Shown here: piece by piece, positions 1-64,000 of the stretch
Layout: each line of letters opens with the position of its first letter
How positions within the stretch are numbered: position 1 is the first letter of the stretch
Source of the DNA: Candidatus Ryanbacteria bacterium CG10_big_fil_rev_8_21_14_0_10_43_42
GTDB lineage: Bacteria > Patescibacteriota > Minisyncoccia > Ryanbacterales > 2-02-FULL-48-12
Assembly: GCA_002793915.1 (NCBI GenBank)
Contig: PFEF01000008.1
Coordinates: 18,159-82,158 of the forward strand
Direction of reading: 5' to 3'
Length of the DNA stretch: 64,000 bases
Made by a program: the position numbers and the translations under genes
Notes under the pieces: generated by a model
The model's input: only the letters and a program-made list of their open reading frames with translations
The model's database searches: none
Told to the model about the DNA's origin: nothing

Positions 1-120
1 AGCTAAAAGCACGGTTCCGAAAAAGATTGTTCCCCAGTCGGGTATAAGACCAACCCAACTAAATAAGAAAACAGCAAAGATAACCAACAACAGCTCTCCA
101 AATATTCTTCTCGTACTCAT
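1..120 (-). CDS. small hydrophobic protein, N-terminal 40 codons only (gene runs off window start)
   Basis: ATG at 118-120 (minus) preceded by AAGGGG SD (revcomp of 128-133) 7 nt upstream; translation MSTRRIFGELLLVIFAVFLFSWVGLIPDWGTIFFGTVLLA is a TM helix; 21-nt gap to upstream gene suggests operon. Confidence 0.4.
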   Translation of the reverse strand, partial: MSTRRIFGELLLVIFAVFLFSWVGLIPDWGTIFFGTVLLA

Positions 121-141
121 GGTGCGTCCCCTTTTTTTCGT

Positions 142-1722
142 TTAGCGTCTTCTTCGGAAAAACCAGAGACTCCGGAAAATATCGGCAAGGGGCGCAATGC
201 CACCGGAAAACATTTCCCAAAACTTTGGTCGCCCCTCGCGCTCTGGGGTATCTCCTTCGAGGTCTTCCAATACTCTCTTTTTACCCCATCTAAAAGCGCG
301 GATAATACCTCCGATGCTTGCATACAAATACATGAGAATGGTAGTAGCCCACAAAAGCCATAGAAGTTCCCAAAGAGAATCGATGCGGGAAATTTCCTTG
401 ATTTCCGGTAAAACCGGCTCTTCCGGCTTTTGAGGAATCGGCGGCAATCCTTGGAGTTTCCGCGTTCTTTGAATTCTCTTCTGTGCCGTAAGGTGGTCTC
501 CCCACCGCACATATGCATTATATTCGGAAAGACGCTCTTCATATTCGTTCTTCTTCTGGTCAAACTCTTCCTGCGCCATTCTTTCTTCTTCGGTAGCCCC
601 CAGCAATACTTCCGCTGTACTGAAGTAATTAAAGTATGCGAAAGTACAAAGAATTGAAAGACCAAGAAGTATGTGTGCTATCTTACTGGCGCGTTTTGAG
701 ACTTTCACAACCGGTGGTCCGAACACATCAAAGTTTTCTGTTCGTTCCAACGGTGGAGATTCGATGAAGAATTTTGTTCGGCTCCGTATAAAGAGCCTGC
801 GCTTCACATATCCCTCCAATGGAATAACGATGTCAATAATCCTTTTCTCGAACCCTTTCTCATATACGCTTAAGACGCAGGTTCCGGCACATGGATTTTT
901 ATCCTTATCCCACATGCGCACGGTGTATGAAACTTCTCCCGCCTCTGTTTCTTCGGGTGATTGTTCAAGAATTTTCATATCAAAGTCTGCTGCAACAATT
1001 GGTTTTAAAACCGTTATCGTGTCGCTTTGCCGCACGCTTGACTTCTCCCGAATATATGCGGCAACAACATGCTGTCCCGGAATAAGGTCGGTTATGTTAT
1101 ATACCGCCTTGCCGCCTGCACCAGAAGACATGTCCGCAACAACCCTTCCATTGAGATCAAACGAAATTGTTTCGTTTACCTCTTTTTTGTCATCGCGAGA
1201 AACAATAGCCGTAAGTATAACACTGCCCTTGCCATCCAGATCCGTCACCGGATCCGTATGCTCAAGGTGTATCTTAAACACCGGCTCTTTCGGTTTCGAG
1301 ATGGAAATTTTTTTATCTTTCCTTATCGTTGTTCCCACAACCTGCGCGCTTACCGTATGACTGCCTGGCTCAATGCCGCGCATAACGAGAGATGCATTTC
1401 CGTCTTCCTCGGAAGACAGCGTTTCATACACCACCTCATCAAGGAAAAAACGTATTTCAACACCTTCAATGGGGGTATTATTTTTTTGTGACAGCGTAAC
1501 TGCCACGGTAACATACCCCACACCATCTTCTTCTTTTGGCTCAGAAACACGCAAAACAAGTTTTGTGCCAGACAGATTAAGGTGGTTCTTGTCTTCTTTT
1601 TTTTCTTCTCCTTGAGGGTGACTTATGGTTATAGTCACTTTTTTTTGGCAGTCCCAGCAATAGGGGCCGCTCCAGTTAACAACATTACTCACACCGCAAA
1701 GCGGGCACGTTACGTTCTCCAT
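142..1722 (-). CDS. membrane protein with N-terminal C4 zinc-ribbon (CPLCG..CWDCQ), Ig-like/beta-sandwich repeats and C-terminal TM helices; function unknown
   Basis: 526-aa ORF; CxxC-x14-CxxC at N-terminus; repeated ~90-aa beta-rich segments; two hydrophobic helices near C-terminus. Confidence 0.6.
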   Translation of the reverse strand: MENVTCPLCGVSNVVNWSGPYCWDCQKKVTITISHPQGEEKKEDKNHLNLSGTKLVLRVSEPKEEDGVGYVTVAVTLSQKNNTPIEGVEIRFFLDEVVYETLSSEEDGNASLVMRGIEPGSHTVSAQVVGTTIRKDKKISISKPKEPVFKIHLEHTDPVTDLDGKGSVILTAIVSRDDKKEVNETISFDLNGRVVADMSSGAGGKAVYNITDLIPGQHVVAAYIREKSSVRQSDTITVLKPIVAADFDMKILEQSPEETEAGEVSYTVRMWDKDKNPCAGTCVLSVYEKGFEKRIIDIVIPLEGYVKRRLFIRSRTKFFIESPPLERTENFDVFGPPVVKVSKRASKIAHILLGLSILCTFAYFNYFSTAEVLLGATEEERMAQEEFDQKKNEYEERLSEYNAYVRWGDHLTAQKRIQRTRKLQGLPPIPQKPEEPVLPEIKEISRIDSLWELLWLLWATTILMYLYASIGGIIRAFRWGKKRVLEDLEGDTPEREGRPKFWEMFSGGIAPLADIFRSLWFFRRRR

Positions 1723-1869
1723 AAATCACCTCTCTTTTTTCAAATTATTGATTGCAATATAACACTTTTTTATTAAAAAGTCAATAGTTTAAACACTTCA
1801 TTCTACGTTTTTTATTATTTCTTTTTTCTTTTATATAAAAACACTCCAAATGGTGTAAATGAAGCGTTA

Positions 1870-1897
1870 TTGACAAATAAGAAATTTACTGTATTTT
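1870..1897 (+). promoter_or_regulatory. putative sigma70-type promoter (TTGACA-16-TATTTT) for 1924 gene
   Basis: TTGACA at 1870-1875, TATTTT at 1892-1897, AAGGAGAG SD at 1911-1918, ATG 1924. Confidence 0.35.
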
Positions 1898-1923
1898 TAA
1901 TAACAAGACAAAGGAGAGCATAC

Positions 1924-2283
1924 ATGGAACGCCTTATATTGTTTTTTGTTATTTGGGCTGTTTTATCCGGATGGGAAGATAATAAAATAGCGTTTCGAAA
2001 AAGCGCTCTAATATTGGTTTATATTCATATCGGTATTCTTTTTTTTATTCCTCTGGGCGTCATTGGCCTCACGGCAAAAGCCGGTGGATTGGCCATTATA
2101 CTGGGTTTTGCCGTAGGTGTGTTTATTTTTCTTTGTATTTTTATAGAAATGCTGGGGTGCCTTGCCTGGTATTACGGCGTGCGAGAAGATGGTCGTAGGG
2201 GTGAAGCTTCCTGGCGCATTCCTCTTCTTATTGTAGGCGGACTGCTCTGGATTATAGGCCTTCCAAACACGCTTTTCTTCTGA
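1924..2283 (+). CDS. small polytopic membrane protein (about 4 TM), unknown function
   Basis: ORF with SD AAGGAGAG 6 nt upstream of ATG 1924; hydrophobic helices throughout; longest ORF starts 1870 but lacks RBS. Confidence 0.5.
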   Translation: MERLILFFVIWAVLSGWEDNKIAFRKSALILVYIHIGILFFIPLGVIGLTAKAGGLAIILGFAVGVFIFLCIFIEMLGCLAWYYGVREDGRRGEASWRIPLLIVGGLLWIIGLPNTLFF

Positions 2284-2319
2284 CAATACTCCTTTTTATA
2301 AGGAGTTTTTTATTGCGCG

Positions 2320-3216
2320 TCACTCTTCTTTCCGGCGGCGGCCGTGAAACGCCTTATGCACTTCCCGAAGCTGTTTATCCGTAAGGTGTGTATATACCTG
2401 TGTGGTTGTTATATTCGTATGCCCCAACATAACCTGTACCGAGCGCAAATCGGCGCCGTTTATAAGAAGATCGGTGGCAAACATGTGCCTTAACGTGTGA
2501 GGGGTTACTTTTTTTGGAATACCCGCCTTAAGGGCATAGTACTGTAATATACGCTGAACAGAACGAGGCGTTAGACGTGTTGGTTCTGTAAGCGCATTTC
2601 CCTTATGCGCACTTACAAAAAGGGCCGGAGTAATATCTCCGCGCTTATCAGTATATGATTTTATGGCTTTTTTTGCGCCATCAGACAGAAAAACAACGCG
2701 TATTTTTCCTCCCTTTCCCCGAATGGAAAACTCATCTCGATCAAGCGGTATCGATTCTTTATCCAAAGAACAAAGCTCGGATACGCGAAGACCCGTTGAA
2801 AACAAAAGCTCTAGAAGCGCCTTATCCCGCAACACTGAAAGGGAAGACCCCTTTGGCGCATCAAGCAAACGCTCTAAATCCCGCTCATCTATTAAGTCAA
2901 TTTCGCGCCCGTCTGTTTTTGCCAGCTCTATTTTTTCCGGAATAAGCGATGGCTCGTCCCGGCGCACAAGATATTTCAGAAATCCCCGAAGGGCGATAAG
3001 GTGGTAATTCTGGGTTTTTCTGTCTAATGCGGCTCTGTTAAGCCATAATCGGTATTGTCGCACAACTTCATCCGTAATAGCTTCCGGCTTTGTAACTCCT
3101 GAAAACCGAATAAACCGGGTAAGATACCGCCTATAATTATCAATGGTTTTCCTGCTCCGTCCCTTTTCAATCTCAAGATAGGCAAGATAATCGTCAATAA
3201 GCTTCATGCTTTTCAT
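2320..3216 (-). CDS. tyrosine site-specific recombinase, XerC/XerD family
   Basis: 298 aa; N-terminal SAM-like core-binding domain; C-terminal catalytic motifs R..HTLRHMFAT..LGH..TQVYTHL typical of Xer/phage-integrase family. Confidence 0.85.
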   Translation of the reverse strand: MKSMKLIDDYLAYLEIEKGRSRKTIDNYRRYLTRFIRFSGVTKPEAITDEVVRQYRLWLNRAALDRKTQNYHLIALRGFLKYLVRRDEPSLIPEKIELAKTDGREIDLIDERDLERLLDAPKGSSLSVLRDKALLELLFSTGLRVSELCSLDKESIPLDRDEFSIRGKGGKIRVVFLSDGAKKAIKSYTDKRGDITPALFVSAHKGNALTEPTRLTPRSVQRILQYYALKAGIPKKVTPHTLRHMFATDLLINGADLRSVQVMLGHTNITTTQVYTHLTDKQLREVHKAFHGRRRKEE

Positions 3217-3319
3217 TGTACCAAATTGCCCCCTATTATGCTTACATATGGCAAAAGTTGCCGGTTACTTTATAAAGGGGGCTTGCAAAAAACCGCACAC
3301 TATGGTAGTATGCGTGTAC

Positions 3320-3586
3320 ATGATTCCCGCAAAAGAAAAATCAAAAGTTATAGCAAAATTCCGTATCCATGAGAAGGATACGGGTTCTTCTGACGTACAG
3401 ATAGCCGTTGTAACGGAAGAAATTACCCGCCTCGCGGATCATTTGAAAAAAAATCCCAAAGATAATCATTCCCGCCGCGGACTTCTTAAAATGGTAGCTA
3501 AGCGGAAAAATCTTCTTGCTTATCTTGCTCGTGAAGATGACGGACGTTATCAAGGTGTAATCAAAAAACTCGGCTTAAAGAAATAA
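3320..3586 (+). CDS. rpsO: 30S ribosomal protein S15
   Basis: 89-aa translation MIPAKEKSKVIAKFRIHEKDTGSSDVQIAVVTEEITRLADHLKKNPKDNHSRRGLLKMVAKRKNLLAYL matches S15 along its length; longest ORF (from 3206) is an artefactual extension. Confidence 0.9.
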   Translation: MIPAKEKSKVIAKFRIHEKDTGSSDVQIAVVTEEITRLADHLKKNPKDNHSRRGLLKMVAKRKNLLAYLAREDDGRYQGVIKKLGLKK

Positions 3587-3733
3587 TGCCACATCTTATA
3601 CTAGGTGGTGTTATTTTTATAAAACATACCATAAAACGTAAAGACACATAGGTTTAGCCATGACTTAAGGAACAGATAGACCGTCATGGATAACAGGAAG
3701 ACATGCTAAATATGTGTGCCGTAAAGAAGAATT

Positions 3734-4261
3734 ATGACAAGACCTCTCTATCCTGCTGAACGTGTTGCGGTGTTTATCGATGTACAAAACATGTACCATT
3801 CCGCGCGCAGTTTACATAATGCGCGCGTAAATTTTAAAGAAATACTGAAAGAAGCCGTGGCCAACCGCCACCTTATCCGTGCGTTTGCTTATGTAATACG
3901 TACAAAAACGGGGGAAGAACAGCCGTTTTTTGAGGCACTGCAAAAGCAAGGTATCGAAATTCGCGTACGTGACCTCTTGGAGTTTTACGGGGGTGCTAAA
4001 AAGGCGGATTGGGATGTCGGTATTGTCATCGATGCTATTCGTACATCCGAAATTGTGGATGCTATTGTTCTGGTAAGCGGGGATGGAGACTTTGTTGATC
4101 TGATCGATCATTTGCGTAGCCGCGGACGGCATATTGAAGTTATGGCATTCGGCAAATCAACCTCAAGTCGCTTAAAAGAGGCGGCCGATACATTTATAGA
4201 TATTTCCGAAGAACCGAAAAAATACCTTATCAACATTAAAAAAGGTTCCAGTAAACCATAA
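3734..4261 (+). CDS. NYN-domain (LabA/DUF88-like, PIN-fold) predicted ribonuclease
   Basis: 175 aa; VAVFIDVQN..D..I.....D..VLVSGDGDF motifs of NYN/LabA family; sits between rpsO and pnp. Confidence 0.7.
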   Translation: MTRPLYPAERVAVFIDVQNMYHSARSLHNARVNFKEILKEAVANRHLIRAFAYVIRTKTGEEQPFFEALQKQGIEIRVRDLLEFYGGAKKADWDVGIVIDAIRTSEIVDAIVLVSGDGDFVDLIDHLRSRGRHIEVMAFGKSTSSRLKEAADTFIDISEEPKKYLINIKKGSSKP

Positions 4262-4359
4262 TAATAATTAATATATTAATAACGCAGTTGAAAGGAAAGG
4301 TCTGTAGATAGATAGATGCTTACTCATAGCAAGGCGTCTAAAATCTGGAGATCTGTACC

Positions 4360-4376
4360 GGAATACTGCGTATTCC
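4360..4376 (+). promoter_or_regulatory. 7-bp stem/3-nt loop hairpin (GGAATAC-TGC-GTATTCC) ending 4 nt before pnp start codon
   Basis: perfect inverted repeat at 4360-4366/4370-4376; nearest GGAG (4347-4350) is ~30 nt upstream of the ATG, so the hairpin occupies the RBS position. Confidence 0.3.
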
Positions 4377-4380
4377 ATCA

Positions 4381-6600
4381 ATGGAAACTAAACAATTCTC
4401 TATAGAAGTTGCCGGAAAACCGCTTGTGGCGGAATTTTCTCCTTTAGCCGAACAGGCAAACGGATCTGTACTAGTACGCTACGGGGAAACCGTCGTATTT
4501 GCTACTGCCGTTATGGACAAAAAAGAACGCGAAGGAGCAAAATTTTTTCCGTTAATGGTAGATTACGAAGAAAAATTTTATGCCGCGGGGCGTATTTTAG
4601 GCTCACGTTTCATGCGACGGGAAGGGCGCCCTTCCGAAGAAGCTATTTTAATGTCGCGCGTTATCGACCGCTCAATTCGTCCGCTATTTGACCACCGCAT
4701 GCGAAACGACCTTCAGGTAACAGTAACGGCTCTTGCGGTAGATGAACAAAATGACCCCGATGTACCCGCACTCTTTGCGGCTTCTTTGGCGCTTGCCGTT
4801 TCAAATATTCCCTGGAATGGTCCGGTAGCCGCCGTACGCGTCTGTAAAACGGCTGAAGGGATGCATAGCATAAATCCCACATACGAAGAGCGGGAAGATA
4901 ATACTCTTGATACGTTTTTTACCGGTGTTCCCGGGCACATAAACATGATTGAAGCTAGCGCCAAGGAAGCATCCGAAGAAGAATTCATTACGGCATTTGA
5001 AGAAGGGTCCGCCGTAATAAAACAACTTATTGCATTTCAAAATGATATCGTAAAAGAGATGGGCGTTCCCAAACGAACTATTAAGCTTCCGGAGCCTACC
5101 GATGAACTCATAAAAGCGCTCGCCGCATATGAAGAACGCGTGGAAGATGCCATATATGAAACCGATAAAGTTCTTCGTGCCGAACGCATGAACGATATGA
5201 TGAACGAATGGATGAGCCACGTTGCTGAATCTTATCCCGATGCATCAGCCCAGCTCGCGGAACATATGTTTGAAGAGCTTATGAATAATATCGTACACCG
5301 CAACATACTGGACAAGCCGGATGGTGAAGAAAAACGCGCCGACGGACGTGCTCTTAATGAAATTCGCCCCCTCTTTACCAAAACACATATTACCGAAAGG
5401 AATCATGGGTCTGCTATATTCTATCGCGGACAAACACACATCCTTTCCGTGGCTACTCTTGGCGCTCCGGGAGATTCGCTCCTTATTGAGGGTATGGAGG
5501 TACGCGAAAAGCGGCATTTTATGCATCATTATAATTTCCCGCCATTTTCGGTAGGAGAAGTAAAACCCATGCGTGGTCCGGGGAGACGCGAAATTGGGCA
5601 TGGAGCCCTTGCCGAAAAAGCACTTCGTGGCGTCATTCCGCCAAAAGAAGATTTTCCCTACACCATTCGTGTTGTTTCGGAAACATTCTCTTCAAATGGA
5701 TCATCCTCGATGGGTTCCGTATGTGCATCTTCCATGGCACTTATGGATGCGGGTGTACCTATTAAAGCCGCTGTCGCCGGTTCCTCTATGGGACTCATGG
5801 TGCGTCACGACAAAGCAAGCGGAAAAGTAATCTATAAGGTTCTCACCGATATCCAGGGCGTTGAAGATCATTTAGGCGACATGGATTTCAAGGTTGCCGG
5901 CACGCGTACCGGTATCACCGCCATTCAGCTTGATATTAAAGTGGAGGGCGTTACGCTCGACATGATCCGCGATGCATTCGCGGAAGCCCGCAACGGCCGG
6001 CTTAAAATTCTCGATGCCATGGATGCCACTATAAGCGAAACTCGGAAGGAAATTTCTCCCTATGCACCGAAAATAATTACCATGACGATAAAGCCCGATA
6101 AAATTCGTGAGGTTATAGGACCGGGTGGAAAAGTCATTAACGAAATTATCGATCAAACCGGATGTCAGATAGACATAGAACAGGATGGCTCTATCTTCAT
6201 CACCGGAACAAACACGGAAACGGCAATGGAGGCGCAAAAACTTATCGAAGAAATTGTGCAAGATTATGAAGTGGGGCAGAAATTCACCGGACGCGTAACA
6301 CGTCTCTTCAACTTTGGAGCCATGGTTGAAATCGCGCCGCGCACGGAAGGAATGGTACATATCTCTGAATTGGCGCCATTCCGTGTCGAGCAGGTAACCG
6401 ATATGGTAGATGTAGGGGATGAAGTGCCGGTAGAAATTATCGCTATTGATGACATGGGACGTATTAATCTCTCTATAAAGCGCGTCGCCACTCTTGAGGC
6501 AAAAAATCCCTCCGCAGGCAAATCATCCTCTCGTCCGCCTTCTGAAAACACTCCTTATAAGGGAAAACATGCTCCACGCGACAGACATGATCGTTCATAG
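4381..6600 (+). CDS. pnp: polynucleotide phosphorylase (polyribonucleotide nucleotidyltransferase)
   Basis: 739 aa; two RNase PH domains, hallmark GDMDFKVAGT motif, C-terminal KH (IGPGGKVINEI) and S1 domains. Confidence 0.95.
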   Translation: METKQFSIEVAGKPLVAEFSPLAEQANGSVLVRYGETVVFATAVMDKKEREGAKFFPLMVDYEEKFYAAGRILGSRFMRREGRPSEEAILMSRVIDRSIRPLFDHRMRNDLQVTVTALAVDEQNDPDVPALFAASLALAVSNIPWNGPVAAVRVCKTAEGMHSINPTYEEREDNTLDTFFTGVPGHINMIEASAKEASEEEFITAFEEGSAVIKQLIAFQNDIVKEMGVPKRTIKLPEPTDELIKALAAYEERVEDAIYETDKVLRAERMNDMMNEWMSHVAESYPDASAQLAEHMFEELMNNIVHRNILDKPDGEEKRADGRALNEIRPLFTKTHITERNHGSAIFYRGQTHILSVATLGAPGDSLLIEGMEVREKRHFMHHYNFPPFSVGEVKPMRGPGRREIGHGALAEKALRGVIPPKEDFPYTIRVVSETFSSNGSSSMGSVCASSMALMDAGVPIKAAVAGSSMGLMVRHDKASGKVIYKVLTDIQGVEDHLGDMDFKVAGTRTGITAIQLDIKVEGVTLDMIRDAFAEARNGRLKILDAMDATISETRKEISPYAPKIITMTIKPDKIREVIGPGGKVINEIIDQTGCQIDIEQDGSIFITGTNTETAMEAQKLIEEIVQDYEVGQKFTGRVTRLFNFGAMVEIAPRTEGMVHISELAPFRVEQVTDMVDVGDEVPVEIIAIDDMGRINLSIKRVATLEAKNPSAGKSSSRPPSENTPYKGKHAPRDRHDRS

Positions 6601-6627
6601 ATAGTGTAATAACTAGTAAAAACAACT

Positions 6628-6657
6628 GGTGGTACAAACATACCGCCTGTTTTTTGT
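6628..6657 (+). terminator. rho-independent terminator after pnp
   Basis: GGTGGTA-CAAACA-TACCGCC stem-loop (G.U wobble included) followed by TGTTTTTTGT. Confidence 0.55.
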
Positions 6658-6742
6658 ATGACACCCGCCGAACGTACTTATAAACAACGTATACCGCATC
6701 TGCCACTTATCACTTTCTGCCTCCTACGGTATACTAAACACC

Positions 6743-7714
6743 ATGGATGAAGAAAAACAACCAATAAATGAATCGCCGTCCGATAAATCAACAAGTCCGT
6801 TTGGAAGACAATCGGAAAAAAAACTTCCTCCCCAAGAAGATTCAAAAGAAGAAAAAGAAACGTCTACACCGGAAGAACTTCTGCCGCACATTCGCACAAT
6901 GAAATATGACGTACAACACTATGTAAAGGAAAAAAATCTTTCTTTTTCGGACCTTGTCGCTAAACAACAACAAAAACAATCCTCCGAACCCTTCGTTCGG
7001 GAAGACCCTATTTCCGAAAAAGGATGGTTTCGGGGCGTATTAGGTCTTATCCTTCTTATTGTTCTTGGCATCGGCGGATACGGCGGATTTGTACTCTTCA
7101 CCACGCGAAACACCCTTCCGGCTGAAGAAGCCCCTCCGGCAAAAGCATTTATTGTGGTGGAAGACCGTGAAGTTATAACCGTCCGCGACGGAGACCGTGC
7201 CGGCCTTCTGCAAAAGATCGAAGCTTCTCGCCGTGACCGCCTGCCGTCACGTTCCATAAAACACGTTGTTATACGACTTGAATCATTCGGTGGCGGATCT
7301 CGTTTTGCCACCATTGAGGACTTCTTTTCCATTCTAAAATTTCAAGTTCCTTCCGGATTTATGAATAATTTAGAAGATAAGTTTGATCTTCTTGTATATT
7401 ACCGTCCCGATGGTGCTAACACTGCCCTTATTCTTGACGCGAAAGATGACGAACGCGCTCTTTCGCACATGCTTTCCTGGGAATCAAGCATCATGTTTGA
7501 TTTCCGAAATCTCTATTTCGATGATGCCGTAACACAACCGTCTCAACTTTTTGAAGATACGGTTATTCGAAACATAGACGTTCGCACCCTCGCCCTCGGA
7601 GGCGGGCTCACGTTTTCCTACGGTATTTTTGCCGAAGATCTTCTTCTTCTTTCAACATCGGAAGAATTCCTTGAAATCCTTATAAACCGCCTCTTCGTCT
7701 CTCCTCCACGATAG
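6743..7714 (+). CDS. hypothetical membrane-anchored protein (disordered acidic N-terminus, one TM, C-terminal globular domain)
   Basis: 323-aa ORF; single hydrophobic helix (WFRGVLGLILLIVLGIGGYGGFVLF); no recognisable family. Confidence 0.5.
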   Translation: MDEEKQPINESPSDKSTSPFGRQSEKKLPPQEDSKEEKETSTPEELLPHIRTMKYDVQHYVKEKNLSFSDLVAKQQQKQSSEPFVREDPISEKGWFRGVLGLILLIVLGIGGYGGFVLFTTRNTLPAEEAPPAKAFIVVEDREVITVRDGDRAGLLQKIEASRRDRLPSRSIKHVVIRLESFGGGSRFATIEDFFSILKFQVPSGFMNNLEDKFDLLVYYRPDGANTALILDAKDDERALSHMLSWESSIMFDFRNLYFDDAVTQPSQLFEDTVIRNIDVRTLALGGGLTFSYGIFAEDLLLLSTSEEFLEILINRLFVSPPR

Positions 7715-7773
7715 ACTTCCTCTCCCAAAAACCCTATAATAGACTCGTTACCAGAATATACTATTTGTAATCC

Positions 7774-8130
7774 ATGACCTTAGATATCAACAATTTCAAA
7801 GCGAAACTCGAAGAAGAGCGGACACAATTGGAAATCCAGCTTTCGAAAGTCGGGCGGCGGAATCCGGAAAATCCTGAAGATTGGGAGCCAAAATTTGACG
7901 ACATCAACGAACAAGAGTCCAGCGCTGATGAAATGGCGGACAAGTTTGAAGAAATGGAACAAACACTTGCCCTTCAAAATAATTATGAAAGCCGTCTTAA
8001 TACGGTAAAGACCGCGCTCGCTAAAATTGAGGCGGGAACTTACGGACAATGTCCGAAATGCAATAAAGCAATCCCTCTCGAGCGCCTTGAAGCCGATCCG
8101 GCGGCGGGATGTATGTGCGAAGAAGCTTAG
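7774..8130 (+). CDS. DksA/TraR-family C4 zinc-finger protein
   Basis: 118 aa; coiled-coil N-terminus, C-terminal CPKC-x17-CMC motif as in DksA/TraR. Confidence 0.7.
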   Translation: MTLDINNFKAKLEEERTQLEIQLSKVGRRNPENPEDWEPKFDDINEQESSADEMADKFEEMEQTLALQNNYESRLNTVKTALAKIEAGTYGQCPKCNKAIPLERLEADPAAGCMCEEA

Positions 8131-8301
8131 TTTTAAGCAATAGAAAACTTCTCCCACACAAGACAAAGCCCATCCTTGAAGGTCGTCTTGCTTACTAAAA
8201 CAGACATGCTATAAAGAACATACGGGGAATACACACTGCCCTGTATTTTTTTGTCTTAATCTTTCCTAATAAGAGAACAACCTAAAAACTAACCTCTGAA
8301 A

Positions 8302-9825
8302 ATGTCCGTAAAAATTCATTCAGCGGAAATTGTCGGTATTGATGGCGCTATTATAGACGTGGAGATCGACCTATCACCCGGTTTACATACGTTTTCAATC
8401 GTGGGACTCGCCGATAAAGCGGTGGACGAATCCCGGCATCGTATAGCGGCCGCTATAAAGAATTTCGGTGCCCGTCCACCGCATAAAAAAAATAATCGTG
8501 TTACCGTTTCCCTGGCACCTGCCGATTTGAAAAAAGAAGGTCCGGCATTTGATCTTCCTATAGCTCTTGCTTATCTTTTAGTATCTGAACAGGCAATTTT
8601 TACACCGGAGGGAAAGCTGTTTTTAGGAGAGCTTGCACTTGACGGCACACTTCGTCCTGTTAAAGGCACTCTTTCTCTTGCCATAGCCGCACAAAAATAT
8701 GGCTATAAAGAATTATATGTCCCGTATGGAAACGGTATGGAAGCGGCGCTCGTTAACGGCATAACTGTTTATGAGGCGCGTCATCTGAAAGATATTGTAT
8801 ACCACCTTGAAGGATCCTCTCCTCTTTCTCCCGTTCCTATTACGAGCACAGAAAAAAAATCAACGGAACACCATGCGGACTTTTCCTACATAAAAGGACA
8901 GGAAGCCGCTAAACGCGGACTTGAAATTGCGGCGGCCGGCGGACACAATATAGCATTATCCGGACCTCCCGGCTCTGGTAAAACACTTCTTTCCCGCGCA
9001 CTTCCGTCCATACTTCCACCACCCGAACGTGAAGAAATTATGGAGATTACTCAAATTCATAGCATTGCGGGCATATATCCGCCGCATGAGGGTATTATTA
9101 CGGAGCGCCCGTTCAGAAGCCCGCATCACACAGCGTCCCACGTTGCTCTTGTGGGAGGGGGAACGACACCGCGCCCGGGAGAAATTACACTGGCACATCG
9201 GGGAATATTATTTTTGGATGAATTTCCGGAATTTGAAAAACGCGTACTGGAAGCGTTGCGTCAACCACTAGAAGACGGTGTTATCTCTATTTCCCGCGCC
9301 CGGGGATCCATCACATTTCCTGCACGCATTATGTTGGTTGCCGCTATGAATCCGTGCCCGTGCGGAAATACGGGAAGCGCTAAAAAGGAATGTATATGTC
9401 CACCGCATGCAATAGACCGATATGCACGAAGAATATCCGGCCCTATTATGGATCGCATTGATATGTGGCTTACCGTAGATGCCGTTGAACATGACAAATT
9501 ATCCCTTAGTAAAAATGGAGAACCGTCGAGCACTATCCGAGATAGAGTAGAAAAAGCACGCATTATTCAAAAAGACCGCCTGAAAAAAACTCCCTACATT
9601 ACCAATAGCGATATTGGTGCAAAACACATACAAACGTTATGTGTACTCTCTTCAAAGGCGGATGCAACATTACAAAATGCGGCGAGCGCACTGGAACTTT
9701 CGGCACGAAGTTATCACCGCGTTATAAAAATAGCCCGCACTATCGCAGACCTTGCCGGAGAAAATATCATCTCTGAAAATCACATTCTGGAAGCCATTCA
9801 ATACCGTCCCCGAAAACAAGAATAA
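8302..9825 (+). CDS. comM: YifB/ComM-family Mg-chelatase-like AAA+ ATPase
   Basis: 507 aa; N-terminal Lon-like domain (FDLPIALAYL), Walker A GPPGSGKT, Walker B ILFLDEF, C-terminal ChlI-like region. Confidence 0.9.
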   Translation: MSVKIHSAEIVGIDGAIIDVEIDLSPGLHTFSIVGLADKAVDESRHRIAAAIKNFGARPPHKKNNRVTVSLAPADLKKEGPAFDLPIALAYLLVSEQAIFTPEGKLFLGELALDGTLRPVKGTLSLAIAAQKYGYKELYVPYGNGMEAALVNGITVYEARHLKDIVYHLEGSSPLSPVPITSTEKKSTEHHADFSYIKGQEAAKRGLEIAAAGGHNIALSGPPGSGKTLLSRALPSILPPPEREEIMEITQIHSIAGIYPPHEGIITERPFRSPHHTASHVALVGGGTTPRPGEITLAHRGILFLDEFPEFEKRVLEALRQPLEDGVISISRARGSITFPARIMLVAAMNPCPCGNTGSAKKECICPPHAIDRYARRISGPIMDRIDMWLTVDAVEHDKLSLSKNGEPSSTIRDRVEKARIIQKDRLKKTPYITNSDIGAKHIQTLCVLSSKADATLQNAASALELSARSYHRVIKIARTIADLAGENIISENHILEAIQYRPRKQE

Positions 9826-9908
9826 AGAATGGAGAAGTAAGCGCGCCATACCCGTCTCCCTTAAGAAACTCAATCCATTATTTGTCTAAAAACTACTACA
9901 GATGCCCG

Positions 9909-10949
9909 CTAGAAAGGATTTTTAGCGCCCCGAACTTCAAAATGCACATGACATCCCGTGGACCGTCCGGTTGATCCGATCGTACCAATCGTTTGCCCCT
10001 GCACGACGTACTGTCCAATGGAAACCCAGTTTGCGGTATTGTGCGCATAAAGCGTCTGGGTGCCGTTTGCATGTGATATTACGATATAATTTCCGTACCC
10101 GCCATTCCATCCGGATGCCCGAGAGACAATTACCGTTCCGGAGGCGGATGCATAAATAGGGGAACCACACGAAAGTGCTAAATCCACACCATTAAACCCA
10201 TGTAAATCTTGTGTTTTCTTTCCACCACCTACAGGACGGATATAATAGCCGGAAGCATCTTTTAAATTGCCTATATTAATCCGAAGCTGACTTGTACCTG
10301 CCGCTATCACGCGCTCTTTTGTTACCTCTCCATCGGGAATAATAACCTCATCCCCAACAGCAAGCACCGCATCCGCCGAAAGATCATTATAGGCAAGAAT
10401 TTCATCCAGATCTCCGCTATATTTTTTCGCAATGGACTGAAGAGTATCGCCCTTTGCAACAGCATGACGAATTCCCGTTACCGGCAAAATAACCAAAACA
10501 TCTCCCGGTTTGATAAGATCCCCGCGCGTTATATTATTCGCCCAGATAATGGTATTGGTTGTTACCCCAAACATGCGCGCAATGATGGAAATATTATCGC
10601 CCTCGCGTACGGTATAAAGCGTAATACTATCGGTCCTTATTTCTTCCACATCGGCAATGCTTCCCAAAGGACCCACCACCGGAAGAAGGGTACTCGCATC
10701 TATAATGGGAAGCGATGCTCCTCCGGTAGCCGCCGCTTTTATATCCGGATTATGTGGTGCCTCCAAAAGAGGCATGGTTTGAAGAGATGTAGTTCCGTCA
10801 TAATCCGCATCCGCTTCTTGCAACACATTATTAAGCCCTAAAAGACCGCCTATAAATGAAAAAAGCCCGGCGTGTGCCTGCTCTATAGAAAACAAGGATA
10901 TGGTAAGCGCAACTACGACAAACAGGATTGCCTTTTTAAATCGGTACAA
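9909..10949 (-). CDS. LysM-domain M23-family metallopeptidase (peptidoglycan hydrolase)
   Basis: 346 aa; signal anchor, two LysM repeats (YTVREGDNISIIARMFGV; HAVAKGDTLQSIAKKYSG), C-terminal M23 motifs HxGxD...YAHN...GSTGRSTGCHVHFE. Confidence 0.85.
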   Translation of the reverse strand: MYRFKKAILFVVVALTISLFSIEQAHAGLFSFIGGLLGLNNVLQEADADYDGTTSLQTMPLLEAPHNPDIKAAATGGASLPIIDASTLLPVVGPLGSIADVEEIRTDSITLYTVREGDNISIIARMFGVTTNTIIWANNITRGDLIKPGDVLVILPVTGIRHAVAKGDTLQSIAKKYSGDLDEILAYNDLSADAVLAVGDEVIIPDGEVTKERVIAAGTSQLRINIGNLKDASGYYIRPVGGGKKTQDLHGFNGVDLALSCGSPIYASASGTVIVSRASGWNGGYGNYIVISHANGTQTLYAHNTANWVSIGQYVVQGQTIGTIGSTGRSTGCHVHFEVRGAKNPF

Positions 10950-11107
10950 AGAAAGACGTTTTGATTTTTTCTGCGTACTAATGGAATTGCATATAATGAT
11001 AATCTTCTAAATATGCGGAAAAGCGACAATAACACGGAGAAATTTCAGAGTACGGAGCGTTCTATATACGTCCTACCATGATACCAATCTTACCATACCG
11101 TGCAATA

Positions 11108-11136
11108 TTGACAATAAAATAGTATTATTGTATATT
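11108..11136 (+). promoter_or_regulatory. sigma70-type promoter TTGACA-17-TATATT
   Basis: TTGACA 11108-11113, TATATT 11131-11136; followed by GAGGAGG SD (11175-11181) and ATG 11187. Confidence 0.5.
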
Positions 11137-11186
11137 ATATTTAGTTAAATTTACCTGTGTAATCTTGCGCCAAAGAGGAGGCAAGT

Positions 11187-11381
11187 ATGACCGATGTTTC
11201 GTATCTTTACGGGAACTTTGTCGAGGGTATTACAAAAAAAAGAGCCCCGGTGAAGGGAATTGTGGTAGGGTTTCAAGAAGGAGAAATTAAGGATTCTGTC
11301 CCGGAAATTTATCTTTTGATCGAGCGAGAAAATGGATTTCTGGAATCTATCTTATTTGAAGGAACAAAAGTCATAATATAA
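11187..11381 (+). CDS. small hypothetical protein (64 aa)
   Basis: strong promoter and SD upstream; weak hairpin (AAGCC-n9-GGCTT) plus T-run 11380-11405 downstream. Confidence 0.45.
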   Translation: MTDVSYLYGNFVEGITKKRAPVKGIVVGFQEGEIKDSVPEIYLLIERENGFLESILFEGTKVII

Positions 11382-11487
11382 GCCTGCTTACGGGGCTTTT
11401 TTCTTTGTATATTATATTGCCTGCTTTCTTATTATCCTCTAGCCGTCCTCTCATGTTATCCTTTCTGTATCGCTACACTATAATCCT

Positions 11488-13428
11488 ATGTCGCAAACAA
11501 ACATCTTAAACGATCTGAATCCCGCCCAACAAAAAGCCGTTCTTACCAAAGACGGCGCTCTTTTGGTTATTGCCGGCGCCGGATCCGGGAAAACAAAGGT
11601 GCTCGTACACCGCATTGCACGCCTTATAGAAACAGGCGTTCGTCCTGAAAACATCCTTGCCGTTACCTTTACCAACAAAGCCGCCCGCGAAATGAAGGAA
11701 CGTGCCATTCAACTATTAACAGGAAACGCACGCTCCGGCGAAACACCCACACCCAAAACCACGCCATGGATAGGCACTTTTCACGCATTGGGCGTTTATA
11801 TTCTCCGGCGACACGGCAGTCATCTGGGCATCCCCGGCAACTTTACCATTCTTGATGAAGATGAGGCGCGGGCCCTCGTGAAACGGCTTTTAAAAGAACG
11901 TTCCGCTGACCCAAAACAATTTCCGCCCGCCCGCATACGCCAAATGATTTCTCACATGAAAAATAATCCCGCGACAAAACATGACGAAGAAGAGGAACAC
12001 ACCTATCCCGAAATAATACGAGATGTATTTCGGGCGTATGAAGAAGAACTTGAACGCGCACATACGCTCGATTTTGATGATCTGCTCGTGCGCACTCTTC
12101 GCTTGCTATCCGAATATCCCGACGTTCTTGCGGCATATCACCGTACATGGCCGTACATTATGGTGGACGAATACCAAGACACAAACCATATACAATACAC
12201 CATAACGAAACTTCTAAGCAAAGGGTCCGGTAATATTATGGTAGTGGGAGATATAGATCAGGCAATTTATTCGTGGCGGGGGGCTAATTTTCGCAATATT
12301 TTGGCATTTGAAAAAGATTGGCCCAAAACAACAGTCATAACGCTTGAACAAAATTACCGCTCAACATCAATAATTCTTGAGGCGGCAAATACGCTTATCA
12401 AAAACAATAACGAACGGCGGGAAAAAAACCTCTGGACGGCAAATGAGGGAGGGGATCGTATTCGCATTACCGTAACGGACGACGAGCGACAAGAAGCGCG
12501 ATATGTTTTGCGAACCATTCATGCTCTTACCCAAAAACATACGCGCCTTAACGATATAGCTATTTTGTACCGCACCAACGCACAATCCCGTGCCATTGAG
12601 GAAGAACTAATAAAACACGCTGTTCCATACCGCCTCGTAGGAGGCACGCGATTCTACGAAAGAAAAGAAATACGGGACATGCTTGCTTATATGCGTATTG
12701 CGCAAAACCCGGAAGACGTCATAAGCATGGATCGCATTCGCAACGTTCCCGCGCGGGGCATCGGAAAGGTTCTCGCGGAAAAATACAAGAATAACATTCC
12801 TCTCACACCAAAGGAACAGAAAAAGATTTCCATTTTTGAAAACATACGGCGCATACTGGAAGAAGCGCGTGCCAAGAAACCCGTAAGCGAATTTTTACAG
12901 ACAATCATCCGGCATACGGCGTATGAATCTTTTTTGCGGGATGGAACAGCAGAGGGAGAAGACCGCTGGGCAAATATTCTTGAGCTTTTTACGGTGACAA
13001 AAGAATATGATTCCGTGCCAGCTCCGCGCGGAACGGAGCAATTTTTAGAGGAAGCATCCCTTCTTGCCGATGCCGACACGGTGGATGAAACAACGGGTGC
13101 TGTGCATCTTATGACCGTACACGCCGCAAAAGGGCTGGAATTTAATACCGTATTTGTTGTAGGACTTGAAGAGGGTGTGTTTCCCCACAGCTTAAGCGCA
13201 TTTTCAGGGGATGAACTCGAAGAAGAACGCCGCCTGTGTTATGTGGCTCTCACACGGGCAAAATCACAGCTATTCCTCACTATGGCACGTACCCGCATGC
13301 TTTACGGAGAAAAAACATGGAATGAACCGTCGCGATTTCTTGCGGAAATTCCGGAACATCTCATAACAGAAACACCATCCAAACCGGCTATTCAAGAAGA
13401 AGATATCATAGGCTACGACATAGGATAA
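11488..13428 (+). CDS. uvrD: UvrD/PcrA-family ATP-dependent DNA helicase
   Basis: 646 aa; Walker A AGAGSGKT, motifs DEYQDTN, VGD.DQAIY.WRGA, helicase C-terminal motifs. Confidence 0.9.
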   Translation: MSQTNILNDLNPAQQKAVLTKDGALLVIAGAGSGKTKVLVHRIARLIETGVRPENILAVTFTNKAAREMKERAIQLLTGNARSGETPTPKTTPWIGTFHALGVYILRRHGSHLGIPGNFTILDEDEARALVKRLLKERSADPKQFPPARIRQMISHMKNNPATKHDEEEEHTYPEIIRDVFRAYEEELERAHTLDFDDLLVRTLRLLSEYPDVLAAYHRTWPYIMVDEYQDTNHIQYTITKLLSKGSGNIMVVGDIDQAIYSWRGANFRNILAFEKDWPKTTVITLEQNYRSTSIILEAANTLIKNNNERREKNLWTANEGGDRIRITVTDDERQEARYVLRTIHALTQKHTRLNDIAILYRTNAQSRAIEEELIKHAVPYRLVGGTRFYERKEIRDMLAYMRIAQNPEDVISMDRIRNVPARGIGKVLAEKYKNNIPLTPKEQKKISIFENIRRILEEARAKKPVSEFLQTIIRHTAYESFLRDGTAEGEDRWANILELFTVTKEYDSVPAPRGTEQFLEEASLLADADTVDETTGAVHLMTVHAAKGLEFNTVFVVGLEEGVFPHSLSAFSGDELEEERRLCYVALTRAKSQLFLTMARTRMLYGEKTWNEPSRFLAEIPEHLITETPSKPAIQEEDIIGYDIG

Positions 13429-13432
13429 CAAC

Positions 13433-14182
13433 ATGCATCCCAAAAAATCCCTCGGGCAAAATTTTTTAACCTCAAAAGAAACGGCAGGGCGCATAGTACG
13501 CGCGGCTACTCTTTCGCCGGGAGACGTTGTGTTGGAGGTGGGGCCCGGAAAAGGAATATTAACAGAACTTCTTCTGGAAACAGGAGCTGTAGTATTTGCC
13601 ATAGAAAAAGATCCGCGCATGGTTCTCTTTCTGAAAGAAAAATTTGCGGATAAAAAAAACTTCACCATTACGGAAGGGGATATTTTAGACAGCACCGTCC
13701 ATGACGTACTGCCCGATACTTATTCTATTGTCGCTAATTTGCCGTATTATATTACATCACATTTCCTGCGCCTTTTTTTGGAAGAATTAAGAAAAAAACC
13801 CGTGTCCATGACGCTCATGGTACAGCGCGAGGTGGCTGATCGTATTATAGCGCGCCCGCCGCACATGAGTTTATTGTCGCTTTCCGTGCAAGCTTTTGGT
13901 ACACCAAAAAAAATACTCAACGTATCCCGCAAACAATTCTCACCGCCACCCGATGTAAATTCTGCGGTAATTACCATACAACAAATTTCTGATGCGTTCT
14001 TTATAAAAAATAATACAACGCCCCAAGAATTTTTCCCCGCAATCAAAAAAGCATTCTCCCAGAAAAGAAAAATGCTTCGTTCATCAATAGGCATTGCGGG
14101 GAAATGTTCCACAAAACGCCCACAAGAATTGTCGTTGCAAAACTGGCTGGATATAGTACCTCTAATAAAAAATGCTTTGTGA
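13433..14182 (+). CDS. rsmA: 16S rRNA (adenine1518/1519-N6)-dimethyltransferase
   Basis: 249 aa; LGQNFL, VLEVGPGKGILT SAM motif, NLPY motif. Confidence 0.9.
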   Translation: MHPKKSLGQNFLTSKETAGRIVRAATLSPGDVVLEVGPGKGILTELLLETGAVVFAIEKDPRMVLFLKEKFADKKNFTITEGDILDSTVHDVLPDTYSIVANLPYYITSHFLRLFLEELRKKPVSMTLMVQREVADRIIARPPHMSLLSLSVQAFGTPKKILNVSRKQFSPPPDVNSAVITIQQISDAFFIKNNTTPQEFFPAIKKAFSQKRKMLRSSIGIAGKCSTKRPQELSLQNWLDIVPLIKNAL

Positions 14183-14201
14183 ACTCACAAAGTATTTTTA
14201 C

Positions 14202-14966
14202 TTACGAGACCGGAATATATCCGTCCGGTCCTCGTTTGTAAATTTTTTCCCCCGGTGTGGCCGGAGAAAGTGAAAGAGGAGAAGATCTCGCTCGGGGAGC
14301 CACGTTCGCCTGCAATGGAATCACGAACGACTCATACTTTCTACCATTAAAGACAGAAAACGCGAGTTGTTTATATTCTCCCGACGGGAAGAATATACTG
14401 CCGGATACCGTACCTCCCGGTGCAAGCGTAGCGCTTTGTATCTGAGTTTCGTGCAAGCGTGCAAGTTCCTGCTGTGGATTTCCTGTAAGAGCATGTTGCA
14501 GTCCCGCTCCAAACATACGCCCGGCATACGGCACCGATGATCCGAGCATCACAGCCCCTATTCCGAGAGAATTTAATCCTAATGAATCAACGGGTTCGCT
14601 CCACGATTTTTGCGGAGCCAGAGCGCTTGTCTGATGTCTATACAGGCCGTTAACATCAACGCCTTGTACGGATGAGATTGTGATAGGAATATTCCCTTTG
14701 TTCGTGGCGCTAAACTGAAACTCTGTCCAACGCGCACTGCCGGACACCGGCCGAACAAACACACTAAGGGAACCGTTCCTTGTTTCCACGCCTTTACCGG
14801 GTACGCCAACCTCTTTTGGCGCAAACACACCCCCGATTGCCCGTCCGGCAAACTCACTTGCTATATTGGTTGCCGTGTACTGCATTAACGCAGGGCCTGC
14901 GGCCGTGCACCCCGAAAGGGAAAGCACAACACACCACCCCAACATCCTTGAGAGGTTCACGTTCAT
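14202..14966 (-). CDS. predicted lipoprotein, unknown function
   Basis: 254 aa; signal peptide with lipobox LSGC; AGGAGGAGG SD upstream. Confidence 0.5.
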   Translation of the reverse strand: MNVNLSRMLGWCVVLSLSGCTAAGPALMQYTATNIASEFAGRAIGGVFAPKEVGVPGKGVETRNGSLSVFVRPVSGSARWTEFQFSATNKGNIPITISSVQGVDVNGLYRHQTSALAPQKSWSEPVDSLGLNSLGIGAVMLGSSVPYAGRMFGAGLQHALTGNPQQELARLHETQIQSATLAPGGTVSGSIFFPSGEYKQLAFSVFNGRKYESFVIPLQANVAPRARSSPLSLSPATPGEKIYKRGPDGYIPVS

Positions 14967-15069
14967 AACCTCCTCCTTTCGTAAAGTTATATTGAATTAT
15001 TAATACCACATATTATTTAAAAAAGCAAGTCTGTTCTCGAATCGCATACCGTATAATACGAATCATATA

Positions 15070-16131
15070 TTACCCGCACCCGCATATACCCGTCTGTGGA
15101 TCCCATATGGCATTTGGCCAGGCGCCGCACTGTAAATTAAGGCATCCGAGCGGTATGGTGCATCCCATGGAATGCGGTCCACAATCGGGAACGCTTACAC
15201 ACACAAAACCGGTACAATTAAGTCCGCAATTACAACAGCCAATCACGCTGTTAAATCCCGGCACCGTAAAAAATGGGGCATCATCCTTATAGCAATCTCC
15301 CCCCAATCCAAATGATGATCCCCCCGTTACCCATGACGCACGTGCTTCTTGTGGAATTAAAACAAAGGCGACAGCATCCAGTATATCCCGTACAAGATCA
15401 TGCGTATTTTCCGTACTTATAAGAAACTTTTGCCCGCCAAGCATCACAGAAACCGATTTAAACTCCCTTTCATAACTCTGCCGCTCCCGCGTAACATCAT
15501 CTTTAAGCGTGGTTGTAATATGATATATATACACTTCTTTCTGCTCTTCCGTAATAAAACCGCGTTCGGCGGCATATGCCACGAGTTGCCGTAAAATAAC
15601 ACTGATTTCTTCGTCCGTAGCGGGATTCGGATTAATATCCTTTTCATCAATAAACCCTTCATTCTTCATAAGAAGCTGTACATTATACAAAGAATCCCTG
15701 TACGTCGGCGGCCATAACCGGTCAAAAACAAGCTCTTCAATCTCTTCCGGAGAACGTTCTGGTGTTTTGTCGGGGGAAGAATCTGTAGTTGCAGGAATAG
15801 AAGAATGTTCCTTTTCCGGTACCTCGTCTTGATTTATGTGCGGTAATAATGTCACCACATTGTTTTTTATCGTTTCAAACACATCATATTGAGTGTTATT
15901 ATCATCGCTTTCTTTTATTGCGGAAAATAGAGGAACTTTTTCATGCAAACCGCCCGTATATTCTTTCTCCGATAATGATACATATGACGAGGAAGAATAA
16001 TCTTTACTCTCACGAGACAACTCATTGTCTTCTCCATAGCGCGTGCCTAAAAAAACCAGGGATAGTAAAACAAAAGCAAGTACTGATCCGCCGCCTAAAA
16101 AAAATATTGTTTGTTTATCTATGCCGTACAT
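15070..16131 (-). CDS. membrane-anchored protein with extremely Cys-rich C-terminal domain
   Basis: start placed at MYGIDKQ.. (16129-16131), immediately followed by TM helix; longest ORF extends to 16260 but would overlap divergent gene; last ~75 aa contain 16 Cys (CCNCGLNC..CGCG). Confidence 0.45.
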   Translation of the reverse strand: MYGIDKQTIFFLGGGSVLAFVLLSLVFLGTRYGEDNELSRESKDYSSSSYVSLSEKEYTGGLHEKVPLFSAIKESDDNNTQYDVFETIKNNVVTLLPHINQDEVPEKEHSSIPATTDSSPDKTPERSPEEIEELVFDRLWPPTYRDSLYNVQLLMKNEGFIDEKDINPNPATDEEISVILRQLVAYAAERGFITEEQKEVYIYHITTTLKDDVTRERQSYEREFKSVSVMLGGQKFLISTENTHDLVRDILDAVAFVLIPQEARASWVTGGSSFGLGGDCYKDDAPFFTVPGFNSVIGCCNCGLNCTGFVCVSVPDCGPHSMGCTIPLGCLNLQCGAWPNAIWDPQTGICGCG

Positions 16132-16254
16132 ATGTACATCATATACCGTACCATGCAAAATATATAGAGGTTCATAAGTTATCCACACGGAAAAACATAA
16201 ATTTGTCACGGGAAAAGGTACAATATATTGTATTAGCGGTAATGTCCGTGCGTT

Positions 16255-17244
16255 TTGCAATACCTTCCTAGTAAAAAATTTTTTATATTCCTTTTTACTC
16301 TCACAATACTCTTGAGTGTGGGATGGTATTTAAATTCTCCAAAAACACATCAGACAATACAGACAAACACATCATCCAAGAAAAAGGATTCCTCCACAGG
16401 CATCATAGCCAAAAAAGATACGGACGGCGACGGACTTCTTGATTGGGAGGAAACTCTCTGGGGAATGAATCCCGACAATCCCGATACTGACGGGGATGGT
16501 ATTTCTGACAATGAAGAGGTTCTAGCACAGGAACACACGCTTTCTCTTGAATCCATCGCATCCATATCACCCGCCTCCGATACGCTTTCTGACGACGAAC
16601 CGCCTTCTCTCGTTGCTCAAATTGCCCAAGATTTCGGAAAAACGTATCTCCAACAAAAATTCACCACCTCATCAATTGATACGGAGCGCATGAGTACGGA
16701 TCTTGTAACAAAACTGCAAAATACCATTGTCGAAGAATCATCCCGAAATCTTTCCTCACCCTTTAGTGAAAAAGATATTATTGTGATAAAAGAAAACTCC
16801 TCATCCGCTCTGCTTACCTATATAAATGGGCTCGGAAATGCCATACAAAGCATGCCTCATATTGAAAAAAACGGCATACTGCTGTTTACTCTCGGACTTT
16901 CCAAACAAGAAATTATCAGTGAAGATCTTTTTACTGAAGAGCTTACGGGCTACCTGACACTTATAGAGTCGCTTAAAAAAATTCCCGTACCGAAATCCAT
17001 GGCAGATACTCATATCGCTCTGATGAATAACTTCTGGCATCAGTATCAAATTATACGCAGTCTTTCGAAAGTGGACAGCGATCCGGTTCGAGCGCTTGCG
17101 GCATTCAATCGCTATCCCGAAATTGCCGAAGAATCCCTCTCTCCTCTTGGCGCTATTATAGATAGTATTGTTCAAAACGATCTCTCCTTTACCGAAGAAG
17201 ACGGCGGTCTGGTGTTTGTCAGTTATAAGGAATTACGCAAATGA
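16255..17244 (+). CDS. secreted/membrane-anchored protein with thrombospondin-type-3-like Asp-rich Ca-binding repeats
   Basis: 329 aa, TTG start per ORF track; N-terminal signal anchor; DTDGDGLLDWEE..NPDNPDTDGDGISDNEE motif pair. Confidence 0.5.
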   Translation: MQYLPSKKFFIFLFTLTILLSVGWYLNSPKTHQTIQTNTSSKKKDSSTGIIAKKDTDGDGLLDWEETLWGMNPDNPDTDGDGISDNEEVLAQEHTLSLESIASISPASDTLSDDEPPSLVAQIAQDFGKTYLQQKFTTSSIDTERMSTDLVTKLQNTIVEESSRNLSSPFSEKDIIVIKENSSSALLTYINGLGNAIQSMPHIEKNGILLFTLGLSKQEIISEDLFTEELTGYLTLIESLKKIPVPKSMADTHIALMNNFWHQYQIIRSLSKVDSDPVRALAAFNRYPEIAEESLSPLGAIIDSIVQNDLSFTEEDGGLVFVSYKELRK

Positions 17245-18788
17245 AATTTCTTTCCCTACTACGACAGTCTTTCAGATCTCACACTCTTGTTAAGGGAGGT
17301 GTTGCTCTTTTTATAGTTGGTAGTATATTCCTTCCATTCGTTCGTACGGCCGATGCCGTAGTTCCCGTACACTGCCCGACCATCTGCCAAACATGGGATG
17401 TTGCGCTTTCGGGAAAAATAGGCGCATCACCCGAAAGATGGTTTGCCACGAAAGAACATAGTTCAACCGGCCTTGCAAGCGTTACGGGGATCGTTGACGC
17501 AATAACAAACCCTTCACTCGATGCCATTCTTTGGGAAATAGCACGCGTTATCTTACGACAATTCGCTGAAAATATTATTGAATGGATTAAAACCGGCCAA
17601 GATCCGTTCTTTTTCGGCGGTACAAACGGGGGGTTATTCGTAACAAACATAGATGAGTTTGTGCTTGATGCGGCGGATAATGCGGCAGGCGTCTTTCTTT
17701 CGGAATATTTGGGAGATGCATATGATAATCTATGTTCTCCGTTTCGTCTTGATGTAGCACTTGGCCTGGGACACAGTTACGGGCGTGATTACGGCAGTTT
17801 TAAATATCAGGCACGGTGCAGTATAACCGACATTGTTGCCAACCTCGAAGATTTTTATAACGATTTTGAAAACGGCGGCTGGGAAGCATGGTTTGCAACG
17901 TCTCGCTATGAAAATAACCCCTTAGGCCTTCTTACTCTTTCCGTGGAAACTTCCATTGGCCGCGAAACGCGCGCCGCAAATGCCAACATTCTTGATTTTT
18001 CAGCCGGTCTCGGTTTTCTGGGTCTTCGCGAGTGTCCGCCGGAAAACCAGATTCCCGGCCCCACACAGGATGGAAAACCGCTTTGTAAAAATAACGGCTA
18101 CATAACAAAATCTCCCGGAAAAGCCGTAGAGGATCAATTAGCCGATGCACTTGGTCAAGATATCCGTCAGCTGGAAATAGCCGATGAAATGAACGAAATT
18201 ATTGCCGCCATTTTTGATGAACTTCTTTCCTGGGCATTGGGAGGCGCCGGCGGGGGACTCCTTGGTTACGAAAAAGGATCCGTTCCTGATTTTCCGGATC
18301 CCGGCGATACGGGAGCGCTTTCCTGTGCCCGCGCAACAGGAAAACCCAGTGGCTGTGAATGTTCATTTAATGAACAGTGCGCAAGTAAAATATGTAATGG
18401 AAGTCTGGTATGTGAGGCACCTCCAACACCGCCCGATATTCCCGGAGGAGGAACAACACAGTGCTCGGACGGTTTTGATAATGATGGCGATCGCCTTATA
18501 GATTCCGCCGATCCCGATTGTGTTGATGCAAATGACGATTCAGAAGCTTACCCTCTTCCCGAATGTAGTGATGGTCTTGATAATGACGGGGATTTACGAA
18601 TTGATTTTCCTGTTGATCCCGAATGTCCCAATGCTCTCTTCAACGACGAAACAGGAGGACCACCACCTCATTGTAGTGATGGTCTTGATAATGACGGGGA
18701 TAGCCTCATCGACTGGCCGGATGACCCGGGATGCAGAGACATATTTGATGATCGTGAAACGGATACTCCAAACCCGACTGAAAACTAA
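17241..18788 (+). CDS. secreted protein with three C-terminal CSDGxDNDGDxxID..DP.C repeats (putative Ca/metal-binding)
   Basis: 515 aa; signal anchor; start overlaps previous stop (ATGA); 29-nt exact DNA repeat tgtagtgatggtcttgataatgacgggga at 18564 and 18671. Confidence 0.55.
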   Translation: MKFLSLLRQSFRSHTLVKGGVALFIVGSIFLPFVRTADAVVPVHCPTICQTWDVALSGKIGASPERWFATKEHSSTGLASVTGIVDAITNPSLDAILWEIARVILRQFAENIIEWIKTGQDPFFFGGTNGGLFVTNIDEFVLDAADNAAGVFLSEYLGDAYDNLCSPFRLDVALGLGHSYGRDYGSFKYQARCSITDIVANLEDFYNDFENGGWEAWFATSRYENNPLGLLTLSVETSIGRETRAANANILDFSAGLGFLGLRECPPENQIPGPTQDGKPLCKNNGYITKSPGKAVEDQLADALGQDIRQLEIADEMNEIIAAIFDELLSWALGGAGGGLLGYEKGSVPDFPDPGDTGALSCARATGKPSGCECSFNEQCASKICNGSLVCEAPPTPPDIPGGGTTQCSDGFDNDGDRLIDSADPDCVDANDDSEAYPLPECSDGLDNDGDLRIDFPVDPECPNALFNDETGGPPPHCSDGLDNDGDSLIDWPDDPGCRDIFDDRETDTPNPTEN

Positions 18789-18806
18789 AACAAACAAGAT
18801 TACATA

Positions 18807-20936
18807 ATGATTTCTTTTTTGCAAAATAAAATACTCCTTTTTAGTGGCATACTCCTACTTACGCTGTTTGCGGTGTTTTCGCCGGCGGTATCGCATAGCG
18901 CGGATGCTCAATTTTATTCCGAATGCATAAATAACGTAATACCGGGAAAAATCGAATATGCTTTATGCGGCGAGGGCGCAACACTAAAAGCCGCCGCAGA
19001 CGCTTGTGCGGCAAAAGGGTGTACAGGGCTTCAATTTCAATGTCTTGGATCCTCGGCGGGATCTTGCCCCACACCTCCTGTTGATCCCACCGCCACACTC
19101 ACAAAGGCAGCCGGTGGTGCCGTCGTGCAGTACGTTCTTCCGAGTGTTATCAAGGCTCTTATCGGTATAATACAATTTCTTAATTCCGTTCTTGTCTGGG
19201 TGGTGGGAATTGTGGCACGTCTATTTGATCAAGCTGTTGCCATAGCGCTTGCCGGCTTTGGACAATTAAAATTTATTGAACTGGGCTGGACTATCGCGCG
19301 CGATGTTGCCAACATATTCTTTATTCTTATTCTTCTTGTTATTGCCATTGCCACCATCCTGCGTGTTGAAACATACGGCATAAAACAACTCCTTCCGCGC
19401 CTTGTCATTACCGCTCTTCTTATCAACTTTAGTTTGGTAATATCATTTGCCGTGGTAGATGCGTCCAATCTGTTAGCGCTTCAATTTATAGAGCCCATTT
19501 ATCCGGTATCTAATAAAATTGCTGATGTTATGAATATCAGCCAAATAACAGCGCTTAACGCGGGCACTTCACCAAGAACAGAAATTGAGTTTACCGATGC
19601 GGTTACTAACGGTTTTTACGATGTTCTTAATAAGTACAATAACTCCCCTGTAGCAAATCCAAGCGCTGCGACCGCAATGGCTCTCGGCCAAGCTCCCAAC
19701 CAGTTTGACCCTCTTATAGTAGATGGCTTGTTTCAGGTTATCATTCTTATTCTACTGCTCATTCTTATATTTGTGTTTATAGCGCTTGGCGCCCTTCTTA
19801 TCATTCGCACCATTGCTCTCATGGTTATATTTGTTTTCGCCCCTATCGGATTTATCGCCGGCATACTCCCGCAAACAAAAGGATATAGCACGGACTGGTG
19901 GCGGGCACTGTTTAACTGGTCATTCTTCTTTCCGGCATCCGCCTTCATGATGTACCTTGCCATACAATACGGAAAAGAAATAAGCGCCATCGTACGAGAT
20001 TCTCAAACGCTTAATACCGCCGCTCTATTCAGTTATGTGAGTATCGCCGCCATCCTGCTTGGCTCCATCTTGGTGGCAAAGAAAATGGGTATCTATGGAG
20101 CTGATGCCGCCATCAATATTGGCAGAAAGATACAAAAAAGTGCGCAAGGATATGCCGGTAGGGGAACTAAAAACTTAGGATTGCGAGCTACCGGGGGAGT
20201 AGCGCAAAGCGTCACGAAAGGCGTCTCAAGCATTCCAGTAATAGGCGGCGTACTAGCTAAAACTCCTGCCGCTATTGTGCGCGCAGACGAAAAGAGAAAA
20301 AGTGAAAAAGAAAAACAATACCGTGAAATTGCGAAAGGTTCCAAAACCGCCGTTCGAGCGGCACTCCAGGGAACAGCTCTTCCGGGCAATAAAGAACTTA
20401 TCCGGCGCCTTGCCGTTGAAGAAGGAAAAGCGGATGCATTAGACACCGCAGACCTTAGGCGCGATCACGCAAAATACATCACCACAGGAAATACGAAAGC
20501 TATTAAGAATATTGAAAAAGTACTTCCTGAACTTGCCGCTACCCGCGGAGCAACTCCTCAAGAGCAGGAACTAAATCTCAACCAAGCGGTATCAAACCTA
20601 ACCGTAAAAGATATTCAGGATAATCTTAGGGAAGATTCTCTTGCCAACGAAAAGGTTCAGAATGCGCTTCTTTTGGCGGCAAAATCAAATGTATTGGAAG
20701 CGGGATTGGATGAATTTGGAAAGAAATTTGGTGATGCATTGGAAAGCGCATACACTCGCTTAAAAAGCATTACACCGCCTCCCGGAACTTCTCAAGAACT
20801 GCATGCATACGATAAACTAAGCAGATCGACCGCGAAATTCTTTGTCGTAAGTCCGGGCGCTCAAATTCTTAATTCGAAAATAAGTCATGAAATTGCGTCT
20901 TCAGCTAAAACAAGAGGTCATAATTTTAATCCTTAA
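18807..20936 (+). CDS. large polytopic membrane protein, VirB6/TrbL/PrgH-like by topology and context
   Basis: 709 aa; signal peptide, Cys-rich ~90-aa ectodomain, >=6 TM helices, ~300-aa hydrophilic C-terminal domain; positioned upstream of VirB3-like and VirB4 genes. Confidence 0.5.
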   Translation: MISFLQNKILLFSGILLLTLFAVFSPAVSHSADAQFYSECINNVIPGKIEYALCGEGATLKAAADACAAKGCTGLQFQCLGSSAGSCPTPPVDPTATLTKAAGGAVVQYVLPSVIKALIGIIQFLNSVLVWVVGIVARLFDQAVAIALAGFGQLKFIELGWTIARDVANIFFILILLVIAIATILRVETYGIKQLLPRLVITALLINFSLVISFAVVDASNLLALQFIEPIYPVSNKIADVMNISQITALNAGTSPRTEIEFTDAVTNGFYDVLNKYNNSPVANPSAATAMALGQAPNQFDPLIVDGLFQVIILILLLILIFVFIALGALLIIRTIALMVIFVFAPIGFIAGILPQTKGYSTDWWRALFNWSFFFPASAFMMYLAIQYGKEISAIVRDSQTLNTAALFSYVSIAAILLGSILVAKKMGIYGADAAINIGRKIQKSAQGYAGRGTKNLGLRATGGVAQSVTKGVSSIPVIGGVLAKTPAAIVRADEKRKSEKEKQYREIAKGSKTAVRAALQGTALPGNKELIRRLAVEEGKADALDTADLRRDHAKYITTGNTKAIKNIEKVLPELAATRGATPQEQELNLNQAVSNLTVKDIQDNLREDSLANEKVQNALLLAAKSNVLEAGLDEFGKKFGDALESAYTRLKSITPPPGTSQELHAYDKLSRSTAKFFVVSPGAQILNSKISHEIASSAKTRGHNFNP

Positions 20937-20941
20937 TTTAT

Positions 20942-22141
20942 ATGGCAACACTTACACCACAAGAAGCGGATCAACGCATACAACGTCTCCCAAAGGCGCT
21001 TCGGCACGTTTTGTTTGCGGGAGCTACGGCTGACGCCGTATTTGATATTGGTACAAAATACAAACTTCTTATCGATAAAATGGGAGAACTGGCGTCCGAA
21101 ATAGGCGACTTTATGATCGGTGCCACAAAACCAAATGAATTTGTCGGTAATTTGGAACGTCGCCTTCAAATAGATAAAAGCGTTGCAAAACAAATAGCCG
21201 ACGATGTTAATAAGCAAATATTCGCCCCCGTCCGAAAAGAACTTCGTGAACTTCATGGCGTGGAAGAAAGCGATAAAGACACAAAAACGGAAGAGGTTCC
21301 CCAAAATATTGCGGAAACAACGGAACAAAGTACCGCTTCTTCCTTATTTGACGACAAACTTAATTTCGTAGAAGAAGAAGGAAAGAGTCTTTCTTTTGTA
21401 AAAAACAGCTCCATTGAAACATTAAAACGCGAACTTGATGAAGCGGTAGAAGAACCCCCTCACTTAAAAGAAAGTCATTCCTACTCACGGAATGACCCGT
21501 ACCGTGAGTCCATCACCAATGATGCATCTCCGCCTCCAAAACCATTCCCTAAATCAATAAAACCGCCGGAAGAAAAAGCCCCGCCTCCGCCGGAAGAAAA
21601 GATCACACCCGCATCTCCCATGTTCTCCCGTCTTCCCGAAACAACCCTTCAACCCAAAAAGAATATTCCTCCCGCCGCACCTGTTCCGTATACAAATGAA
21701 AAACCTTTTTCTTCCTCTCCATTTAGAAAAATACCGTCTCCGGGACCAAAGGCTGTTATCGACATAGATACCATAGCCAATGAAAAAGTTTCTTTTACCC
21801 CTATAGAAAAGAAAAATGACCCGCCTCCACCGCTCACCTCTTCCTCGCAAGAAAAAGAGCCTGTTAAAGAAATAACCCCCGTATCTCCGCCTGAAATAGT
21901 ATCTCTTGAAGAAAAATCTCCGGAAACCATACCAAAAGGAGGCGCTATCCCCACATTTCGCGGATTTTCCGCACAAAAGAAACAAGTGGAGGGCGTCCCT
22001 CGTGTACCGGATTACTTGCGTCCGGCCGCTTCTCCGCCTCCGCCAAAACCACCAACGCCACCCAAGCCAAACCCCGTAAAACAAAACCTTTCTCCTTCAA
22101 AACAAGATGAAAGCGATCCCTACCGCGAACCAATATCATAA
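20942..22141 (+). CDS. proline/glutamate-rich low-complexity protein, unknown function
   Basis: 399 aa; globular ~110-aa N-terminus then PPPKPxP / PPEEK repeats. Confidence 0.5.
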   Translation: MATLTPQEADQRIQRLPKALRHVLFAGATADAVFDIGTKYKLLIDKMGELASEIGDFMIGATKPNEFVGNLERRLQIDKSVAKQIADDVNKQIFAPVRKELRELHGVEESDKDTKTEEVPQNIAETTEQSTASSLFDDKLNFVEEEGKSLSFVKNSSIETLKRELDEAVEEPPHLKESHSYSRNDPYRESITNDASPPPKPFPKSIKPPEEKAPPPPEEKITPASPMFSRLPETTLQPKKNIPPAAPVPYTNEKPFSSSPFRKIPSPGPKAVIDIDTIANEKVSFTPIEKKNDPPPPLTSSSQEKEPVKEITPVSPPEIVSLEEKSPETIPKGGAIPTFRGFSAQKKQVEGVPRVPDYLRPAASPPPPKPPTPPKPNPVKQNLSPSKQDESDPYREPIS

Positions 22142-22173
22142 AACACACTATCCGACCCTCACCATATACTTAC

Positions 22174-22662
22174 ATGCAACAATTTCAGGTACCACAATTT
22201 ATTCAGGTGGAAGATAAAATTTTCGGTCCTCTCACCACAAAACAATTCTTCTATCTTCTGGGTGGAGGCGGGCTTTCCTTTTTATTTTGGTTTTTCTTCA
22301 ATTTCTGGATCTTCATCATACTTTCCATTCCTGTCGTAGCACTCGCACTCGCACTCGCATTTTACACGGTAAATGGACAGCCTCTTGTTTCTGTTATCGG
22401 AAACTACTTTGGCTACATAGCACGCCCCCGTCTCTTTATCTGGAAAAAGAAGGAACATTTTTCCAAAAAAGATTCTGTCATAACGGGCGGAGGCGGGGGA
22501 CTGCACATACCAAAAGTATCCCAGGATAAACTAAAGGACCTCGCATGGTCTTTAGATGTTATGGAGCATGTAAAGCGAGAACGTCCGCCAAACATTCGTG
22601 AAAATGCATTCCCCGCGAATAAAGATAAGGACAACGTCCCTCCGCGCACGACCGACGTCTAA
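22174..22662 (+). CDS. small 2-TM membrane protein, VirB3/PrgI-like by position
   Basis: 162 aa; two adjacent TM helices; gene directly precedes VirB4 N-domain ORF. Confidence 0.45.
   Translation: MQQFQVPQFIQVEDKIFGPLTTKQFFYLLGGGGLSFLFWFFFNFWIFIILSIPVVALALALAFYTVNGQPLVSVIGNYFGYIARPRLFIWKKKEHFSKKDSVITGGGGGLHIPKVSQDKLKDLAWSLDVMEHVKRERPPNIRENAFPANKDKDNVPPRTTDV
22339..22359 (+). repeat. (GCACTC)x3.5 hexanucleotide tandem repeat inside CDS (encodes ALALALA)
   Basis: direct reading of 22339-22359. Confidence 0.5.
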
Positions 22663-22679
22663 TAATATAAATCTTTTCT

Positions 22680-23330
22680 ATGGCACAATCCACACGCCCC
22701 GCACAAGACATTGTCTCCATAAAGGAAGTTCGTGACGGCGTTCTTCTTTTGAAGGACGGTTCTTTTCGTGTGGTACTTATTGCTTCCTCTATTAACTTCG
22801 CTCTTAAATCGGGTGAGGAACAGGACGCTATCGTGCTTCAGTACCAAAATTTTCTTAATTCGCTTGATTTCTCCGTTGAATTCTTTATTCAATCACGCAG
22901 ATTGAATATTGATCCATACCTTGATATTTTACGCGAACGCCTTAAACACACCTATCATGATCTTATGAAAATTCAAATTACCGAATATATCGACTTCGTA
23001 GGTTCATTTGTGGATTCCGCAAATATTATGACAAAGAATTTTTATATCGTTGTTCCCTTTACGCCGGGCGGATCTTTAAAGAAAAAAGAAGTACAAAGCG
23101 TTTTTTCCTCTTTATTTAAGGGAGGAAAGGAATCAAAGCCGATTGAAGAAGGAGCCTTTGAAGAATATAAAACGCAATTATACCAGCGTGTGGAGGTTGT
23201 CCGGCAAGGACTTATACGCACAGGCGTGCGCGTTGTACCGCTTAACACCGAAGAATTAGTGGAGCTGTTTTATGAACTTTATAATCCGGGAGAAGCGGAG
23301 AAGGGGAAGATACCGGAAACAACCGGTTAG
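22680..23330 (+). CDS. VirB4-family N-terminal domain encoded as separate ORF
   Basis: 216 aa; IVSIKEVRDGVLLLKDGSFRVVLIASSINFALKSGEEQDAIVLQYQNFLNSL resembles N-terminus of Gram-positive-type VirB4 (TraE/PrgJ/TcpF); different frame from 23398 ORF. Confidence 0.55.
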   Translation: MAQSTRPAQDIVSIKEVRDGVLLLKDGSFRVVLIASSINFALKSGEEQDAIVLQYQNFLNSLDFSVEFFIQSRRLNIDPYLDILRERLKHTYHDLMKIQITEYIDFVGSFVDSANIMTKNFYIVVPFTPGGSLKKKEVQSVFSSLFKGGKESKPIEEGAFEEYKTQLYQRVEVVRQGLIRTGVRVVPLNTEELVELFYELYNPGEAEKGKIPETTG

Positions 23331-23397
23331 GGCACCATATATTGGCTTTTTGGAAATGGTTCCAAGAAACCAATACCCGGCATCCTAATATTACACT

Positions 23398-25221
23398 ATG
23401 GGTTTATTTGATTCCCTTACGGGGAAAAATAAGAAAAAAGAGGATGAAATTCTTCCTGTATTTCCGCAGGATATTTATGCCGCCGGCATGCTTGATTTGG
23501 GAGATGCTATAGCTCCCGCGGCTCTTGAGGTGAATTCCAGCTATATTCGCCTCGGTGAAAAGTATGCCCGCACCATATTTGTATTTACCTATCCGCGATT
23601 TCTTGCGACTAGCTGGTTTGCTCCCATCATTAACCTGGATAAAATATTCGATGTCGCAATATTTGTCCATCCCGTAAACACCGTTATTATTTTGCGCGAT
23701 CTTAGAAAAAAAGTTGCCGAAGTGCAGTCGCAAATTTCCTTGCGCGAAGAAAAAGGACTGGTGCGCGATCCGGTGCTTGATACCGCATATCAAGATCTTG
23801 AAGCGCTCCGCGATAAACTGCAACAAGCCCAAGAAAAATTATTTAGCTTGGGACTCTATATAACCGTATATGCCGATACGCTCAAGGAGTTAGATGATTC
23901 GGAAACTGAAATTCGATCTCTTCTTGAAGCCCGTTTGGTATACGCAAAACCGGCATTGTTTCAACAGCAGGAGGGTCTTACGAGCACATTTCCTTTAGCA
24001 CTTGATGTGTTAAAAATAAGCACCTACATGAATTCTTCTCCTATTTCGAGTATTTTTCCTTTTGTTTCCTTTGATCTTACATCCAATCGCGGTATTTTAT
24101 ACGGCATCAATCGGCACAATAACAGTCTTATCTTATTTGATCGCTTCACCCTTGAAAACTATAATACGGTAATCTTCGCAAAAGCCGGTGCCGGAAAATC
24201 ATACATGACAAAACTTGAAATCCTTCGCTCCCTTATGTTTGACGTAGAGGTGATTGTGATTGATCCGGAAAGAGAATATGAGTATCTTGCCGAAACGGTG
24301 GGAGGACGCTTCTTTAATATATCGGTAAACTCGCCTCATCACATCAACCCCTTTGACCTTCCGTTTCCGCAGGATGATGAATCGGTGGCAGACGTACTCC
24401 GTTCAAATATCATAAACCTTGTCGGACTTTTTCGTATTATGCTGGGCGGCTTTACGCCCGAAGAAGATGCTATTTTAGACCGCGCCATTACGGAAACTTA
24501 TGCCGCAAAAGATATTACCCCCGATGCTGATCTTACAAAAGTATCTCCTCCTCTTCTTTCCGACCTACAAACCATTCTTGCTGACATGGAAGGAGGGGAT
24601 CATATTGCCGTCCGGCTAAGAAAGTATACCGAAGGAACGTGGGCCGGATTCCTCAATCACCCCACCAATATCAATATCGACAAACATATCGCCGTATTTT
24701 CACTGCGGGATATGGAAGAGGAAATTCGTCCGGTGGGTATGTATATCGTTACCCATTACATCTGGAATGTTGTGCGTTCAGAGCTTAAAAAGCGTATTTT
24801 AATCGTAGATGAGGCGTGGTGGATTATGAAAACGGAAGATGGTGCCTCTTTTTTGTACGGTCTTGCGAAGCGTGCGCGTAAATATTACCTGGGTGTTACT
24901 GCCATTACACAGGATGTTACTGATTTTATCAGCTCCACCTACGGAAAACCTCTTATAACCAACTCCTCCATTCAAGTTCTTCTCCGCCAATCACCCGCAT
25001 CTATCGATATTATCCAGCAAACATTCAACCTTACCGATGAAGAAAAGTTCCTTTTACTGGAATCAGATGTGGGGGAGGGTATTTTCTTCGCGGGATTAAA
25101 GCATGTTGCCATTAAGGTTATTGCGTCGTATACGGAAGATCAGATAATTACATCCGATCCGGCGCAATTACTGGCCATTAAAAAAGCGAAAAAAGATCTT
25201 ACGGAACAGGAGGGATTATAA
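23398..25221 (+). CDS. virB4: VirB4/TrbE/CagE-family type IV secretion ATPase (C-terminal ATPase portion)
   Basis: 607 aa; Walker A AKAGAGKSY, Walker B ILIVDEAWW, downstream motifs GVTAITQD; overall VirB4-like organisation. Confidence 0.8.
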   Translation: MGLFDSLTGKNKKKEDEILPVFPQDIYAAGMLDLGDAIAPAALEVNSSYIRLGEKYARTIFVFTYPRFLATSWFAPIINLDKIFDVAIFVHPVNTVIILRDLRKKVAEVQSQISLREEKGLVRDPVLDTAYQDLEALRDKLQQAQEKLFSLGLYITVYADTLKELDDSETEIRSLLEARLVYAKPALFQQQEGLTSTFPLALDVLKISTYMNSSPISSIFPFVSFDLTSNRGILYGINRHNNSLILFDRFTLENYNTVIFAKAGAGKSYMTKLEILRSLMFDVEVIVIDPEREYEYLAETVGGRFFNISVNSPHHINPFDLPFPQDDESVADVLRSNIINLVGLFRIMLGGFTPEEDAILDRAITETYAAKDITPDADLTKVSPPLLSDLQTILADMEGGDHIAVRLRKYTEGTWAGFLNHPTNINIDKHIAVFSLRDMEEEIRPVGMYIVTHYIWNVVRSELKKRILIVDEAWWIMKTEDGASFLYGLAKRARKYYLGVTAITQDVTDFISSTYGKPLITNSSIQVLLRQSPASIDIIQQTFNLTDEEKFLLLESDVGEGIFFAGLKHVAIKVIASYTEDQIITSDPAQLLAIKKAKKDLTEQEGL

Positions 25222-25261
25222 TAAATCTTGAACAGCTTATTTACAAGCATAATCTATTGCT

Positions 25262-25780
25262 ATGGCATCAGACGCAATAGCGCAAATATCCATAGAACAA
25301 TCTGATACCGAACAGGAAAGCCGGGCGGATCTTCTGCGTGCACGGACGGCCGATAAGCGGCGGGAAAAAAATACCGAAAAAAACCAAGAAATAAAAACCG
25401 GTACTCAAAAACCCTTTCCCATTAGTCCCGTAGAATCAGGGATTGGTATGATGATTGGCTTATGTGTGGACGCATTTGAAGCGTTGGGGGCGCTTACCGC
25501 CGTCATTCCCGTTATAGGGTGGGCTATTGCGGGTGCCAGTGCTGTGGTAGGAGCCGTATTTAGTGGTATAATGTTTTTAGGAATTGCTCTATGGTTTTTG
25601 TTTAAGGGAATTTGTCCCGACAATCCACATAATATAACATTATATACCGTTTTATTTGCCACAACGTTCAGTAATACCGTTTTTAATTGGCTTCCCGCAT
25701 GGTTTGGATTTTTCTTCTGGCTATTTTATCGTTTTTATAAGAAAAAAATTATTCCTTTTTCATTCGAATCTAAAAAATAA
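25262..25780 (+). CDS. membrane protein (3-4 TM), unknown; part of secretion-like cluster
   Basis: 172 aa; acidic N-terminus, hydrophobic helices. Confidence 0.5.
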   Translation: MASDAIAQISIEQSDTEQESRADLLRARTADKRREKNTEKNQEIKTGTQKPFPISPVESGIGMMIGLCVDAFEALGALTAVIPVIGWAIAGASAVVGAVFSGIMFLGIALWFLFKGICPDNPHNITLYTVLFATTFSNTVFNWLPAWFGFFFWLFYRFYKKKIIPFSFESKK

Positions 25781-26793
25781 TGACGTATTCTTTTAAAAAA
25801 TATAGTAGTCTTTTTGCTCTTGTAGGAAGTGGTACGCTTCTTGTTTTTAGTTTTATGACGTTCTCCGCTTATGCGCAAGACACTCTTGTTAGCCGTGATG
25901 TGCAGTTTATATTCACACCCCCTTCTCCCGGACCTCACGAAACTGTTCGGGTGGATGCACGTTCTTTCAGTTTTGATATGGAAACAGCCCTATTTACCTG
26001 GGTAGTAGATGGCGTAACGGTGGAATCGGAAGTCGGTAAAAAATCCATAACCATCACAACCGGTCCGGTGGGGTCCGAAACACGCATATCCTTAACTGCC
26101 ATACCAAAAACAGGCAGACGCGTTGAAAAAAGCATTACTATTTTCCCCGGTAGTTTGGATTTAATATGGTCAGCGAATACATACGTGCCGCCCGGATATC
26201 AAGGAAAACCCCTTCCCACCCGAGGATCTACCGTAACCGTTACGGCCGTTTCCAATATTGCGGCCGGATTTGGACTCCTTTCGGCAAACGAGCTTTTTTA
26301 CGAATGGCGGCTAAATAATATTATTCAACCCCAATATTCCGGACGGGGACGAAGTGTATTTTATTTTACTATCGGAACAAGTCCTAATATAGAACATGTT
26401 GTGTCCGTAATCGTGAAAGACGCTTCGGGTGCCACCACCCAAGAAAAACGCGTTACCATCAAACCGCAAGAGCCGCGTATATTGTTTTACGAAATAAATC
26501 CTCTGCGCGGTCCTCAATTTAATAATGCTATCACAGATCGTTTCTCGCTAACGTCGGGTCAAGAAGCCCAATTTCTTGCTGTTCCGTTCTTTATACGCAC
26601 GCCTCTATCATCATTTACTTCTTTTTGGAAAATTAACACAGATATACTTCCTCCGGATGAATCCGATCGTGATATACTGAATTATCGTTCCGATTCGGGA
26701 AGTGCGGGAAAGCAAACTATTTCTTACGAAATTGAAAATCCGTCTTATATTTTTGAACGGGCACGTAATTCATTTATCATCAATGTACAATAA
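25780..26793 (+). CDS. secreted beta-rich protein, unknown
   Basis: 337 aa; signal peptide; repeated beta-sandwich-like segments. Confidence 0.5.
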   Translation: MTYSFKKYSSLFALVGSGTLLVFSFMTFSAYAQDTLVSRDVQFIFTPPSPGPHETVRVDARSFSFDMETALFTWVVDGVTVESEVGKKSITITTGPVGSETRISLTAIPKTGRRVEKSITIFPGSLDLIWSANTYVPPGYQGKPLPTRGSTVTVTAVSNIAAGFGLLSANELFYEWRLNNIIQPQYSGRGRSVFYFTIGTSPNIEHVVSVIVKDASGATTQEKRVTIKPQEPRILFYEINPLRGPQFNNAITDRFSLTSGQEAQFLAVPFFIRTPLSSFTSFWKINTDILPPDESDRDILNYRSDSGSAGKQTISYEIENPSYIFERARNSFIINVQ

Positions 26794-26800
26794 CTTCTCT

Positions 26801-27199
26801 ATGCGTATATTCTTCTTTATTGTAATAATCCTGTTATTCTTTTCTGTCGGGTGGTTGGGGGCGGATGCCGCCACTTACAACCTGCTCGCGCCCTTGCCGG
26901 GCGGAACAGCATCTATTGATACCAGTAACGGCTTTATTACCTATATTTCTCAAATTTTCTGGTTTCTCTTAAGTGCCGCCGGCATTTTAGCTGTTCTTAT
27001 GCTTATTTTTGCCGGAGCCGAATATGTGGGCGCCGCCGGAAACCCCAGTGTTATAAATGACGCAAAAAGCCGTATTTTTAATGCTATCCTTGGCCTCCTT
27101 CTCGCACTTACGGCATATCTTATTTTAATAACGATAAACCCCAATCTGATTAATTTAAAATTAACTGTTCCTCCCATTCCGGCATCCGTAAATCCTTAG
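26801..27199 (+). CDS. small secreted protein with two hydrophobic helices, VirB2/TrbC-pilin-like topology
   Basis: 133 aa from ATG 26801 (longest ORF from 26702 overlaps upstream gene); signal peptide ..GADA then two hydrophobic helices separated by a short polar loop. Confidence 0.4.
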   Translation: MRIFFFIVIILLFFSVGWLGADAATYNLLAPLPGGTASIDTSNGFITYISQIFWFLLSAAGILAVLMLIFAGAEYVGAAGNPSVINDAKSRIFNAILGLLLALTAYLILITINPNLINLKLTVPPIPASVNP

Positions 27200-27206
27200 A
27201 TATTAT

Positions 27207-28409
27207 ATGAACAGCGACAAACGAAAAAAAATAATTATTATCGGCGCAAGCGTTCTTGGTGTCATTCTTATTGGAACAGGAATATTTTTCTTTTTCCGCG
27301 GTGACAGTCAGAATTCCGAACAGTCATTTTTTGGAAGGCTGTTCGGCGGAGATATGCCCGTAATTCCCGGCGAAGGCGACGGTATAGAAACTCTTCCCCG
27401 CCCGAACACACCTGCAGAAGGGGAGGGGCCACGCCTGAATCGTGTTTCGGAAGAACCGGTTATCGGAGCAACATTCATACCCGATACTGATAAAATAAAA
27501 TATTTTAAAAAAGCCACCGGTCACCTTTTTGAAAATACTTACGACGGATTAAACGAACGTCGCGCGTCAAATATCACCATTCCCGCCATCCAAAAAGCAC
27601 TCTGGTCTCCTTCAAAAGAGTATGCGGTACTTTCCTATTATACGGACGGGGATATACGACACTTTTATACAAAATACTCCGGCACAACAACGGCAGAATC
27701 CGGTTTTTTACCGCCGTCTCTCACATCTATAACTATGTCCGCTGAACGTGATGTTATGGCATATACACTTCCGGTAAACGGAGAGACTGCCGTCATAACG
27801 GCACGCCCGGATAATACCGCGCAAAGCACTATTCTTCGCACGTCCATCCCTGACATTATACTTGCCTTTCCCGGATCACAGACGCTAAGTATACAAACAA
27901 AGGGGTCCGCTTATGCTGAAGGTTATTTATATACCCTCACAACGCCAAACGGAAATCTCGTTAACGTATTGGGCGAAATATACGGACTTTCATCGCTTTG
28001 GTCCCCGGATATAAATACCGTTCTCTATTTTTCAACAAACCAAAACGGCAATAGCCCGTCACTAAATCTTTATTCAAAAAATACCGGAGTGGTACGCACC
28101 CTTTCTATGACAACACTTCCGGAAAAATGCGTGTGGTCATCACGGGAAGAGGAACATATCCTTTATTGTGGTATTCCCGATAAACTCCCCCGCACGACAT
28201 TACCTGATGCGTGGTGGCAGGGGACCGTATCATTTTCCGATTCCATTTGGCGCATCAACCTGGATACTAATGAACAAATAAAACTTATAGATACAAGCGA
28301 GTTGAACGTAGATGCTGTGCATCTTTTCACTTCAGGGGATGCTTCTCATCTCTTTTTCACCAATAAAAAAGACGGCAGCTTATGGAGCTACCGCCTTACT
28401 GGTCTCTAA
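27207..28409 (+). CDS. membrane-anchored extracytoplasmic protein, possibly beta-propeller
   Basis: 400 aa; N-terminal TM anchor; Gly/Pro-rich linker; repeated W/Y-containing beta segments. Confidence 0.5.
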   Translation: MNSDKRKKIIIIGASVLGVILIGTGIFFFFRGDSQNSEQSFFGRLFGGDMPVIPGEGDGIETLPRPNTPAEGEGPRLNRVSEEPVIGATFIPDTDKIKYFKKATGHLFENTYDGLNERRASNITIPAIQKALWSPSKEYAVLSYYTDGDIRHFYTKYSGTTTAESGFLPPSLTSITMSAERDVMAYTLPVNGETAVITARPDNTAQSTILRTSIPDIILAFPGSQTLSIQTKGSAYAEGYLYTLTTPNGNLVNVLGEIYGLSSLWSPDINTVLYFSTNQNGNSPSLNLYSKNTGVVRTLSMTTLPEKCVWSSREEEHILYCGIPDKLPRTTLPDAWWQGTVSFSDSIWRINLDTNEQIKLIDTSELNVDAVHLFTSGDASHLFFTNKKDGSLWSYRLTGL

Positions 28410-28422
28410 AAACCATGTATAT

Positions 28423-28893
28423 TTAGGTTGTATTTGTTGAAGGTTTTATAACCACACGCCTGGTTTCTCCCTCCCCGATGCTTTCCGTCTCTATGTCAGG
28501 ATCTTCTGCGAGAGATACGTGAATAATACGGCGCTCGTATGCGCTCATGGGCTGCATAATAACTTCTTTTTTAAAATACCGCACACGTTGAGCGCTCATA
28601 CGTGCTCTGTCTTTAATTTCTTCAATGCGTTTTCGCTGGTAATCATTAACGTCAATAAGAAAGGGAATATACTCATCTCCCAAAACCCGCTCCGCCATGC
28701 GCTTTACAATAGCATGAAGTGCCAATAAGTGCTGTCCATTTTCCCCTATTAAAATGCCGCCGTCAGGCGTTTTAATATGAAAACATACGCTATCTATAAG
28801 CTCTGTTTCTTCAACCGAAGACACAATATTCATTCGTTTAAGCGTTTCTTCAAGAAGACTTCGTATCACCGGCGTTGTTTCGTTCTGGTTCAT
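28423..28893 (-). CDS. jag: Jag/KhpB-like RNA-binding protein (KH + R3H)
   Basis: 156 aa; R3H-like C-terminus; located downstream of yidC as in rnpA-yidC-jag operons; start may be at later Met because 44-nt overlap with yidC. Confidence 0.75.
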   Translation of the reverse strand: MNQNETTPVIRSLLEETLKRMNIVSSVEETELIDSVCFHIKTPDGGILIGENGQHLLALHAIVKRMAERVLGDEYIPFLIDVNDYQRKRIEEIKDRARMSAQRVRYFKKEVIMQPMSAYERRIIHVSLAEDPDIETESIGEGETRRVVIKPSTNTT

Positions 28894-29647
28894 GATCTTG
28901 GGAAGATGTGGCCATTATTATCTGTGCTTTTCTGCGCACGATTGACTCGTGGATAATAGCAAATAGGTTCATTGTTGTCCAATAAAGCGCAACAGCAGCC
29001 GGGAAACGAAGTCCGATTATAAAAATAACAATCGGCATTACGTACATCATCTGCGATGTCATGATACGGGAAATGTCGGGCATACCGGAAGAAGACTCTT
29101 TTGGCGGTGTTTTGGGGGATGGAGGCATTGCCAACTTCATTTGAATAAATTGTGTGATTGCAGCTAAAGCCGCCACAAAAACACTCGCCTCCATAAGATC
29201 GATAACCCCGAAAAACATGGTATGTATCGTTTCCGGCAACGCAACAAAAGAGTAAAGCTCTCCCGGAATCGTTTCCATATTAAGTCCGGCCCCAAAAACA
29301 TGATAAAGCGCAATAAGAATGGGGAGTTGCACAATAAGCATCAGGCATCCCGAAAAAGGATTAACGCCGTGCTCCTTATACAATGCCATAATCTTTTGCC
29401 CTTGTTCCTGCTGATTATCTTTATGTTCTTGGCGTATTTGGGAAATTTTTGGCTCAAGTGTGCGCATTTTTGCCTGCGCTTTCACTGAATGATGAGTAAA
29501 AGGAAACAATAAAAACCGCACCGCAATCGTAAGGATAATAACAGCAAAACCAAGATCATGAAATGGTAAGAATGTCGTTAAAAGAATAAGCGCATTTAAG
29601 AGCGGTTTATGGAGAATTTCGTTATAGAGTGTTATAAAAATATTCAT
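28850..29647 (-). CDS. yidC: membrane protein insertase YidC (short, monoderm-type)
   Basis: 265 aa; 5 TM; conserved YidC core motifs (LLPFH..LT...RFLLFP, PILIALY). Confidence 0.85.
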   Translation of the reverse strand: MNIFITLYNEILHKPLLNALILLTTFLPFHDLGFAVIILTIAVRFLLFPFTHHSVKAQAKMRTLEPKISQIRQEHKDNQQEQGQKIMALYKEHGVNPFSGCLMLIVQLPILIALYHVFGAGLNMETIPGELYSFVALPETIHTMFFGVIDLMEASVFVAALAAITQFIQMKLAMPPSPKTPPKESSSGMPDISRIMTSQMMYVMPIVIFIIGLRFPAAVALYWTTMNLFAIIHESIVRRKAQIIMATSSQDHEPERNNAGDTKSS

Positions 29648-29656
29648 TGGTAATTA

Positions 29657-29890
29657 TTACTTAACAGGATCATATATATCATGCCGAGAAAAAGGGTGGC
29701 ACCTGCCAATACGACGCATGCCACACCATATTCCTTTTATAAACCCATATGTTGTGAGCGCATTTATGGTGTATTCGGAACAAGATGGGTAAAAACGACA
29801 CGTGCGAGCACGCCCTCTCATAAAGAATCCATGATCAGGTGAGAAAAAAAAGCGATACGTCTTTATAATATATACGGCTACTAAGACCAT
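29657..29890 (-). CDS. yidD: membrane protein insertion efficiency factor YidD
   Basis: 77 aa; CRFYPSCSEY...GRCHP motif. Confidence 0.8.
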   Translation of the reverse strand: MVLVAVYIIKTYRFFFSPDHGFFMRGRARTCRFYPSCSEYTINALTTYGFIKGIWCGMRRIGRCHPFSRHDIYDPVK

Positions 29891-29898
29891 GTTTACTA

Positions 29899-30273
29899 TT
29901 AATCTATTTCTAACTTAGAGTGCTTACTTCTATCGTTCATGATAGCACTTTTTTTCAGTATTATCTCTATATGTTTTTTCATATCCTTATAAGATATACC
30001 GACAATATCCGGGTACGTACGCAATACGCAATCATACCCACCGGAGAGAGAAGGCAGATAAAATCGTATAATCTCATGAAGCTGTCTTCTAAGACGATTT
30101 CTAACAACAGCATTCTTGGAAACAGCTCCGGAAACAACAAAACCGAATCGTATATACTTTCGGTCTGTTCTGCTATATAAGAGCGTAAGGGGACCGCTTC
30201 GGGCCGTATGACGAGCGTCAAACACCCCCTTAAAATCTCCTCTGCTTACTAAACGATGTGTTTTAGGTAGCAA
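29899..30273 (-). CDS. rnpA: ribonuclease P protein component
   Basis: 124 aa; LPKTHRL...RNRLRRQL motif. Confidence 0.85.
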   Translation of the reverse strand: MLPKTHRLVSRGDFKGVFDARHTARSGPLTLLYSRTDRKYIRFGFVVSGAVSKNAVVRNRLRRQLHEIIRFYLPSLSGGYDCVLRTYPDIVGISYKDMKKHIEIILKKSAIMNDRSKHSKLEID

Positions 30274-30301
30274 TTTCCTTTATTTACAAGGTTTTTATAG
30301 G

Positions 30302-30436
30302 TTATACCGTAAGCTTGGCCCGCCCCTTTCGACGTCGTCGAAGAAGGACGTTTCTTCCCGTCTTTGACAACGAACGCTTTAGAAATCCATGCGTACGCTT
30401 ACGTTTTTTGTTCTTTGGTTGATAGGTAACTGACAT
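30302..30436 (-). CDS. rpmH: 50S ribosomal protein L34
   Basis: 44-aa translation [44 protein letters not shown]; not in ORF track (short). Confidence 0.85.
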
Positions 30437-30680
30437 ATCAAACACCATACCATACTTTCTTTTATACTTCAATATGGATGTTTATTTTCTCTAAAATAAG
30501 AAGTTCATACACAGGTTATACACAATTGATTGATTTTGAGGATAATATGTGGATAATTTTTTTCTTTACCTCTTTTCTGATACAATATACATACAAAGAA
30601 AAAATATACGGCATGTGGATAATATATTTCCCTTTTTTCTTAACTTTGAACCTTTTAGTCACCCATAACTGTTCTTAATT
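30437..30680. promoter_or_regulatory. oriC-associated region upstream of dnaA with DnaA boxes
   Basis: TTATACACA at 30516-30524; TGTGGATAA (revcomp TTATCCACA) at 30548-30556 and 30614-30622; rpmH/dnaA divergent junction. Confidence 0.5.
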
Positions 30681-32057
30681 ATGACAAACGAGGAATTATG
30701 GCAGGCAGTTCTCGGGGAAGTTGAGCTCGCTATCTCACGCGCTAACTTCATAACGTGGTTTAAACACACATCTATTGCACAAAATGAACATAATGGCATC
30801 GTAGTACATGTACCAAATGCCTTTACGAAGGAATGGTTGGAAAATAAGTATCATAAGCTTATTATGCGGGCTCTTAGAAGTAATAATCCCGACGTACGCA
30901 GTATTGAATACGTTATCTCATCCTCTCCACCGCCCATATATACTCTCGACACACCATCACGGCCGCAAGCGGTCGTTATTGAAACGACCGGACAAGAAGA
31001 ACAGCTTGATTTTCAGGACTTTAGCGTTGACAAAGAAACAAATCTTAACCCTCGTTATACTTTTGATACGTTTGTCGTTGGGGGGTTTAATGAACTTGCT
31101 CATGCGGCGGCAATGTCTGTTGTAAAAAACATAGCGTCCCTCTATAATCCCTTGTTTATTTATGGTGGTGTGGGTCTTGGAAAAACCCATCTTTTGCAAT
31201 CCATCGGGAATGCGGTTAAAAAAGAAAATCCGTCTCTTTCCGTGCATTATGCAACATCAGAAAAATTCACCAACGATCTTATTACCGCCATACAAAACAA
31301 CGAACCCCAACGATTTAAAGACCGTTACCGTAAATTCGACGTTCTTATTATCGATGATATTCAGTTCATTGCCGGAAAGGTGCGTACCCAGGAAGAGTTT
31401 TTTCATACATTCAATGCATTGTATGAAAACAATAAGCAGGTTATTTTTTCATCCGACCGACCGCCAAAATCAATCCCCGATCTGGAAGAACGCCTTCGTT
31501 CTCGCTTTGAAGCCGGTCTTATTGCTGATGTATCCCAGCCCGACTACGAGACACGCCTTGCTATTACACGATCAAAAGCCGCCGCACGCAACCTTTCCGT
31601 TCCGCCTGAAACCCTTGAATATATAGCCTCCGCCGTCGAAAAAAACATCCGTGAACTTGAAGGAGCGCTTAATATAGTCGTTGCACGAAGTAAAGTACTA
31701 GGACGCCCGCTTACTCCCGAAGAAACAAAGGAAATCCTTCTTCAAATAATTAATAAGCCGAAAAAAGTCATTACCGCGGCGCGAATCATTAAGGAAGTTT
31801 GTCAGTTATATGATATTCAGGAACGCCACTTATTTGAACGAAGCCGTAGGCGTGAAATTGTACGTCCCCGTCAGATAGCCATGTATCTTCTACGTCAAGA
31901 TTTTGGAGGATCCTTTCCGTATATCGGACAAAAATTTGGCGGCCGTGACCATACGACAGCTATTCATGCCTATGAGAAGATTTTACGCGACATGAAGACC
32001 GATACAAAATTGTCCGATGAAATAAATATGCTTCGCGATCAAATCTATGAAACGTAA
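30681..32057 (+). CDS. dnaA: chromosomal replication initiator protein DnaA
   Basis: 458 aa; Walker A GGVGLGKTHL, DnaA signature, C-terminal HTH (GGRDHTTAIHA). Confidence 0.95.
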   Translation: MTNEELWQAVLGEVELAISRANFITWFKHTSIAQNEHNGIVVHVPNAFTKEWLENKYHKLIMRALRSNNPDVRSIEYVISSSPPPIYTLDTPSRPQAVVIETTGQEEQLDFQDFSVDKETNLNPRYTFDTFVVGGFNELAHAAAMSVVKNIASLYNPLFIYGGVGLGKTHLLQSIGNAVKKENPSLSVHYATSEKFTNDLITAIQNNEPQRFKDRYRKFDVLIIDDIQFIAGKVRTQEEFFHTFNALYENNKQVIFSSDRPPKSIPDLEERLRSRFEAGLIADVSQPDYETRLAITRSKAAARNLSVPPETLEYIASAVEKNIRELEGALNIVVARSKVLGRPLTPEETKEILLQIINKPKKVITAARIIKEVCQLYDIQERHLFERSRRREIVRPRQIAMYLLRQDFGGSFPYIGQKFGGRDHTTAIHAYEKILRDMKTDTKLSDEINMLRDQIYET

Positions 32058-32362
32058 GGATATTCCGTACATAACCCCATAAAAAGACATTACAAAAGAC
32101 AAAGGGGATTACCCGTTAATAACAAGTGGTGAATCTACGTATAACATAGTTGTAAGATATCCCTCCCGAAAAACACCTTCACATACCATACATGTTATAC
32201 CCTACTTCCTCCTCTTTTTATCCCCACACCGATTACACATAAGACGATGTGCAGTAGGAGATTTATGAAGTTATCCACCTATCCACAGGCCTTACTACTA
32301 GTGCAAAAAATAATAATTATTTTCTTTATTACTAATAAGTAATTAATAAAGATCCGGAATAT
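32058..32362. promoter_or_regulatory. oriC-associated region between dnaA and dnaN: tandem DnaA boxes plus AT-rich tract
   Basis: TTATCCACC 32271-32279 and CTATCCACA 32279-32287; AT-rich 32305-32350. Confidence 0.5.
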
Positions 32363-33466
32363 ATGAAATTCACCGTTCTCAAAGACAATCTAAAGGAAGC
32401 CGTTTTATTGGCGGAAAAAACCACCGGACGCAAGTCTTCACTTCCTATATTGTCCGCTATATTAATAACAGCTGAAAAGGGGCGTATTACTCTTACTGCC
32501 ACAAATCTTGAAACCGGCATTGAAATTACATTACCGGGCAAGATTGAGCAAGAAGGAAGAATAGCGGTTCCGGCGCGTGTTTTAAGTTCTTATGTAGGTT
32601 TACTTAGAGATGAGCAAGTAGAAGGATTACTTGAGGGGGATAATTTGGTATTAAAAACAGGTGCGGGACGAACAGTTATGCGTGTGTATCCAGCGGATGA
32701 ATTTCCTCTTCTTCCTAAAACAGAGGAGGGACATATGATTGAATTACCGGCACGTACAGTACGCGATTCACTTAGGCGTGTTGCGGTAGCGGCGGCAACG
32801 TCTGATATAAAACCTGAAATTGCGAGTATTTTATTCGCCTTTACACCAAAGGATCTTATAATAGCCGCAACGGATAGTTTTCGGCTTGCGGAAGCGAAAA
32901 TTACCGGGACATACGGAGTTTCCGGTGATGGTATGCGTTTTTTATTGCCGGTACGCAGTGCACATGAACTTGTGCGCCTCTTAGATAATGAAGACGGATC
33001 GGTAGAGGCTTATATTTCCAAAGGGTATGTTACGTTTTTAACAAAACGCTTCCGTATGGTCTCCCGGTTAACGGAAGGTGTATATCCGGATTATGAGCGC
33101 ATTATACCGACAAAATTTATTACAGAGGCGCAGGTGAAGCGAGATGATGTGTTAGAAATGCTTCGTCTGTCCAGTGTGTTTATAGGAAAACTTCAGGATG
33201 TTGCGTTGTTTGTAGATCCTGCTGGTATTATGCGTGTTGATACGGTAAATGCGGAAGTGGGTGAAAATACATCTCATATTCCGGTAGAGGCTAAAGGAGA
33301 AACAATGCAGATAAGTTTTAATCATCGTTATGTTCTTGATGGTCTTACGCAATTACCTGGTGGAGATACGTTTTTTGGCTTTACATCCGCTTCCGGTCCT
33401 TTGTTAATGCAGAGTAAGGGGGAGGAGGGAAGGTATAGATATATTGTTATGCCAATGAAGGTTTAA
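32363..33466 (+). CDS. dnaN: DNA polymerase III beta sliding clamp
   Basis: 367 aa; three-domain beta-clamp pattern; immediately after dnaA. Confidence 0.9.
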   Translation: MKFTVLKDNLKEAVLLAEKTTGRKSSLPILSAILITAEKGRITLTATNLETGIEITLPGKIEQEGRIAVPARVLSSYVGLLRDEQVEGLLEGDNLVLKTGAGRTVMRVYPADEFPLLPKTEEGHMIELPARTVRDSLRRVAVAAATSDIKPEIASILFAFTPKDLIIAATDSFRLAEAKITGTYGVSGDGMRFLLPVRSAHELVRLLDNEDGSVEAYISKGYVTFLTKRFRMVSRLTEGVYPDYERIIPTKFITEAQVKRDDVLEMLRLSSVFIGKLQDVALFVDPAGIMRVDTVNAEVGENTSHIPVEAKGETMQISFNHRYVLDGLTQLPGGDTFFGFTSASGPLLMQSKGEEGRYRYIVMPMKV

Positions 33467-33567
33467 TATAAAAGTATCCTGTTCGATATATTATTTTTTT
33501 ATTGCTTTTATATGAACTCTTACCTATAAATAATACTGATATGTTCCTTAAATAAAGGAGGTAGGTG

Positions 33568-34296
33568 ATGGATATTGAAGAGCGGCTTATTATTGCGGCA
33601 GACTACGATCCCGAAAAATCCGGTGGCGTAAAGGATGTTGTCCGTAATGTGCTTAATCTGGCGGATAACCTTGAAGGTCTTGGTGTATACATTAAGGTTA
33701 ACTCCGCGCTACGAGTGGCGGGGTATTATCTTATAAATAAGTTGCATGATAGGGGTTTGAAAGTATTTGCGGATTTGAAGCTTATCGATATTCCAAATAC
33801 AATGAAAACCGATGCTTTATTGCTGGCTGATTATTTTCCGGAAATACTCACGGTTATGTGTTGTGCGGGTACTTCCGGTATGCGCGCCGTTCAAAATGTA
33901 CTTTCGAAAACAAAAGTTCTTGGGGTTACGGTGCTTACAAGTCTTAATGATGAAGAATGTCGCAGTGTGTTTAACTGTTCCGTTAATGATGGAGTGTTGC
34001 GATTTGCTCATATGGCGAAGTTAGCCGGCTTAAATGAGCTCGTAATTTCACCCAAGGAAGTTGAGGTTATTAAAAATAACTTCGATTCTGAATTTTGGCT
34101 CAATACGCCGGGGATTCGTCCTGAATGGAATTTAGTTGAAGGAGACGATCAGTCACGTTTCCTAACGCCCGTTCAGGCGATTAGAAACGGAGCAACGCGC
34201 ATTGTTGTTGGACGCCCAATTACTAAAGACAAGAATCCAAGGGAAGCCACAGAACGCACCTTGGAAGAAATAAGGCAGGGATTAAGCGAAAATTAA
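33568..34296 (+). CDS. pyrF: orotidine 5'-phosphate decarboxylase
   Basis: DLKLIDIPNT active-site motif, VVGRPI near C-terminus; AGGAGG SD 6 nt upstream of ATG 33568. Confidence 0.85.
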   Translation: MDIEERLIIAADYDPEKSGGVKDVVRNVLNLADNLEGLGVYIKVNSALRVAGYYLINKLHDRGLKVFADLKLIDIPNTMKTDALLLADYFPEILTVMCCAGTSGMRAVQNVLSKTKVLGVTVLTSLNDEECRSVFNCSVNDGVLRFAHMAKLAGLNELVISPKEVEVIKNNFDSEFWLNTPGIRPEWNLVEGDDQSRFLTPVQAIRNGATRIVVGRPITKDKNPREATERTLEEIRQGLSEN

Positions 34297-34446
34297 CTCC
34301 ACTCTAACGAATAAAAACCCTTTGCAAATAATGCATAATTGGGTTTTTTTTATAAAAATGGAAAAAATAGAAATAGGTGTCAGGCACTTTTTGGACAACA
34401 TACCAATGAACGTTCACTGAACATATCATGGTATGTTTTTTTGTGG

Positions 34447-34479
34447 GGAAAGAAAAAGCCCAGATGGGGGTGTCTGGGC
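34447..34479 (-). terminator. rho-independent terminator for minus-strand gene 34488-34835
   Basis: GCCCAGA-n8-TCTGGGC hairpin (34458-34479); on minus strand followed by TTTTTCTTTCC; 9 nt after stop. Confidence 0.5.
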
Positions 34480-34487
34480 GGGGCTTG

Positions 34488-34835
34488 TTATAAGAACTTG
34501 TTATTCTTCAGTAAAGACACTAGTTGGATAAGAAGCCACGAGGTTTCATTTGGGTTGCCTTGTGGACCTAGCCATTTATCGTTAATAAAACAGATAAGTC
34601 TGCGTGCATAACAATATACTGCGAGTTCTGTTCTATAATCCACCCCTTGTATGTGGGGTATTTCTACAAGTGCGATCTCGTCTGTTGGTAATGTTTCCTT
34701 TACTTGATTCCACCGTTTAAAAGAGTAGGGAATTTCCATCGTATCCAGGAAAGTAAATAAATGGGGCGAATAATAGCGTGTTATTGTTTTATGGATGTTG
34801 CCTCCACTTATATAGACATTCATTAAGTTCTCCAT
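34488..34835 (-). CDS. hypothetical protein (115 aa)
   Basis: ORF with downstream intrinsic terminator; no family recognised. Confidence 0.45.
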   Translation of the reverse strand: MENLMNVYISGGNIHKTITRYYSPHLFTFLDTMEIPYSFKRWNQVKETLPTDEIALVEIPHIQGVDYRTELAVYCYARRLICFINDKWLGPQGNPNETSWLLIQLVSLLKNNKFL

Positions 34836-34945
34836 TTCTTTTCGAGTATCTTTTTACAATATACTAGTATTGGTTTTGTAACACAAATTATTGTTTAACT
34901 TTCGAGAGAAGAGCAAGAGCAGTGATTTTAGCGGCGGTTGCTTAT

Positions 34946-34982
34946 GAAAAAAGCGTACCATAAGCATAGTACGCTTTTGTTG
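34946..34982 (-). terminator. rho-independent terminator downstream of sigma-factor gene (bidirectional-looking)
   Basis: AGCGTAC-n10-GTACGCT (34952-34975) flanked by A6 and T-run. Confidence 0.55.
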
Positions 34983-35027
34983 TAGAAATCCCTGTTTCAT
35001 ACGGGTAGAAACTCAAGATAGGGACTC

Positions 35028-36476
35028 TTATTCTGATACTGCGGCATGGAAGAGATCATTAAGCAATCCGATCACGATAGCTTTCTTCGCATAAAGATCA
35101 AGACAGGATAATTCCTTCCGAAGTTCCTGGACCCTGTCGGTAAGTTGTATTTCTTCTTTGCGGGGCAGAAGCGCCTTGATCGCTAATGCGGTTATCGCTT
35201 CAGGAAGACGGACGGACTCATTACCGACAGTACCAAAATCAGAGCCTTTGCATGATGTACGCGCATCAATATAGGGAGAATGATCAACGTTAGTTCGGGT
35301 TGATAGATCGCGTACTTCATAAATACGCGGTTTGTCTTTATTGTCGTTCGGGTTCAAACATACTAGTAGATCAAAATCTATCAGATGTTTCATAGCGTAT
35401 GCCGGGACGTTTGCTTGGCGGAGGATCTTTTTCGGATTCATTACTACAAAACAATCTCTTTCATATTGCATCGCATGCTTCTTAAGCACAGTTAAGGCGA
35501 TTTCATACTGTTCCCTACGCTCTGTTGTTCCTTTGCGGTACCCTTGCGGCTGGTTGTCGGGTACGGGAAGGCTTTCAGAACGCCTTTTTTTAACCTCCTT
35601 ATTGGAATTCCCCCCTTGAGGACCGGTTGCGGGCGCTGAATTCATGATCTCACGCATCTCTTTTATGGCTTGTGTTTTTAACTGACTTATCCTACTTTCT
35701 GTCAGATTCAACATTTGTCCAACTTCTTTTTCAGTGCGATCCTCATAAAATAGAAGGGTCAATACTTGTTTGCTTCGATGTGGTAGAAGATCAAGGGTCT
35801 TAATCGCCATACGGAGTAATTCCGCCTCCTCTACTGCGGATTCCGGATTATTCGAGTAATCAGGCAACTCGAATTCATAGGATTCCAAGTAATGGTAATG
35901 ATTCTCTGTATTACCCGGATAGGGAGGCAGTATATCCCCTAAACCTCTTACATCGATATGTGCACGTGCCCTTCTTTTCTGAAATTCCTCCATGGTGAGG
36001 CCTAACCGCTCCGCCTCTTCTTCATGAGTTGGAGTGCGATGAAGCTCCTGCTTCAAATTTAAATTATTAGAAGTAATTTCTCTCTCCATCCTACGCGAAG
36101 AGCGCGGCGCTATATCAATGGAGCGTAAATGTTTTATCATTTCCCCATTGATTCGCTTCTTTGCATAGTCAGTAAAAGCAACACCATAAGACGGATCATA
36201 CCGGTCTCTACACTGAAGCAAGCCGACCACACCGCTTTGAAAAAGCTCTTCGATAGAAACAGTATTCCGCCGTAAGGATTTCTGCATATTCTGCGCCATA
36301 GTGCGCACCATCGGTAGAAGGGATTCTACATCGATGGGAGCATCGGCAATTTCCCTTTCTTCAGAAGACATAAAACTCATCCCCCATTCTGAATTTATGT
36401 TATGTGAAGGTATGTGTGTTAATGAGCACGTGTAGAAACTCTGCGTACGCGACACAGTATCTTTTACGCAACTCAC
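35028..36476 (-). CDS. sigma-70 family (FliA/WhiG/sigma-28-like) RNA polymerase sigma factor fused to ~200-aa C-terminal domain of unknown function
   Basis: region 2 (FTDYAKKRINGEMIKHLR) and region 4 HTH (EKEVGQMLNLTESRISQLKTQAIKEMRE) recognisable in first ~270 aa; long C-terminal extension; alternative start MSFMSSEE at 36380. Confidence 0.75.
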   Translation of the reverse strand: MSCVKDTVSRTQSFYTCSLTHIPSHNINSEWGMSFMSSEEREIADAPIDVESLLPMVRTMAQNMQKSLRRNTVSIEELFQSGVVGLLQCRDRYDPSYGVAFTDYAKKRINGEMIKHLRSIDIAPRSSRRMEREITSNNLNLKQELHRTPTHEEEAERLGLTMEEFQKRRARAHIDVRGLGDILPPYPGNTENHYHYLESYEFELPDYSNNPESAVEEAELLRMAIKTLDLLPHRSKQVLTLLFYEDRTEKEVGQMLNLTESRISQLKTQAIKEMREIMNSAPATGPQGGNSNKEVKKRRSESLPVPDNQPQGYRKGTTERREQYEIALTVLKKHAMQYERDCFVVMNPKKILRQANVPAYAMKHLIDFDLLVCLNPNDNKDKPRIYEVRDLSTRTNVDHSPYIDARTSCKGSDFGTVGNESVRLPEAITALAIKALLPRKEEIQLTDRVQELRKELSCLDLYAKKAIVIGLLNDLFHAAVSE

Positions 36477-36507
36477 GCAAAGAATTACACGCTTACATTA
36501 CTGCCCG

Positions 36508-36544
36508 AACCGAATAAGATTACCTACAAAGGTTATTCGGTTTT
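36508..36544. promoter_or_regulatory. 10-bp perfect inverted repeat (AACCGAATAA-n15-TTATTCGGTT) in sigma-factor upstream region
   Basis: direct reading; plus-sense T4 follows, but no plus gene upstream. Confidence 0.3.
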
Positions 36545-36614
36545 CGGACATTGTACGTTATAATCTATCTTTTAGCAATGACCTATCTTATTTATATTCG
36601 GCAACACGCACCCC

Positions 36615-39095
36615 TTACTCAACCTTAAACTTCACTTCTTTTTCTTCCACATTTCCTACATTATCATAGACCTTAATGAGAAGTATCGCGTTTTTCTGAT
36701 CGGGAGTAAGTGATGAAAAATCAACCGAAAATGATCCTATACCCTTATCAGATCCCATAAATTGTCCATTCAGAAAATAATCCGCCTGCTTAATGGGATA
36801 CGTTCCTTTTGTAGAGAGTGTTATGGTAAGTGGAAGAGATCGCTGATAAGTGGCTCCATCCTGCGGATGAACTATAATAATATGCGGTTTGTTTTCTTCC
36901 GTGTGAACATCATCAAATTCAGTGGGAATATTGTTTGGTTCGCCGGTAATATCGATATTATTTTGTACAGCCCAGGCCTTAACACCTTCTTCCCAGTTTT
37001 TATATTGGGCGTCTCGTTCAGGAAACTCCGGAATAGGTCCGCGCGGATCGCTTTTATTCACCCAGTGCAGTATGGAATGAAGTTCCGGTACTACGCGTAT
37101 TTCGCGGAATTCTTCAGGCGTGGCATCTGTGGCACGTTTTCCGGATACGGTATCAATTTCGTATGTAACACCGCCGCGCCATTCTCCCATAAGAAAGGGT
37201 TTTGTTACGTCTTCTCTTTCCGGTGGTACAAAATCTTCCGGCGGCAAGGTTTCAAATACGCGTTCCAGAAAATCATGCCAAATAGGTGCTACGATAAATC
37301 CGGCAACTTTTTTCTCCATAGGGGAATTATCGTTGTTTCCCGCCCACACACCGGCTACGATGTTGGGAGTGTATCCTAAGATCCATGCATCACGGAAATC
37401 GTTTGTGGTTCCGGTTTTAGCGGCTACAGGACGTGTTGAGAAGTATAATGCCGATTGTGACCCGAATGCGGGTGTGCGCGCGGCATTGTCGGACAATATA
37501 TCGGTAATACGGCGTGCAATCTGTGTATCAAGAACGGGTCGGGGGGTTGGTTCGTAATCAAAAAGCATATCTCCGTTATTTTGTTCTATATGAAGAATCA
37601 TGGCGGGTTCATTGCGCACGCCATCATTTGCAAACACGCCGTAAACGGAAGCAAGCTCAAGGAGTTGTACCTCACCGCCCCCTAAAACGAGGGTAAGACC
37701 GTATCGATTTTGTCCTTCAAGGGTAGTAATACCGAGTCGGGACGCCGTTTCAAGAGCTTTTTTAATACCTGTGAGGTAAAGAACTTTTACGGCGGGTATG
37801 TTTACGGACTGCGCTAATGCTTCCCGAAGTGTCATAGGGCCGTGAAATGTGCCGTCGTAGTTGCCGGGCCGGTAACTTTCTGCTCCTGCGGATGCAAATT
37901 CTGTTTGTACGTCAAAAACAATGGTTTCCGGTGTATATCCCTGTTCGAGAGCGGACGCATAGACGATCGGCTTAAAGGCGGAGCCGGGTTGGCGGAGAGC
38001 GGTTGTTATATTAAAATTTCCCTCATCTTCACGATTAAAATAATCACGCGATCCAACCATGGCAAGTACTTCACCGGTTTTCGGATCGATCGCTATGATA
38101 CCGGTATTGGAAGCGCCGAAATCATTATCTATTGTTTCCGCATACTCGGCAATAGTTTCCTCCGCGTGCTGTTGATAATCGATATTAAGCGTTGTTATTA
38201 CCTGCAAGCCGGTCTTTTTTATAAATTCCTCACCATATAGTTCATGAAGCTGATTGATAACATCCATAACAAAGTGTGGTGCGCGAATGCCGTGTTCAGC
38301 AACGGGAAGAAAAGCTATGGTTTCTTCTTTTGCCGAATCACGATCCTCTTCTGTTATATATCCCAGTTCTGCCATACGGTTAAGAACAGTGTTTTTACGT
38401 GCCTCTAGTTCGCGAGTATGAGTTCCATAAGGGGAAAAATAGGAGGGTGCCTGTGGAAGAGCCGCTAAATATGCCGCTTCCGCAAGAGTAACGTCTTCGG
38501 CGCTTTTGCCGAAGAATATTTGTGAAGCCGCTTCCACGCCATAGGCATTTGATCCGTACGAAATTTCATTTAGGTACATGTTTAAAATTTCATCTTTGGT
38601 ATTAGTGCGTTCGATTTTGAGCGCAAGTACCGCCTCCTTTAACTTACGGGTAATGGTTTTTTCGGGGGAAAGGAGGGTATTTTTTACCAACTGCTGTGTG
38701 ATGGTTGATCCGCCCTGAACAAGAATGCGTCCGCGCATAAGGTCCGTTATAAATGCACGAAATATGGAAAAAGGCGATATGCCGTGATGATTGTAAAAGT
38801 TGGCATCTTCAATGGCAATTGTTGCGTTTTTAATTTCGCGAGGAATATGGTCAAAATTAATAACAGTGCGCTTTTCTTCATTAAAAATTTCGAATAAAAG
38901 CGTCTCTCCGGTGCGATCGAAAATTTTTGTTGATTGAACCACTTCCCGTTCCCGTAATTCGGCGGCACTGGGAATATCAAGGGTGAGAATAAATATGCTT
39001 AATCCCGCAATTCCCGCTAAAAACAAAAAAAGACCCAGGACAAAAAGCCCTTTTACCATACGTCCAAATTGTTCCCATTTCCGCTTTTTTGGCAT
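36615..39095 (-). CDS. bifunctional class A penicillin-binding protein (transglycosylase/transpeptidase, PBP1A-like) with extra C-terminal domain
   Basis: 826 aa; N-terminal TM; GT51 motifs EDANFYNHHGISP, GGSTITQQLVKN; transpeptidase SAFKP (SxxK), SVN, KTGTT; ~150-aa C-terminal extension. Confidence 0.9.
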   Translation of the reverse strand: MPKKRKWEQFGRMVKGLFVLGLFLFLAGIAGLSIFILTLDIPSAAELREREVVQSTKIFDRTGETLLFEIFNEEKRTVINFDHIPREIKNATIAIEDANFYNHHGISPFSIFRAFITDLMRGRILVQGGSTITQQLVKNTLLSPEKTITRKLKEAVLALKIERTNTKDEILNMYLNEISYGSNAYGVEAASQIFFGKSAEDVTLAEAAYLAALPQAPSYFSPYGTHTRELEARKNTVLNRMAELGYITEEDRDSAKEETIAFLPVAEHGIRAPHFVMDVINQLHELYGEEFIKKTGLQVITTLNIDYQQHAEETIAEYAETIDNDFGASNTGIIAIDPKTGEVLAMVGSRDYFNREDEGNFNITTALRQPGSAFKPIVYASALEQGYTPETIVFDVQTEFASAGAESYRPGNYDGTFHGPMTLREALAQSVNIPAVKVLYLTGIKKALETASRLGITTLEGQNRYGLTLVLGGGEVQLLELASVYGVFANDGVRNEPAMILHIEQNNGDMLFDYEPTPRPVLDTQIARRITDILSDNAARTPAFGSQSALYFSTRPVAAKTGTTNDFRDAWILGYTPNIVAGVWAGNNDNSPMEKKVAGFIVAPIWHDFLERVFETLPPEDFVPPEREDVTKPFLMGEWRGGVTYEIDTVSGKRATDATPEEFREIRVVPELHSILHWVNKSDPRGPIPEFPERDAQYKNWEEGVKAWAVQNNIDITGEPNNIPTEFDDVHTEENKPHIIIVHPQDGATYQRSLPLTITLSTKGTYPIKQADYFLNGQFMGSDKGIGSFSVDFSSLTPDQKNAILLIKVYDNVGNVEEKEVKFKVE

Positions 39096-39187
39096 AATGT
39101 CAATATATAGGAGTGCGTAGTAGGTAGCAAGAGGTGATAAGTGTGTTGTCTGGATAATATATATAATGCCATGGTACGCTTACAGGT

Positions 39188-40387
39188 ATGAAAGACGATA
39201 TAAGTAGGCGCATAGACGACCTTCTTGCCCGCGGGGTAGATGAAGTTATAGATAAGGAGCATTTGCGCAACCGGCTTAATGTATCGGCAGGCGGAGGAAA
39301 AGCGCTTCGCGTAAAGCTTGGTATTGATCCAACAAGTCCGCATATTCATCTTGGTCGCGCCGTACAACTCCTTAAGTTACGGGATTTTCAGGAGCTAGGG
39401 CATCAGATCGTATTTATTGTGGGGGATTTCACCGGTGTTATCGGAGATACGAGCGATAAGGAAGTCGAACGCCCTATGCTTGCAAAAGAAAGTGTTGAGA
39501 AGAATATGAAAACATATCTAAAGCAGGTCGGTAGAATACTTGATATGAAGAAGGTAGAGGTGCGGTATAATTCAGAATGGCTTAATAATGTTTCCTACCA
39601 GGAGATTACTCGTCAGGCGAATGTTTTTTCACTGCATGATTTTATCGGACGAAAAAATATAAAAGATCGTTTGGATGCGGGTAAGCGTATATCGCTTAGG
39701 GAACTTCTTTACCCGCTCATGCAGGGGTATGATTCAGTGGTTATAGAGGCGGATGTGGAAATTGGCGGTACTGATCAGCGATTTAATATACTCGCCGGAC
39801 GTACTCTTCAGGAAGAATACGGACAAGAACCGCAGGACATTATAACAAGTAATCTTATCCTGGGCCTTGATGGCAGGAAAATGAGCTCCAGTTGGGGTAA
39901 TACAATTAATATTACGGATGAACCGAATGATATGTACGGAAAAATAATGAGTATGGCGGACGGGCAAATAATCCCCTATTTCGTGCATTGCACGCGCATA
40001 CCGATGAATACCGTAAAAGCATACGAAGAAGATATGAAGAACGCGACTAATCCGCGGGATATAAAAATGATACTCGCGCGTGAAATTACCGCCTTGTATA
40101 ACGGAGAAAAAAAGGCAAAAGAGGCGGAAGAATATTTTACATCCGTATTTCAAAAAAAGGAAATTCCAAAAGATATACATTCTGCACATGTCCATGCGGA
40201 CGAATCAATAGATGTTGTTCTTTTCCGCCTTAAGCTTGCTTCATCAAAAAGTGATGCGCGTCGCCTAATACGGCAGGGAGCCGTATCTTTGGACGGTGAA
40301 AAAATTAGCAAGCCGGAATACATGTTTAAAAGCGGAGGTATTCTTCGGGTGGGGAAACGTCATATGATAAAAGTTATATATCCGTAA
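39188..40387 (+). CDS. tyrS: tyrosyl-tRNA synthetase
   Basis: 399 aa; HIHLG (HIGH) and KMSSS motifs; C-terminal S4 domain. Confidence 0.9.
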   Translation: MKDDISRRIDDLLARGVDEVIDKEHLRNRLNVSAGGGKALRVKLGIDPTSPHIHLGRAVQLLKLRDFQELGHQIVFIVGDFTGVIGDTSDKEVERPMLAKESVEKNMKTYLKQVGRILDMKKVEVRYNSEWLNNVSYQEITRQANVFSLHDFIGRKNIKDRLDAGKRISLRELLYPLMQGYDSVVIEADVEIGGTDQRFNILAGRTLQEEYGQEPQDIITSNLILGLDGRKMSSSWGNTINITDEPNDMYGKIMSMADGQIIPYFVHCTRIPMNTVKAYEEDMKNATNPRDIKMILAREITALYNGEKKAKEAEEYFTSVFQKKEIPKDIHSAHVHADESIDVVLFRLKLASSKSDARRLIRQGAVSLDGEKISKPEYMFKSGGILRVGKRHMIKVIYP

Positions 40388-40416
40388 TGGTGTTTACAAT
40401 AGAAAGTTGTTAAAAG

Positions 40417-40449
40417 AAAACCCCGCACATATGTGCGGGGTTTTCTTTT
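40417..40449. terminator. bidirectional rho-independent terminator (perfect 10-bp palindrome CCCCGCACAT/ATGTGCGGGG)
   Basis: 40421-40440 palindrome flanked by AAAA and TTTTCTTTTC; between convergent tyrS and small minus-strand ORF. Confidence 0.75.
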
Positions 40450-40463
40450 CAAAATATACGCGC

Positions 40464-40550
40464 TTACTCTTCGTCCTCGTCTTCTTCATCTTCTTCTGTA
40501 ATCTCATCGCCTTCCATCATTTCATCTTCATTTGAGATAAACTCATCCAT
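40464..40550 (-). CDS. possible tiny highly acidic protein (28 aa, MDEFISNEDEMMEGDEITEEDEEDEDEE)
   Basis: ORF below track cut-off; stop 13 nt from bidirectional terminator; AT-rich -10-like TATACT directly upstream; may be non-coding. Confidence 0.25.
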   Translation of the reverse strand: MDEFISNEDEMMEGDEITEEDEEDEDEE

Positions 40551-40677
40551 AGTATAAATAAATACTATTTCTAGTAAAACGACCGTTGGCGCATCATCAA
40601 TTACGAGACGCTTTATAATAAATAACAAAAAGAAAAACCTCTGTCAACGGGTAAAATATCCTTATTTTTTAACGATA

Positions 40678-41163
40678 TTACGCAGTATGTTTTGTTTTTG
40701 CTGTAGCGGCCGCGGTAAGAGCGATTGCGAGCGCGTCAGCGGCATCATCGGGTTTTGGAATGGCGGGAAGACGCAGTAATTGCGTCACCATATACTGCAT
40801 CTGTTTTTTGTCAGCATTTCCATATCCGCATGTGGCAACCTTTATTTCAAGGGGTTTAAGTTCTACAAAAGGGATGGCATGTATTTGGGAAAGAAGAATA
40901 ATAATACCGCGTGTTTCAGCAACCTTGAGAGCTGTTTTTGCATTTTTAGAAAAAAAGAGCTCTTCCGTAGCGAGAAGATCCGGTTTTTCTTCCTCTATAA
41001 TACGGGTAAGTTCTTTGTAGAGCGCATGGAGTCTTTCCGCATGAGGAAGCGTTTTTGCAGTTTCAATGCATCCGGCACGGATATGGGTGGTGGTCATACC
41101 TTCTCCTAGAATAATACCATACCCCATGCGCCCGAATCCCGGATCAACGCCAAGTATTTTCAC
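40678..41163 (-). CDS. ruvC: crossover junction endodeoxyribonuclease RuvC
   Basis: 161 aa; ILGVDPGFGRMGYGII N-terminus and catalytic acidic residues. Confidence 0.9.
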   Translation of the reverse strand: MKILGVDPGFGRMGYGIILGEGMTTTHIRAGCIETAKTLPHAERLHALYKELTRIIEEEKPDLLATEELFFSKNAKTALKVAETRGIIILLSQIHAIPFVELKPLEIKVATCGYGNADKKQMQYMVTQLLRLPAIPKPDDAADALAIALTAAATAKTKHTA

Positions 41164-41696
41164 GACGAAGGAGCAATGTTGGTAAAGATGCTCTGAATAT
41201 CGTCATGCTCGTCTAATATTTCCACGAGAGTGGCAATTTTTTCCCGAATAACGTCATCCGCTTCTACGGTTGTTTGCGCTATCCATTCGTCATCAGATTT
41301 TTTAAATGCCCACAAGGCACCGCCCGGCGCCATCTTAGTATCATGATCCGAAAGAATTTTACGAATTTCTGAAAAGGTGCGGTTATTGTTGTCCGTTATA
41401 CCCTCGATAATTATAGCAACACCACCCGGACCAAATGCTTCGTAGGTTACCTGCTGTAATGTATCGGCGGACATACTGGCTTTTGCAATAGCTCGCTCGA
41501 TCGTATCTTTAGGCATATTCACCATTTGTGCTTTTTCGATGGCCGTGCGGAGTGCCGGATTCATATCCGGATTCGGTCCCTTTTCTTTTGCGGCTATGGT
41601 AATAACACGGGAGAGTTTGCCAAAATTGGCGCTTCGCTGTGCGTCTTTAGCGCCCTTTTTATGTTTAATGTTTGCCCATTTTGAATGTCCTGACAT
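41160..41696 (-). CDS. yebC: YebC/PmpR-family transcriptional regulator (short variant)
   Basis: 178 aa; MSGHSKWANIKHKKGAKDAQR signature; 4-nt overlap with ruvC start. Confidence 0.8.
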   Translation of the reverse strand: MSGHSKWANIKHKKGAKDAQRSANFGKLSRVITIAAKEKGPNPDMNPALRTAIEKAQMVNMPKDTIERAIAKASMSADTLQQVTYEAFGPGGVAIIIEGITDNNNRTFSEIRKILSDHDTKMAPGGALWAFKKSDDEWIAQTTVEADDVIREKIATLVEILDEHDDIQSIFTNIAPSS

Positions 41697-41720
41697 ACGT
41701 TTTTAATTTTACCATTATAA

Positions 41721-42290
41721 TTATTCATTCGTTTCTTTATGAATCTTACGGGAATATTTGAGTATAAGATCCTTAGCCTCATGTAAGTGCGGAATTTCAT
41801 GAACAACAAAGCTTTTTTCTCCGGCCGTTTGAATGGTCATGTTCCCGAAATCAAACATGGTTGGAATAAATCCGGGAGTTTCCACGGTAACATCTTGTAC
41901 GCGCTCTATCAAGAATTCCGAAGTTTCACGACTGAAAAGACCACGCTGTTCCAGATCGATAATACGTTTATCGGTAATAACCCACACATCCAAATAATAA
42001 TTAATCCAGGATGTAAATAAAAACGCAACCGTAAAAAGAACATATAAAGTGAACAAAAGCCGTCCGAGCGGAATAACAATATCTTCACCGATATAAGGGG
42101 TAAGAAAAACACGGAGTAGAAAAATAAAAAATCCGCACACCAAAAAACCCAAAATAGCGGCAATATCTTTGGCAAGAGAAAACCAATGGCGATGGATTAC
42201 CAGAAGTACTTGTTCGTTTGCATCAAGATGAAGAGGTTTTATAGGCATAATGAGGTGTGTTTTCTTTATATCACAGTAATGAAAGATCAT
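41721..42290 (-). CDS. membrane protein with bacterial PH-like (YdbS/YdbT, DUF304) domain
   Basis: 2 TM helices then beta-rich ~80-aa domain; alternative start MPIKPL at 42248. Confidence 0.5.
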   Translation of the reverse strand: MIFHYCDIKKTHLIMPIKPLHLDANEQVLLVIHRHWFSLAKDIAAILGFLVCGFFIFLLRVFLTPYIGEDIVIPLGRLLFTLYVLFTVAFLFTSWINYYLDVWVITDKRIIDLEQRGLFSRETSEFLIERVQDVTVETPGFIPTMFDFGNMTIQTAGEKSFVVHEIPHLHEAKDLILKYSRKIHKETNE

Positions 42291-42483
42291 TCCATGGTAC
42301 GCGCAGAAAGAATATGATGGAGAGGATAATTAATATTCCTGAAACAACAATAAACGGCATAATAAAGTTATGTGTGGGATCTTTTTCAATCACATACGTA
42401 CGTACATGATAAATAAGGGCAGCGGCAAACGCGATATATCCGCCCAATATAAGAAGAAAAATAATAAGACTTATAATAACCAT
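42271..42483 (-). CDS. small 2-TM membrane protein (70 aa)
   Basis: ORF between ruvB and PH-domain gene, hydrophobic. Confidence 0.4.
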   Translation of the reverse strand: MVIISLIIFLLILGGYIAFAAALIYHVRTYVIEKDPTHNFIMPFIVVSGILIILSIIFFLRVPWNDLSLL

Positions 42484-42497
42484 GGTGCGTATAAGGC

Positions 42498-43529
42498 CTA
42501 TAAAAGCTTTTTTTGATGTTCTTCCGGCATATGCACACCCATGTGATCGTATGCTCGTGCGGTGGCGATGCGTCCGCGGGGCGTGCGTTCTAAAAACCCG
42601 AGCTGTAAGAGGTAGGGTTCGTGTACGTCCTCTATGGTCTCTATTTCTTCGGCAGTAGAGGCGGCAAGCGTTTGTACCCCAACGGGACCGCCACGATATT
42701 TTTCGATAATGGCGGTTAAAATGCGCCGATCACTCGTATCAAGTCCCAGTCCGTCTATTTCAAGAAGTTGAAGAGCGGCGGTACTCATCTCGGATGAGAT
42801 GGTGCCGGTTCCCCGCACCTCGGCGTAATCACGGCATCGTTTCAGTAGGCGATTTGCGACGCGCGGTGTAAACCTGCTTCGACGCGCAATTTCATGCGTA
42901 GCATCTGCGTCAATGGGAACGGAAAGAATATTTGCTGAACGGGTAATAATGCGTTCAATGTCATTTTCCGTATAAAAATTAAGACGAAATACACCTCCGG
43001 CAAAACGAGAGCGAAGCGGGGATGATAAAAGCGCAATACGGGTAGTTGCGGCAAGAAGAGTAAAAGGGGGTAGATCAAGCTGAATGACGCGTGCGGAGGG
43101 CCCTTTCCCGAGAACAATATCAAGAGAGCGTGATTCCATGGCAGGGTAGAGAATTTCTTCTACGAGCTTATTTAATCGGTGAACCTCGTCTATAAATAAA
43201 ATATCTCCGGGGGATAGATTGGTAAGAATAGAAGCAAGATCCCCAACGCGTTCAATGGCAGGGCCGGATGTTATGCGAATTTGCGAACCCATTTCTTTTG
43301 CAATAAGATGAGCAAGTGTTGTCTTACCAAGTCCGGGCGGACCGTAAAACAACGCATGCTCCATGGGTTCTCCACGTTTCTTAGCCGCTTCTATAAATAT
43401 AGAAAGATTTTCTTTTATGGTGCTTTGACCAATATAATCATCCCATGTTTGCGGACGCAGTGTCATATCGAGTGATTTGTCGTCGCGTTCACCGGCGGGA
43501 GTGAGAATATGTTCGTTTTTTAGTTCCAT
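42498..43529 (-). CDS. ruvB: Holliday junction branch-migration ATPase RuvB
   Basis: 343 aa; Walker A GPPGLGKTTLA, Walker B ILFIDEVHRL, sensor motifs. Confidence 0.95.
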   Translation of the reverse strand: MELKNEHILTPAGERDDKSLDMTLRPQTWDDYIGQSTIKENLSIFIEAAKKRGEPMEHALFYGPPGLGKTTLAHLIAKEMGSQIRITSGPAIERVGDLASILTNLSPGDILFIDEVHRLNKLVEEILYPAMESRSLDIVLGKGPSARVIQLDLPPFTLLAATTRIALLSSPLRSRFAGGVFRLNFYTENDIERIITRSANILSVPIDADATHEIARRSRFTPRVANRLLKRCRDYAEVRGTGTISSEMSTAALQLLEIDGLGLDTSDRRILTAIIEKYRGGPVGVQTLAASTAEEIETIEDVHEPYLLQLGFLERTPRGRIATARAYDHMGVHMPEEHQKKLL

Positions 43530-43611
43530 AATGAGTGAAGATATAGATTTATTTTGCGTGTCTTTTTATAGCGGGAACAGAGGTACATAAAATGTCGATA
43601 AAAGTAGGGGG

Positions 43612-43640
43612 TTGACTTTTCTTTTTAAATCTGTTATAAA
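43612..43640 (+). promoter_or_regulatory. near-consensus sigma70 promoter TTGACT-17-TATAAA pointing into intergenic region
   Basis: TTGACT 43612-43617, TATAAA 43635-43640; no plus-strand CDS downstream. Confidence 0.4.
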
Positions 43641-43680
43641 CTCTAAGAACAGCAAACAGCCAAAAAGGCGGTTTTTCTTT

Positions 43681-43834
43681 GGAAGCCTCCAGACAATTAA
43701 GGCCTATACACCTTACCTGGATCCTTTTGTTGCGGATATTCTGGTCGTCGCGTTTACGTGCCGTAGCTGGGGTACTCCCACGTTGGATTCTAAGTCCTTT
43801 GTACCTATGCGGGGACAATTGTCCGGAGGCTTTC
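43681..43834 (+). ncRNA. candidate structured small RNA or miniature inverted-repeat element (18-bp arms enclosing ~118 nt)
   Basis: GGAAGCCTCCAGACAATT (43681-43698) pairs with AATTGTCCGGAGGCTTTC (43817-43834) with 17/18 pairs incl. one G.U; strong promoter 40 nt upstream; identity not established. Confidence 0.2.
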
Positions 43835-43848
43835 GAAGAAAAAAACTA

Positions 43849-45522
43849 CTATTCTCCCGTAACGCGTTCCACTTCCGAAATGCTCGTAATTCCCGCGAGC
43901 ATTTTTAGTATACCATCCTGTTGCATGGTGAGCATGCCTTGTTTTTCTGCCGCTTCCCGTACGTCCGCTTCGGATGGTCGTTCAAGAATAAGATGCTCTA
44001 TTTCATCATTAATACGAAATACCTCGAAAATGCCAATGCGTCCCGTGTATCCCGTATTATTACATGAGGCACATCCCTTAGCACGCCATATTGTCGCACC
44101 GGAAAGAGGAGGTGTGGTGTAGGGTTTAGGTAGTTCTCGTACCATTTCTTTTACACTCGCAAGCTCCTCGCCTTCAAGAATATACCCCTCTTTGCAATGT
44201 TCGCATAAACGACGGACCAGCCGCTGTGCCATGGCTATGTTAATGGCAGGGGCGATAATACTGGGATCTACTTCAAGATCAATTAGGCGCGGTATGGTTC
44301 CCGGCGCATTATTGGTGTGTAGTGTGGAGAATACGAGGTGTCCGGTAAGGGCGGCATGCATAGCAATCTCCGCCGTATCACGGTCGCGGATTTCTCCCAC
44401 GAGAATAATATCGGGATCCTGGCGTAAAATAGATCGAAGGCCGTTGTTGAAATCATATCCTTTTTCGGTATTAACCTGTGTCTGATTAACACCGGTAAGA
44501 TGATATTCAATAGGGTCCTCGATAGTGATAATATTTATGTTCGTATTGTTTACTTCTCGAAGAAAGGAATAAAGAGTGGTTGTTTTTCCGGAACCGGTAG
44601 GACCGGTTGTGAGAATCATGCCATTGGGTTTTTTAAGCTCTTCTTCGACAAGTATGCGAACCGGATCTTGCATTCCTAAATCCTTAAGACCAATATCTAT
44701 TGTCTTCGGATTTAAAAGACGCATTACAATTGATTCCCCGTGAGGTCCCGGCAGAGTAGAGGTACGGACTTCTATATCAATATCATCCGTACGAATGGTA
44801 AATCGTCCGTCTTGTGCGCGATTTTTTATATTAAGCTTAATGCCGGACAGCAGTTTAATGCGTGAAAGGAGAAGAAGGTAAATACGCTCCGAGAAAAAAG
44901 TAACGTCTTCCAGTACGCCATCAATACGTACGCGAAGACGTGTTTCTTTTTCTTCGGCCTCAATATGAATATCCGATGTCCCCAGGTTAAGAGCTCCTTG
45001 TAAAAGCACTTCAAGTGTTCCGCTCGTTTTACGGTCTTCTTTTGCTTCAAGAAGGGGTGATAGGGTATTGGTAAGATCGGCAAGACTTCTTATGGTACGA
45101 GCCGCTTTGGTGATGTCGGACGTAGCGCGGAGTTCAACAACACCCTCTTCAACCGCTTTAACGGTTGATACTTCTTTATATTTTTCCCACGCCTTTTCCA
45201 GGCTGTGTGTGGAAACCAAAAAAAGTTGTGGTATGTAGCGTTTTCGTTTTAAGTCTTCCAAAAGAGCCTGTGCGGAATCATGATTAGGTGCACGCAAGCC
45301 GATTTTTATATTGCGTCCGACTATCTGAATAACGGCAAGTCCCGCATCTCGTGCGATGGATTCGGGAATAACGGCGAGTGAATCAGTATCAATAGATATA
45401 GTATCCAAATTTAAATAAGGGATGCCGTATTTTTCGGCAAGCATGCGTGCGAGATCTTCCCCTTCTTTTATGTGAAGCTCGCGCAGGTGCTCATCTACTT
45501 CATCTTCGCTAAATTCTGTCAT
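43849..45522 (-). CDS. pilB: type IV pilus assembly ATPase PilB / GspE family
   Basis: 557 aa; N-terminal GSPII_E_N domain, Walker A GPTGSGKTTT, Asp/His boxes, tetracysteine CEHC..CASC zinc motif. Confidence 0.9.
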   Translation of the reverse strand: MTEFSEDEVDEHLRELHIKEGEDLARMLAEKYGIPYLNLDTISIDTDSLAVIPESIARDAGLAVIQIVGRNIKIGLRAPNHDSAQALLEDLKRKRYIPQLFLVSTHSLEKAWEKYKEVSTVKAVEEGVVELRATSDITKAARTIRSLADLTNTLSPLLEAKEDRKTSGTLEVLLQGALNLGTSDIHIEAEEKETRLRVRIDGVLEDVTFFSERIYLLLLSRIKLLSGIKLNIKNRAQDGRFTIRTDDIDIEVRTSTLPGPHGESIVMRLLNPKTIDIGLKDLGMQDPVRILVEEELKKPNGMILTTGPTGSGKTTTLYSFLREVNNTNINIITIEDPIEYHLTGVNQTQVNTEKGYDFNNGLRSILRQDPDIILVGEIRDRDTAEIAMHAALTGHLVFSTLHTNNAPGTIPRLIDLEVDPSIIAPAINIAMAQRLVRRLCEHCKEGYILEGEELASVKEMVRELPKPYTTPPLSGATIWRAKGCASCNNTGYTGRIGIFEVFRINDEIEHLILERPSEADVREAAEKQGMLTMQQDGILKMLAGITSISEVERVTGE

Positions 45523-45604
45523 AGAGAAAGTATATCATTTGTCATTCCGTTCTTGAAACAAATTTTCTCGAAGATAATCCGGGAAATGCCATACGCACAG
45601 GTAT

Positions 45605-46519
45605 TTATAAGACGTTTTTTAAGAGTTTTCGTATTTCTATCTCCGCCTCGCTGAAAGTCGTGTATGATTCCAGAATAAGATATCCGTTTGTAAGAGGCGT
45701 TTTCGCTTCAAGAGAAATAATACGAAGCATCTCCCGATCAGATCCATATATAAGCACCTTTATATGATCTTGTTGCTTGGTTTTCATTTCTTCCTGCCAT
45801 AAAACAATAGCCATAGAGGGAAGAGTTATAATGGTGCTCATATGTTCTACCAGCGAAGGAAGAATTGACGGTTTTGTTTCCGTTTTTTCAAAATCTTCTT
45901 TTGGGAGAAATGCCCACAGTACATCAATATCTTCATCAGTATGGGAACGTAACAGTGCGCGCCCTAAAAGTTTCATGTGAGCTTCATTCCAGGGGAATAA
46001 TGCCTTTTCTTTAACGTCTACTGCGGGAGGGGATGTGTACGTATGCTTTATGTGTGAACGGGAGAGGTTAAGGATAACGCGCTCATTCTTAAACGGCGCA
46101 TCATGCGTAAGAGTATTCGATAAATCTTTTTCGTCGGCAAATCCAAACGCCACAATGGCGTCACATGCCGGATAATGTTCCTCGAGATCAAAAGACTCTT
46201 TTGTTATGGGATGGTCCGGAGAAAGAAAAATACGTAAATGCCCATTTTGTTTTTCATACCGAAGTTCGCCTATGGGATTTTCTTCAATATTAAAAGAAAG
46301 CGCGACTTCTTTTTTAATTCCTTTTTCGGGAAAAAGATTCGCCCAACGTTTTTGCACAGCGGATGGCATATTCATTATATGCGCCCTATCATTAAGTCGC
46401 TCCTTGAGAGCATGAGCCGCAAGTACGTCGGTATCTTCCGATTCACTGCCAAGTAAAATACCTACGCGCTCAGATTTTGTAATAGTATCCAATAAAGATG
46501 ATATATCACCATTTTCCAT
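45605..46519 (-). CDS. hypothetical protein (304 aa)
   Basis: ORF with no recognisable motif. Confidence 0.5.
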   Translation of the reverse strand: MENGDISSLLDTITKSERVGILLGSESEDTDVLAAHALKERLNDRAHIMNMPSAVQKRWANLFPEKGIKKEVALSFNIEENPIGELRYEKQNGHLRIFLSPDHPITKESFDLEEHYPACDAIVAFGFADEKDLSNTLTHDAPFKNERVILNLSRSHIKHTYTSPPAVDVKEKALFPWNEAHMKLLGRALLRSHTDEDIDVLWAFLPKEDFEKTETKPSILPSLVEHMSTIITLPSMAIVLWQEEMKTKQQDHIKVLIYGSDREMLRIISLEAKTPLTNGYLILESYTTFSEAEIEIRKLLKNVL

Positions 46520-46556
46520 GCTTCATTCCTAGCATAAGAGGAAAGCGAGCGCACTA

Positions 46557-46585
46557 TTGACTTTTTATATATTTAACAGTATAAT
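46557..46585 (+). promoter_or_regulatory. consensus-like sigma70 promoter TTGACT-17-TATAAT
   Basis: TTGACT 46557-46562, TATAAT 46580-46585; GGGG SD 46612-46615; ATG 46621. Confidence 0.55.
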
Positions 46586-46620
46586 GATAAAAATCTATTC
46601 TCGTTAAAAAAGGGGATTAT

Positions 46621-47388
46621 ATGGCAATAAAGAACATCGCTTTTTTGGTAGCCCTAATCTTTTTATTTGGTTCGGTAGACGTTTCTGAGGCTGGTGGTCG
46701 TAGGAGGCGCAATAATAGCGGTCGTACAGCAGCATTTGCCACTATTGGTACGGTGCTAGGTATGGGATTATTGCTTCGTTTTTTTAACAACAATAAACGA
46801 GAAGAAACGGAACGCCTTGCTATCAAAAAGGAATACGAAATGCAGGGCAAACAAGCGGAGCTGAATGCAGCGCTTGCCGCACCTAACGCACTGGGAGACA
46901 ATAGAGAAACGTCCACTGTTGACCAAACGCTTCCGGGTCGCACGATTTTACACGCGCCGTTTCGGACGGCATCACCCAATCCTATTCCGCGGAACGATGG
47001 AAGTTTGTTGCGAGATAAAAAGAGGCGAGAATTCCATCAGAAAGCGCCGAAGTTTATTCCTCCACCACCTCCACCGGCAAAAGGGGAATTTAGGACGGAG
47101 CCGGCTCATTATGTGCAAGCCTCGCTTGGCGAGCGCAAGAGAAAGCCACAACTTCCTCGTATTGATACTTTGCACCAGCTTCGTGCAGAGCTGCCTCTTA
47201 CGGATGAGTATAGAAACGCGCGCCTTGCGCTTTCTATGGGCATTGAAGAGGTAAGTGATCCGAATCGTGCGGCGTATAGCAAAAGTGAACTTCGTGCCGT
47301 TCTTGGAAATCTTAAGGAACTACAAGAACGTAGGCGTAGCCGCGCCCTCGACGATCTTGTAATGTATCTTTTATGGGCGGTTAGATAG
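46621..47388 (+). CDS. secreted protein, Arg-rich after signal peptide, poly-Pro segment, unknown
   Basis: 255 aa; signal peptide MAIKNIAFLVALIFLFGSVDVSEA; PPPPPP; coiled C-terminus. Confidence 0.5.
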   Translation: MAIKNIAFLVALIFLFGSVDVSEAGGRRRRNNSGRTAAFATIGTVLGMGLLLRFFNNNKREETERLAIKKEYEMQGKQAELNAALAAPNALGDNRETSTVDQTLPGRTILHAPFRTASPNPIPRNDGSLLRDKKRREFHQKAPKFIPPPPPPAKGEFRTEPAHYVQASLGERKRKPQLPRIDTLHQLRAELPLTDEYRNARLALSMGIEEVSDPNRAAYSKSELRAVLGNLKELQERRRSRALDDLVMYLLWAVR

Positions 47389-47396
47389 GAGGATTA

Positions 47397-47693
47397 GTGA
47401 AGATAGTACTTTTGATTGCAATTATCATATTATCTGGGATATCATCGGTATCGGAAGCGCGATACTATAACAGGAGTTATAGGTCACGGTATTATAATAA
47501 TTATCATTATAACGATAATTATTATAATAGATATCGATATAGGCACTGGAATGGGTGGTATGGACGCAACAATTATAACTATTGTTGCGATAGTGATAAA
47601 AGTACTGTCGAAACCGGACGAGAACGGTTTCGACAAAAAACCATTATCGAGAAAAAACCGGACGGATCATTCCGGTATGAAAATTCTCGATAA
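47397..47693 (+). CDS. small secreted Tyr/Asn/Arg-rich low-complexity protein
   Basis: 98 aa; GTG start with AGGAGG SD 47387-47392; signal peptide MKIVLLIAIIILSGISSVSEA paralogous to upstream gene; YYNRSYRSRYYNNYHYNDNYYNRYRYRHWNGWYGRNNYNY. Confidence 0.45.
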   Translation: MKIVLLIAIIILSGISSVSEARYYNRSYRSRYYNNYHYNDNYYNRYRYRHWNGWYGRNNYNYCCDSDKSTVETGRERFRQKTIIEKKPDGSFRYENSR

Positions 47694-47712
47694 AACATGT
47701 TCCTTCATTTTA

Positions 47713-47745
47713 AGCGACATCAAAACAGGTGTCGCTTTTTTCTTT
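47713..47745 (+). terminator. rho-independent terminator
   Basis: AGCGACA-n10-TGTCGCT then TTTTTTCTTT. Confidence 0.6.
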
Positions 47746-47787
47746 ACCCGCTTTATATATGGCGTATATCTGCTACTATGCGTGCAT

Positions 47788-48270
47788 ATGGAATCAAAAG
47801 AATTTACCTCCCATTCAGAGGATGAAACAAAGGCCATTGCCCGTTCTATAGCGAAGGAACTTATGAATAATCCGCTAGAGGGAGCGGGAGCGTTGGTGGT
47901 GGCTCTTACCGGAAATCTGGGCGGCGGAAAAACAACGTTTACGCAGGGATTCGCTGAAGGTTTTGGTATTACGGAAACCGTTTTAAGTCCTACTTTTATC
48001 CTTATGAACACATACCCCATTCCTCTGTATACAACAACAAAAACACAACACGAATCCTTTAAAAATCTGGTGCATATCGATGCATACCGTCTGGACACCT
48101 CTATGCAGTTACACGCCCTTGGTTGGGAGGATATAATGAAAAGTATCCATAATATTGTTTTGATTGAATGGGCTGATAGAGCGCGAAAACTATTACCGGA
48201 ACGGTATGTGGAGATACAATTTGAGGTTATTCATGAAAAAACAAGACGTATATTACTTAAGATATTATAA
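47788..48270 (+). CDS. tsaE: tRNA threonylcarbamoyladenosine biosynthesis protein TsaE
   Basis: 160 aa from ATG 47788; P-loop LTGNLGGGKTTFTQG, SPTF motif; upstream part of long ORF (IIIIIITIIII) is frame artefact over AT-rich DNA. Confidence 0.8.
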   Translation: MESKEFTSHSEDETKAIARSIAKELMNNPLEGAGALVVALTGNLGGGKTTFTQGFAEGFGITETVLSPTFILMNTYPIPLYTTTKTQHESFKNLVHIDAYRLDTSMQLHALGWEDIMKSIHNIVLIEWADRARKLLPERYVEIQFEVIHEKTRRILLKIL

Positions 48271-48282
48271 TACTTCTTACTA

Positions 48283-50925
48283 ATGGTTTCTTCCCAAAAA
48301 ATAGAGCAACCGCGCAAGCTTCTTATTCTTCTGGATACGCATGCTCTTATTTACCGTGCATTTCACGCCTTACCTCCGCTTACATCACCGGCGGGGAAAC
48401 CCGTAGGAGCTGTGTATGGTGTCGCTAACATTGTTCTTAAAATGCTGAAGGAGTATAAACCTGATTACATTGCCGCCGCATTCGATCGTGCGGAACCGAC
48501 ATTTCGCCATGATGCCTATGACGGTTATAAGGCGCAACGGGAAGAAGCGCCAGACGATCTCATTGCTCAATTCGGTACCACACGCGAGTTAATGGACGCA
48601 TTTCATATTTCGACTTATGATGTTCCCGGTTTTGAAGCTGACGATATGATTGGCACCATCGTAACCCGTGTTTTAAAAGATACGGATGATGTTGATATTC
48701 TTATTATATCGGGAGATGCGGATTTACTTCAGTTGGCGGATGAAGATCGTGTGCGGATATATCGGCAGGGAAATAAAAACGTATCCGACACAACGCTTAA
48801 TGCGGCGGGTGTGCGAGAAAAATATGGATTCGGACCGGAGCATATTGCGGATTATAAAGGATTAAAGGGGGATTCTTCGGACAATATTAAGGGTGTGCCG
48901 GGTATTGGGGATAAAACGGCAACGGCTCTCATTATGGAATTCGGAAGTATTGAAAATATTTACAAAGCGCTTTCCAGAAAAGATGCCTATCCGGCATTAT
49001 TTAAACCGCGCGTGGTACGCGCTCTGGAAGAGTATAAGGAAGATGCTTTTTTTAGCCGTGACCTGGCGCGTCTCCATACGGAAGCACCTATATCTTTTGA
49101 TCTTGAAAAAACATACTGTCCCCGGTTTGATACGGAACATGCTTATACTTTTTTGGAACAGCAGGGATTTCGCAGCCTTTTAGCGCGTTTGCCCAACGAA
49201 AACGGAAAAAAGGAGGAGGTGCTGGAAGATAAAAGCACTAAGCATAACGTGCATCAATGCACAAAAGATACGGAGGAAATGTTCATAAAGAGTGTTTCGA
49301 ATATGCCGATAGTAGGATGGCTTCCTGACGAAGACCGCACCGGCGTTTTGATAGGAGATAAAAAAATGATATGGCATATTTCCGCCAAGGAATGTTTTCG
49401 CATGAAAAAAATGATACGGGACCTATTTAGCGATGCCGCTAAAAAGCATATTGCCCACGAAGCAAAAGATTTAATACACATCCTGCATGCGGCGGGCGTG
49501 GATTATGTTGCATTTGCCCATGATACGGGTATAGCCGCATGGGTTTTAGATCCCATCGAGCGGGACCTTACCATTAATGCTTTGGCGGATATGTATTTGG
49601 GAGTGGAATTGAAAGCATATGAAGAAGGTGTACTTTATTTGGAGGATATTACAAAAAAACAGGAGCAAAATCTTATAGCCGATAAGGTGGATAATGTATT
49701 TTATACAATAGAACTTCCTCTTATACCGGTACTTGCACGCATGGAAGAAACAGGTATAGCGCTTGATACAAAAGAGTTAGCCGTATTTTCCCGTAGGTTG
49801 GAAAAGCGCATAACGGAACGAGAAAAAACGATATATGCGCTTGCGGGAGAAGAGTTTAATATAAACTCGCCGAAACAACTTTCTGAAATTTTATTTGATA
49901 CCATCGGCATTATGCCGGAGCGCATGAAAAAAACAGAGGGAGGAGCTCGCTCTACGCGTGCATCCGAACTTGTAAAAATGAAGGATATGCATCCGATTAT
50001 CGATGAAATTTTGAGTTACCGGGAGGAAGCGAAACTTAAGTCGACTTATGTAGATGTTCTTCCGGTTCTTGTACATAAGGATACGGGACGCATCCACGCC
50101 ACGTTTAATCAAACGGGAACCGTAACAGGGCGATTATCATCGCAGGATCCTAATTTACAAAATATTCCTATTAGAACGCCGTTAGGACAGGAGATTCGCC
50201 GTTCCTTCGTAGCGTCTCCGGGATATGTATTCATCGCGTGTGATTATTCGCAAATCGAACTTCGCCTCGTAGCATCTCTTTCGGGGGATGAAAAAATGAT
50301 AACGGCGTTTAAGAACGGGGAAGATATCCATACCCGTACAGCGGCGGCCGTACACGCGGTTTCGCTCAAGGAAGTAACGTCCAGTATGCGTCGGGCGGCA
50401 AAGGTTATTAACTTCGGTATTCTCTATGGCATGGGGGCGGTAAGTCTTGCCGAGAATCTTGGCATAACGCGTAAAGAAGCGGATGTGTTTATAAAAGCAT
50501 ATTTTGCGGAATTTCCGCGCATAAAGGAATACATGAATGAACTTAAGGAACAAGCCGAAGAAGAGGGATATGTTGAGACATTATTTGGACGCAGGCGATA
50601 TTTTAGGAATATGGCATCTTTAGGATGGCAGGCGCGGCGGGAAGCGGAGCGCATGGCTATTAATGCGCCCATTCAGGGATCGGAAGCGGATATTATGAAA
50701 ATCGCAATGATACAGATAGCGGAAAAACTCAAAAAGGAACAAAGTAATAATACCGTGCGTCTTCTTATTCAGGTACATGACGAATTGCTGTTTGAAATAA
50801 AAGAAGACTTAGCAGATCATTACGCAAAAAAGATCGCATCCATTATGGAATCCGTATGCACGCTCGCCGTACCGCTTACGGTAGACAGTAAAAGAGGAAA
50901 AAACTGGTATGAATTGAGTGTATAA
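48283..50925 (+). CDS. polA: DNA polymerase I
   Basis: 880 aa; 5'-3' exonuclease domain, central 3'-5' exo-like domain, Pol A motifs RRAAKVINFGILYG and VHDELLFE. Confidence 0.95.
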   Translation: MVSSQKIEQPRKLLILLDTHALIYRAFHALPPLTSPAGKPVGAVYGVANIVLKMLKEYKPDYIAAAFDRAEPTFRHDAYDGYKAQREEAPDDLIAQFGTTRELMDAFHISTYDVPGFEADDMIGTIVTRVLKDTDDVDILIISGDADLLQLADEDRVRIYRQGNKNVSDTTLNAAGVREKYGFGPEHIADYKGLKGDSSDNIKGVPGIGDKTATALIMEFGSIENIYKALSRKDAYPALFKPRVVRALEEYKEDAFFSRDLARLHTEAPISFDLEKTYCPRFDTEHAYTFLEQQGFRSLLARLPNENGKKEEVLEDKSTKHNVHQCTKDTEEMFIKSVSNMPIVGWLPDEDRTGVLIGDKKMIWHISAKECFRMKKMIRDLFSDAAKKHIAHEAKDLIHILHAAGVDYVAFAHDTGIAAWVLDPIERDLTINALADMYLGVELKAYEEGVLYLEDITKKQEQNLIADKVDNVFYTIELPLIPVLARMEETGIALDTKELAVFSRRLEKRITEREKTIYALAGEEFNINSPKQLSEILFDTIGIMPERMKKTEGGARSTRASELVKMKDMHPIIDEILSYREEAKLKSTYVDVLPVLVHKDTGRIHATFNQTGTVTGRLSSQDPNLQNIPIRTPLGQEIRRSFVASPGYVFIACDYSQIELRLVASLSGDEKMITAFKNGEDIHTRTAAAVHAVSLKEVTSSMRRAAKVINFGILYGMGAVSLAENLGITRKEADVFIKAYFAEFPRIKEYMNELKEQAEEEGYVETLFGRRRYFRNMASLGWQARREAERMAINAPIQGSEADIMKIAMIQIAEKLKKEQSNNTVRLLIQVHDELLFEIKEDLADHYAKKIASIMESVCTLAVPLTVDSKRGKNWYELSV

Positions 50926-50970
50926 ATTTACGTATGTTATGGCTACACTATTTGTCCATGATACAATACA

Positions 50971-52191
50971 GTGATGGAATCTTCGGAAAAAAACGTCACA
51001 TCCGTACAAAAGCAATATATGGAATTTGACTCACGAAGAGTTTCGGTTACAAACTCGTTATTTTTTCGCATTTTTATATCCATTTTCGGCCTCTCCATTA
51101 TTCCGGTTATTGTTTCGGGCATTCTCATAGCGGCGGCATATCAAGCCATTTTACGGGATTATGTACACGGCGGTATCCTGGCGATTGTAGAGCAGAATGT
51201 TCGTATTCAATTTTTATTAATTCTTCTTTTTATTGTTATTCTTGTTTCATTTTTTTCTTTTATTCTGGCACGCAGTATTACACGTCCCATACAGTTATTG
51301 ATTAGCGCCACGCGCCGCATTACGGATGGCGATATGAATATACGCATTAAGCTTGATAGGAAAGATGAAATTGGAAAACTTGCCACATTTTTTAATATTA
51401 TGGTTCAACGCTTTGTTGAAACACAAAAAAGAAATACAGCCATATCACGCATTAAATCACAGTTTGTATCTGTGACGGCGCACCAACTGCGTACACCGCT
51501 TTCGGCCCTTAAGTGGACAATACGTATGCTTCTTGACGGCGATATAGGGACACTGCAAAAACGACAAAAAGATTTGCTTATGCGCGGATACGATACAAAT
51601 GAGCGCATGATACGATTGGTGAATGATTTTTTGAATGTTTCGCGTATCGAGGAGGGGCGATATGGGTTTCATTTTGATAAGATACAGATAAGAACGAGTA
51701 TTAGTGAGGCTATTGAGGGAGTTTCTCTTGATGCCGCACGCCGACACGTTGCCATATCCACCGATCTGAAAATCCCTGAAGATCTTGTGATTGTTGCCGA
51801 TAAAGAACGTCTTCATACCGTATTTACCAACGTTCTCGATAACGCGGTGAGATACAGTAAAGAGAACGGTTCCGTTATCGTATCGGCATTTATGCGTCCG
51901 GACGAATTACTGCAAGTAGATATTACCGATACGGGCATAGGTATTCCCGCGGAGGAACGCGACCGCATATTTACGCGCTTTTACCGTGCATCAAATGCCA
52001 CGCGGCATCAAACAGATGGATCGGGACTGGGATTATTTATCGTACAAAATATTGTCGAACGTCATGGAGGCACGGTGTGGTTTACTTCAGAGGAGGACAA
52101 GGGAACAACTATTTCTTTTACCCTACCAAGTGATGGTAGGGATTTAAACGAGAAAAAGGATTCGTTTAAGGAATTTATGGACGCTGTATAG
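50971..52191 (+). CDS. sensor histidine kinase (2 TM, HAMP, HisKA, HATPase_c)
   Basis: 406 aa; H-box HQLRTPLSALKW; N, G1 (DTGIGIP), G2 (GSGLGL) boxes. Confidence 0.85.
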   Translation: MMESSEKNVTSVQKQYMEFDSRRVSVTNSLFFRIFISIFGLSIIPVIVSGILIAAAYQAILRDYVHGGILAIVEQNVRIQFLLILLFIVILVSFFSFILARSITRPIQLLISATRRITDGDMNIRIKLDRKDEIGKLATFFNIMVQRFVETQKRNTAISRIKSQFVSVTAHQLRTPLSALKWTIRMLLDGDIGTLQKRQKDLLMRGYDTNERMIRLVNDFLNVSRIEEGRYGFHFDKIQIRTSISEAIEGVSLDAARRHVAISTDLKIPEDLVIVADKERLHTVFTNVLDNAVRYSKENGSVIVSAFMRPDELLQVDITDTGIGIPAEERDRIFTRFYRASNATRHQTDGSGLGLFIVQNIVERHGGTVWFTSEEDKGTTISFTLPSDGRDLNEKKDSFKEFMDAV

Positions 52192-52239
52192 TCATGTTGC
52201 GTCATGATAGTATAAGATATACGCTAAATACCGATCATT

Positions 52240-53067
52240 ATGAAAAAGCGCATTCTTGTTGTTGAGGACGAAAAAGATCACCTGAATATTATGGTGCATA
52301 AACTAGAACTTGAGGGATATGAAGCGCTTTCAGCGGAGGATGGCGCGGAAGGACTTCGTATGATAGAGGAAGAAAAACCGGATCTGGTGCTTTTGGATGT
52401 TGTACTGCCTTCGATGGACGGGTTTGAAGTATTGACTCGCATGCGCGAAAAAGGCATCACAATACCTGTGATTATTGTTTCAAATTCGGGGCAACCCGTA
52501 GAAATTGACCGCGGAACGGCATTGGGAGCGAAGGACCATCTTGTAAAAGCAGAGTTCAATCCGGGAGACGTTATAGAAAAAATTCGTATTCAGCTGGGGG
52601 AAGTGTCTTTATCGGAGGAGGAGAAGGAGAAAAAGAATCACGAGTCGTCCAGTAACGTTCCTATAGCGCATTATGTGCAAAATAAGGAAACAATTATTTT
52701 AATTGTTGAGGATGATAAATTTCTTCGGGACCTCATTGTGAATAAATTTTCGAAAGAAGGATTTACGGTACATGAGGCCGTCGATGGAGAAATGGCGTTA
52801 TCCGTATTGCAGAAAGTCGCGCCGCAAATAATTCTCCTTGACCTACTTCTTCCGGGAATAGACGGATTTGAAGTTCTTCGGCGATTACAAGCGGATGAAA
52901 AACTTTCCGCTATTCCCGTTGTTGTCTTAAGTAACTTGGGTCAGCAGGAGGATATGGATAGGGCACGTTCATTGGGTGCGCGAGATTTTCTCATAAAGGC
53001 GCAATATACGCCAGGTGAGATTATTGTGCATATAAAGAAAATTCTTAGCGAAGCATACATTAATTAA
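52240..53067 (+). CDS. response regulator with two tandem receiver (REC) domains and no output domain
   Basis: 275 aa; REC1 (DLVLLDVVLPSMDG) and REC2 (QIILLDLLLPGIDG) each with acidic pocket and conserved K. Confidence 0.8.
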   Translation: MKKRILVVEDEKDHLNIMVHKLELEGYEALSAEDGAEGLRMIEEEKPDLVLLDVVLPSMDGFEVLTRMREKGITIPVIIVSNSGQPVEIDRGTALGAKDHLVKAEFNPGDVIEKIRIQLGEVSLSEEEKEKKNHESSSNVPIAHYVQNKETIILIVEDDKFLRDLIVNKFSKEGFTVHEAVDGEMALSVLQKVAPQIILLDLLLPGIDGFEVLRRLQADEKLSAIPVVVLSNLGQQEDMDRARSLGARDFLIKAQYTPGEIIVHIKKILSEAYIN

Positions 53068-53102
53068 ATGTTTTAAATGAAGCCTGCGGATATATTCTAA
53101 TT

Positions 53103-54026
53103 ATGCTGTATTTTTTTTATGGGGACGATACATACCGGAGTCGGAAAAAACTTCGTGAGATTGAAGACCGTTTTCACGCACTTATGGGAGGAAAAGAGGC
53201 AAGTGTACGCATTGAAGCCGCATCGGAAGAGATTGCCTATATGCGTCGTACTATCGAAACACCATCACTGTTTCGCGATAAGCGTCTCATTATTATAGAA
53301 GGAAGTCGCGAAGCGTCGGCGGATATTCGGGAATATGTGGAAGAGCGCGTCCCGGCATATGCCGCCGATGAGGATGTGTATGTACTGTGGGAGAGGGGAC
53401 TGGGAGATTCATGTAAAAAATTTGTTTCATTGGTAAAACAATACGCGACGAAAACACAGGAATTTAGCTCTTCGTCTTCGGTGGGAATACGTTCTTTTTT
53501 GGAAAGTGAGTTGCAGAGGCGGAAAAGAACTCTACCGGCCGATAAGAAACAGGAATTACTTGCGTATGCCGGAGGAGATTCTTGGCGTCTCGTCAATAGT
53601 CTTGATAAGGTTCTTTTGGAAGGAGACGGTGACACACATGAACGGGTATCCGGGCAGAAGGAATCCAATATATTTTTATTTACGGACGCCGTCGGTATGC
53701 GAAAAAAAGATCAAGCGTTTCAATTGTTTCATCAGTTTAAGGAAGAAGGTATGGCGCCGGATCAGATATTACGCGCACTGGCATGGCATGTGCGCGTTCT
53801 TGCTGTTGTTGCCGATCTTGTAGCGCACGGTGAACGGGAAAGTGATATTGCACGCCAGGCAAAACTTCATCCCTTTGTAGTTAAAAAGGCCATAATGCAA
53901 AGCAAGAAATTTAGCTTAGCGGAGCTTTCAAATTTTTATAATCGCCTCTCTTTGTTGGATACGAAAACAAAAGAAAACCGAGGGGATATATCCCTCGGCC
54001 TTCTGGATGTACTGCTTGCATTATAA
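53103..54026 (+). CDS. holA: DNA polymerase III delta subunit
   Basis: 307 aa; MLYFFYGDD N-terminus, NIFLFTDAV motif typical of HolA. Confidence 0.65.
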   Translation: MLYFFYGDDTYRSRKKLREIEDRFHALMGGKEASVRIEAASEEIAYMRRTIETPSLFRDKRLIIIEGSREASADIREYVEERVPAYAADEDVYVLWERGLGDSCKKFVSLVKQYATKTQEFSSSSSVGIRSFLESELQRRKRTLPADKKQELLAYAGGDSWRLVNSLDKVLLEGDGDTHERVSGQKESNIFLFTDAVGMRKKDQAFQLFHQFKEEGMAPDQILRALAWHVRVLAVVADLVAHGERESDIARQAKLHPFVVKKAIMQSKKFSLAELSNFYNRLSLLDTKTKENRGDISLGLLDVLLAL

Positions 54027-54027
54027 A

Positions 54028-54291
54028 TTAGGATCCTTTCTGTATGAGTTTTGCGAGGTAGGATTTTTTACGAGATGCAGTATTTTTTTTGAGAACATTT
54101 GTCTTTGCCGCCTTATCAATTGCTTTATACGCTTTTGGAAGGAGTACCACGGCTTCCTCTTTTTTACCCGCCTCCACAAGTTTTTTAATGTCTTTTGCGG
54201 TATCTCGAAAGGCCCGTGTTTTTTTCAGGTTTTGGATGCGGCGTTTTTCTGATTGTCGCAGGTCTTTAATTTGTGATTTTATATTCGGCAT
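54028..54291 (-). CDS. rpsT: 30S ribosomal protein S20
   Basis: 87 aa; MPNIKSQIKDLRQSEKRRIQN... S20 signature. Confidence 0.85.
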   Translation of the reverse strand: MPNIKSQIKDLRQSEKRRIQNLKKTRAFRDTAKDIKKLVEAGKKEEAVVLLPKAYKAIDKAAKTNVLKKNTASRKKSYLAKLIQKGS

Positions 54292-54331
54292 AGTTTTACG
54301 ACTATAGCATATATACGGTTAATGTCAAAAC

Positions 54332-56257
54332 CTAAATACGGGTGAGTATATCGCGCAGTTTTGCCGCTCGTTCAAAATCCAAGTTTGCCGCCGCGTCCAG
54401 CATTTCGTCTTCCAGTTCCTTTTTTAATTCCGTTACCGACCGTTTTTCTGTTTTTACGCGTCTAACAGCATCTTCAATTGTTTCCTCTTTTGCATGTTCA
54501 GGAAACCATTCCCGGACATCTTTTTGTATGGCGTGGGGAATAATGCCATGCTTTTTATTGTATGCGTTCTGTTTTTTGCGCCGGCGTTCCGTTATGCCCA
54601 TAGCGCTTTTCATGGAATCCGTTATGGTATCGGCGTACATAATAACGCGTCCCGACAAATGGCGCGCGGCGCGTCCCATTGTTTGTATGAGTGTTGTTTC
54701 ATTGCGTAGAAACCCTTCTTTGTCGGCGTCCAGAATGGCTACCAGGGAAACCTCCGGCATATCAAGTCCCTCTCGCAGAAGGTTAATACCAACGAGGGCA
54801 TCAAATGTTCCAATGCGGAGCTTATTGAGAAGCGCGGGGCGTTCCAGTGTTTTTATGTCGGCATGAATATATTCGGCCTTAATACCGGCATCTCTAAGAT
54901 AATCCGCAATATCTTCCGCAAGTCGTTTTGTTATAGTAGTTACAAGTGTTCGTTCTCCCCGTTTGGAGCGTATTTTTATTTCCTGAATCAGGTCCTGAAT
55001 CTGGTTTTTTGTGGGGCGTATTTCTATTTCAGGATCCAGTAGTCCGGTGGGGCGTATGATTTGTTCTATAACGGGACCTTGTTTTAATTCGTATGAACTC
55101 GGAGTAGCTGATACATATATTGTTTGTGATACTTTTTCTTCGAATTCGGCGAATTGGAGAGGACGGTTATCAAGCGCCGATGGTAATCGAAATCCATGAT
55201 CAACGAGAGTGCGTTTTCGTGCCTGATCTCCGTTATACATGCCGCGAATTTGGGGAAGCGTAATGTGTGACTCGTCGATAAAAACAAGGTAGTCATCCTT
55301 AAAATAATCAAATAAGGTATATGGCGGATCTCCCTTTTTTCGGAATGATAAATGACGGGAATAATTTTCAACACCAGACAGATATCCGGTATTTTTAAGC
55401 ATTTCCATATCAAATCGCGTGCGTTGTTCCAAGCGTTCAGCTTCTAAAAGTTTTCCGTTTTTGCGAAAGACGGCAAGTTGTTCTTCCAGTTCGGTATAAA
55501 TATTTGCAACAGCTGTGTCTATTTTTTCCTGTGGCGTGACGAAATGTTTTGCCGGAAATATACGCATGTCTTTTTGTGTGGAGGTGTTATTTATGCGGTC
55601 AATCTGATTGCCAAAAAATTCGATTGTCGTTATTTCCATGCCGGTTGGAGAGGTAATGGTTACCTTCTCTCCTTTCGCCGTGAATGTTCCGGGAAGGCTT
55701 TGTATGTCATTTCGGGTATATTGAAGAGTGGCAAGCGTTCGTAGGAAATCCTGCCGGCTAAGGGTTTCTCCCACACGAATGCGCGCACTCATGGCATCAT
55801 ATTCACGCGGATCCCCAATGCCGTAAATGCAGGAAACGGAGGCGACAATAATAACATCTTTACGGGAAAGAGCGGATTGTGTGGATGCGTGCCGTAGACG
55901 GTCGATAAATTCGTTTATACTCGCATCCTTTTCTATATAGGTATCTGTTTGGGGAATATATGCTTCCGGCTGATAATAATCGTAGTAAGATACAAAATAG
56001 TGTACGGCGTTTTCCGGAAAGAACTCCTTAAATTCCTGATAAAGCTGTGCGGCAAGAGTTTTATTATGGGAAAAAATGAGGGTTGGTTTTTGAATACGCT
56101 CAATAACATTCGCCATGGTGAATGTTTTTCCGGACCCCGTAACACCCAGAAGTGTTTGATAGGGCTTTCCTTCCCGAATACCGGCCGCTAAGCTTTCAAT
56201 AGCAGTGGGCTGATCTCCGGTAGGTTTGAATGGTGATGAGAGATGAAATTTTGACAT
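54332..56257 (-). CDS. uvrB: excinuclease ABC subunit B
   Basis: 641 aa; Walker A GVTGSGKTFT, beta-hairpin, UVR domain at C-terminus. Confidence 0.95.
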   Translation of the reverse strand: MSKFHLSSPFKPTGDQPTAIESLAAGIREGKPYQTLLGVTGSGKTFTMANVIERIQKPTLIFSHNKTLAAQLYQEFKEFFPENAVHYFVSYYDYYQPEAYIPQTDTYIEKDASINEFIDRLRHASTQSALSRKDVIIVASVSCIYGIGDPREYDAMSARIRVGETLSRQDFLRTLATLQYTRNDIQSLPGTFTAKGEKVTITSPTGMEITTIEFFGNQIDRINNTSTQKDMRIFPAKHFVTPQEKIDTAVANIYTELEEQLAVFRKNGKLLEAERLEQRTRFDMEMLKNTGYLSGVENYSRHLSFRKKGDPPYTLFDYFKDDYLVFIDESHITLPQIRGMYNGDQARKRTLVDHGFRLPSALDNRPLQFAEFEEKVSQTIYVSATPSSYELKQGPVIEQIIRPTGLLDPEIEIRPTKNQIQDLIQEIKIRSKRGERTLVTTITKRLAEDIADYLRDAGIKAEYIHADIKTLERPALLNKLRIGTFDALVGINLLREGLDMPEVSLVAILDADKEGFLRNETTLIQTMGRAARHLSGRVIMYADTITDSMKSAMGITERRRKKQNAYNKKHGIIPHAIQKDVREWFPEHAKEETIEDAVRRVKTEKRSVTELKKELEDEMLDAAANLDFERAAKLRDILTRI

Positions 56258-56402
56258 AATAACGTAGCCATTATACAGTATGGTGAGGAAATGAAAAGGA
56301 ATGGAAATTATCTATAAGCGAGCCGCGGCTTCGCTTTTTTCTTTCATTAAAAAAACCTATACTACCAATATATCCTGACCGTTAGCATCTAATACTGAAC
56401 AT

Positions 56403-56987
56403 ATGATATCACGCATTGAAGGCATGATTGTACTCAAGGGAAATCGGTTTCTTGTTATAGATGTGGGCGGCGTGGGGTATAAGGTGTTCGTAGCGCCCGA
56501 GACCCTTAGAGCCATTCCGTCAGATCAGGGTTCTATAGCATTGTGGACGCATACGCATGTGAAGGAAGATGTTTTGGATTTATACGGATTTCCAACTTTT
56601 GCTGAAATGAGTTTCTTTGAGACGCTCATTTCGGTTTCCGGCGTAGGACCGAAATCAGCGCTGGGTATTTTGGGTGTTGCTCCTCTCGATACCCTGAAGC
56701 GCGCAATAGCATCGGGAGAGACGATATATCTTACCAAGGTGTCCGGTATCGGTAAACGTGTGGCGGAAAAAATCATAGTGGAGTTACGAGATAAGCTAGG
56801 TGGAGACACGATGAGTGATGAGGTGCGTGAGACTATGCAGGGAGATGCCGATGTTATTGATGCTCTTCTTGCTATGGGATACGGTCAGCGAGAAGCACGC
56901 GAGGTTATTCAGAAAATTCCGGCAGACATTACGGAAACAAAAAAACGTCTCGCGGAAGCACTTAAAATTATGGGAAAAGGACAATAG
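56403..56987 (+). CDS. ruvA: Holliday junction DNA helicase subunit RuvA
   Basis: 194 aa; OB-fold N-terminus, HhH motifs (VSGVGPKSA; VSGIGKRVAEKI). Confidence 0.9.
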   Translation: MISRIEGMIVLKGNRFLVIDVGGVGYKVFVAPETLRAIPSDQGSIALWTHTHVKEDVLDLYGFPTFAEMSFFETLISVSGVGPKSALGILGVAPLDTLKRAIASGETIYLTKVSGIGKRVAEKIIVELRDKLGGDTMSDEVRETMQGDADVIDALLAMGYGQREAREVIQKIPADITETKKRLAEALKIMGKGQ

Positions 56988-56991
56988 TATT

Positions 56992-58269
56992 ATGCAGGAA
57001 CCGACAGAAACAATATTGCGTTTTTTCCGCCGCTTAATTCCGGAGCGGCTCTTTATTATATTTCAGCCGTACTACCATAAAATTCTTTCGGGCTTTGCTT
57101 CTATGCTTTATCGCCGACCGTCGAAGAATCTTATCGTTATAGGTGTTACCGGTACAAACGGAAAATCAACTACGGTAGAGTTTCTTTCCGAAATTCTTAC
57201 GGAGGCTGGGTATCGTGTGGCGTCGACATCCTCTATTCGTTTTCGTATTCACGACCGTGAAAAAACAAATACAGCGAAGATGACTATGCCGGGGCGGTTT
57301 ACATTACAAAAGTTTTTACGCAGTGCTGTGCGCGCCGGATGCACGCATGCGGTTCTTGAAGTAACATCCCAGGGTATACGGCAATTTCGGCATGCAAATA
57401 TTGATTTTACTATAGCGGTTATTACAAATATAACCCCCGAACACATAGAATCACACGGATCTTTTGAAGAATACAGAAAAGCAAAGGCGGAGCTGTTTGC
57501 TTTGGCACCTATTCACGTTCTTAACAAAGACGATAAAGAGACGTACGATCATTTTTTGCGCATACCCGCTGATGAGCGGCATGTGTACAGTGTTCTGGAT
57601 ATTCCTAAAAAACTGCATCTGAAGATACCGGGTGAATTTAATAAAGAAAATGCGATGGCGGCCCTCACCGCGGCGCGTGTATTGGGTGTCGATGATAAAG
57701 TAAGTATGCGCGCCCTTTCACAAATAACATATATACCCGGGCGCCTGGAGATTATACAAGAAGAGCCGTTTGGTGTTGTAGTGGATTATGCTCATACGCC
57801 GGACGCACTGGAGAAGGTATACGAATCTTTTGATGTAGGCACGCATAAACTTATTTGCGTTCTAGGATCCACCGGTGGCGGGCGGGATACTTGGAAGCGT
57901 CCGGAACACGGACGCATTGCCGCGGAGCATTGCAATAGTATATTTCTTACCGATGAAGATTCTTATGACGAACCTCTGGATCATATTTTAAAAGATGTGG
58001 AAAGGGGTTTTTATAAAGCACCGTCCTTGCAGACAAAAAAACTTCATTATGAAAAAATTTCCGACAGAAAAAAAGCCATTGAAAAAGCCATTATGTCGGC
58101 ACAAAAGGGAGATGTTGTTATTATTACGGGGAAAGGTTCCGAATCGGTTATGATGGGGCCGGACGGTACGCGCATTCCTCACGATGATAGGGAGGTGGTA
58201 CGCACGATACTGGCACAAAGGAAAAAAAATCATGGAAATGGAAAAGGAGGTCTATCTCATACTGCATAA
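56992..58269 (+). CDS. murE: Mur ligase, MurE-like (UDP-MurNAc-tripeptide synthetase) lacking typical N-terminal domain
   Basis: 425 aa from ATG 56992; GVTGTNGKSTT P-loop, DYAHTPDAL motif; longest ORF (from 56815) overlaps ruvA and is rejected. Confidence 0.7.
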   Translation: MQEPTETILRFFRRLIPERLFIIFQPYYHKILSGFASMLYRRPSKNLIVIGVTGTNGKSTTVEFLSEILTEAGYRVASTSSIRFRIHDREKTNTAKMTMPGRFTLQKFLRSAVRAGCTHAVLEVTSQGIRQFRHANIDFTIAVITNITPEHIESHGSFEEYRKAKAELFALAPIHVLNKDDKETYDHFLRIPADERHVYSVLDIPKKLHLKIPGEFNKENAMAALTAARVLGVDDKVSMRALSQITYIPGRLEIIQEEPFGVVVDYAHTPDALEKVYESFDVGTHKLICVLGSTGGGRDTWKRPEHGRIAAEHCNSIFLTDEDSYDEPLDHILKDVERGFYKAPSLQTKKLHYEKISDRKKAIEKAIMSAQKGDVVIITGKGSESVMMGPDGTRIPHDDREVVRTILAQRKKNHGNGKGGLSHTA

Positions 58270-58708
58270 TATCCGCAGTCTTCATAATGTAGGGTCCTTA
58301 TTTCGAACAGCGGATGCGGCCGGCGTTGCGGGTATTATCCTTACGGGGTACACATCAAAGCCGATTAGTGCACTCGGATATGTTCGTCCGGAGATTGCAA
58401 AAACAGCGTTGGGAGCGGAGCATGTCGTATCATGGAAATACAAAAAAAGCATAAGAAATGTCGTATGCCAGTTAAAAAAAGAGGGCGTTTCCGTTGTGGC
58501 GCTTGAGCAGGGTGAACAAGCGGTCGATTATAGAGCATACGTGCCAGCATATCCCATGGCGCTTATTGTCGGTAATGAGGTGCGTGGTTTGTCAAAAGCA
58601 TTACAGAAACAATGCGATACGGTTATTCACATTCCCATGCGGGGAGTAAAGGAGTCATTAAATGTTTCGGTGGCGGGAGGAATTGCTCTTTTTGAGCTAA
58701 TGCGCTAA
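58232..58708 (+). CDS. SpoU/TrmH-family RNA 2'-O-methyltransferase
   Basis: 158 aa; NVGSLFRTADAAG, LIVGNEVRGL, SLNVSVAGGIALFEL SPOUT motifs; overlaps murE 3' end. Confidence 0.7.
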   Translation: MEMEKEVYLILHNIRSLHNVGSLFRTADAAGVAGIILTGYTSKPISALGYVRPEIAKTALGAEHVVSWKYKKSIRNVVCQLKKEGVSVVALEQGEQAVDYRAYVPAYPMALIVGNEVRGLSKALQKQCDTVIHIPMRGVKESLNVSVAGGIALFELMR

Positions 58709-58778
58709 AGGTAATATATAGAACAACGTTGAAAACATATCTTGTTTTCCGTATATTGCATACCATATACTATATATC

Positions 58779-59354
58779 ATGAATGAAATCGTACTTGATA
58801 TCGAAACAAAAAAATCATTTCAGGAAGTGGGGGGAAAAAACAATATGCATCTCTTGGGCGTATCGGTCGTTGGCGTGTATCAGTATGCCGACGATTCATT
58901 TCGGGCGTATGAAGAAAAGGATTTTTCCGAACTTGAACAGGTCCTTAAAAACACATCGCGCGTTATAGGTTTTAACAGTAAATATTTTGATTTTCCTGTT
59001 TTACAACCACACATACAAATTGATTTAAAGTTGATTCCGCACCTTGATCTTATAGAGGCAACGCAAGATCACTTGGGTTTTCGCGTATCCCTCGATAATT
59101 TGGCAAAGATTAATTTAGGTGTGGGAAAAAGCGGGCATGGTTTGGATGCGATAACCTGGTGGCGGGAAGGGAACATAGAAGCCATTAAAAAATATTGCCT
59201 GGATGACGTTCGTATTACGCGTGATATTTATGAGTATGGAAAAAAACACGGTAAGGTGGCGGCGGAAACACGGACCGATCCGCGGGTAGATATACCGGTA
59301 CATTGGGAAATCGCAAAAGACGACCCGCGATATGTACAGGGATCTCTCTTTTAA
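58779..59354 (+). CDS. DEDD-type 3'-5' exonuclease (RNase H-like fold)
   Basis: 191 aa; LDIETK ExoI motif, FNSKYFDFPVL, YCLDDVRITRDIY ExoIII-like. Confidence 0.6.
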   Translation: MNEIVLDIETKKSFQEVGGKNNMHLLGVSVVGVYQYADDSFRAYEEKDFSELEQVLKNTSRVIGFNSKYFDFPVLQPHIQIDLKLIPHLDLIEATQDHLGFRVSLDNLAKINLGVGKSGHGLDAITWWREGNIEAIKKYCLDDVRITRDIYEYGKKHGKVAAETRTDPRVDIPVHWEIAKDDPRYVQGSLF

Positions 59355-59376
59355 TACATAAGAAAGTGAAAAAGAA

Positions 59377-59407
59377 ATACCACCCCTCAAGGGCGGTATT
59401 TCTTTTG
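59377..59407 (+). terminator. rho-independent terminator after exonuclease gene
   Basis: ATACCACCC-n5-GGGCGGTAT (one mismatch) then TTCTTTTG. Confidence 0.55.
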
Positions 59408-59553
59408 AATCTTAATAATGTATGGTGGGCGATCATCTTTTACCTAGAACTGAATTATTACCTAAATACCACGAAAAGTACAATTTAGTGTTGATTTGCA
59501 ACGAAATTGATACATTAATTAAAAGAATTGCTTGCAGAAATTAATAGACAAAC

Positions 59554-59587
59554 AAAAAAGCACCACCAAGGCGGTGGTGCTTTTTTT
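59554..59587. terminator. strong bidirectional rho-independent terminator
   Basis: AAAAAA-GCACCACC-aaggc-GGTGGTGC-TTTTTTT; 6 nt downstream of stop of minus-strand gene 59594-61132. Confidence 0.7.
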
Positions 59588-59593
59588 AGATGG

Positions 59594-61132
59594 CTATGAC
59601 CCCAATAATATTCGTAAGTTTGCTGACATTGAGACCATAATGTTATCCATCATCTCATATGCATCTTCATTGGTAGAATATTTAATTTTTGCTTCTCCCA
59701 TTGAATAAGCCAAGAATGATACTGCGTTTAGCAGGTCTTTATTATCCTTGTTTTCAAGGATAAAACGTCGGTAAAATGGATGGGCAATATTCCATAGAAT
59801 AATTGTCTTTTTACCTTGTTTTTCTACGTCAAATATAATTCCCGCGCTTCCAAAATCATGTAATTCAAACTTTGCTATTTCAGGAAGAGATGGGCGTCCT
59901 CTGTGTTTATCTGTCTCCGGCGTTTTATTTTCTTCTTTCTCTCTTGCTTTTCGTGTTCTTTTTACAGGTATTTCCTTTTTTGCGTCAGACACATCAAGGA
60001 GTTTTCTGCTTTGAGCTATAGCTTTTTCAGCATCACTAAAGTTTAAATCTTCTGACTCTTCTACAGAATGGATTTTTCGGAAGCGGTTCCGAAGAGTATC
60101 GATTTGCGGCAATACATCATTTTTCAACTTGTCTAACACCGCTTGTGATGGTTTCACACCATGTTTGGAGTAATTAACACCCATAGCCTGATCTAATGTT
60201 CCCGGGAAGAATATCTCAACTCGTACTCGGTTTAGATCATTGTGTTTTGAGAAAATATTTAGCGTTTCCCCACCAGAGATTTGTCTATGGTTCCTAATTA
60301 GATAAAATCCTTGATTTGTTTGATTGAGTTTAAGTTTCCTGTTTATTGATTGGTCAAACATGGGAAGAACATGGATCTTAACAACTATTTCTTCTTCTCC
60401 AATGTTTGGAACTTTAATCGAAAACTTTTCACTACTGTAAAGTTCAGACCGTTTTTTATATTCATCCACCAAAATACCATCTTGCCACATGGGATCCACA
60501 ATATCAACTTTAGAGTTGTTAACTGTAATAACTTTGCCCGCGCGGAGAAACTCTCTGAATACTTCACCAAAATACTTACTTACCCTGTCAGAAAGCTCAT
60601 TAATATCCGTATAATTAACCTGATCACACTTTTCAATGATTAGTACCGTTCCGCATTTATCCAACCCATATCCTGCCGCAATACGCATATCCTCTTTGGA
60701 TGATTTCTCCCTGTAAACCTTAAAGTCATTAACTTCCGCCATATAATCCAAATCCATAATACCGGTGAGCATATCTTGTCCTTCCTCTTTGGTGTATATA
60801 ACAACCCTTCTTCCTATGGATATAGATGCGGTTACAAGCCCCATCCCAAACCTACCAAGGTCTGACTGGGTATCACGGGAAGTTAGAGATCCTAATTTTA
60901 GTGCTTGTTCTAATACATCTTCACTCATCCCGATCCCGTTGTCTGCAATAGATACCCGATAATCCTCCCTGTTTTTTTCAATTTTTATGTCTATAAGACT
61001 GGCGTCAGCATCAAGCGAATTATCTACCAAATCAGCTAAAGCGATGCTGTTATCATAGCCGCTAAATCGAAGGGACTCCATCAGTTTAGAGGCGTTAGGA
61101 GTATTATTCCTAGAGAAGTTTTTGTATTCCAT
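59594..61132 (-). CDS. stand-alone GHKL (Bergerat-fold, MORC/HATPase_c_3-like) ATPase with ~350-aa C-terminal domain of unknown function
   Basis: 512 aa; N-box LADLVDNSLDA, G1 IADNGIGM, G2 GRFGMGL in first 110 aa; followed by AT-rich islet. Confidence 0.65.
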   Translation of the reverse strand: MEYKNFSRNNTPNASKLMESLRFSGYDNSIALADLVDNSLDADASLIDIKIEKNREDYRVSIADNGIGMSEDVLEQALKLGSLTSRDTQSDLGRFGMGLVTASISIGRRVVIYTKEEGQDMLTGIMDLDYMAEVNDFKVYREKSSKEDMRIAAGYGLDKCGTVLIIEKCDQVNYTDINELSDRVSKYFGEVFREFLRAGKVITVNNSKVDIVDPMWQDGILVDEYKKRSELYSSEKFSIKVPNIGEEEIVVKIHVLPMFDQSINRKLKLNQTNQGFYLIRNHRQISGGETLNIFSKHNDLNRVRVEIFFPGTLDQAMGVNYSKHGVKPSQAVLDKLKNDVLPQIDTLRNRFRKIHSVEESEDLNFSDAEKAIAQSRKLLDVSDAKKEIPVKRTRKAREKEENKTPETDKHRGRPSLPEIAKFELHDFGSAGIIFDVEKQGKKTIILWNIAHPFYRRFILENKDNKDLLNAVSFLAYSMGEAKIKYSTNEDAYEMMDNIMVSMSANLRILLGS

Positions 61133-61312
61133 TTTATTTGACCTCGATAGCTATTAACCACCAAGATCGGTTAATTTTAATAAACAAAAACAGACCACAT
61201 AGAGCGTCTGTGTACGTTAAAAATATTATGGATCCATAAGCTTTTAGATTAGGCCTCGATAACGCCGTAGCGCCACCAAAACACTGCTTATAATTTAATA
61301 TCTCCAGTATAC

Positions 61313-61651
61313 ATGATGAGATTTTTTTGTCAAGCGCATGTGATCATGTATAGTGAAGACATGTTTAGAAACGAGGAGAAATCTGAACACAAAGACCTGC
61401 CCACCACACTAGAGTCCTTGGACACGGGTGATGGGCTATACATTGCTATTGGTGATCCATTGCCCAACGGAGACGTAAAAGTAAACTACTTTTACAGCAA
61501 TGAGATACCTAAACTGAAAGCAAAAGTTGGAAATACTGTGCGCCAAATGAAAATCTCGTATGACTCTGTTGCGTACGACAACAATCAGTTGCTACATCTT
61601 TTATTTGGAAAAACAAAAAAGTTTCGTGAACAAGTTAAAGAAAAAAACTAA
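61313..61651 (+). CDS. hypothetical protein in AT-rich islet
   Basis: 112-aa ORF, no motif; possibly degenerate. Confidence 0.3.
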   Translation: MMRFFCQAHVIMYSEDMFRNEEKSEHKDLPTTLESLDTGDGLYIAIGDPLPNGDVKVNYFYSNEIPKLKAKVGNTVRQMKISYDSVAYDNNQLLHLLFGKTKKFREQVKEKN

Positions 61652-61826
61652 CCCGGATAATGTTTTTGTTGACAGCAAAGAACTTGTTGAGTTTCTTCAT
61701 GGTGCCATTCGCGCCAAAGGAAGAACGACGCAACATACGCAATTTTCAGTAAGAGAAGCGATATTTCTATCCGAACTTATTTTACACAAACAAAACGATC
61801 TAGTCCTATTTGTAATTGCGGACTAT

Positions 61827-62045
61827 ATGGCTGATAACTACCACAGTAGAGTTTCTGTATTTGCAAATGGTGCTTCATTCAGACGATTGCAATTCTTCAA
61901 ACAATTTCTTTTGCATAAAGGAAATGCTACTAAAGCGGCAATTGGTGCTGGCTACAGTCCAAAATCAGCCAAGCAACAGGGTCATAGATTACTTCGTTGG
62001 ATACAAAATAATCAACACAAATCAGTATCTGGGTTTCCTCTATAA
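61827..62045 (+). pseudogene. fragment resembling N-terminal HTH of phage terminase small subunit
   Basis: LQFFKQFLLHKGNATKAAIGAGYSPKSAKQQGHRLL matches Terminase_2-type HTH; ORF stops ~35 aa later (full-length ~150 aa expected). Confidence 0.4.
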
Positions 62046-62132
62046 GTCATCAAAAGTAAGCATTTTACTCGAACCAATAGAAACTCTTGCCTAAAGTAAG
62101 CCGGATCCACTGATTTGCTATCAATGGCATAT

Positions 62133-62429
62133 TTAGTGATTTTGTTCTTTGGCTTTACTCGAAAAAGTAATCCCTATCCCAAGCAACACGATGAATACAC
62201 TCAATTGAACCAGCCCATGGAGCGAGAAAGCCTCAAAAATGAAATTAAGTATATAACCAAGATAAGGAATAAACACTGTCCAAGTTGGGGGAGTAGGGAT
62301 CGCAAAACCAAACAAATCTCTTGCAAACGGCTCATCAGGTTCTTTAGAAACTATCATTGAAAAACTTATGAGGAAAACGATAGCAATCCCGATAAAAAAA
62401 TTGCCAACAATTCTATTTAATTTTAACAT
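62133..62429 (-). CDS. small membrane protein (98 aa, 3 TM)
   Basis: hydrophobic ORF; start codon abuts repeated leader element copy 1. Confidence 0.45.
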   Translation of the reverse strand: MLKLNRIVGNFFIGIAIVFLISFSMIVSKEPDEPFARDLFGFAIPTPPTWTVFIPYLGYILNFIFEAFSLHGLVQLSVFIVLLGIGITFSSKAKEQNH

Positions 62430-62510
62430 ATTTTCGCGTAGGTTTTAAGCTAATAATTGCTCACACAAAAAGTCCGCATAACACACATCGACAATTCTTT
62501 TCGGATACTG
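62430..62510 (-). repeat. repeated 5' leader element, copy 1 (~80 nt)
   Basis: TTCGCGTAGGTTTTAA..ACAAAAAGTCCGCATAAC..CACATCGACAATTCTTTTCGGA shares ~75% identity with 63317-63400. Confidence 0.5.
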
Positions 62511-62558
62511 CGGGATATTCCAAAGAATAACTTATTGATTACATACTTTCAGGCATCA

Positions 62559-62963
62559 CTACGATAACCACACAAGGCGCACAAATATGAGATAACCAAG
62601 CAGTAGAATTACCGTTATTGGTGTAAAAACCAACATCATTCGCCATTCTTTTTTATCTTTTGTTTTGTCTAAACGCATAAGCGATATTGTGCCGGTGGCA
62701 ACAGCAAAGATCATAAATACGATGGTCAGATACAAAGACGCAACAAAAAGGTTCTCGGAAGCAAAGAACAGGAAATCATCCAAATCTTCATGCCTTTCTA
62801 ACCAGTCTGACAAGTATTCATACCTGTATACAAAATCATATAACCAGTCAAACGACGACGGCAAAAATGTTCCTATCCCCACCCACAGTAATCCAATAAC
62901 ATACAGCACAATGAAAACGAGAGTAAGTTTTGAGTATTTATTTGTTGTTGAAAACATATTCAT
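62559..62963 (-). CDS. polytopic membrane protein (134 aa)
   Basis: hydrophobic ORF 8 nt downstream of 62972-63316 gene (operon). Confidence 0.45.
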   Translation of the reverse strand: MNMFSTTNKYSKLTLVFIVLYVIGLLWVGIGTFLPSSFDWLYDFVYRYEYLSDWLERHEDLDDFLFFASENLFVASLYLTIVFMIFAVATGTISLMRLDKTKDKKEWRMMLVFTPITVILLLGYLIFVRLVWLS

Positions 62964-62971
62964 GGTTTATA

Positions 62972-63316
62972 TTATTTTCCTCTAATAAACAAAGTTTTTA
63001 TCCTATGGCGTAGTAGTATCAAGATCCCCAAAATTATGAAAACGAGCCTCAACAATGGTTCGTCAGTAATATCACCCCCTACTTTTCCAAGAAAAACGCC
63101 GGGAAGTAAACCAACTACTACCAGCAAATAACCAAACAAGTCCCATTCGGAGCGATTATTTTTTTTGTAATTTTCTAGCGACTCTTTGTCAGTTATTGTA
63201 GACTGAAAATAATCTTCTCGCGCTTTTCCTTTTAGAAAAGGTGGGATTGGCTTGCCTACCAACTTAAAGTTAGGTTTGTACAGCTCATCCTGCTTTTTTT
63301 CGTTTTGATTTTCCAT
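62972..63316 (-). CDS. small membrane protein (114 aa)
   Basis: start MENQNEKK at 63314-63316 abutting leader copy 2; longest ORF (to 63442) would read through the repeat. Confidence 0.45.
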   Translation of the reverse strand: MENQNEKKQDELYKPNFKLVGKPIPPFLKGKAREDYFQSTITDKESLENYKKNNRSEWDLFGYLLVVVGLLPGVFLGKVGGDITDEPLLRLVFIILGILILLRHRIKTLFIRGK

Positions 63317-63400
63317 GTTCGCGTAGGTTTTAACTATTAAAAGTTGGCCACAAAAAAGGCCGCACAACTCACACCGACAATTCCTTTCGGAATTGTCCAG
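63317..63400 (-). repeat. repeated 5' leader element, copy 2, containing perfect 9-4-9 palindrome GACAATTCC-TTTC-GGAATTGTC (63376-63397)
   Basis: direct comparison with 62430-62510. Confidence 0.5.
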
Positions 63401-63418
63401 CACCCTTTCGGGTACTGA

Positions 63419-63465
63419 CCTACGCGAATAAGTGGCGGTCATGCGACCATCTTTATTCGCGTAGG
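63419..63465. repeat. 13-bp perfect inverted repeat CCTACGCGAATAA-n21-TTATTCGCGTAGG
   Basis: direct reading; shares CGCGTAGG core with both leader copies. Confidence 0.5.
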
Positions 63466-63523
63466 ATTTGATACCATACCTTTAGAAATCTAAAGGGTTA
63501 GGTTTGTAAGTATAATTATATAA

Positions 63524-64000
63524 TCACAATTGTGATAAGGGAAGCTGATCTTCTTTCTTCAAGCTCATTTCTCTATAGATCTTCTTTAAGCTTTCCTTCG
63601 CATATCTTATAAAAGTATCATATTCTTCTTTTTGCCTATCAACTTCTTTCAAGAATGCCTCATACATTTTAAGAGACCCCGGCATGTTGTTATTCTTTTC
63701 GTACATTAAGCCTTGTACAAAAAGAAGCTCTTTTTTGCTTTGATATTTTTTATAGTATTCAGCTAAAAACACTAATACACTATTGAGCGTAAAATCCGTT
63801 ACATATCCATCAAGTGCCTTCTTATACAAATTAAACGATCTTTCAAAATTGCCTTCAAGTAAAACAAGAAAGGCTTCGCTATATCTCCAAGCACTATCAG
63901 GTAAACTACTGTTCCTATTTTGTTTTTTAATTTGTTTAATAACTTTTTTTGACCCCAACACATCTCCTTTTTCAAAAAGGTATAAGGCTTTGCTTAAACG
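63524..64000 (-). CDS. TPR-like helical-repeat protein, 5' end likely beyond window
   Basis: ORF remains open to window edge in same frame (..LSKALYLFEKGDVLG upstream of annotated Met); repeated A/Y/L helical pattern. Confidence 0.4.
   Translation of the reverse strand, partial: RLSKALYLFEKGDVLGSKKVIKQIKKQNRNSSLPDSAWRYSEAFLVLLEGNFERSFNLYKKALDGYVTDFTLNSVLVFLAEYYKKYQSKKELLFVQGLMYEKNNNMPGSLKMYEAFLKEVDRQKEEYDTFIRYAKESLKKIYREMSLKKEDQLPLSQL

Follow-up and report, generated by a model that had tools for sequence, protein, structure and literature searches.

The 64-kb window, the whole stretch of Candidatus Ryanbacteria DNA that was analysed, contains a block of eleven co-directional plus-strand genes (16255-28409) with intergenic gaps of -4 to +67 nt. 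Five of the genes specify core subunits, namely a VirB6/TrbL-like channel protein, a PrgI/VirB3-like protein, a VirB4 split into two ORFs, and a VirB2-like pilin; the other six (genes A, B, D, H, I, and K) encode partners of this core. A preliminary description of this DNA gave the coordinates, strand, and tight spacing of the genes correctly but counted twelve of them. It also placed the cluster in a block of secreted repeat proteins; the flanks consist instead mainly of housekeeping genes, with uvrD-ksgA on one side and jag-yidC-rnpA-dnaA-dnaN on the other. Only two minus-strand ORFs (14202-14966 and 15070-16260), neither of them conserved, separate ksgA from the cluster. oriC adjoins the cluster, the GC-skew minimum falls at about 31 kb in the window, and GC content is uniform across cluster and flanks.

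The VirB4-family ATPase core is encoded at 23398-25221 (+) and is identified by NCBIfam, Pfam, and PDB matches. In particular, it scores 350 bits against NCBIfam NF045971 (conju_CD1110; cut-off 325) over model positions 185-733 of 752, matches P-loop_TraG, AAA_10, and DUF87 in Pfam, and has the VirB4 C-domain as its top PDB match (4AG5, E 5.7e-42). Walker A (AKAGAGKS, residues 262-268) and Walker B (ILIVDEAWW, residues 471-472) are intact and are unchanged across 20 homologues. A database similarity search returned a Ca. Ryanbacteria 'TraC' protein that is 100% identical; the 120 homologues listed are all at least 71% identical, and those with a named source are all from Parcubacteria/Patescibacteria or unclassified. 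The preliminary description had called this protein a VirB4 ATPase and had named FtsK or another P-loop ATPase as the alternative; Pfam, NCBIfam, and PDB profile searches gave no FtsK or VirD4 family match, and the protein scores as a monoderm CD1110/MPF_FATA VirB4. By similarity, it appears to belong with the Patescibacteria/MPF_FATA clade, monoderm CD1110 type.

Directly upstream, a TrsD-like protein corresponding to the VirB4 N-terminal domain is encoded as an ORF of its own (22680-23330, +), as had been proposed. Its NCBIfam matches, all below cut-off, fall on N-terminal model positions of VirB4 families (VirB4_plasma 106-251 and conju_CD1110 2-74) and on TrsD (16-143). The ORF is 39% identical to residues 1-214 of P0485, a 797-aa single-chain VirB4, and this natural fusion is collinear with both the TrsD-like ORF and the ATPase core. 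The two ORFs cover complementary parts of shared NCBIfam models, which together with the collinear fusion indicates that VirB4 is split in two here. The TrsD-like ORF is at this position in 64/64 related loci.

Three further core subunits bear out the preliminary assignments. The VirB6/TrbL-like polytopic membrane protein (18807-20936, +) scores 27.9 bits against Pfam TrbL/VirB6 (cut-off 25.9); hydropathy indicates a signal-like N-terminus, an ectodomain of about 75 aa containing 6 Cys, some 7 TM segments, and a hydrophilic C-terminal extension of about 280 aa, and the gene is syntenic in 53/54 related loci. The small PrgI/VirB3-like membrane protein (22174-22662, +) matches Pfam PrgI above cut-off (E 1.3e-10) and is found in 63/63 related loci. 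The VirB2-like pilin (26801-27199, +) matches Pfam T4SS_pilin PF18895 above cut-off (E 7e-7) and by hydropathy comprises a signal peptide and two hydrophobic helices. Its mechanical ORF begins at GTG 26702, and the likely start is ATG 26801, just after the upstream stop, giving 132 aa rather than the 133 aa first reported. The pilin gene occurs in 58/60 related loci and as one copy only in the window.

Two of the partners are encoded upstream of the VirB6-like gene. Gene A (16255-17244, +) encodes a bitopic membrane protein (TM residues 9-27 by hydropathy) with a thrombospondin-type-3 Ca-binding repeat (Pfam TSP3_bac, E 8e-7) that is present in 8/25 orthologues, and with a C-terminal domain of unassigned fold; profile search found no PDB relative. 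Gene B (17241-18788, +) encodes a candidate adhesin, a secreted protein whose conserved N-domain (approximately residues 40-335) is mostly helical and is followed by three acidic double-disulfide repeats at the C-terminus (NCBIfam NF033662 x3, E 8e-20). In its orthologues the C-terminal modules are others, either F5/8 type C or CHB_HEX_C/Fn3_assoc; its AlphaFold model is helical but poor and unreliable (pLDDT 51.5). Genes A and B occupy the same position in 47/51 and 48/52 related loci, respectively, A also with the same strand.

Gene D (20942-22141, +) lies between the VirB6-like and PrgI/VirB3-like genes and encodes the Pro-rich protein of the preliminary description (15% proline). It has neither a TM segment nor a signal peptide by hydropathy, and thus reads as cytoplasmic, and it matches no Pfam or NCBIfam family. 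Alignment reveals a conserved N-domain of about 110 aa, a linker rich in Pro whose length varies, and a C-terminal DPYRE. The pattern D-P-Y-x-E is present in 61/65 orthologues, in 58 of those 61 at 2-3 residues from the C-terminus, compared with 3/2210 among background ORFs. Gene D is found in 61/62 related loci.

The remaining partners lie downstream of VirB4. Gene H (25262-25780, +) encodes a small membrane protein, for which 3-4 TM segments had been proposed; hydropathy scores 2 TM-like segments, and a third or fourth is possible only by eye. No sequence homologue of H was found in related loci, but its slot is filled by an ORF in 46/74 loci, and in 37 of these the ORF has 2 or more TM-like segments, so that the position is kept and the sequence is not. 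Gene I (25780-26793, +) encodes a secreted beta-rich protein, as anticipated, with a signal-like N-terminus and a profile match to the Ig-like protein Hoc (E 1e-3). Weak matches of its orthologues to BiPBP_C, Cadherin-like, Ig_3, PKD, and Big_2 suggest that it probably consists of tandem Ig-like domains; the gene is present in 61/61 related loci. Gene K (27207-28409, +), foreseen as a membrane-anchored beta-propeller, has a confident AlphaFold model (pLDDT 89.7) with a TM helix (4-31), a disordered linker, and a 7-bladed propeller (77-396).

Several components of other T4SSs were looked for. A family scan of about 50 large ORFs in the window (most of those of at least 150 aa) revealed no relaxase, VirD4/T4CP coupling ATPase, or VirB11, in agreement with the preliminary description, and the only other secretion ATPase among them is a PilB-type T2SSE protein (43849-45522, -). 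The relaxase and VirD4/TcpA that characterise a conjugative T4SS (MPF_FATA plasmids/ICEs) are thus not found among these large ORFs of the 64 kb; according to a 2025 survey, genomes of this kind often carry VirD4-like genes, though far from virB4 (PMC12102498). No cluster protein matches a VirB8-like NTF2-fold subunit in Pfam, NCBIfam, or PDB profiles, K being a propeller and not an NTF2 protein, and VirB8 is nearly confined to class ABY1 in the same survey (PMC12102498). No VirB1-like peptidoglycan hydrolase was identified in the cluster; an M23/LysM protein gene (9909-10949, -) lies outside it, about 12 kb upstream of virB4.

Comparison with 80 related Paceibacteria genomes reveals the T4SS genes in the same order and orientation. 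The core genes are collinear in 53/54 to 64/64 loci and the partners in 47/51 to 61/62 loci, so that the neighbours of VirB4, whose co-conservation the preliminary description had left to be checked, are retained in 47/51 to 64/64 related genomes with their order unchanged. The placement between ksgA and jag-yidC-rnpA-dnaA, compared over flanks reaching -10 kb, holds in Ryan-, Giovannoni-, Kaiser-, Taylor-, Zambryski-, Terry-, Niyogi-, and Vogelbacteria. Median identity at the same loci is 68.6% for VirB4, 47.6% for DnaA, 41.1% for KsgA, and 38.7% for YidC, with the VirB4 value somewhat inflated because the comparison loci were chosen as best VirB4 matches. The T4SS cluster is inherited collinearly across Paceibacteria, and its VirB4 is more conserved than DnaA. 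Its site is fixed in all 80 genomes and uniform in GC, and it does not look like part of a mobile element, which would be marked by an integrase, att sites, or a changing location. The Patescibacteria-clade T4SS likewise sits on the chromosome close to dnaA, dnaN, rnpA, and ksgA and has no relaxase beside it.

The cluster is thus very probably the Paceibacteria form of the chromosomal, non-conjugative Patescibacteria T4SS, and most likely serves contact-dependent exchange with a host cell, in which protein export and import of host macromolecules are both possible. The proposal made at the outset, of a chromosomal machine that is not conjugative and belongs to ultra-small episymbiotic bacteria, fits both Candidatus Ryanbacteria and the published view (PMC10633639, PMC12102498). 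By analogy with established T4SSs, VirB3 and VirB6 would form a membrane platform on which a VirB4 hexamer docks, the TrsD-like protein providing the VirB4 N-domain in trans. The ATPase would then pull Sec-inserted pilin out of the membrane and polymerise it into a conduit or short pilus that crosses the monoderm wall. The roles that we propose for the six partners are inferred from domain content and position: propeller K, Ig-like I, and TSP3 protein A may form a wall-spanning scaffold; secreted B, with its exchangeable binding modules, may contact the host surface; and D, cytoplasmic and with DPYRE at its end, may dock on the ATPase as adaptor or substrate.

What is exchanged can be read in more than one way. 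A system that injects proteins into the host bacterium, as an effector exporter or host-killing T4SS, with release of nutrients, is possible if doubtful. Many T4SS substrates (VirB/D4 substrates) carry signals in their C-terminal tails, and D, cytoplasmic with a conserved C-terminal motif, would be consistent with such a substrate, although DPYRE does not resemble the T4SS signals that are known, with their positive charge. Effector export is the favoured speculation for Saccharibacteria (PMC10633639; PMC11665869), and the missing T4CP for substrate recruitment, which speaks against it, is also missing from the effector systems Ptl and Brucella VirB (PMC12102498). However, Pfam and NCBIfam recognise no toxin domain or effector/immunity pair in or beside the cluster. 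It is also conceivable, if improbable, that K, I, A, and B, the last with host-specific exchangeable binding domains, are the extracellular parts of a conserved Paceibacteria accessory module replacing VirB8/VirB1/VirB5, with DPYRE of D, its cytoplasmic part, docking on the split VirB4 in place of the missing coupling protein. Such a T4SS, as the lifeline of the cell to its host, would be selected more strongly than DnaA, and it would be a pilus-bearing monoderm system of a new structural kind.

Import of DNA or nucleotides by a machine like Helicobacter ComB or archaeal Ced, feeding host or environmental DNA to a cell unable to make nucleotides, is unlikely. The idea has been raised (PMC11665869), and NCBIfam detects weak similarity of VirB4 to CedB (E 2e-9) and to CedD (E 1e-4), both far under cut-off, but Pfam and NCBIfam reveal no DNA-binding or nuclease domain in the cluster. 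ComB has a comparable gene content, with VirB2, B3, B4, and B6 present and neither a T4CP nor a relaxase. Competence in S. epibionticum needs ComEC and a type IV pilus, and the comEC deletion is viable while the T4SS is still essential (PMC12857230), which rules out a role in ComEC-dependent transformation and leaves room for ComEC-independent nutritional import. A decayed or domesticated integrative conjugative element with transfer genes near the origin by chance is highly improbable and largely refuted: although VirB4 is nearest to conjugative monoderm families (CD1110/CTn2, mycoplasma ICE; NCBIfam) and a tyrosine recombinase gene (2320-3216, -) is present in the window, the gene order and the ksgA/jag-dnaA position are fixed and collinear across the eight candidate lineages from Ryan- to Vogelbacteria, VirB4 exceeds DnaA in conservation, cluster GC equals that of the flanks, relaxase, T4CP, and oriT-type context are missing, and the recombinase resembles XerC/D and lies 13 kb from the cluster with pnp, comM, and uvrD between.

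The non-conjugative Patescibacteria T4SS is real and was correctly read, but it has been known since 2023-2025 (Wang et al. 2023, PMC10633639; Quinonero-Coronel et al. 2025, PMC12102498). The TrsD/VirB3/VirB6/VirB2 composition, the presence of pilins, the lack of a relaxase, and the closeness to dnaA, ksgA, and rnpA have all been reported for Patescibacteria (PMC12102498), so that calling the apparatus essentially undescribed was an overstatement. The term fits only the six partners: five conserved proteins and the small membrane protein H, kept in position only. New here are the Paceibacteria-specific partners K (propeller), I (Ig-like), B (swapped modules), and D (DPYRE). By Tn-seq, epibiotic growth requires the homologous cluster of Saccharibacteria (PMC10633639), and a 2024 perspective calls the function of the Saccharibacteria T4SS 'completely unknown' (PMC11665869).

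The closest known system is the Patescibacteria-clade T4SS, whose VirB4 likewise has MPF_FATA affinity and is directly preceded by a TrsD-like ORF of its own. The cluster also shares with it a PF18895 VirB2-like pilin and the order VirB6 - (unknown gene) - PrgI - TrsD - VirB4 - secreted proteins, as well as a chromosomal site beside dnaA/dnaN with ksgA and rnpA near and relaxase and T4CP absent nearby. The Saccharibacteria cluster (S. epibionticum SEML1_0005-0019, PMC10633639) has two genes of the VirB6 type, an array of six pilins, a triple-lysozyme protein, and a protein that is NTF2-like (VirB8-like), whereas the Ryanbacteria/Paceibacteria cluster has a single VirB6, a single pilin, no recognisable in-cluster hydrolase or NTF2 protein, and a conserved set of its own (propeller K, Ig-like I, TSP3 A, modular B, and DPYRE D). 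With the monoderm conjugative MPF_FATA systems (pCF10 Prg/Pcf, pIP501 Tra, pGO1 Trs, C. difficile CTn2) it shares the VirB4 family, a PrgI-type VirB3, and a VirB6-like protein; the separate TrsD-type N-domain protein resembles pGO1, and the VirB7/9/10 outer-membrane core is absent from both. It differs from them in lacking relaxase, T4CP, oriT or mobile-element context, and a PrgB-type adhesin, in having a VirB2-like pilin, which Gram-positive conjugation systems do not, and, compared with MPF_FATA plasmids and ICEs, in its fixed, chromosomal, vertically inherited site. Helicobacter pylori ComB is likewise chromosomal and uses a VirB2/B3/B4/B6-like core without relaxase or coupling protein, but it is diderm, has VirB7-10 homologues, and carries a VirB4 of the MPF_T lineage.

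The gene cluster at 16255–28409 consists of an uninterrupted run of plus-strand ORFs with operon-like packing, neighbouring genes overlapping by at most 4 nt or lying at most 67 nt apart. A mechanical ORF listing gives eleven genes, not the twelve counted in the preliminary description, with starts at 16255 (A), 17241 (B), 18807 (VirB6), 20942 (D), 22174 (PrgI), 22680 (TrsD), 23398 (VirB4), 25262 (H), 25780 (I), 26702 (pilin; the probable true start is the ATG at 26801), and 27207 (K). Three family assignments first made by eye are confirmed by profile searches: the VirB6-like protein (18807–20936, +) scores above the gathering cut-off of Pfam TrbL/VirB6, the VirB3/PrgI-like protein (22174–22662, +) matches the profile of PrgI, the VirB3 equivalent, with an E-value of 1.3e-10, and the pilin matches PF18895 (T4SS_pilin). 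In a consensus scan, promoter-like sites occur at chance level (28 versus 27.8 expected) and terminator-like sites somewhat above chance (25 versus 16.5 expected, sd 3.8), and neither is of use in placing operon boundaries. A terminator-like hairpin with a 12-bp stem (28369–28397, −) falls inside K at its 3′ end, a short way past where the convergent gene jag stops, and it plausibly terminates the rnpA-yidC-jag operon.

The product of 23398–25221 (+) is a VirB4 ATPase. Specifically, it matches P-loop_TraG, AAA_10, and DUF87, and more weakly CagE_TrbE_VirB and TraC_F_IV; it scores 350 bits on the NCBIfam model "VirB4-like conjugal transfer ATPase, CD1110 family" (cut-off 325; model positions 185–733 of 752), with other VirB4/TraC/TrbE models as next-best NCBIfam matches; and among solved structures its closest match is the Thermoanaerobacter VirB4 C-terminal domain (4AG5, E 5.7e-42), with TrwK next. 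The protein has the Walker A and Walker B residues named in the preliminary description, and they do not vary across 20 homologues. An FtsK/HerA-type ATPase was considered and rejected on the Pfam and NCBIfam profile results, no FtsK or VirD4 model matching in the NCBIfam search. The protein shares 100% identity with "conjugal transfer protein TraC" of Candidatus Ryanbacteria bacterium CG10_big_fil_rev_8_21_14.

The ORF immediately upstream, TrsD (22680–23330), matches the N-termini of VirB4 models (conju_CD1110 positions 2–74; VirB4_plasma positions 106–251) and the TrsD/TraD family, in each case below cut-off. When 1.84 billion representative proteins were scanned in full with HMMER, 2149 TrsD relatives emerged; nearly all of the 150 that were listed are free-standing proteins, roughly 160–480 aa long. 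One, P0485, is a 797-aa protein whose residues 1–214 align with TrsD (39% identity, E 4e-47) and whose residues 225–795 align with VirB4 residues 29–605 (56% identity), making it a putative natural single-chain fusion of a TrsD-like domain and a VirB4 core. The collinearity of the two window ORFs with this single-chain VirB4 indicates that the ATPase is split, in agreement with the earlier reading of the upstream ORF as a separate VirB4 N-domain. A local frameshift does not explain the split, since TrsD is a separate ORF in 64/64 related loci.

To compare loci, VirB4 was searched in one genome per GTDB species, yielding 577 confirmed relatives, of which the best 80 loci were kept together with flanks no longer than 10 kb (Giovannoni-, Kaiser-, Taylor-, Zambryski-, Terry-, Niyogi-, and Vogelbacteria, and Paceibacterota). 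Genes were scored as present first with tblastn and then with iterative profile searches of the locus ORFs, and a locus was counted only if it extended as far as the position expected for the gene. The cluster proves to be vertically co-inherited: TrsD is present in all 64 loci covered, PrgI in 63/63, I in 61/61, K in 59/59, D in 61/62, VirB6 in 53/54, the pilin in 58/60, B in 48/52, and A in 47/51. Among these best 80 of 577 relatives, strand and order of all these genes are the same as in the window and offsets are nearly so, and the flanking ksgA, uvrD, yidC, dnaA, and dnaN are likewise collinear. Gene H (25262–25780), encoding a small membrane protein, has only a positional equivalent: an ORF occupies its slot in 46/74 loci, 37 of the 46 having at least two TM-like segments, and tblastn and iterative HMM searches found no sequence homologue in the related loci. 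The preliminary description had named two outcomes that would speak against a T4SS, an FtsK-like or other P-loop ATPase in place of VirB4 and neighbours not co-conserved with it; the VirB4 family scores and the co-conservation, from 47/51 (A) to 64/64 (TrsD), are the reverse of both; what it observed is borne out, and its interpretation is supported.

VirB4 and TrsD are under strong constraint. In the 80 loci, median identity to the window proteins is 68.6% for VirB4, a value biased upward because the loci were picked as best VirB4 matches, and 52.9% for TrsD, compared with 47.6% for DnaA (30681–32057), 42.6% for PrgI, 41.1% for KsgA, 38.7% for YidC, 32.5% for DnaN, and about 25–36% for the extracellular partners. 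The gap between VirB4 and DnaA is still large despite the selection bias, which argues for very strong purifying selection acting on the ATPase.

Among the partner proteins, A (16255–17244) is a bitopic protein carrying a Ca-binding repeat of thrombospondin type 3. B (17241–18788) begins with a signal-like N-terminus and combines a conserved N-domain with three acidic double-disulfide repeats, of a type that also occurs in hundreds of other, unrelated secreted proteins, some of them from Myxococcota; in B orthologues the C-terminal module is instead F5/8 type C or CHB_HEX_C (chitobiase-C)/Fn3_assoc, an exchange expected of a surface-binding protein adapting to different targets. Profile searches against PDB sequences gave nothing significant for A and B, and an AlphaFold model of B from a 25-sequence alignment (pLDDT 51.5, mostly helical) was too poor for fold search. 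I (25780–26793) has a signal-like N-terminus and weak Ig-like profile matches, with Hoc as its only, weak, match among PDB sequences and BiPBP_C, Cadherin-like, Ig_3, PKD, and Big_2 among its orthologues. For K (27207–28409), a membrane-anchored seven-bladed beta-propeller, only weak TolB matches were obtained among PDB sequences.

D (20942–22141), encoded between virB6 and prgI, has neither signal peptide nor TM segment by hydropathy and comprises a conserved N-domain of roughly 110 aa followed by a Pro-rich linker, the hypervariable length of which accounts for total lengths of 103–599 aa. Pfam scans of the A and D orthologue sets returned nothing besides TSP3 repeats. Near the D C-terminus, 61/65 orthologues carry D-P-Y-x-E, usually DPYRE (2–3 residues from the end in 58), a pattern occurring in 3/2210 background ORFs; the window copy has an additional internal NDPYRE. 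A literature search for the motif found no relevant paper. This sharply defined short motif is a possible handle for interaction or secretion assays.

The cluster abuts oriC on the chromosome, as indicated by its housekeeping neighbours (upstream, pnp, comM, an M23/LysM peptidase, uvrD/pcrA, and ksgA; downstream, jag/khpB, yidC, and rnpA on the minus strand, then dnaA and dnaN) together with a cumulative GC-skew minimum near 31 kb, and this location is fixed across the related loci. Its GC content (0.42–0.465) is the same as that of its flanks. The ComM/Mg-chelatase-like protein (8302–9825, +) and the M23 peptidase, which has two LysM domains (9909–10949, −), lie 12–15 kb upstream of virB4; M23/LysM proteins count among the virB4-linked VirB1-like candidates in Paceibacteria (PMC12102498). 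Two ORFs between ksgA and the cluster (15070–16260 and 14202–14966, both −) have no Pfam match, one being a membrane protein whose C-terminal tail is Cys-rich (...CCNCGLNCTGFVCVSVPDCGPHSMGC...) and the other having a lipoprotein-like N-terminus; with 1 and 0 matches, respectively, in the 80 loci, they are lineage-specific insertions in an otherwise conserved neighbourhood.

As the preliminary description had stated, no relaxase, VirD4/TcpA, or VirB11 is encoded nearby, that is, among the large window ORFs scanned (most of those of at least 150 aa). The sole other secretion-type ATPase among them is PilB-like, with T2SSE and MshEN domains (43849–45522, −), a component of the type IV pilus, encoded about 15 kb past the downstream end of the cluster; the adjoining ORFs 45605–46519 and 46621–47388 have no Pfam match. 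A 298-aa tyrosine recombinase (Phage_integrase and SAM-like N-domain; 2320–3216, −), 13 kb from the cluster, looks more like XerC/D than a mobile-element integrase.

Established T4SS biology suggests how the machine could work: PrgI and VirB6 would form a membrane platform for a VirB4 hexamer receiving its N-domain in trans, and VirB4 would extract Sec-inserted pilin for polymerisation into a pilus or conduit. Judging from domains, K, I, and A may build a wall-spanning or extracellular scaffold, B may be the host-binding element, and D may use its C-terminal peptide to dock onto the ATPase, either as adaptor or as substrate. A 2024 perspective describes the function of the Saccharibacteria T4SS as "completely unknown" and suggests that it could deliver effectors or import nucleic acids (PMC11665869). 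We regard protein export as a tentative possibility and import of DNA or nucleotides as unlikely, the remaining probability falling to a role in adhesion, a role as a conduit, or some combination of functions. An ICE remnant was rejected and is essentially excluded.

The T4SS is one of few envelope machines common to most Patescibacteria, essential in the one species tested, and the window provides a clean Paceibacteria reference locus and shows which partners are inherited together with virB4. Residual interest lies in the conserved, unannotated, Paceibacteria-specific set (propeller K, Ig-like I, modular B, TSP3 protein A, and DPYRE protein D) and in the better conservation of VirB4 than of DnaA, in loci chosen as best VirB4 matches; these are leads on the machine's role and leave its classification unchanged.

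The unusual T4SS of the saccharibacterium Southlakia epibionticum resembles Gram-positive conjugation systems, has pilins, lacks coupling protein and relaxase, adjoins dnaA/dnaN/recF, and proved essential in a Tn-seq analysis of epibiotic growth (Wang et al. 2023, PMC10633639). Its order is VirB6, NTF2-like, VirB6-like, PrgI, (TrsD-like), VirB4, large protein, lysozymes, and PEGA/Ig exported protein, with six pilins as well (PMC10633639). In a survey of 3,035 Patescibacteria genomes (Quinonero-Coronel et al. 2025, PMC12102498), VirB4 forms a monophyletic clade nested in MPF_FATA; TrsD is the commonest partner of virB4, with VirB3/PrgI, VirB6, and PF18895/VirB2 pilins nearby; relaxases are almost absent and T4CPs rarely adjacent; and Paceibacteria virB4 is close to dnaA, dnaN, rnpA, ksgA, and rpmH. 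A 2025 review treats these systems as established newcomers (PMC12857230). Unlike a conjugative MPF_FATA element, the window cluster lacks relaxase, T4CP, and mobile context, as judged from the large ORFs scanned, and has a pilin, and so fails the defining features of such an element. The patescibacterial T4SS is already published, and the cluster is not a new kind of system; it is a textbook Paceibacteria instance.

Follow-up and report, generated by a model that had tools for sequence, protein, structure and literature searches.

A predicted exported protein pair with calcium-binding-type repeats at the head of the Paceibacteria chromosomal type IV secretion operon

Patescibacteria (CPR), of which the Paceibacteria (Parcubacteria) are the largest class, account for a large fraction of all bacterial diversity, and those in culture grow attached to host cells. 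Candidatus Ryanbacteria, the source of the DNA analysed here, is an ultra-small groundwater bacterium. A recent survey describes patescibacterial MPF_FATA-like type IV secretion systems (T4SSs) that lie on the chromosome near dnaA and ksgA, comprise TrsD, PrgI, VirB6, VirB4 and a VirB2-like pilin, and appear to have been repurposed away from conjugation; epibiotic growth requires the chromosomal T4SS in the one species that is genetically tractable (Quinonero-Coronel et al. 2025, PMC12102498). The survey reports no adhesins and few VirB8 or VirB1 homologues, so that outer components are missing from its parts list (PMC12102498).

Two Ca-binding relatives of the repeats considered below have been solved. 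The C-rich domain of human teneurin-4 (residues 834-871, PDB 7PLP) holds three Ca2+ ions in octahedral geometry through E835, D840, D843, N844, D845, D847, D851, D854 and D856 (Meijer et al. 2022, PMC9058538), with sites I and II following the thrombospondin type-3 pattern. The other, Bap of S. aureus (PDB 7C7R), is a cell-wall-anchored biofilm protein with a Ca-binding EF-hand pair. A further repeat type, NCBIfam NF033662 ('acidic double-disulfide repeat'), is found in small, secreted proteins from Myxococcota and Deltaproteobacteria.

The first two genes of a conserved T4SS operon

In the window, a stretch of 64,000 nucleotides, an earlier note had picked out two consecutive genes upstream of a T4SS-like module. 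Both open reading frames, p1 and p2, are present as described, with a 4-nt ATGA overlap at 17241-17244 (p1 stop 17242-17244, p2 start 17241), and 18 nt separate p2 from virB6. The module directly downstream indeed encodes TrbL/VirB6, PrgI, TrsD/TraC-like, VirB4-type ATPase and T4SS_pilin proteins. The genes concerned are as follows:

16255-17244, + strand: p1, 329 aa (PJE64198.1, COU90_03815), TTG start; predicted bitopic membrane protein; T4SS operon gene 1
17241-18788, + strand: p2, 515 aa (PJE64199.1, A0A2M8KWA8); predicted secreted; T4SS operon gene 2
18807-28409, + strand: remaining T4SS operon, from Pfam and NCBIfam matches, with the nine genes below
18807-20936, + strand: VirB6/TrbL-like
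20942-22141, + strand: Pro-rich protein, 399 aa
22174-22662, + strand: PrgI/VirB3
22680-23330, + strand: TrsD/TraC-like
23398-25221, + strand: VirB4 ATPase
25262-25780, + strand: 172-aa protein
25780-26793, + strand: 337-aa protein
about 26801-27199, + strand: T4SS_pilin
27207-28409, + strand: 400-aa protein
9909-10949: LysM-peptidase M23 gene, conserved near the operon

The locus shares its set of T4SS parts and its chromosomal position near dnaA and ksgA with the systems described in the survey, and, as there, no relaxase was found among the ORFs tested (PMC12102498). The order P1-P2-VirB6-(Pro-rich)-PrgI-TrsD-VirB4-...-pilin recurs in each of the 26 genome loci to which P2 led, as far as the length of the locus lets it be read; these take in Ryan-, Giovannoni-, Nealson-, Yanofsky-, Taylor- and Wolfebacteria. 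Two loci reached via distant P1 relatives likewise keep the operon order, and further metagenome loci carry P1-P2-VirB6 in each case in which the flanking sequence is available. Across the loci, these genes mostly overlap or lie at most 5 nt apart. In every Paceibacteria locus examined (~30), the tight P1-P2 pair stands at the operon head, near oriC. p1 and p2 are therefore the conserved first two genes of the Paceibacteria chromosomal T4SS operon, which strengthens the T4SS link proposed in the earlier note. In our searches, both families were restricted to Paceibacteria and were not found on plasmids.

That link is weakened by synteny on a larger scale. The whole ComM-LysM/M23-UvrD-KsgA-...-Jag-YidC-dnaA block is syntenic in the group, unrelated housekeeping genes included, so conserved position alone is no proof of shared function. 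P1 and P2 might be general envelope proteins (wall, S-layer or matrix organisers) that neighbour the T4SS only by frozen synteny: the flanking ComM, UvrD, KsgA, Jag, YidC and dnaA are as syntenic as they are, neither the P1 nor the P2 core resembles a T4SS part, and the nearest monoderm system, a Pontibacillus plasmid-borne T4SS whose VirB4 is 33% identical, has homologues of PrgI, TrsD, VirB4 and the pilin but no P1 or P2. The gene junctions, however, argue for a closer tie. The genes lie on the same strand, with P1-P2 overlapping or nearly abutting virB6; the KsgA-P1 spacer varies and tolerates insertions, unlike the P1-P2-VirB6 junctions; and in a lineage with a differing upstream context (loci L008, L009, L013 and L014) the UvrD/KsgA genes are absent while the pair is still joined to VirB6. 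We consider the envelope explanation unlikely.

P1: predicted membrane anchor, loop pair and helical bundle

Three regions were delineated in p1:

16276-16335, + strand: predicted TM anchor, aa ~8-27 after KK, by hydropathy; AF2 helix 7-27
16417-16518, + strand: TSP3_bac / EF-hand-like loop pair (PF18884), putatively Ca-binding; D55-E66 and D77-E88, 22 aa apart
16609-17238, + strand: C-terminal all-alpha helical-bundle ectodomain, aa 119-328; unannotated family domain

The N-terminal motif M-x-YLPSKKF and the TM segment are kept among p1 family members, and we therefore place the start at the TTG at 16255 rather than adopt the 308-aa call of some pipelines. As the N-terminus has no A-x-A site for cleavage, p1 is predicted to lie N-in/C-out. 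Here and in p2, the assignment of signal peptide and topology used rules, hydropathy and family conservation.

The thrombospondin type-3-like pair that had been noticed in p1 was borne out by profile search: against Pfam PF18884 TSP3_bac, whole p1 scored 29.2 bits (gathering cutoff 25) and the isolated segment aa 51-95 scored 38.5 bits (E 1e-9, 2 stretches), and the same profile matches 67 of 120 p1 family members. The broader likeness to TSP3 and EF-hand families stood only in part: TSP3_bac and, in p2, NF033662 exceeded their cutoffs, but the eukaryotic Pfam PF02412 TSP_3 reached 11.9 bits and EF-hand_1, EF-hand_5 and EF-hand_6 ~14 bits each, below the cutoff of 25. The two loops, DTDGDGLLDWEE (aa 55-66, nt 16417-16452) and DTDGDGISDNEE (aa 77-88, nt 16483-16518), follow the pattern DxDxDGxxDxxE and are acidic at positions 1, 3, 5, 9 and 12 (D55/D57/D59/D63/E66 and D77/D79/D81/D85/E88). 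Among motif-bearing family members, D55, D57, D59 and W64 are 100% conserved. No other segment of the family is as well conserved as the loop pair (47-57% identity vs 23% in the bundle), which AF2 models with a pLDDT of 87-93; the TSP3-type motif D.D.D[GK] is missing from 55 of the 150 best P1 representatives.

The P1 family profile matches the Bap EF-hand pair (E 2e-4), aligning with DYDKDGLLDRYE...DTDGDGKNDGDE, and also matches lanmodulin (E 4e-3). Like Bap and the PF18884 repeats, p1 has two DxDxDGxxDxxE loops above the Pfam cutoff, each followed by a short helix, and like Bap it is extracellular, in its case by prediction. The architectures differ: p1, encoded within a secretion operon, is by prediction a type-II membrane protein of small size whose ectodomain is a helical bundle. 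Ca-dependent switching is a feature of Bap. Taken with the spacing of their acidic residues, these matches suggest that the p1 loops bind Ca2+.

The helical bundle is confidently modelled (AF2 pLDDT 90-98); it has no Pfam match, its best Foldseek hit in the PDB has an E value of 1.2, and P1 compared with the VirB5-VirB6 stalk 8RT9 gave a Foldseek probability of 0.05. Exhaustive HMMER searches collected 591 cluster representatives at E<=1e-3 with the same architecture as p1. The family is unannotated, and it is the fastest-diverging product of the operon, with 23-31% identity where VirB4 retains ~80%.

P2: predicted secreted core and acidic C-terminal repeats

The regions of p2 are as follows:

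17241-17357, + strand: predicted Sec-type signal peptide, aa 1-39, cleavage A37-D-A39/V40, by hydropathy
17358-18275, + strand: conserved core domain, aa ~40-345; orphan family with conserved Cys pairs (alignments A1, A4)
18324-18413, + strand: six-Cys mini-domain (C362, C372, C374, C380, C385, C391), after a Gly-rich linker
18462-18563, + strand: acidic repeat 1, CSDGFDNDGDRLIDSADPDC plus spacer; NF033662; aligns with teneurin-4 C838-C857
18564-18671, + strand: acidic repeat 2, CSDGLDNDGDLRIDFPVDPEC plus spacer; NF033662
18672-18785, + strand: acidic repeat 3, CSDGLDNDGDSLIDWPDDPGC plus acidic tail; NF033662

Secretion, claimed earlier for both proteins, is predicted from the KK plus TM anchor in p1 and from an n-h-c signal peptide with a conserved A-x-A in p2. 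The p2 N-terminus carries positive charges and a hydrophobic stretch (aa 15-35), and VVPVHCP directly follows the A-x-A site. Counted over the homologues that keep the N-terminal segment (21 of 24 rows), Ala at -1 is at least 90% conserved and position -3 is A, V or T, followed by a conserved VPVHCP.

The core (~350 aa) is an orphan, and its family is unannotated; Pfam, PDB, PHROG and plasmid searches gave no match to it. All 18 cysteines of p2, an even number, lie within the mature part, and p2 probably contains disulfides. In the close-relative alignment A1, C165, C193, C265 and C282 of the core are invariant, as are D94, D146, D315 and E316, with D197 and E203 kept in at least 90% of rows; of the core cysteines, only C165 and C193 are still invariant in the wider alignment A4. 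The AF2 model of p2 is of low confidence (pLDDT 48), and the core is mostly helical in it. The pattern C..G(R/K)P.GC.C....QCAS..C....C of the six-Cys mini-domain is conserved in closer homologues, and profile search found no family match for this domain.

Beyond the core, P2 homologues differ. Their C-termini carry acidic repeats in 0-3 copies, so the variation in repeat number that the earlier note had raised does occur, or else He_PIG, Big_7 or CHB_HEX_C_1/Fn3-associated domains, and other C-terminal regions have no Pfam match, some of them Cys-rich. Most family members are without acidic repeats, which are thus not essential to the function of the core.

Conserved acidic and polar residues in a mostly helical core, even in a low-confidence model, would also suit an enzyme or effector, either a VirB1-like wall opener or a factor that is secreted through Sec and acts on the host; the repeats would then be a Ca-stabilised targeting tail. 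The rarity of VirB1 homologues in Patescibacteria, according to the survey (PMC12102498), leaves room for the former, and the acidic Cys-bracketed motif is found on algal enzymes, namely a diatom glucanase and Volvox gametolysin (PMC3278476). However, no hydrolase-family match emerged in Pfam, NCBIfam or the PDB, the LysM-peptidase M23 gene at 9909-10949 could already supply wall opening, and the Ig-like C-terminal modules of relatives are more typical of binding proteins. We regard an enzymatic or effector role as quite unlikely.

In p2 itself, three stretches match NF033662 (70.2 bits, cutoff 41, E 8e-20). The Cys-bracketed units CxDGxDNDxDGxxD..DPxC span C408-C427, C442-C462 and C478-C498, with loops of 20-21 aa, which agrees with the three bracketed repeats of the earlier note; their period, however, is 34, 36 and 38 aa (102 and 108 nt) rather than the ~45 aa given there, and an exact duplication put at 29 nt measures 30 nt. 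This duplication (18564-18593 = 18672-18701) comprises the first 30 nt of repeats 2 and 3, and the chance of an exact 30-mer within a 1.5-kb gene is negligible; repeat 1 shows only ~70% DNA identity. Within the duplicated stretch, repeats 2 and 3 agree in all ten of their synonymous-codon choices, which suggests that they underwent recent duplication or gene conversion. Repeat-only NF033662 homologues (P0175-P0192) carry CxDGxDNDGDGxIDxPxDPxC...D.SE with two Cys per unit and a similar period. There, the repeats fill nearly the whole of a 110-200 aa protein, whereas p2, at 515 aa, has a T4SS-operon-specific core and carries them as its C-terminal tail.

The match of p2 to the teneurin-4 C-rich domain is short and borderline (25-27 residues; phmmer E 0.005, family profile E 0.008). 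The two have in common the core C-x-D-x-x-D-N-D-G-D-x-L-x-D-x-x-D-P-x-C, the type-3 pattern of sites I and II and an extracellular location, predicted for p2. In the alignment, repeat 1 keeps D410, D413, N414, D415, D417, D421, D424 and D426 together with the equivalent of the first disulfide, C838-C857. Seven of eight acidic ligands plus the Asn are kept in repeat 1, seven of eight, with a one-residue insertion, in repeat 2, and six of eight in repeat 3, which also has a one-residue insertion and no D856 equivalent. All three repeats lack an E835 equivalent; sites I and II are complete, and site III is uncertain. In contrast to the six teneurin cysteines (disulfides 1-3, 2-5 and 4-6), each p2 unit has two, equivalent to Cys1 and Cys3, and is without disulfides 2-5 and 4-6 and the conotoxin-like C-terminal half, so it resembles the Ca-binding half rather than a full member of the teneurin domain. 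Teneurin has a single copy where p2 has three in tandem, and p2 is bacterial and unrelated to YD-shell proteins. On these ligands, the acidic repeats of p2 would be expected to bind Ca. The repeats of p1 and p2 are ordinary members of known Ca-binding-type repeat kinds.

The repeats might instead bind another metal (copper, as proposed for MopE-type motifs, or lanthanides, as in lanmodulin) or mineral surfaces; the proteins would then capture metals or attach the cell to carbonate particles in groundwater, and not mediate cell-cell contact. A groundwater origin is indicated by the CG10_big_fil_rev prefix of the source MAG name, which we take to denote the Crystal Geyser groundwater series. The lanmodulin match of the P1 profile also favours this reading, as does a published alignment between the teneurin core and the Cu motif of MopE (Tucker et al., PMC3278476). 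The putative metal-binding motif of myxobacterial surface proteins to which the earlier note likened the repeats (PF11617 Cu-binding_MopE) was not recovered, however, either in whole p2 at E<=0.1 or in p2 aa 396-515 at E<=10, a search in which HMMER filters may hide very weak matches. Only oxygen donors (Asp/Asn/Glu) occur among the ligands, and His, Met and free Cys are missing; the solved relative holds Ca2+ in octahedral geometry; and the operon-head position argues for a T4SS-related role. Binding of another metal or of minerals is, in our judgement, very improbable.

A proposed surface part of the T4SS

Comparisons of sequence and fold found no similarity between the P1 and P2 cores and known T4SS components or adhesins, VirB5, VirB8, VirB1 and PrgB/PrgC included. 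Their resemblance to the pilus-tip protein VirB5/TrwJ and to the PrgB/PrgC/TraO adhesins of monoderm conjugation is one of layout: export is predicted for both, their genes neighbour virB6 within a T4SS operon, helices make up most of P1 and, in its low-confidence model, of the P2 core, and P2 has variable, binding-type C-terminal modules. The P2-VirB6 order recalls virB5-virB6 in the Agrobacterium virB operon. The pair differs from these surface proteins in having no LPXTG motif and in belonging to Paceibacteria-restricted families absent from plasmids. No description of the two upstream families was found in the sections of the survey consulted (PMC12102498); they would be additions to its T4SS parts list. 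The families and their T4SS link appear to be undescribed; the repeat types were already known.

Since p1 and p2 head a conserved T4SS operon from whose parts list outer components are missing, they are candidate surface-contact parts. We propose, with somewhat more confidence than doubt, that they form an exported, coupled pair serving as an extracellular, Ca2+-stiffened accessory or contact part of the Paceibacteria T4SS. The p1-p2 pair would be translationally coupled at the 5' end of the chromosomal, oriC-proximal operon. P1 would be anchored in the cytoplasmic membrane by its single N-terminal helix and project the Ca2+-binding TSP3/EF-hand-like loop pair, followed by the fast-evolving helical-bundle ectodomain. 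P2 would be freed from the membrane by signal peptidase; it would combine a disulfide-bonded core, conserved and specific to T4SS operons, with a lineage-dependent C-terminal 'display' module, here a six-Cys knot and three single-disulfide acidic loops that appear to retain the Ca ligands of the teneurin C-rich / thrombospondin type-3 site. Ca2+ would be structural: by folding acidic segments that are otherwise flexible and making them stiff, it would hold the ectodomains away from the cell surface, and the pair could act as a stalk, tip or adhesin-like part towards the host cell of the epibiont. Physical association with the T4SS and a role in contact or adhesion are suggested by genomic context, and the adhesin or Ca-dependent matrix role advanced in the earlier note may be read in the same way.

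A more specific version, possible though doubtful, is that the pair makes up the end of the T4SS that meets the host and is missing from the parts list, P1 as a membrane-anchored, Ca2+-stiffened stalk and P2 as the secreted tip, its conserved core docking to VirB6 or the pilin and its exchangeable C-terminal module (acidic Ca-loops here, Ig domains or other modules in relatives) determining the host surface that the epibiont can engage. If true, the pair would define a class of T4SS component that is new and specific to the lineage, not a known component with decorations.

For the Paceibacteria, two unannotated, predicted-exported and fast-evolving families provide concrete candidates for the outer part of the T4SS. 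The Ca-binding-type repeats offer a simple experimental handle, and the modular C-terminus of P2 leads to a testable hypothesis of host specificity.

Calcium-binding-type repeats in p1 and p2

The two genes under study overlap in the sequence ATGA, and both products are annotated as hypothetical:
16255-17244, p1, open reading frame of 329 aa with a TTG start (PJE64198.1)
17241-18788, p2, open reading frame of 515 aa (PJE64199.1 / A0A2M8KWA8)

As the earlier note had proposed, both proteins carry calcium-binding-type repeats, at significant scores. p1 passes the Pfam model TSP3_bac with 29.2 bits for the whole protein (cutoff 25) and 38.5 bits, in two stretches, for the isolated segment, and p2 passes the NCBIfam model NF033662, "acidic double-disulfide repeat", with three units at 70.2 bits (cutoff 41, E 8e-20). 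The eukaryotic TSP_3 and EF-hand Pfam models scored under threshold. The p2 repeat period, previously put at ~45 aa, is in fact 34, 36 and 38 aa (102 and 108 nt), and the exact internal DNA duplication is present (18564-18593 = 18672-18701) at a length of 30 nt, not 29. The proposed likeness to a myxobacterial metal-binding motif was right in substance, because the p2 repeat region as sole query retrieves small Myxococcota and Deltaproteobacteria proteins built of the same two-Cys unit, although Pfam Cu-binding_MopE did not match the p2 repeats even at E<=10. Both repeat types are of known kinds, that of p2 already falling under a curated NCBIfam model, and are the ordinary part of the finding.

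p1 contains two acidic loops of 12 residues each, DTDGDGLLDWEE (55-66) and DTDGDGISDNEE (77-88), at a spacing of 22 residues. With the profile of its family, P1, this pair aligns to lanmodulin and, at E 2e-4, to the two Ca-binding EF-hands of Bap (7C7R), a biofilm protein of staphylococci. Both p2 (E 0.005) and the profile of its family, P2 (E 0.008), match the C-rich domain of teneurin-4 (PDB 7PLP), whose 1.5 A structure holds three octahedral Ca2+ sites with E835, D840, D843, N844, D845, D847, D851, D854, D856 and three backbone carbonyls as ligands; sites I and II fit thrombospondin type-3 repeats, and the disulfides are 1-3, 2-5 and 4-6 (PMC9058538). Like this domain, p2 repeat 1 has D410, D413, N414, D415, D417, D421, D424, D426 and the Cys1-Cys3 pair. 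Unlike it, p2 has no E835 equivalent and lacks the four other cysteines, while repeats 2 and 3 carry a one-residue insertion before DPxC and repeat 3 is without the last Asp. From this comparison, p2 therefore appears to hold the Ca-binding half of the fold with a one-disulfide clamp, working like the domain rather than being a full member. An earlier phylogenetic study reported this core from a diatom glucanase and from a Volvox gametolysin that likewise lacks the middle Cys (PMC3278476).

A 1-3-5-9-12 acidic spacing is thus common to p1 and p2, helix-flanked in the former and probably disulfide-clamped in the latter, and ligand conservation relative to the solved structures suggests that both proteins bind Ca2+. 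The Ca2+-binding loops would serve as structural stiffeners of extracellular p1 and p2 segments. The alternative of plain low-complexity acidic linkers was rejected on the strength of the scores against curated models, the constant Cys bracket and the agreement, ligand by ligand, with a solved Ca site. A preference for other metals or minerals is very improbable, with specific evidence standing against it.

In a tblastn search of 72,556 plasmids, p1 matched solely via its 40-aa TSP3 segment. Two of these matches (H6 and H9) place the loop pair within PBECR4-domain and ArdC-like proteins of Gram-positive plasmids (Streptococcus, Terribacillus), and the pair may also decorate monoderm conjugation-related proteins.

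The P1 and P2 families

p1 has no cysteines, and its hydrophobic helix (aa 8-27) is preceded by KK. The TTG at 16255 is the right start, the N-terminal M-x-YLPSKKF and transmembrane motif being kept family-wide. JGI, ENA and Logan calls begin at 16318 rather than 16255, 21 codons late, and yield 308 aa with the transmembrane anchor missing; we prefer the NCBI call (329 aa, TTG) because it fits the conserved YLPSKKF N-terminus. A word-indexed search with the C-terminal 235 aa returned p1 itself as its sole match, and exhaustive HMMER searching (E<=1e-3) gave a family of 591 cluster representatives, nearly all of 290-345 aa and with the architecture of p1. In a 120-sequence alignment no other segment is nearly as well conserved as the TSP3 pair, which has 47-57% identity to p1 compared with 23% in the ectodomain, and at least one TSP3-type loop occurs in 95 of the best 150 of the 591 representatives. 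The AlphaFold2 model built on the 120 sequences is confident (mean pLDDT 87.6) and consists of a transmembrane helix, the loop pair accompanied by short helices, and an all-alpha bundle at 119-328. Foldseek comparison of this model with the PDB gave a best E of 1.2 and only generic four-helix sensor or talin-like bundles. A likeness to the VirB5-VirB6 stalk 8RT9 (Foldseek probability 0.05, TM ~0.13) was dismissed as evidence. In P0127, a protein of 2797 aa from the P1 search, nine separate stretches match p1 ectodomain aa 118-186; a helical hairpin of the P1 bundle is therefore also found, tandemly repeated, in a giant protein.

The N-terminus of p2 shows positive charge, then a hydrophobic stretch, then TADA/VVPVHCP, and every one of its 18 cysteines lies in the mature part. 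Beyond the core come a linker rich in Gly, a cluster of six Cys (362-391) and, at the C-terminus, three units whose first cysteines are C408, C442 and C478. The first 395 aa form a small family (23 matches in the search, 26 genome loci) whose recurring core motifs include DAADNAAG and NGGWEAW. Cys pairs are conserved in it: C165, C193, C265 and C282 are invariant in the alignment of close relatives, and C165 and C193 still are in a wider one. The core had no match in Pfam, NCBIfam, PHROG, the PDB or the 72,556 plasmids (tblastn), and profiles from both alignments hit PDB sequences in the repeat-to-teneurin region only. Among 24 P2 and 120 P1 family members, Pfam recognised only C-terminal Ig domains and TSP3_bac, and PHROGs gave no match. 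The AlphaFold2 model of p2 (24-sequence alignment; pLDDT 48.5, pTM 0.20) was unusable, too poor for a fold search. P1 and P2 are not paralogues, the profile-profile probability of 1.9% marking the families as unrelated. Sequence rules and conservation together predict the export, topology and disulfides of the two proteins.

The T4SS operon and its chromosomal setting

The window is chromosomal, from a Candidatus Ryanbacteria MAG, and its genes include PNPase, PBP1, TyrRS, PolA, UvrB, sigma-70 and a PilB-type ATPase; a scan of the large window ORFs revealed neither a relaxase nor a coupling protein. The order 3' of p2 is VirB6/TrbL-like, Pro-rich, PrgI/VirB3, TrsD/TraC-like, VirB4 ATPase, two unknowns, a VirB2-like pilin and one more unknown.

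Window features discussed with the operon (position, strand, feature)
142-1722, -, Big_1/invasin-like Ig-domain protein
9909-10949, -, LysM-LysM-peptidase M23 gene
15070-16260, -, divergent membrane protein, probable start M44 near 16131
20942-22141, +, 399-aa Pro-rich protein between VirB6 and PrgI; long Pro-rich C-terminal half with PPPKP-type runs
22680-23330, +, TrsD/TraC-like gene
23398-25221, +, VirB4 ATPase gene
28423-28893, -, jag/R3H
28850-29647, -, yidC
30681-32057, +, dnaA
32363-33466, +, dnaN
43849-45522, -, PilB-type T2SS/T4P ATPase

The VirB4 N-terminal region forms a separate TrsD/TraC-like gene directly upstream of the ATPase gene, a split that fits the pGO1-type arrangement described for Patescibacteria. 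The Pro-rich protein has no family match, keeps its position across loci and may be a wall-spanning T4SS spacer. The 12-kb operon stops at the cumulative GC-skew minimum, 2.3 kb short of dnaA-dnaN, and fits what a 2025 survey describes for patescibacterial MPF_FATA-like T4SS near dnaA and ksgA (PMC12102498). Positions 28423-33466 are the chromosomal origin region, with dnaA-dnaN and yidC-jag flanking the GC-skew minimum at ~30-32 kb; the operon is transcribed in the direction of the origin and meets the leftward replication fork head-on. A promoter scan was uninformative (26 promoter-like sites vs 26.1 expected), and a terminator scan found no strong + strand terminator within the operon.

The divergent membrane protein has a Cys-rich C-terminal tail, CCNCGLNCTGFVCVSVPDCGPHSMGCTIPLGCLNLQCGAWPNAIWDPQTGICGCG, and no Pfam, NCBIfam or PHROG match; its homologues lie divergently upstream of P1 in closer relatives (loci L007, L008, L010-L014 and L024). 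About 5 kb upstream of the operon, the LysM-M23 gene is conserved in most Paceibacteria loci. It may encode the VirB1-type partner, active in wall opening, for which the 2025 survey reports an association with VirB4 in this class (PMC12102498). The PilB-type ATPase and the Big_1/invasin-like protein are candidates for further surface-attachment genes of an epibiont-type genome.

Conservation and interpretation of the pair

ORFs from all loci retrieved were searched with HMMs of P1 and P2 and with the window operon proteins. P1-P2-VirB6 occurs in every locus with the relevant flank, and loci of sufficient length continue with PrgI-TrsD-VirB4-...-pilin. The loci come from Ryan-, Giovannoni-, Nealson-, Yanofsky-, Taylor- and Wolfebacteria and unnamed Parcubacteria, and two that were found independently via distant P1 relatives, one without TSP3 loops, show the same order with a bona fide P2 adjoining.

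Whether p1 and p2 are instead envelope proteins unrelated to the T4SS bears on how this order is read. Position by itself is weak evidence, because synteny extends to ComM, LysM-M23, UvrD and KsgA on the upstream side and to Jag and YidC on the downstream side as well. Beyond position, however, the P1-P2-VirB6 spacing is of operon type (mostly overlaps or gaps <=5 nt); the KsgA-P1 gap is variable and tolerates insertions, against fixed junctions within the trio; and the trio is retained in a lineage without UvrD/KsgA upstream (L008, L009, L013 and L014). With such specific evidence against it, we regard the envelope-protein reading as unlikely. p1 and p2 are best read as exported accessory proteins of a patescibacterial T4SS that are translated together. 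The closest plasmid-borne T4SS, of Pontibacillus (NZ_CP062975; VirB4 33% identical), has PrgI, TrsD, VirB4 and pilin homologues and lacks P1 and P2 even at E<=10, which marks the pair as an addition specific to Paceibacteria.

Across loci, identity to the window is 60-82% for VirB4 and 27-59% for the P2 core, and for P1 falls to 23-31% or becomes BLAST-undetectable. The P2 C-terminus is modular. Acidic repeats are confined to Ryanbacteria-like relatives, in 0, 1, 2 or 3 copies; other tails consist of a He_PIG or Big_7 Ig domain, a CHB_HEX_C_1/Fn3-associated module or a Pfam-unmatched region (some Cys-rich, some Pro-rich), and the whole protein measures 367 to 1148 aa. The combination of a constant N-terminal part for docking and an exchangeable C-terminus of binding type is what one would expect if P2 is a contact protein exposed at the surface. 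An enzyme or effector is a still less likely identity for p2, and here too specific evidence stands against it.

We rate P1 and P2 as probable T4SS-associated surface proteins that set known Ca-binding modules on novel cores. In the literature searched, no description places this unannotated pair at the conserved head of the Paceibacteria T4SS operon; the parts of the 2025 survey covered here name neither family, and the survey reports no adhesins detected in patescibacterial T4SS (PMC12102498). Genomic context suggests a physical association with the T4SS and a possible role in host contact. If the pair is the host-contact end of the T4SS machine, the finding would gain in interest.

Follow-up and report, generated by a model that had tools for sequence, protein, structure and literature searches.

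The VirB4 ATPase of a Candidatus Ryanbacteria T4SS is very probably a naturally two-subunit protein, composed of a TrsD-like subunit of 216 amino acids (aa) and a motor of 607 aa and accompanied by the membrane protein PrgI. The genes are located in a window of 64,000 nt, the whole stretch of DNA that was analyzed, which matches a MAG of Candidatus Ryanbacteria (Parcubacteria/Patescibacteria). ORF1 (22680..23330, plus strand, ATG to TAG) encodes the 216-aa protein, a free-standing, TrsD/TraD-like N-terminal module of VirB4, and ORF2 (23398..25221, plus strand, ATG start) encodes the 607-aa ATPase body of VirB4. The two ORFs are in different frames and are separated by 67 nt, exactly as stated in the first-pass annotation. 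In the deposited records, the 216-aa gene is named "hypothetical protein" and the 607-aa gene "TraC" or "DUF87." The two-subunit reading draws on how the genes are built and conserved, on the homology of the two halves and the way in which they complement each other, and on the pattern of domain fusions.

The suggestion that the 216-aa protein resembles the N terminus of monoderm VirB4 proteins was upheld by profile searches. ORF1 matched the NCBIfam model VirB4_plasma (NF045975, Mbov_0397 family) at model positions 106 to 251 of 894 (E = 1.3e-7) and the CD1110-family VirB4 model (NF045971) at positions 2 to 74 of 752 (E = 8.6e-6). Each of the 25 aligned ORF1-family members also matched both models, with best E values of 3.6e-11 and 1.9e-9. 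ORF2 matched the CD1110 model at positions 185 to 733 of 752 with a score of 350.3 bits (cut-off, 325 bits; E = 2e-104) and the VirB4_plasma model at positions 292 to 893. ORF1 and ORF2 cover complementary, nonoverlapping parts of the VirB4 models, and together the two proteins make up a full-length monoderm VirB4. ORF2 consists of the P-loop C-terminal domain preceded by the distal part of the N-terminal domain of VirB4. Its residues 1 to 250 were matched by CD1110 (position 185 onward), by the tail of TraC_F_IV, and by CagE_TrbE_VirB, and its Pfam matches (P-loop_TraG, E = 2.8e-24; AAA_10; and DUF87) are those of a P-loop VirB4-type ATPase, with a GAGKS motif at residues ~265 to 269. The VirB4 N-terminal domain is present in two pieces, ORF1 and residues 1 to 250 of ORF2, and the protein departs from the single polypeptide of a conventional VirB4 in being encoded by two ORFs here and by two genes in all 77 of the relatives that have both.

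The precomputed Pfam annotation of ORF1 is PF26593 ("TraC-like"). A separate Pfam search with ORF1 returned no significant family, and its only hit, DUF3855 (E = 0.015), was treated as a chance match. The ORF1-family profile retrieved nothing at an E value of ≤10 from the PDB sequences. An AF2 model of ORF1 has an alpha/beta fold (pLDDT, 73.8), and in a Foldseek search against the PDB with this model, 13 of the 15 best matches were TrwK/VirB4 chains of R388, with weak scores (E values of 3e-3 to 6e-2 and TM scores of 0.25 to 0.35).

An exhaustive representative search with ORF1 found one single-chain relative, the 797-aa protein P0365. Its residues 1 to 214 align with ORF1 (39% identity) and its residues 225 to 795 align with ORF2 residues 29 to 605 (56% identity), and the break between ORF1 and ORF2 corresponds in P0365 to a short, unconserved linker of ~10 residues. 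The P0365 gene lies in a genuine T4SS locus of Patescibacteria, preceded by PrgI and followed by jag-yidC-rnpA-dnaA-dnaN. The earlier remark that the combined length of 823 aa equals that of a normal single-chain VirB4 is confirmed by this collinear protein.

The intergenic spacer between the two ORFs (23331..23397, plus strand, 67 nt) has stop codons in all three frames overall. In the frame of ORF2, a TAA is found at 23386-23388, past the ORF1 stop and 9 nt 5′ of the ORF2 ATG, which means that ORF1 and ORF2 cannot be joined by any single frameshift or indel. A consensus scan of the spacer at 23331-23397 found no promoter-like or terminator-like site, an Rfam search of it returned zero matches, and among relatives the spacer varies in length and shows no sequence conservation; the idea that the spacer holds an element for recoding or regulation was rejected on these grounds. 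A Shine-Dalgarno motif was not found 5′ of ORF2, which is uninformative because nearly every gene in the window also lacks one.

The same split was found at orthologous loci, the comparison of which had been proposed in the first-pass annotation. In total, 80 loci, each from a different species-level genome, were compared, and both genes were present in 77. In all 77, the two halves are separate, intact ORFs, with an ORF1 homolog of 209 to 268 aa that has its own stop codon and is followed by the ATPase ORF; identities across these species-level genomes are 52 to 68% and 66 to 80% for the two halves. Frame offsets of 1, 2, and 0 were recorded in 49, 19, and 13 rows, respectively, of a table of 81 rows that includes four duplicate copies of the window's own locus (L001 to L004). 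The gap between the halves in relatives ranges from −23 to ~500 nt and is mostly 1 to 14 nt, often 1 to 7 nt; it is 67 to 179 nt in the Ryanbacteria-like lineage. In five relatives the gap is 430 to 500 nt because a whole gene has been inserted between the halves, a complete member of PF05635 (23S_rRNA_IVP, a four-helix bundle). Programmed ribosomal frameshifting, or some other recoding that yields a single-chain 823-aa VirB4, would account for the different frames and for a summed length equal to that of single-chain VirB4, and one fused relative, P0365, does exist. However, its probability is close to nil, given that the TAA at 23386 in the ORF2 frame blocks joining by one shift, that offsets of 0, 1, and 2 and such widely differing gaps occur among relatives, that the spacer lacks both conservation and an Rfam match, and that in five relatives the halves are parted by an entire 23S_rRNA_IVP-family gene. 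Programmed-frameshift genes are recognized by overlapping frames, by a slippery site or stimulator that is conserved, and by an offset that does not vary among relatives, and the locus does not conform to this pattern.

Stand-alone homologs of both halves are abundant. ORF1 has ~7,880 homologs, of which the best 120 are all stand-alone proteins of 207 to 236 aa, and the representative search gave 2,149 clusters; of the best 150 ORF1 representatives (50%-identity clusters), 149 are short proteins. The best 120 homologs of ORF2 are likewise all stand-alone (586 to 631 aa). The nearest homologs of ORF1 and ORF2 all belong to Ryanbacteria, Giovannonibacteria, or Paceibacterota. Some ORF1 relatives have 100 to 250 additional residues. 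An identical pair of 216 and 607 aa is present in independent assemblies from ENA, JGI (three samples), and NCBI. A pseudogenizing indel or a sequencing or assembly error that broke a single virB4 could explain the frame difference, taken alone, and MAG assemblies may contain indel errors. Such a break is nevertheless improbable in the extreme, since it conflicts with the identical pair in independent assemblies, with the intactness of both halves over 77 species-level genomes, with stand-alone homologs numbering in the thousands, and with the occurrence of the same architecture in the functional conjugative plasmids pGO1 and pSK41, and since two changes would be required given the TAA at 23386. 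Of the three alternatives originally offered, with no choice made among them, the genuine split stands, and the frameshift and the pseudogenizing indel or sequencing error both fell to the TAA at 23386-23388, the independent assemblies, the separate ORFs at all 77 loci, and the inserted genes. The first-pass annotation did not identify the free-standing N-terminal piece with the named family TrsD/TraD, nor did it note that this arrangement is in print for Patescibacteria (PMC12102498).

ORF1 is, by profile comparison, a remote homolog of TrsD/TraD of pGO1/pIP501-type plasmids. It matched the NCBIfam TrsD/TraD model NF041427 with 22.9 bits (E = 6.2e-5), far short of the model's cut-off of 200 bits, and all 25 ORF1-family members matched the model remotely (best E value, 1.9e-9). 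An hhalign comparison of the single TrsD sequence of pGO1 with the ORF1-family profile was collinear, with a probability of 7%, which alone is not significant. ORF1 has the layout of the TrsD/TraD family, that is, a protein of ~200 to 230 aa whose gene is 3′ of a VirB3-like gene and directly 5′ of a gene for a VirB4 ATPase of ~600 to 670 aa, and, like that family, it is homologous to the N-terminal part of VirB4. In pGO1/pSK41, which, like pIP501, belong to the pGO1 subclass of MPF-FATA T4SS, trsC (VirB3-like) is accompanied by trsD (227 aa) and, after a gap of 14 nt, trsE (672 aa). TrsE and ORF2 align from residue 33 of each and are collinear from there (24% identity; E = 1e-41), which indicates that the breakpoint is the same in pGO1 and in the Ryanbacteria locus. 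The same split is also present on a megaplasmid of Pontibacillus (Bacillota), beside an ATPase named CD1110-family VirB4 by PGAP. TrsD is absent from the part of the text of Guglielmini 2014 (PMC4027160) that is drawn on here, and the homology between TrsD and the VirB4 N terminus is therefore credited to Quinonero-Coronel et al. (2025; PMC12102498), which describes TrsD as a remote homolog of the VirB4 N terminus.

ORF1 could instead be an independent accessory T4SS protein, e.g., a chaperone, regulator, or substrate adaptor, which is related to the VirB4 N terminus only through distant common ancestry and works apart from the ATPase. The likeness of ORF1 to VirB4 N termini is remote, the additional residues of some relatives would suit such a protein, and in Gracilibacteria the TrsD homologs are mostly away from virB4, according to PMC12102498. 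However, ORF2 begins at about position 185 of CD1110 and ORF1, covering the model from position 2, supplies exactly the missing segment; the fused relative P0365 is collinear with both; the adjacency is tight in 77 of 77 loci, often 1 to 7 nt; and the breakpoint in pGO1 is identical. An accessory protein is thus quite unlikely, and the two-subunit VirB4 remains the preferred reading.

ORF1 and ORF2 are adjoined by genes for PrgI, TrbL/VirB6, and a T4SS pilin, which places them inside a T4SS cluster, as expected of VirB4. On the plus strand, the cluster includes genes for a TrbL/VirB6-like polytopic membrane protein of 709 aa (18807..20936; Pfam TrbL, PF04610, E = 2.4e-6) and for a PrgI/VirB3-like membrane protein of 162 aa (22174..22662; Pfam PrgI, PF12666, E = 1.3e-10, above the gathering score), with a gene for a proline-rich protein of 399 aa between them. 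The product of 22174..22662 is also named PrgI in duplicate contigs of the locus. Downstream of ORF2, two proteins without a family match are encoded before the gene for a VirB2-type T4SS pilin of 132 aa (26801..27199, plus strand; Pfam T4SS_pilin, PF18895, E = 7.2e-7), the start of which follows the gene calls in the duplicate contigs L001 to L003, with the ORF listing reaching back to a GTG at 26702. A gene for a 400-aa protein of the cluster comes after the pilin gene. Directly downstream of the cluster are jag, yidC, and rnpA on the minus strand, with dnaA (30681-32057) beyond them and dnaN (32363-33466) beyond dnaA, and ksgA and uvrD are upstream. The cluster is chromosomal and origin proximal, and neither a relaxase nor a T4CP was seen within the cluster itself.

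A different fusion of the N-terminal module was found in Actinomycetota. The Embleya plasmid protein WP_331738713.1 contains PrgI at aa 14 to 101 (E = 1.3e-17) and an ORF1-like domain at aa 129 to 247 (hhalign probability, 96.5%; E = 8e-10), and a separate 643-aa ATPase comes after this fusion. Among the proteins analyzed, the PrgI fusion was demonstrated for the Embleya protein only. The N-terminal extensions of P0376, P0346, P0304, P0289, P0336, and P0389 were considered as PrgI fusions and rejected; they have no Pfam match. Depending on the lineage, the module is joined to VirB4, joined to VirB3/PrgI, or free, the last in Patescibacteria and pGO1-type systems, and this pattern points, by the Rosetta-stone argument, to three parts of one complex. 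In the cryo-electron microscopy structure of the R388 system, VirB3 wraps around the VirB4 N-terminal domain, which also mediates VirB4 dimerization (PMC9259494). Based on the fusion pattern and this VirB3/VirB4 structure (PMC9259494), ORF1 would most likely be a separate subunit that provides the part of the VirB4 N-terminal domain next to the membrane, where VirB3 docks, and PrgI is its predicted docking partner.

A two-subunit VirB4 of this kind might be assembled as follows. Three adjacent genes encode PrgI, a TrsD-like protein equivalent to approximately residues 1 to 200 of a single-chain VirB4, and a protein with the remainder of VirB4, in which the P-loop motor lies. Cotranscription of the three genes is most likely, and each is translated from its own start codon. 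The TrsD-like subunit may then bind, in both cases noncovalently, PrgI/VirB3 at the membrane and the body of the ATPase. Such binding would rebuild the VirB4 N-terminal domain, and the rebuilt domain would anchor the ATPase hexamer, and organize it, at the channel base. A more speculative extension, which is unlikely as it stands, is that the N-terminal module is an exchangeable adaptor with a lineage-dependent covalent partner, the split permitting its stoichiometry or timing to be set independently of the motor. If so, only "central" VirB4 copies might be VirB3 docked, motor assembly might be gated in the T4SS of epibiotic Patescibacteria, and the pGO1 breakpoint would mark the Patescibacteria T4SS as derived from an already-split, pGO1-like MPF-FATA ancestor.

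The T4SS of Patescibacteria was reportedly also described by Wang et al. in 2023, in Southlakia epibionticum. According to Quinonero-Coronel et al. (PMC12102498), no T4SS component is more abundant in Patescibacteria than TrsD, and 1,664 of its 2,272 homologs adjoin virB4; TrsD is essential in Southlakia epibionticum, and the T4SS clusters are near dnaA, dnaN, rnpA, and ksgA. In the text drawn on here, TrsD is a component of its own with "no function assigned," it is not explicitly paired with the short VirB4 as complementary halves with the pGO1 breakpoint, and neither a fused relative nor a PrgI-TrsD fusion is mentioned. The two-gene arrangement of TrsD and VirB4 is already known from Patescibacteria and staphylococcal plasmids, and the additions made here are small: the complementary tiling, the breakpoint shared with pGO1, the fused P0365, the PrgI-TrsD-like fusion, and the genes inserted between the halves. 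They amount to an incremental refinement and not a discovery. Their value is mainly for annotation: pipelines or readers could misflag the pair as a frameshifted pseudogene, and the locus is correctly modeled as a TrsD-like subunit plus a VirB4 motor. The apparatus to which they belong is found widely in Patescibacteria, where epibiotic growth depends on it. The tiling and the alternative fusions also offer TrsD a concrete, testable role as the half of the VirB4 N-terminal domain to which VirB3 would dock.

Compared with known systems, the models of the single-chain monoderm VirB4 proteins (CD1110, NF045971; Mbov_0397, NF045975) are tiled by ORF1 and ORF2, and single-chain VirB4 proteins, including the diderm TrwK/VirB4 of R388, are one polypeptide, whereas the Ryanbacteria locus encodes two. 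The SCO6880-like PrgI-family proteins of Actinomycetota have the same N-terminal module followed by a separate short VirB4 ATPase, but in them the module is joined to VirB3/PrgI, whereas the Ryanbacteria ORF1 is free-standing. The order trsC-trsD-trsE of pGO1/pSK41, which was compared together with TraD and TraE of pIP501, is the order prgI-ORF1-ORF2 of the window. However, pGO1-type systems are carried by conjugative plasmids, whereas the cluster in the window is chromosomal, near dnaA, and includes a VirB2-type pilin. The window represents an instance of the Patescibacteria T4SS as outlined in PMC12102498, with a VirB4 of the Patescibacteria clade (assigned by nearest homologs, the other features being judged by cluster content and flanks), TrsD, PrgI/VirB3, VirB6, and a VirB2-like pilin, and it shares the dnaA/dnaN/rnpA/ksgA neighborhood of that system.

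The spacer separating the trsD-like gene (ORF1, encoding the VirB4 N-terminal module) from the virB4 ATPase gene (ORF2) is 67 to 179 nt long in Ryanbacteria-like relatives, compared with 1 to 14 nt in most other Parcubacteria. No conserved sequence was found among the long spacers when that of the window (23331-23397) was compared with those of five relatives' loci (L006, L007, L011, L033, and L077). In five related Patescibacteria genomes, a complete gene encoding a 23S_rRNA_IVP/bAvd-like four-helix-bundle protein (PF05635) of 118 to 146 aa lies exactly at the trsD-like/virB4 junction. The inserted genes are located at positions 2159-2643 of locus L038, 4631-5126 of L042, 4622-5053 of L059, 4649-5109 of L061, and 4622-5071 of L070, and the three copies scanned (L038, L059, and L061) matched PF05635 with E values of 1e-16 to 1e-35. 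The L042 copy appears to be broken.

The ORF1-like module also occurs in other domain arrangements. A 349-aa "PrgI family protein" encoded on the Embleya sp. plasmid NZ_CP108778.1 (L087, 3620-4669) joins a PrgI/VirB3 domain (aa 14-101) to an ORF1/TrsD-like domain (aa 129-247), and downstream of it lie an XF1762-family gene and then genes for a VirB4-type ATPase (643 aa) and a T4CP. The Embleya protein is thus a VirB3-VirB4N fusion with the motor still separate. Among the best 150 representatives of the ORF1 family, the sole fused form is a 797-aa protein from GCA_964615945.1 (L086, 544-2937). Since this form is known from one contig only (CAZTUR010000004.1), it may have arisen by secondary re-fusion, or it may be an assembly artifact. 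Many ORF1-family representatives, including P0251, P0265, P0276, P0295, P0308, and P0376, carry 100 to 250 additional residues at the N or C terminus, and these extensions have no Pfam match.

Two further genes of the window keep their positions in the duplicate contigs. One (20942-22141) lies between virB6 and prgI and encodes a 399-aa proline-rich protein; the other (17241-18788) lies upstream of virB6 and encodes a protein of 515 aa. Neither product has a Pfam match, and both may be lineage-specific T4SS components. The T4SS pilin ORF (26702-27199) was called mechanically from a GTG start at 26702, which gives a 92-nt overlap with the preceding 337-aa gene; in the duplicate contigs, the pilin was called as a protein of 132 aa, which places the start at approximately 26801. 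At the 14 gene starts inspected (30 nt before each, 11458-32362), the leaders are AT rich and Shine-Dalgarno (SD)-like motifs are missing from almost all, which suggests that initiation in this Ryanbacteria genome is predominantly SD independent.

The T4SS cluster adjoins the replication origin gene set (28423-33466), which comprises jag (R3H) and yidC, both on the reverse strand, rnpA (29899-30273, reverse strand), dnaA (30681-32057, forward strand), and dnaN (32363-33466, forward strand). Upstream of the cluster are uvrD (11488-13428) and ksgA (13433-14182). Origin-proximal placement of the T4SS has been reported previously (PMC12102498), and the location of the window's cluster beside jag, yidC, rnpA, dnaA, and dnaN agrees with that report.
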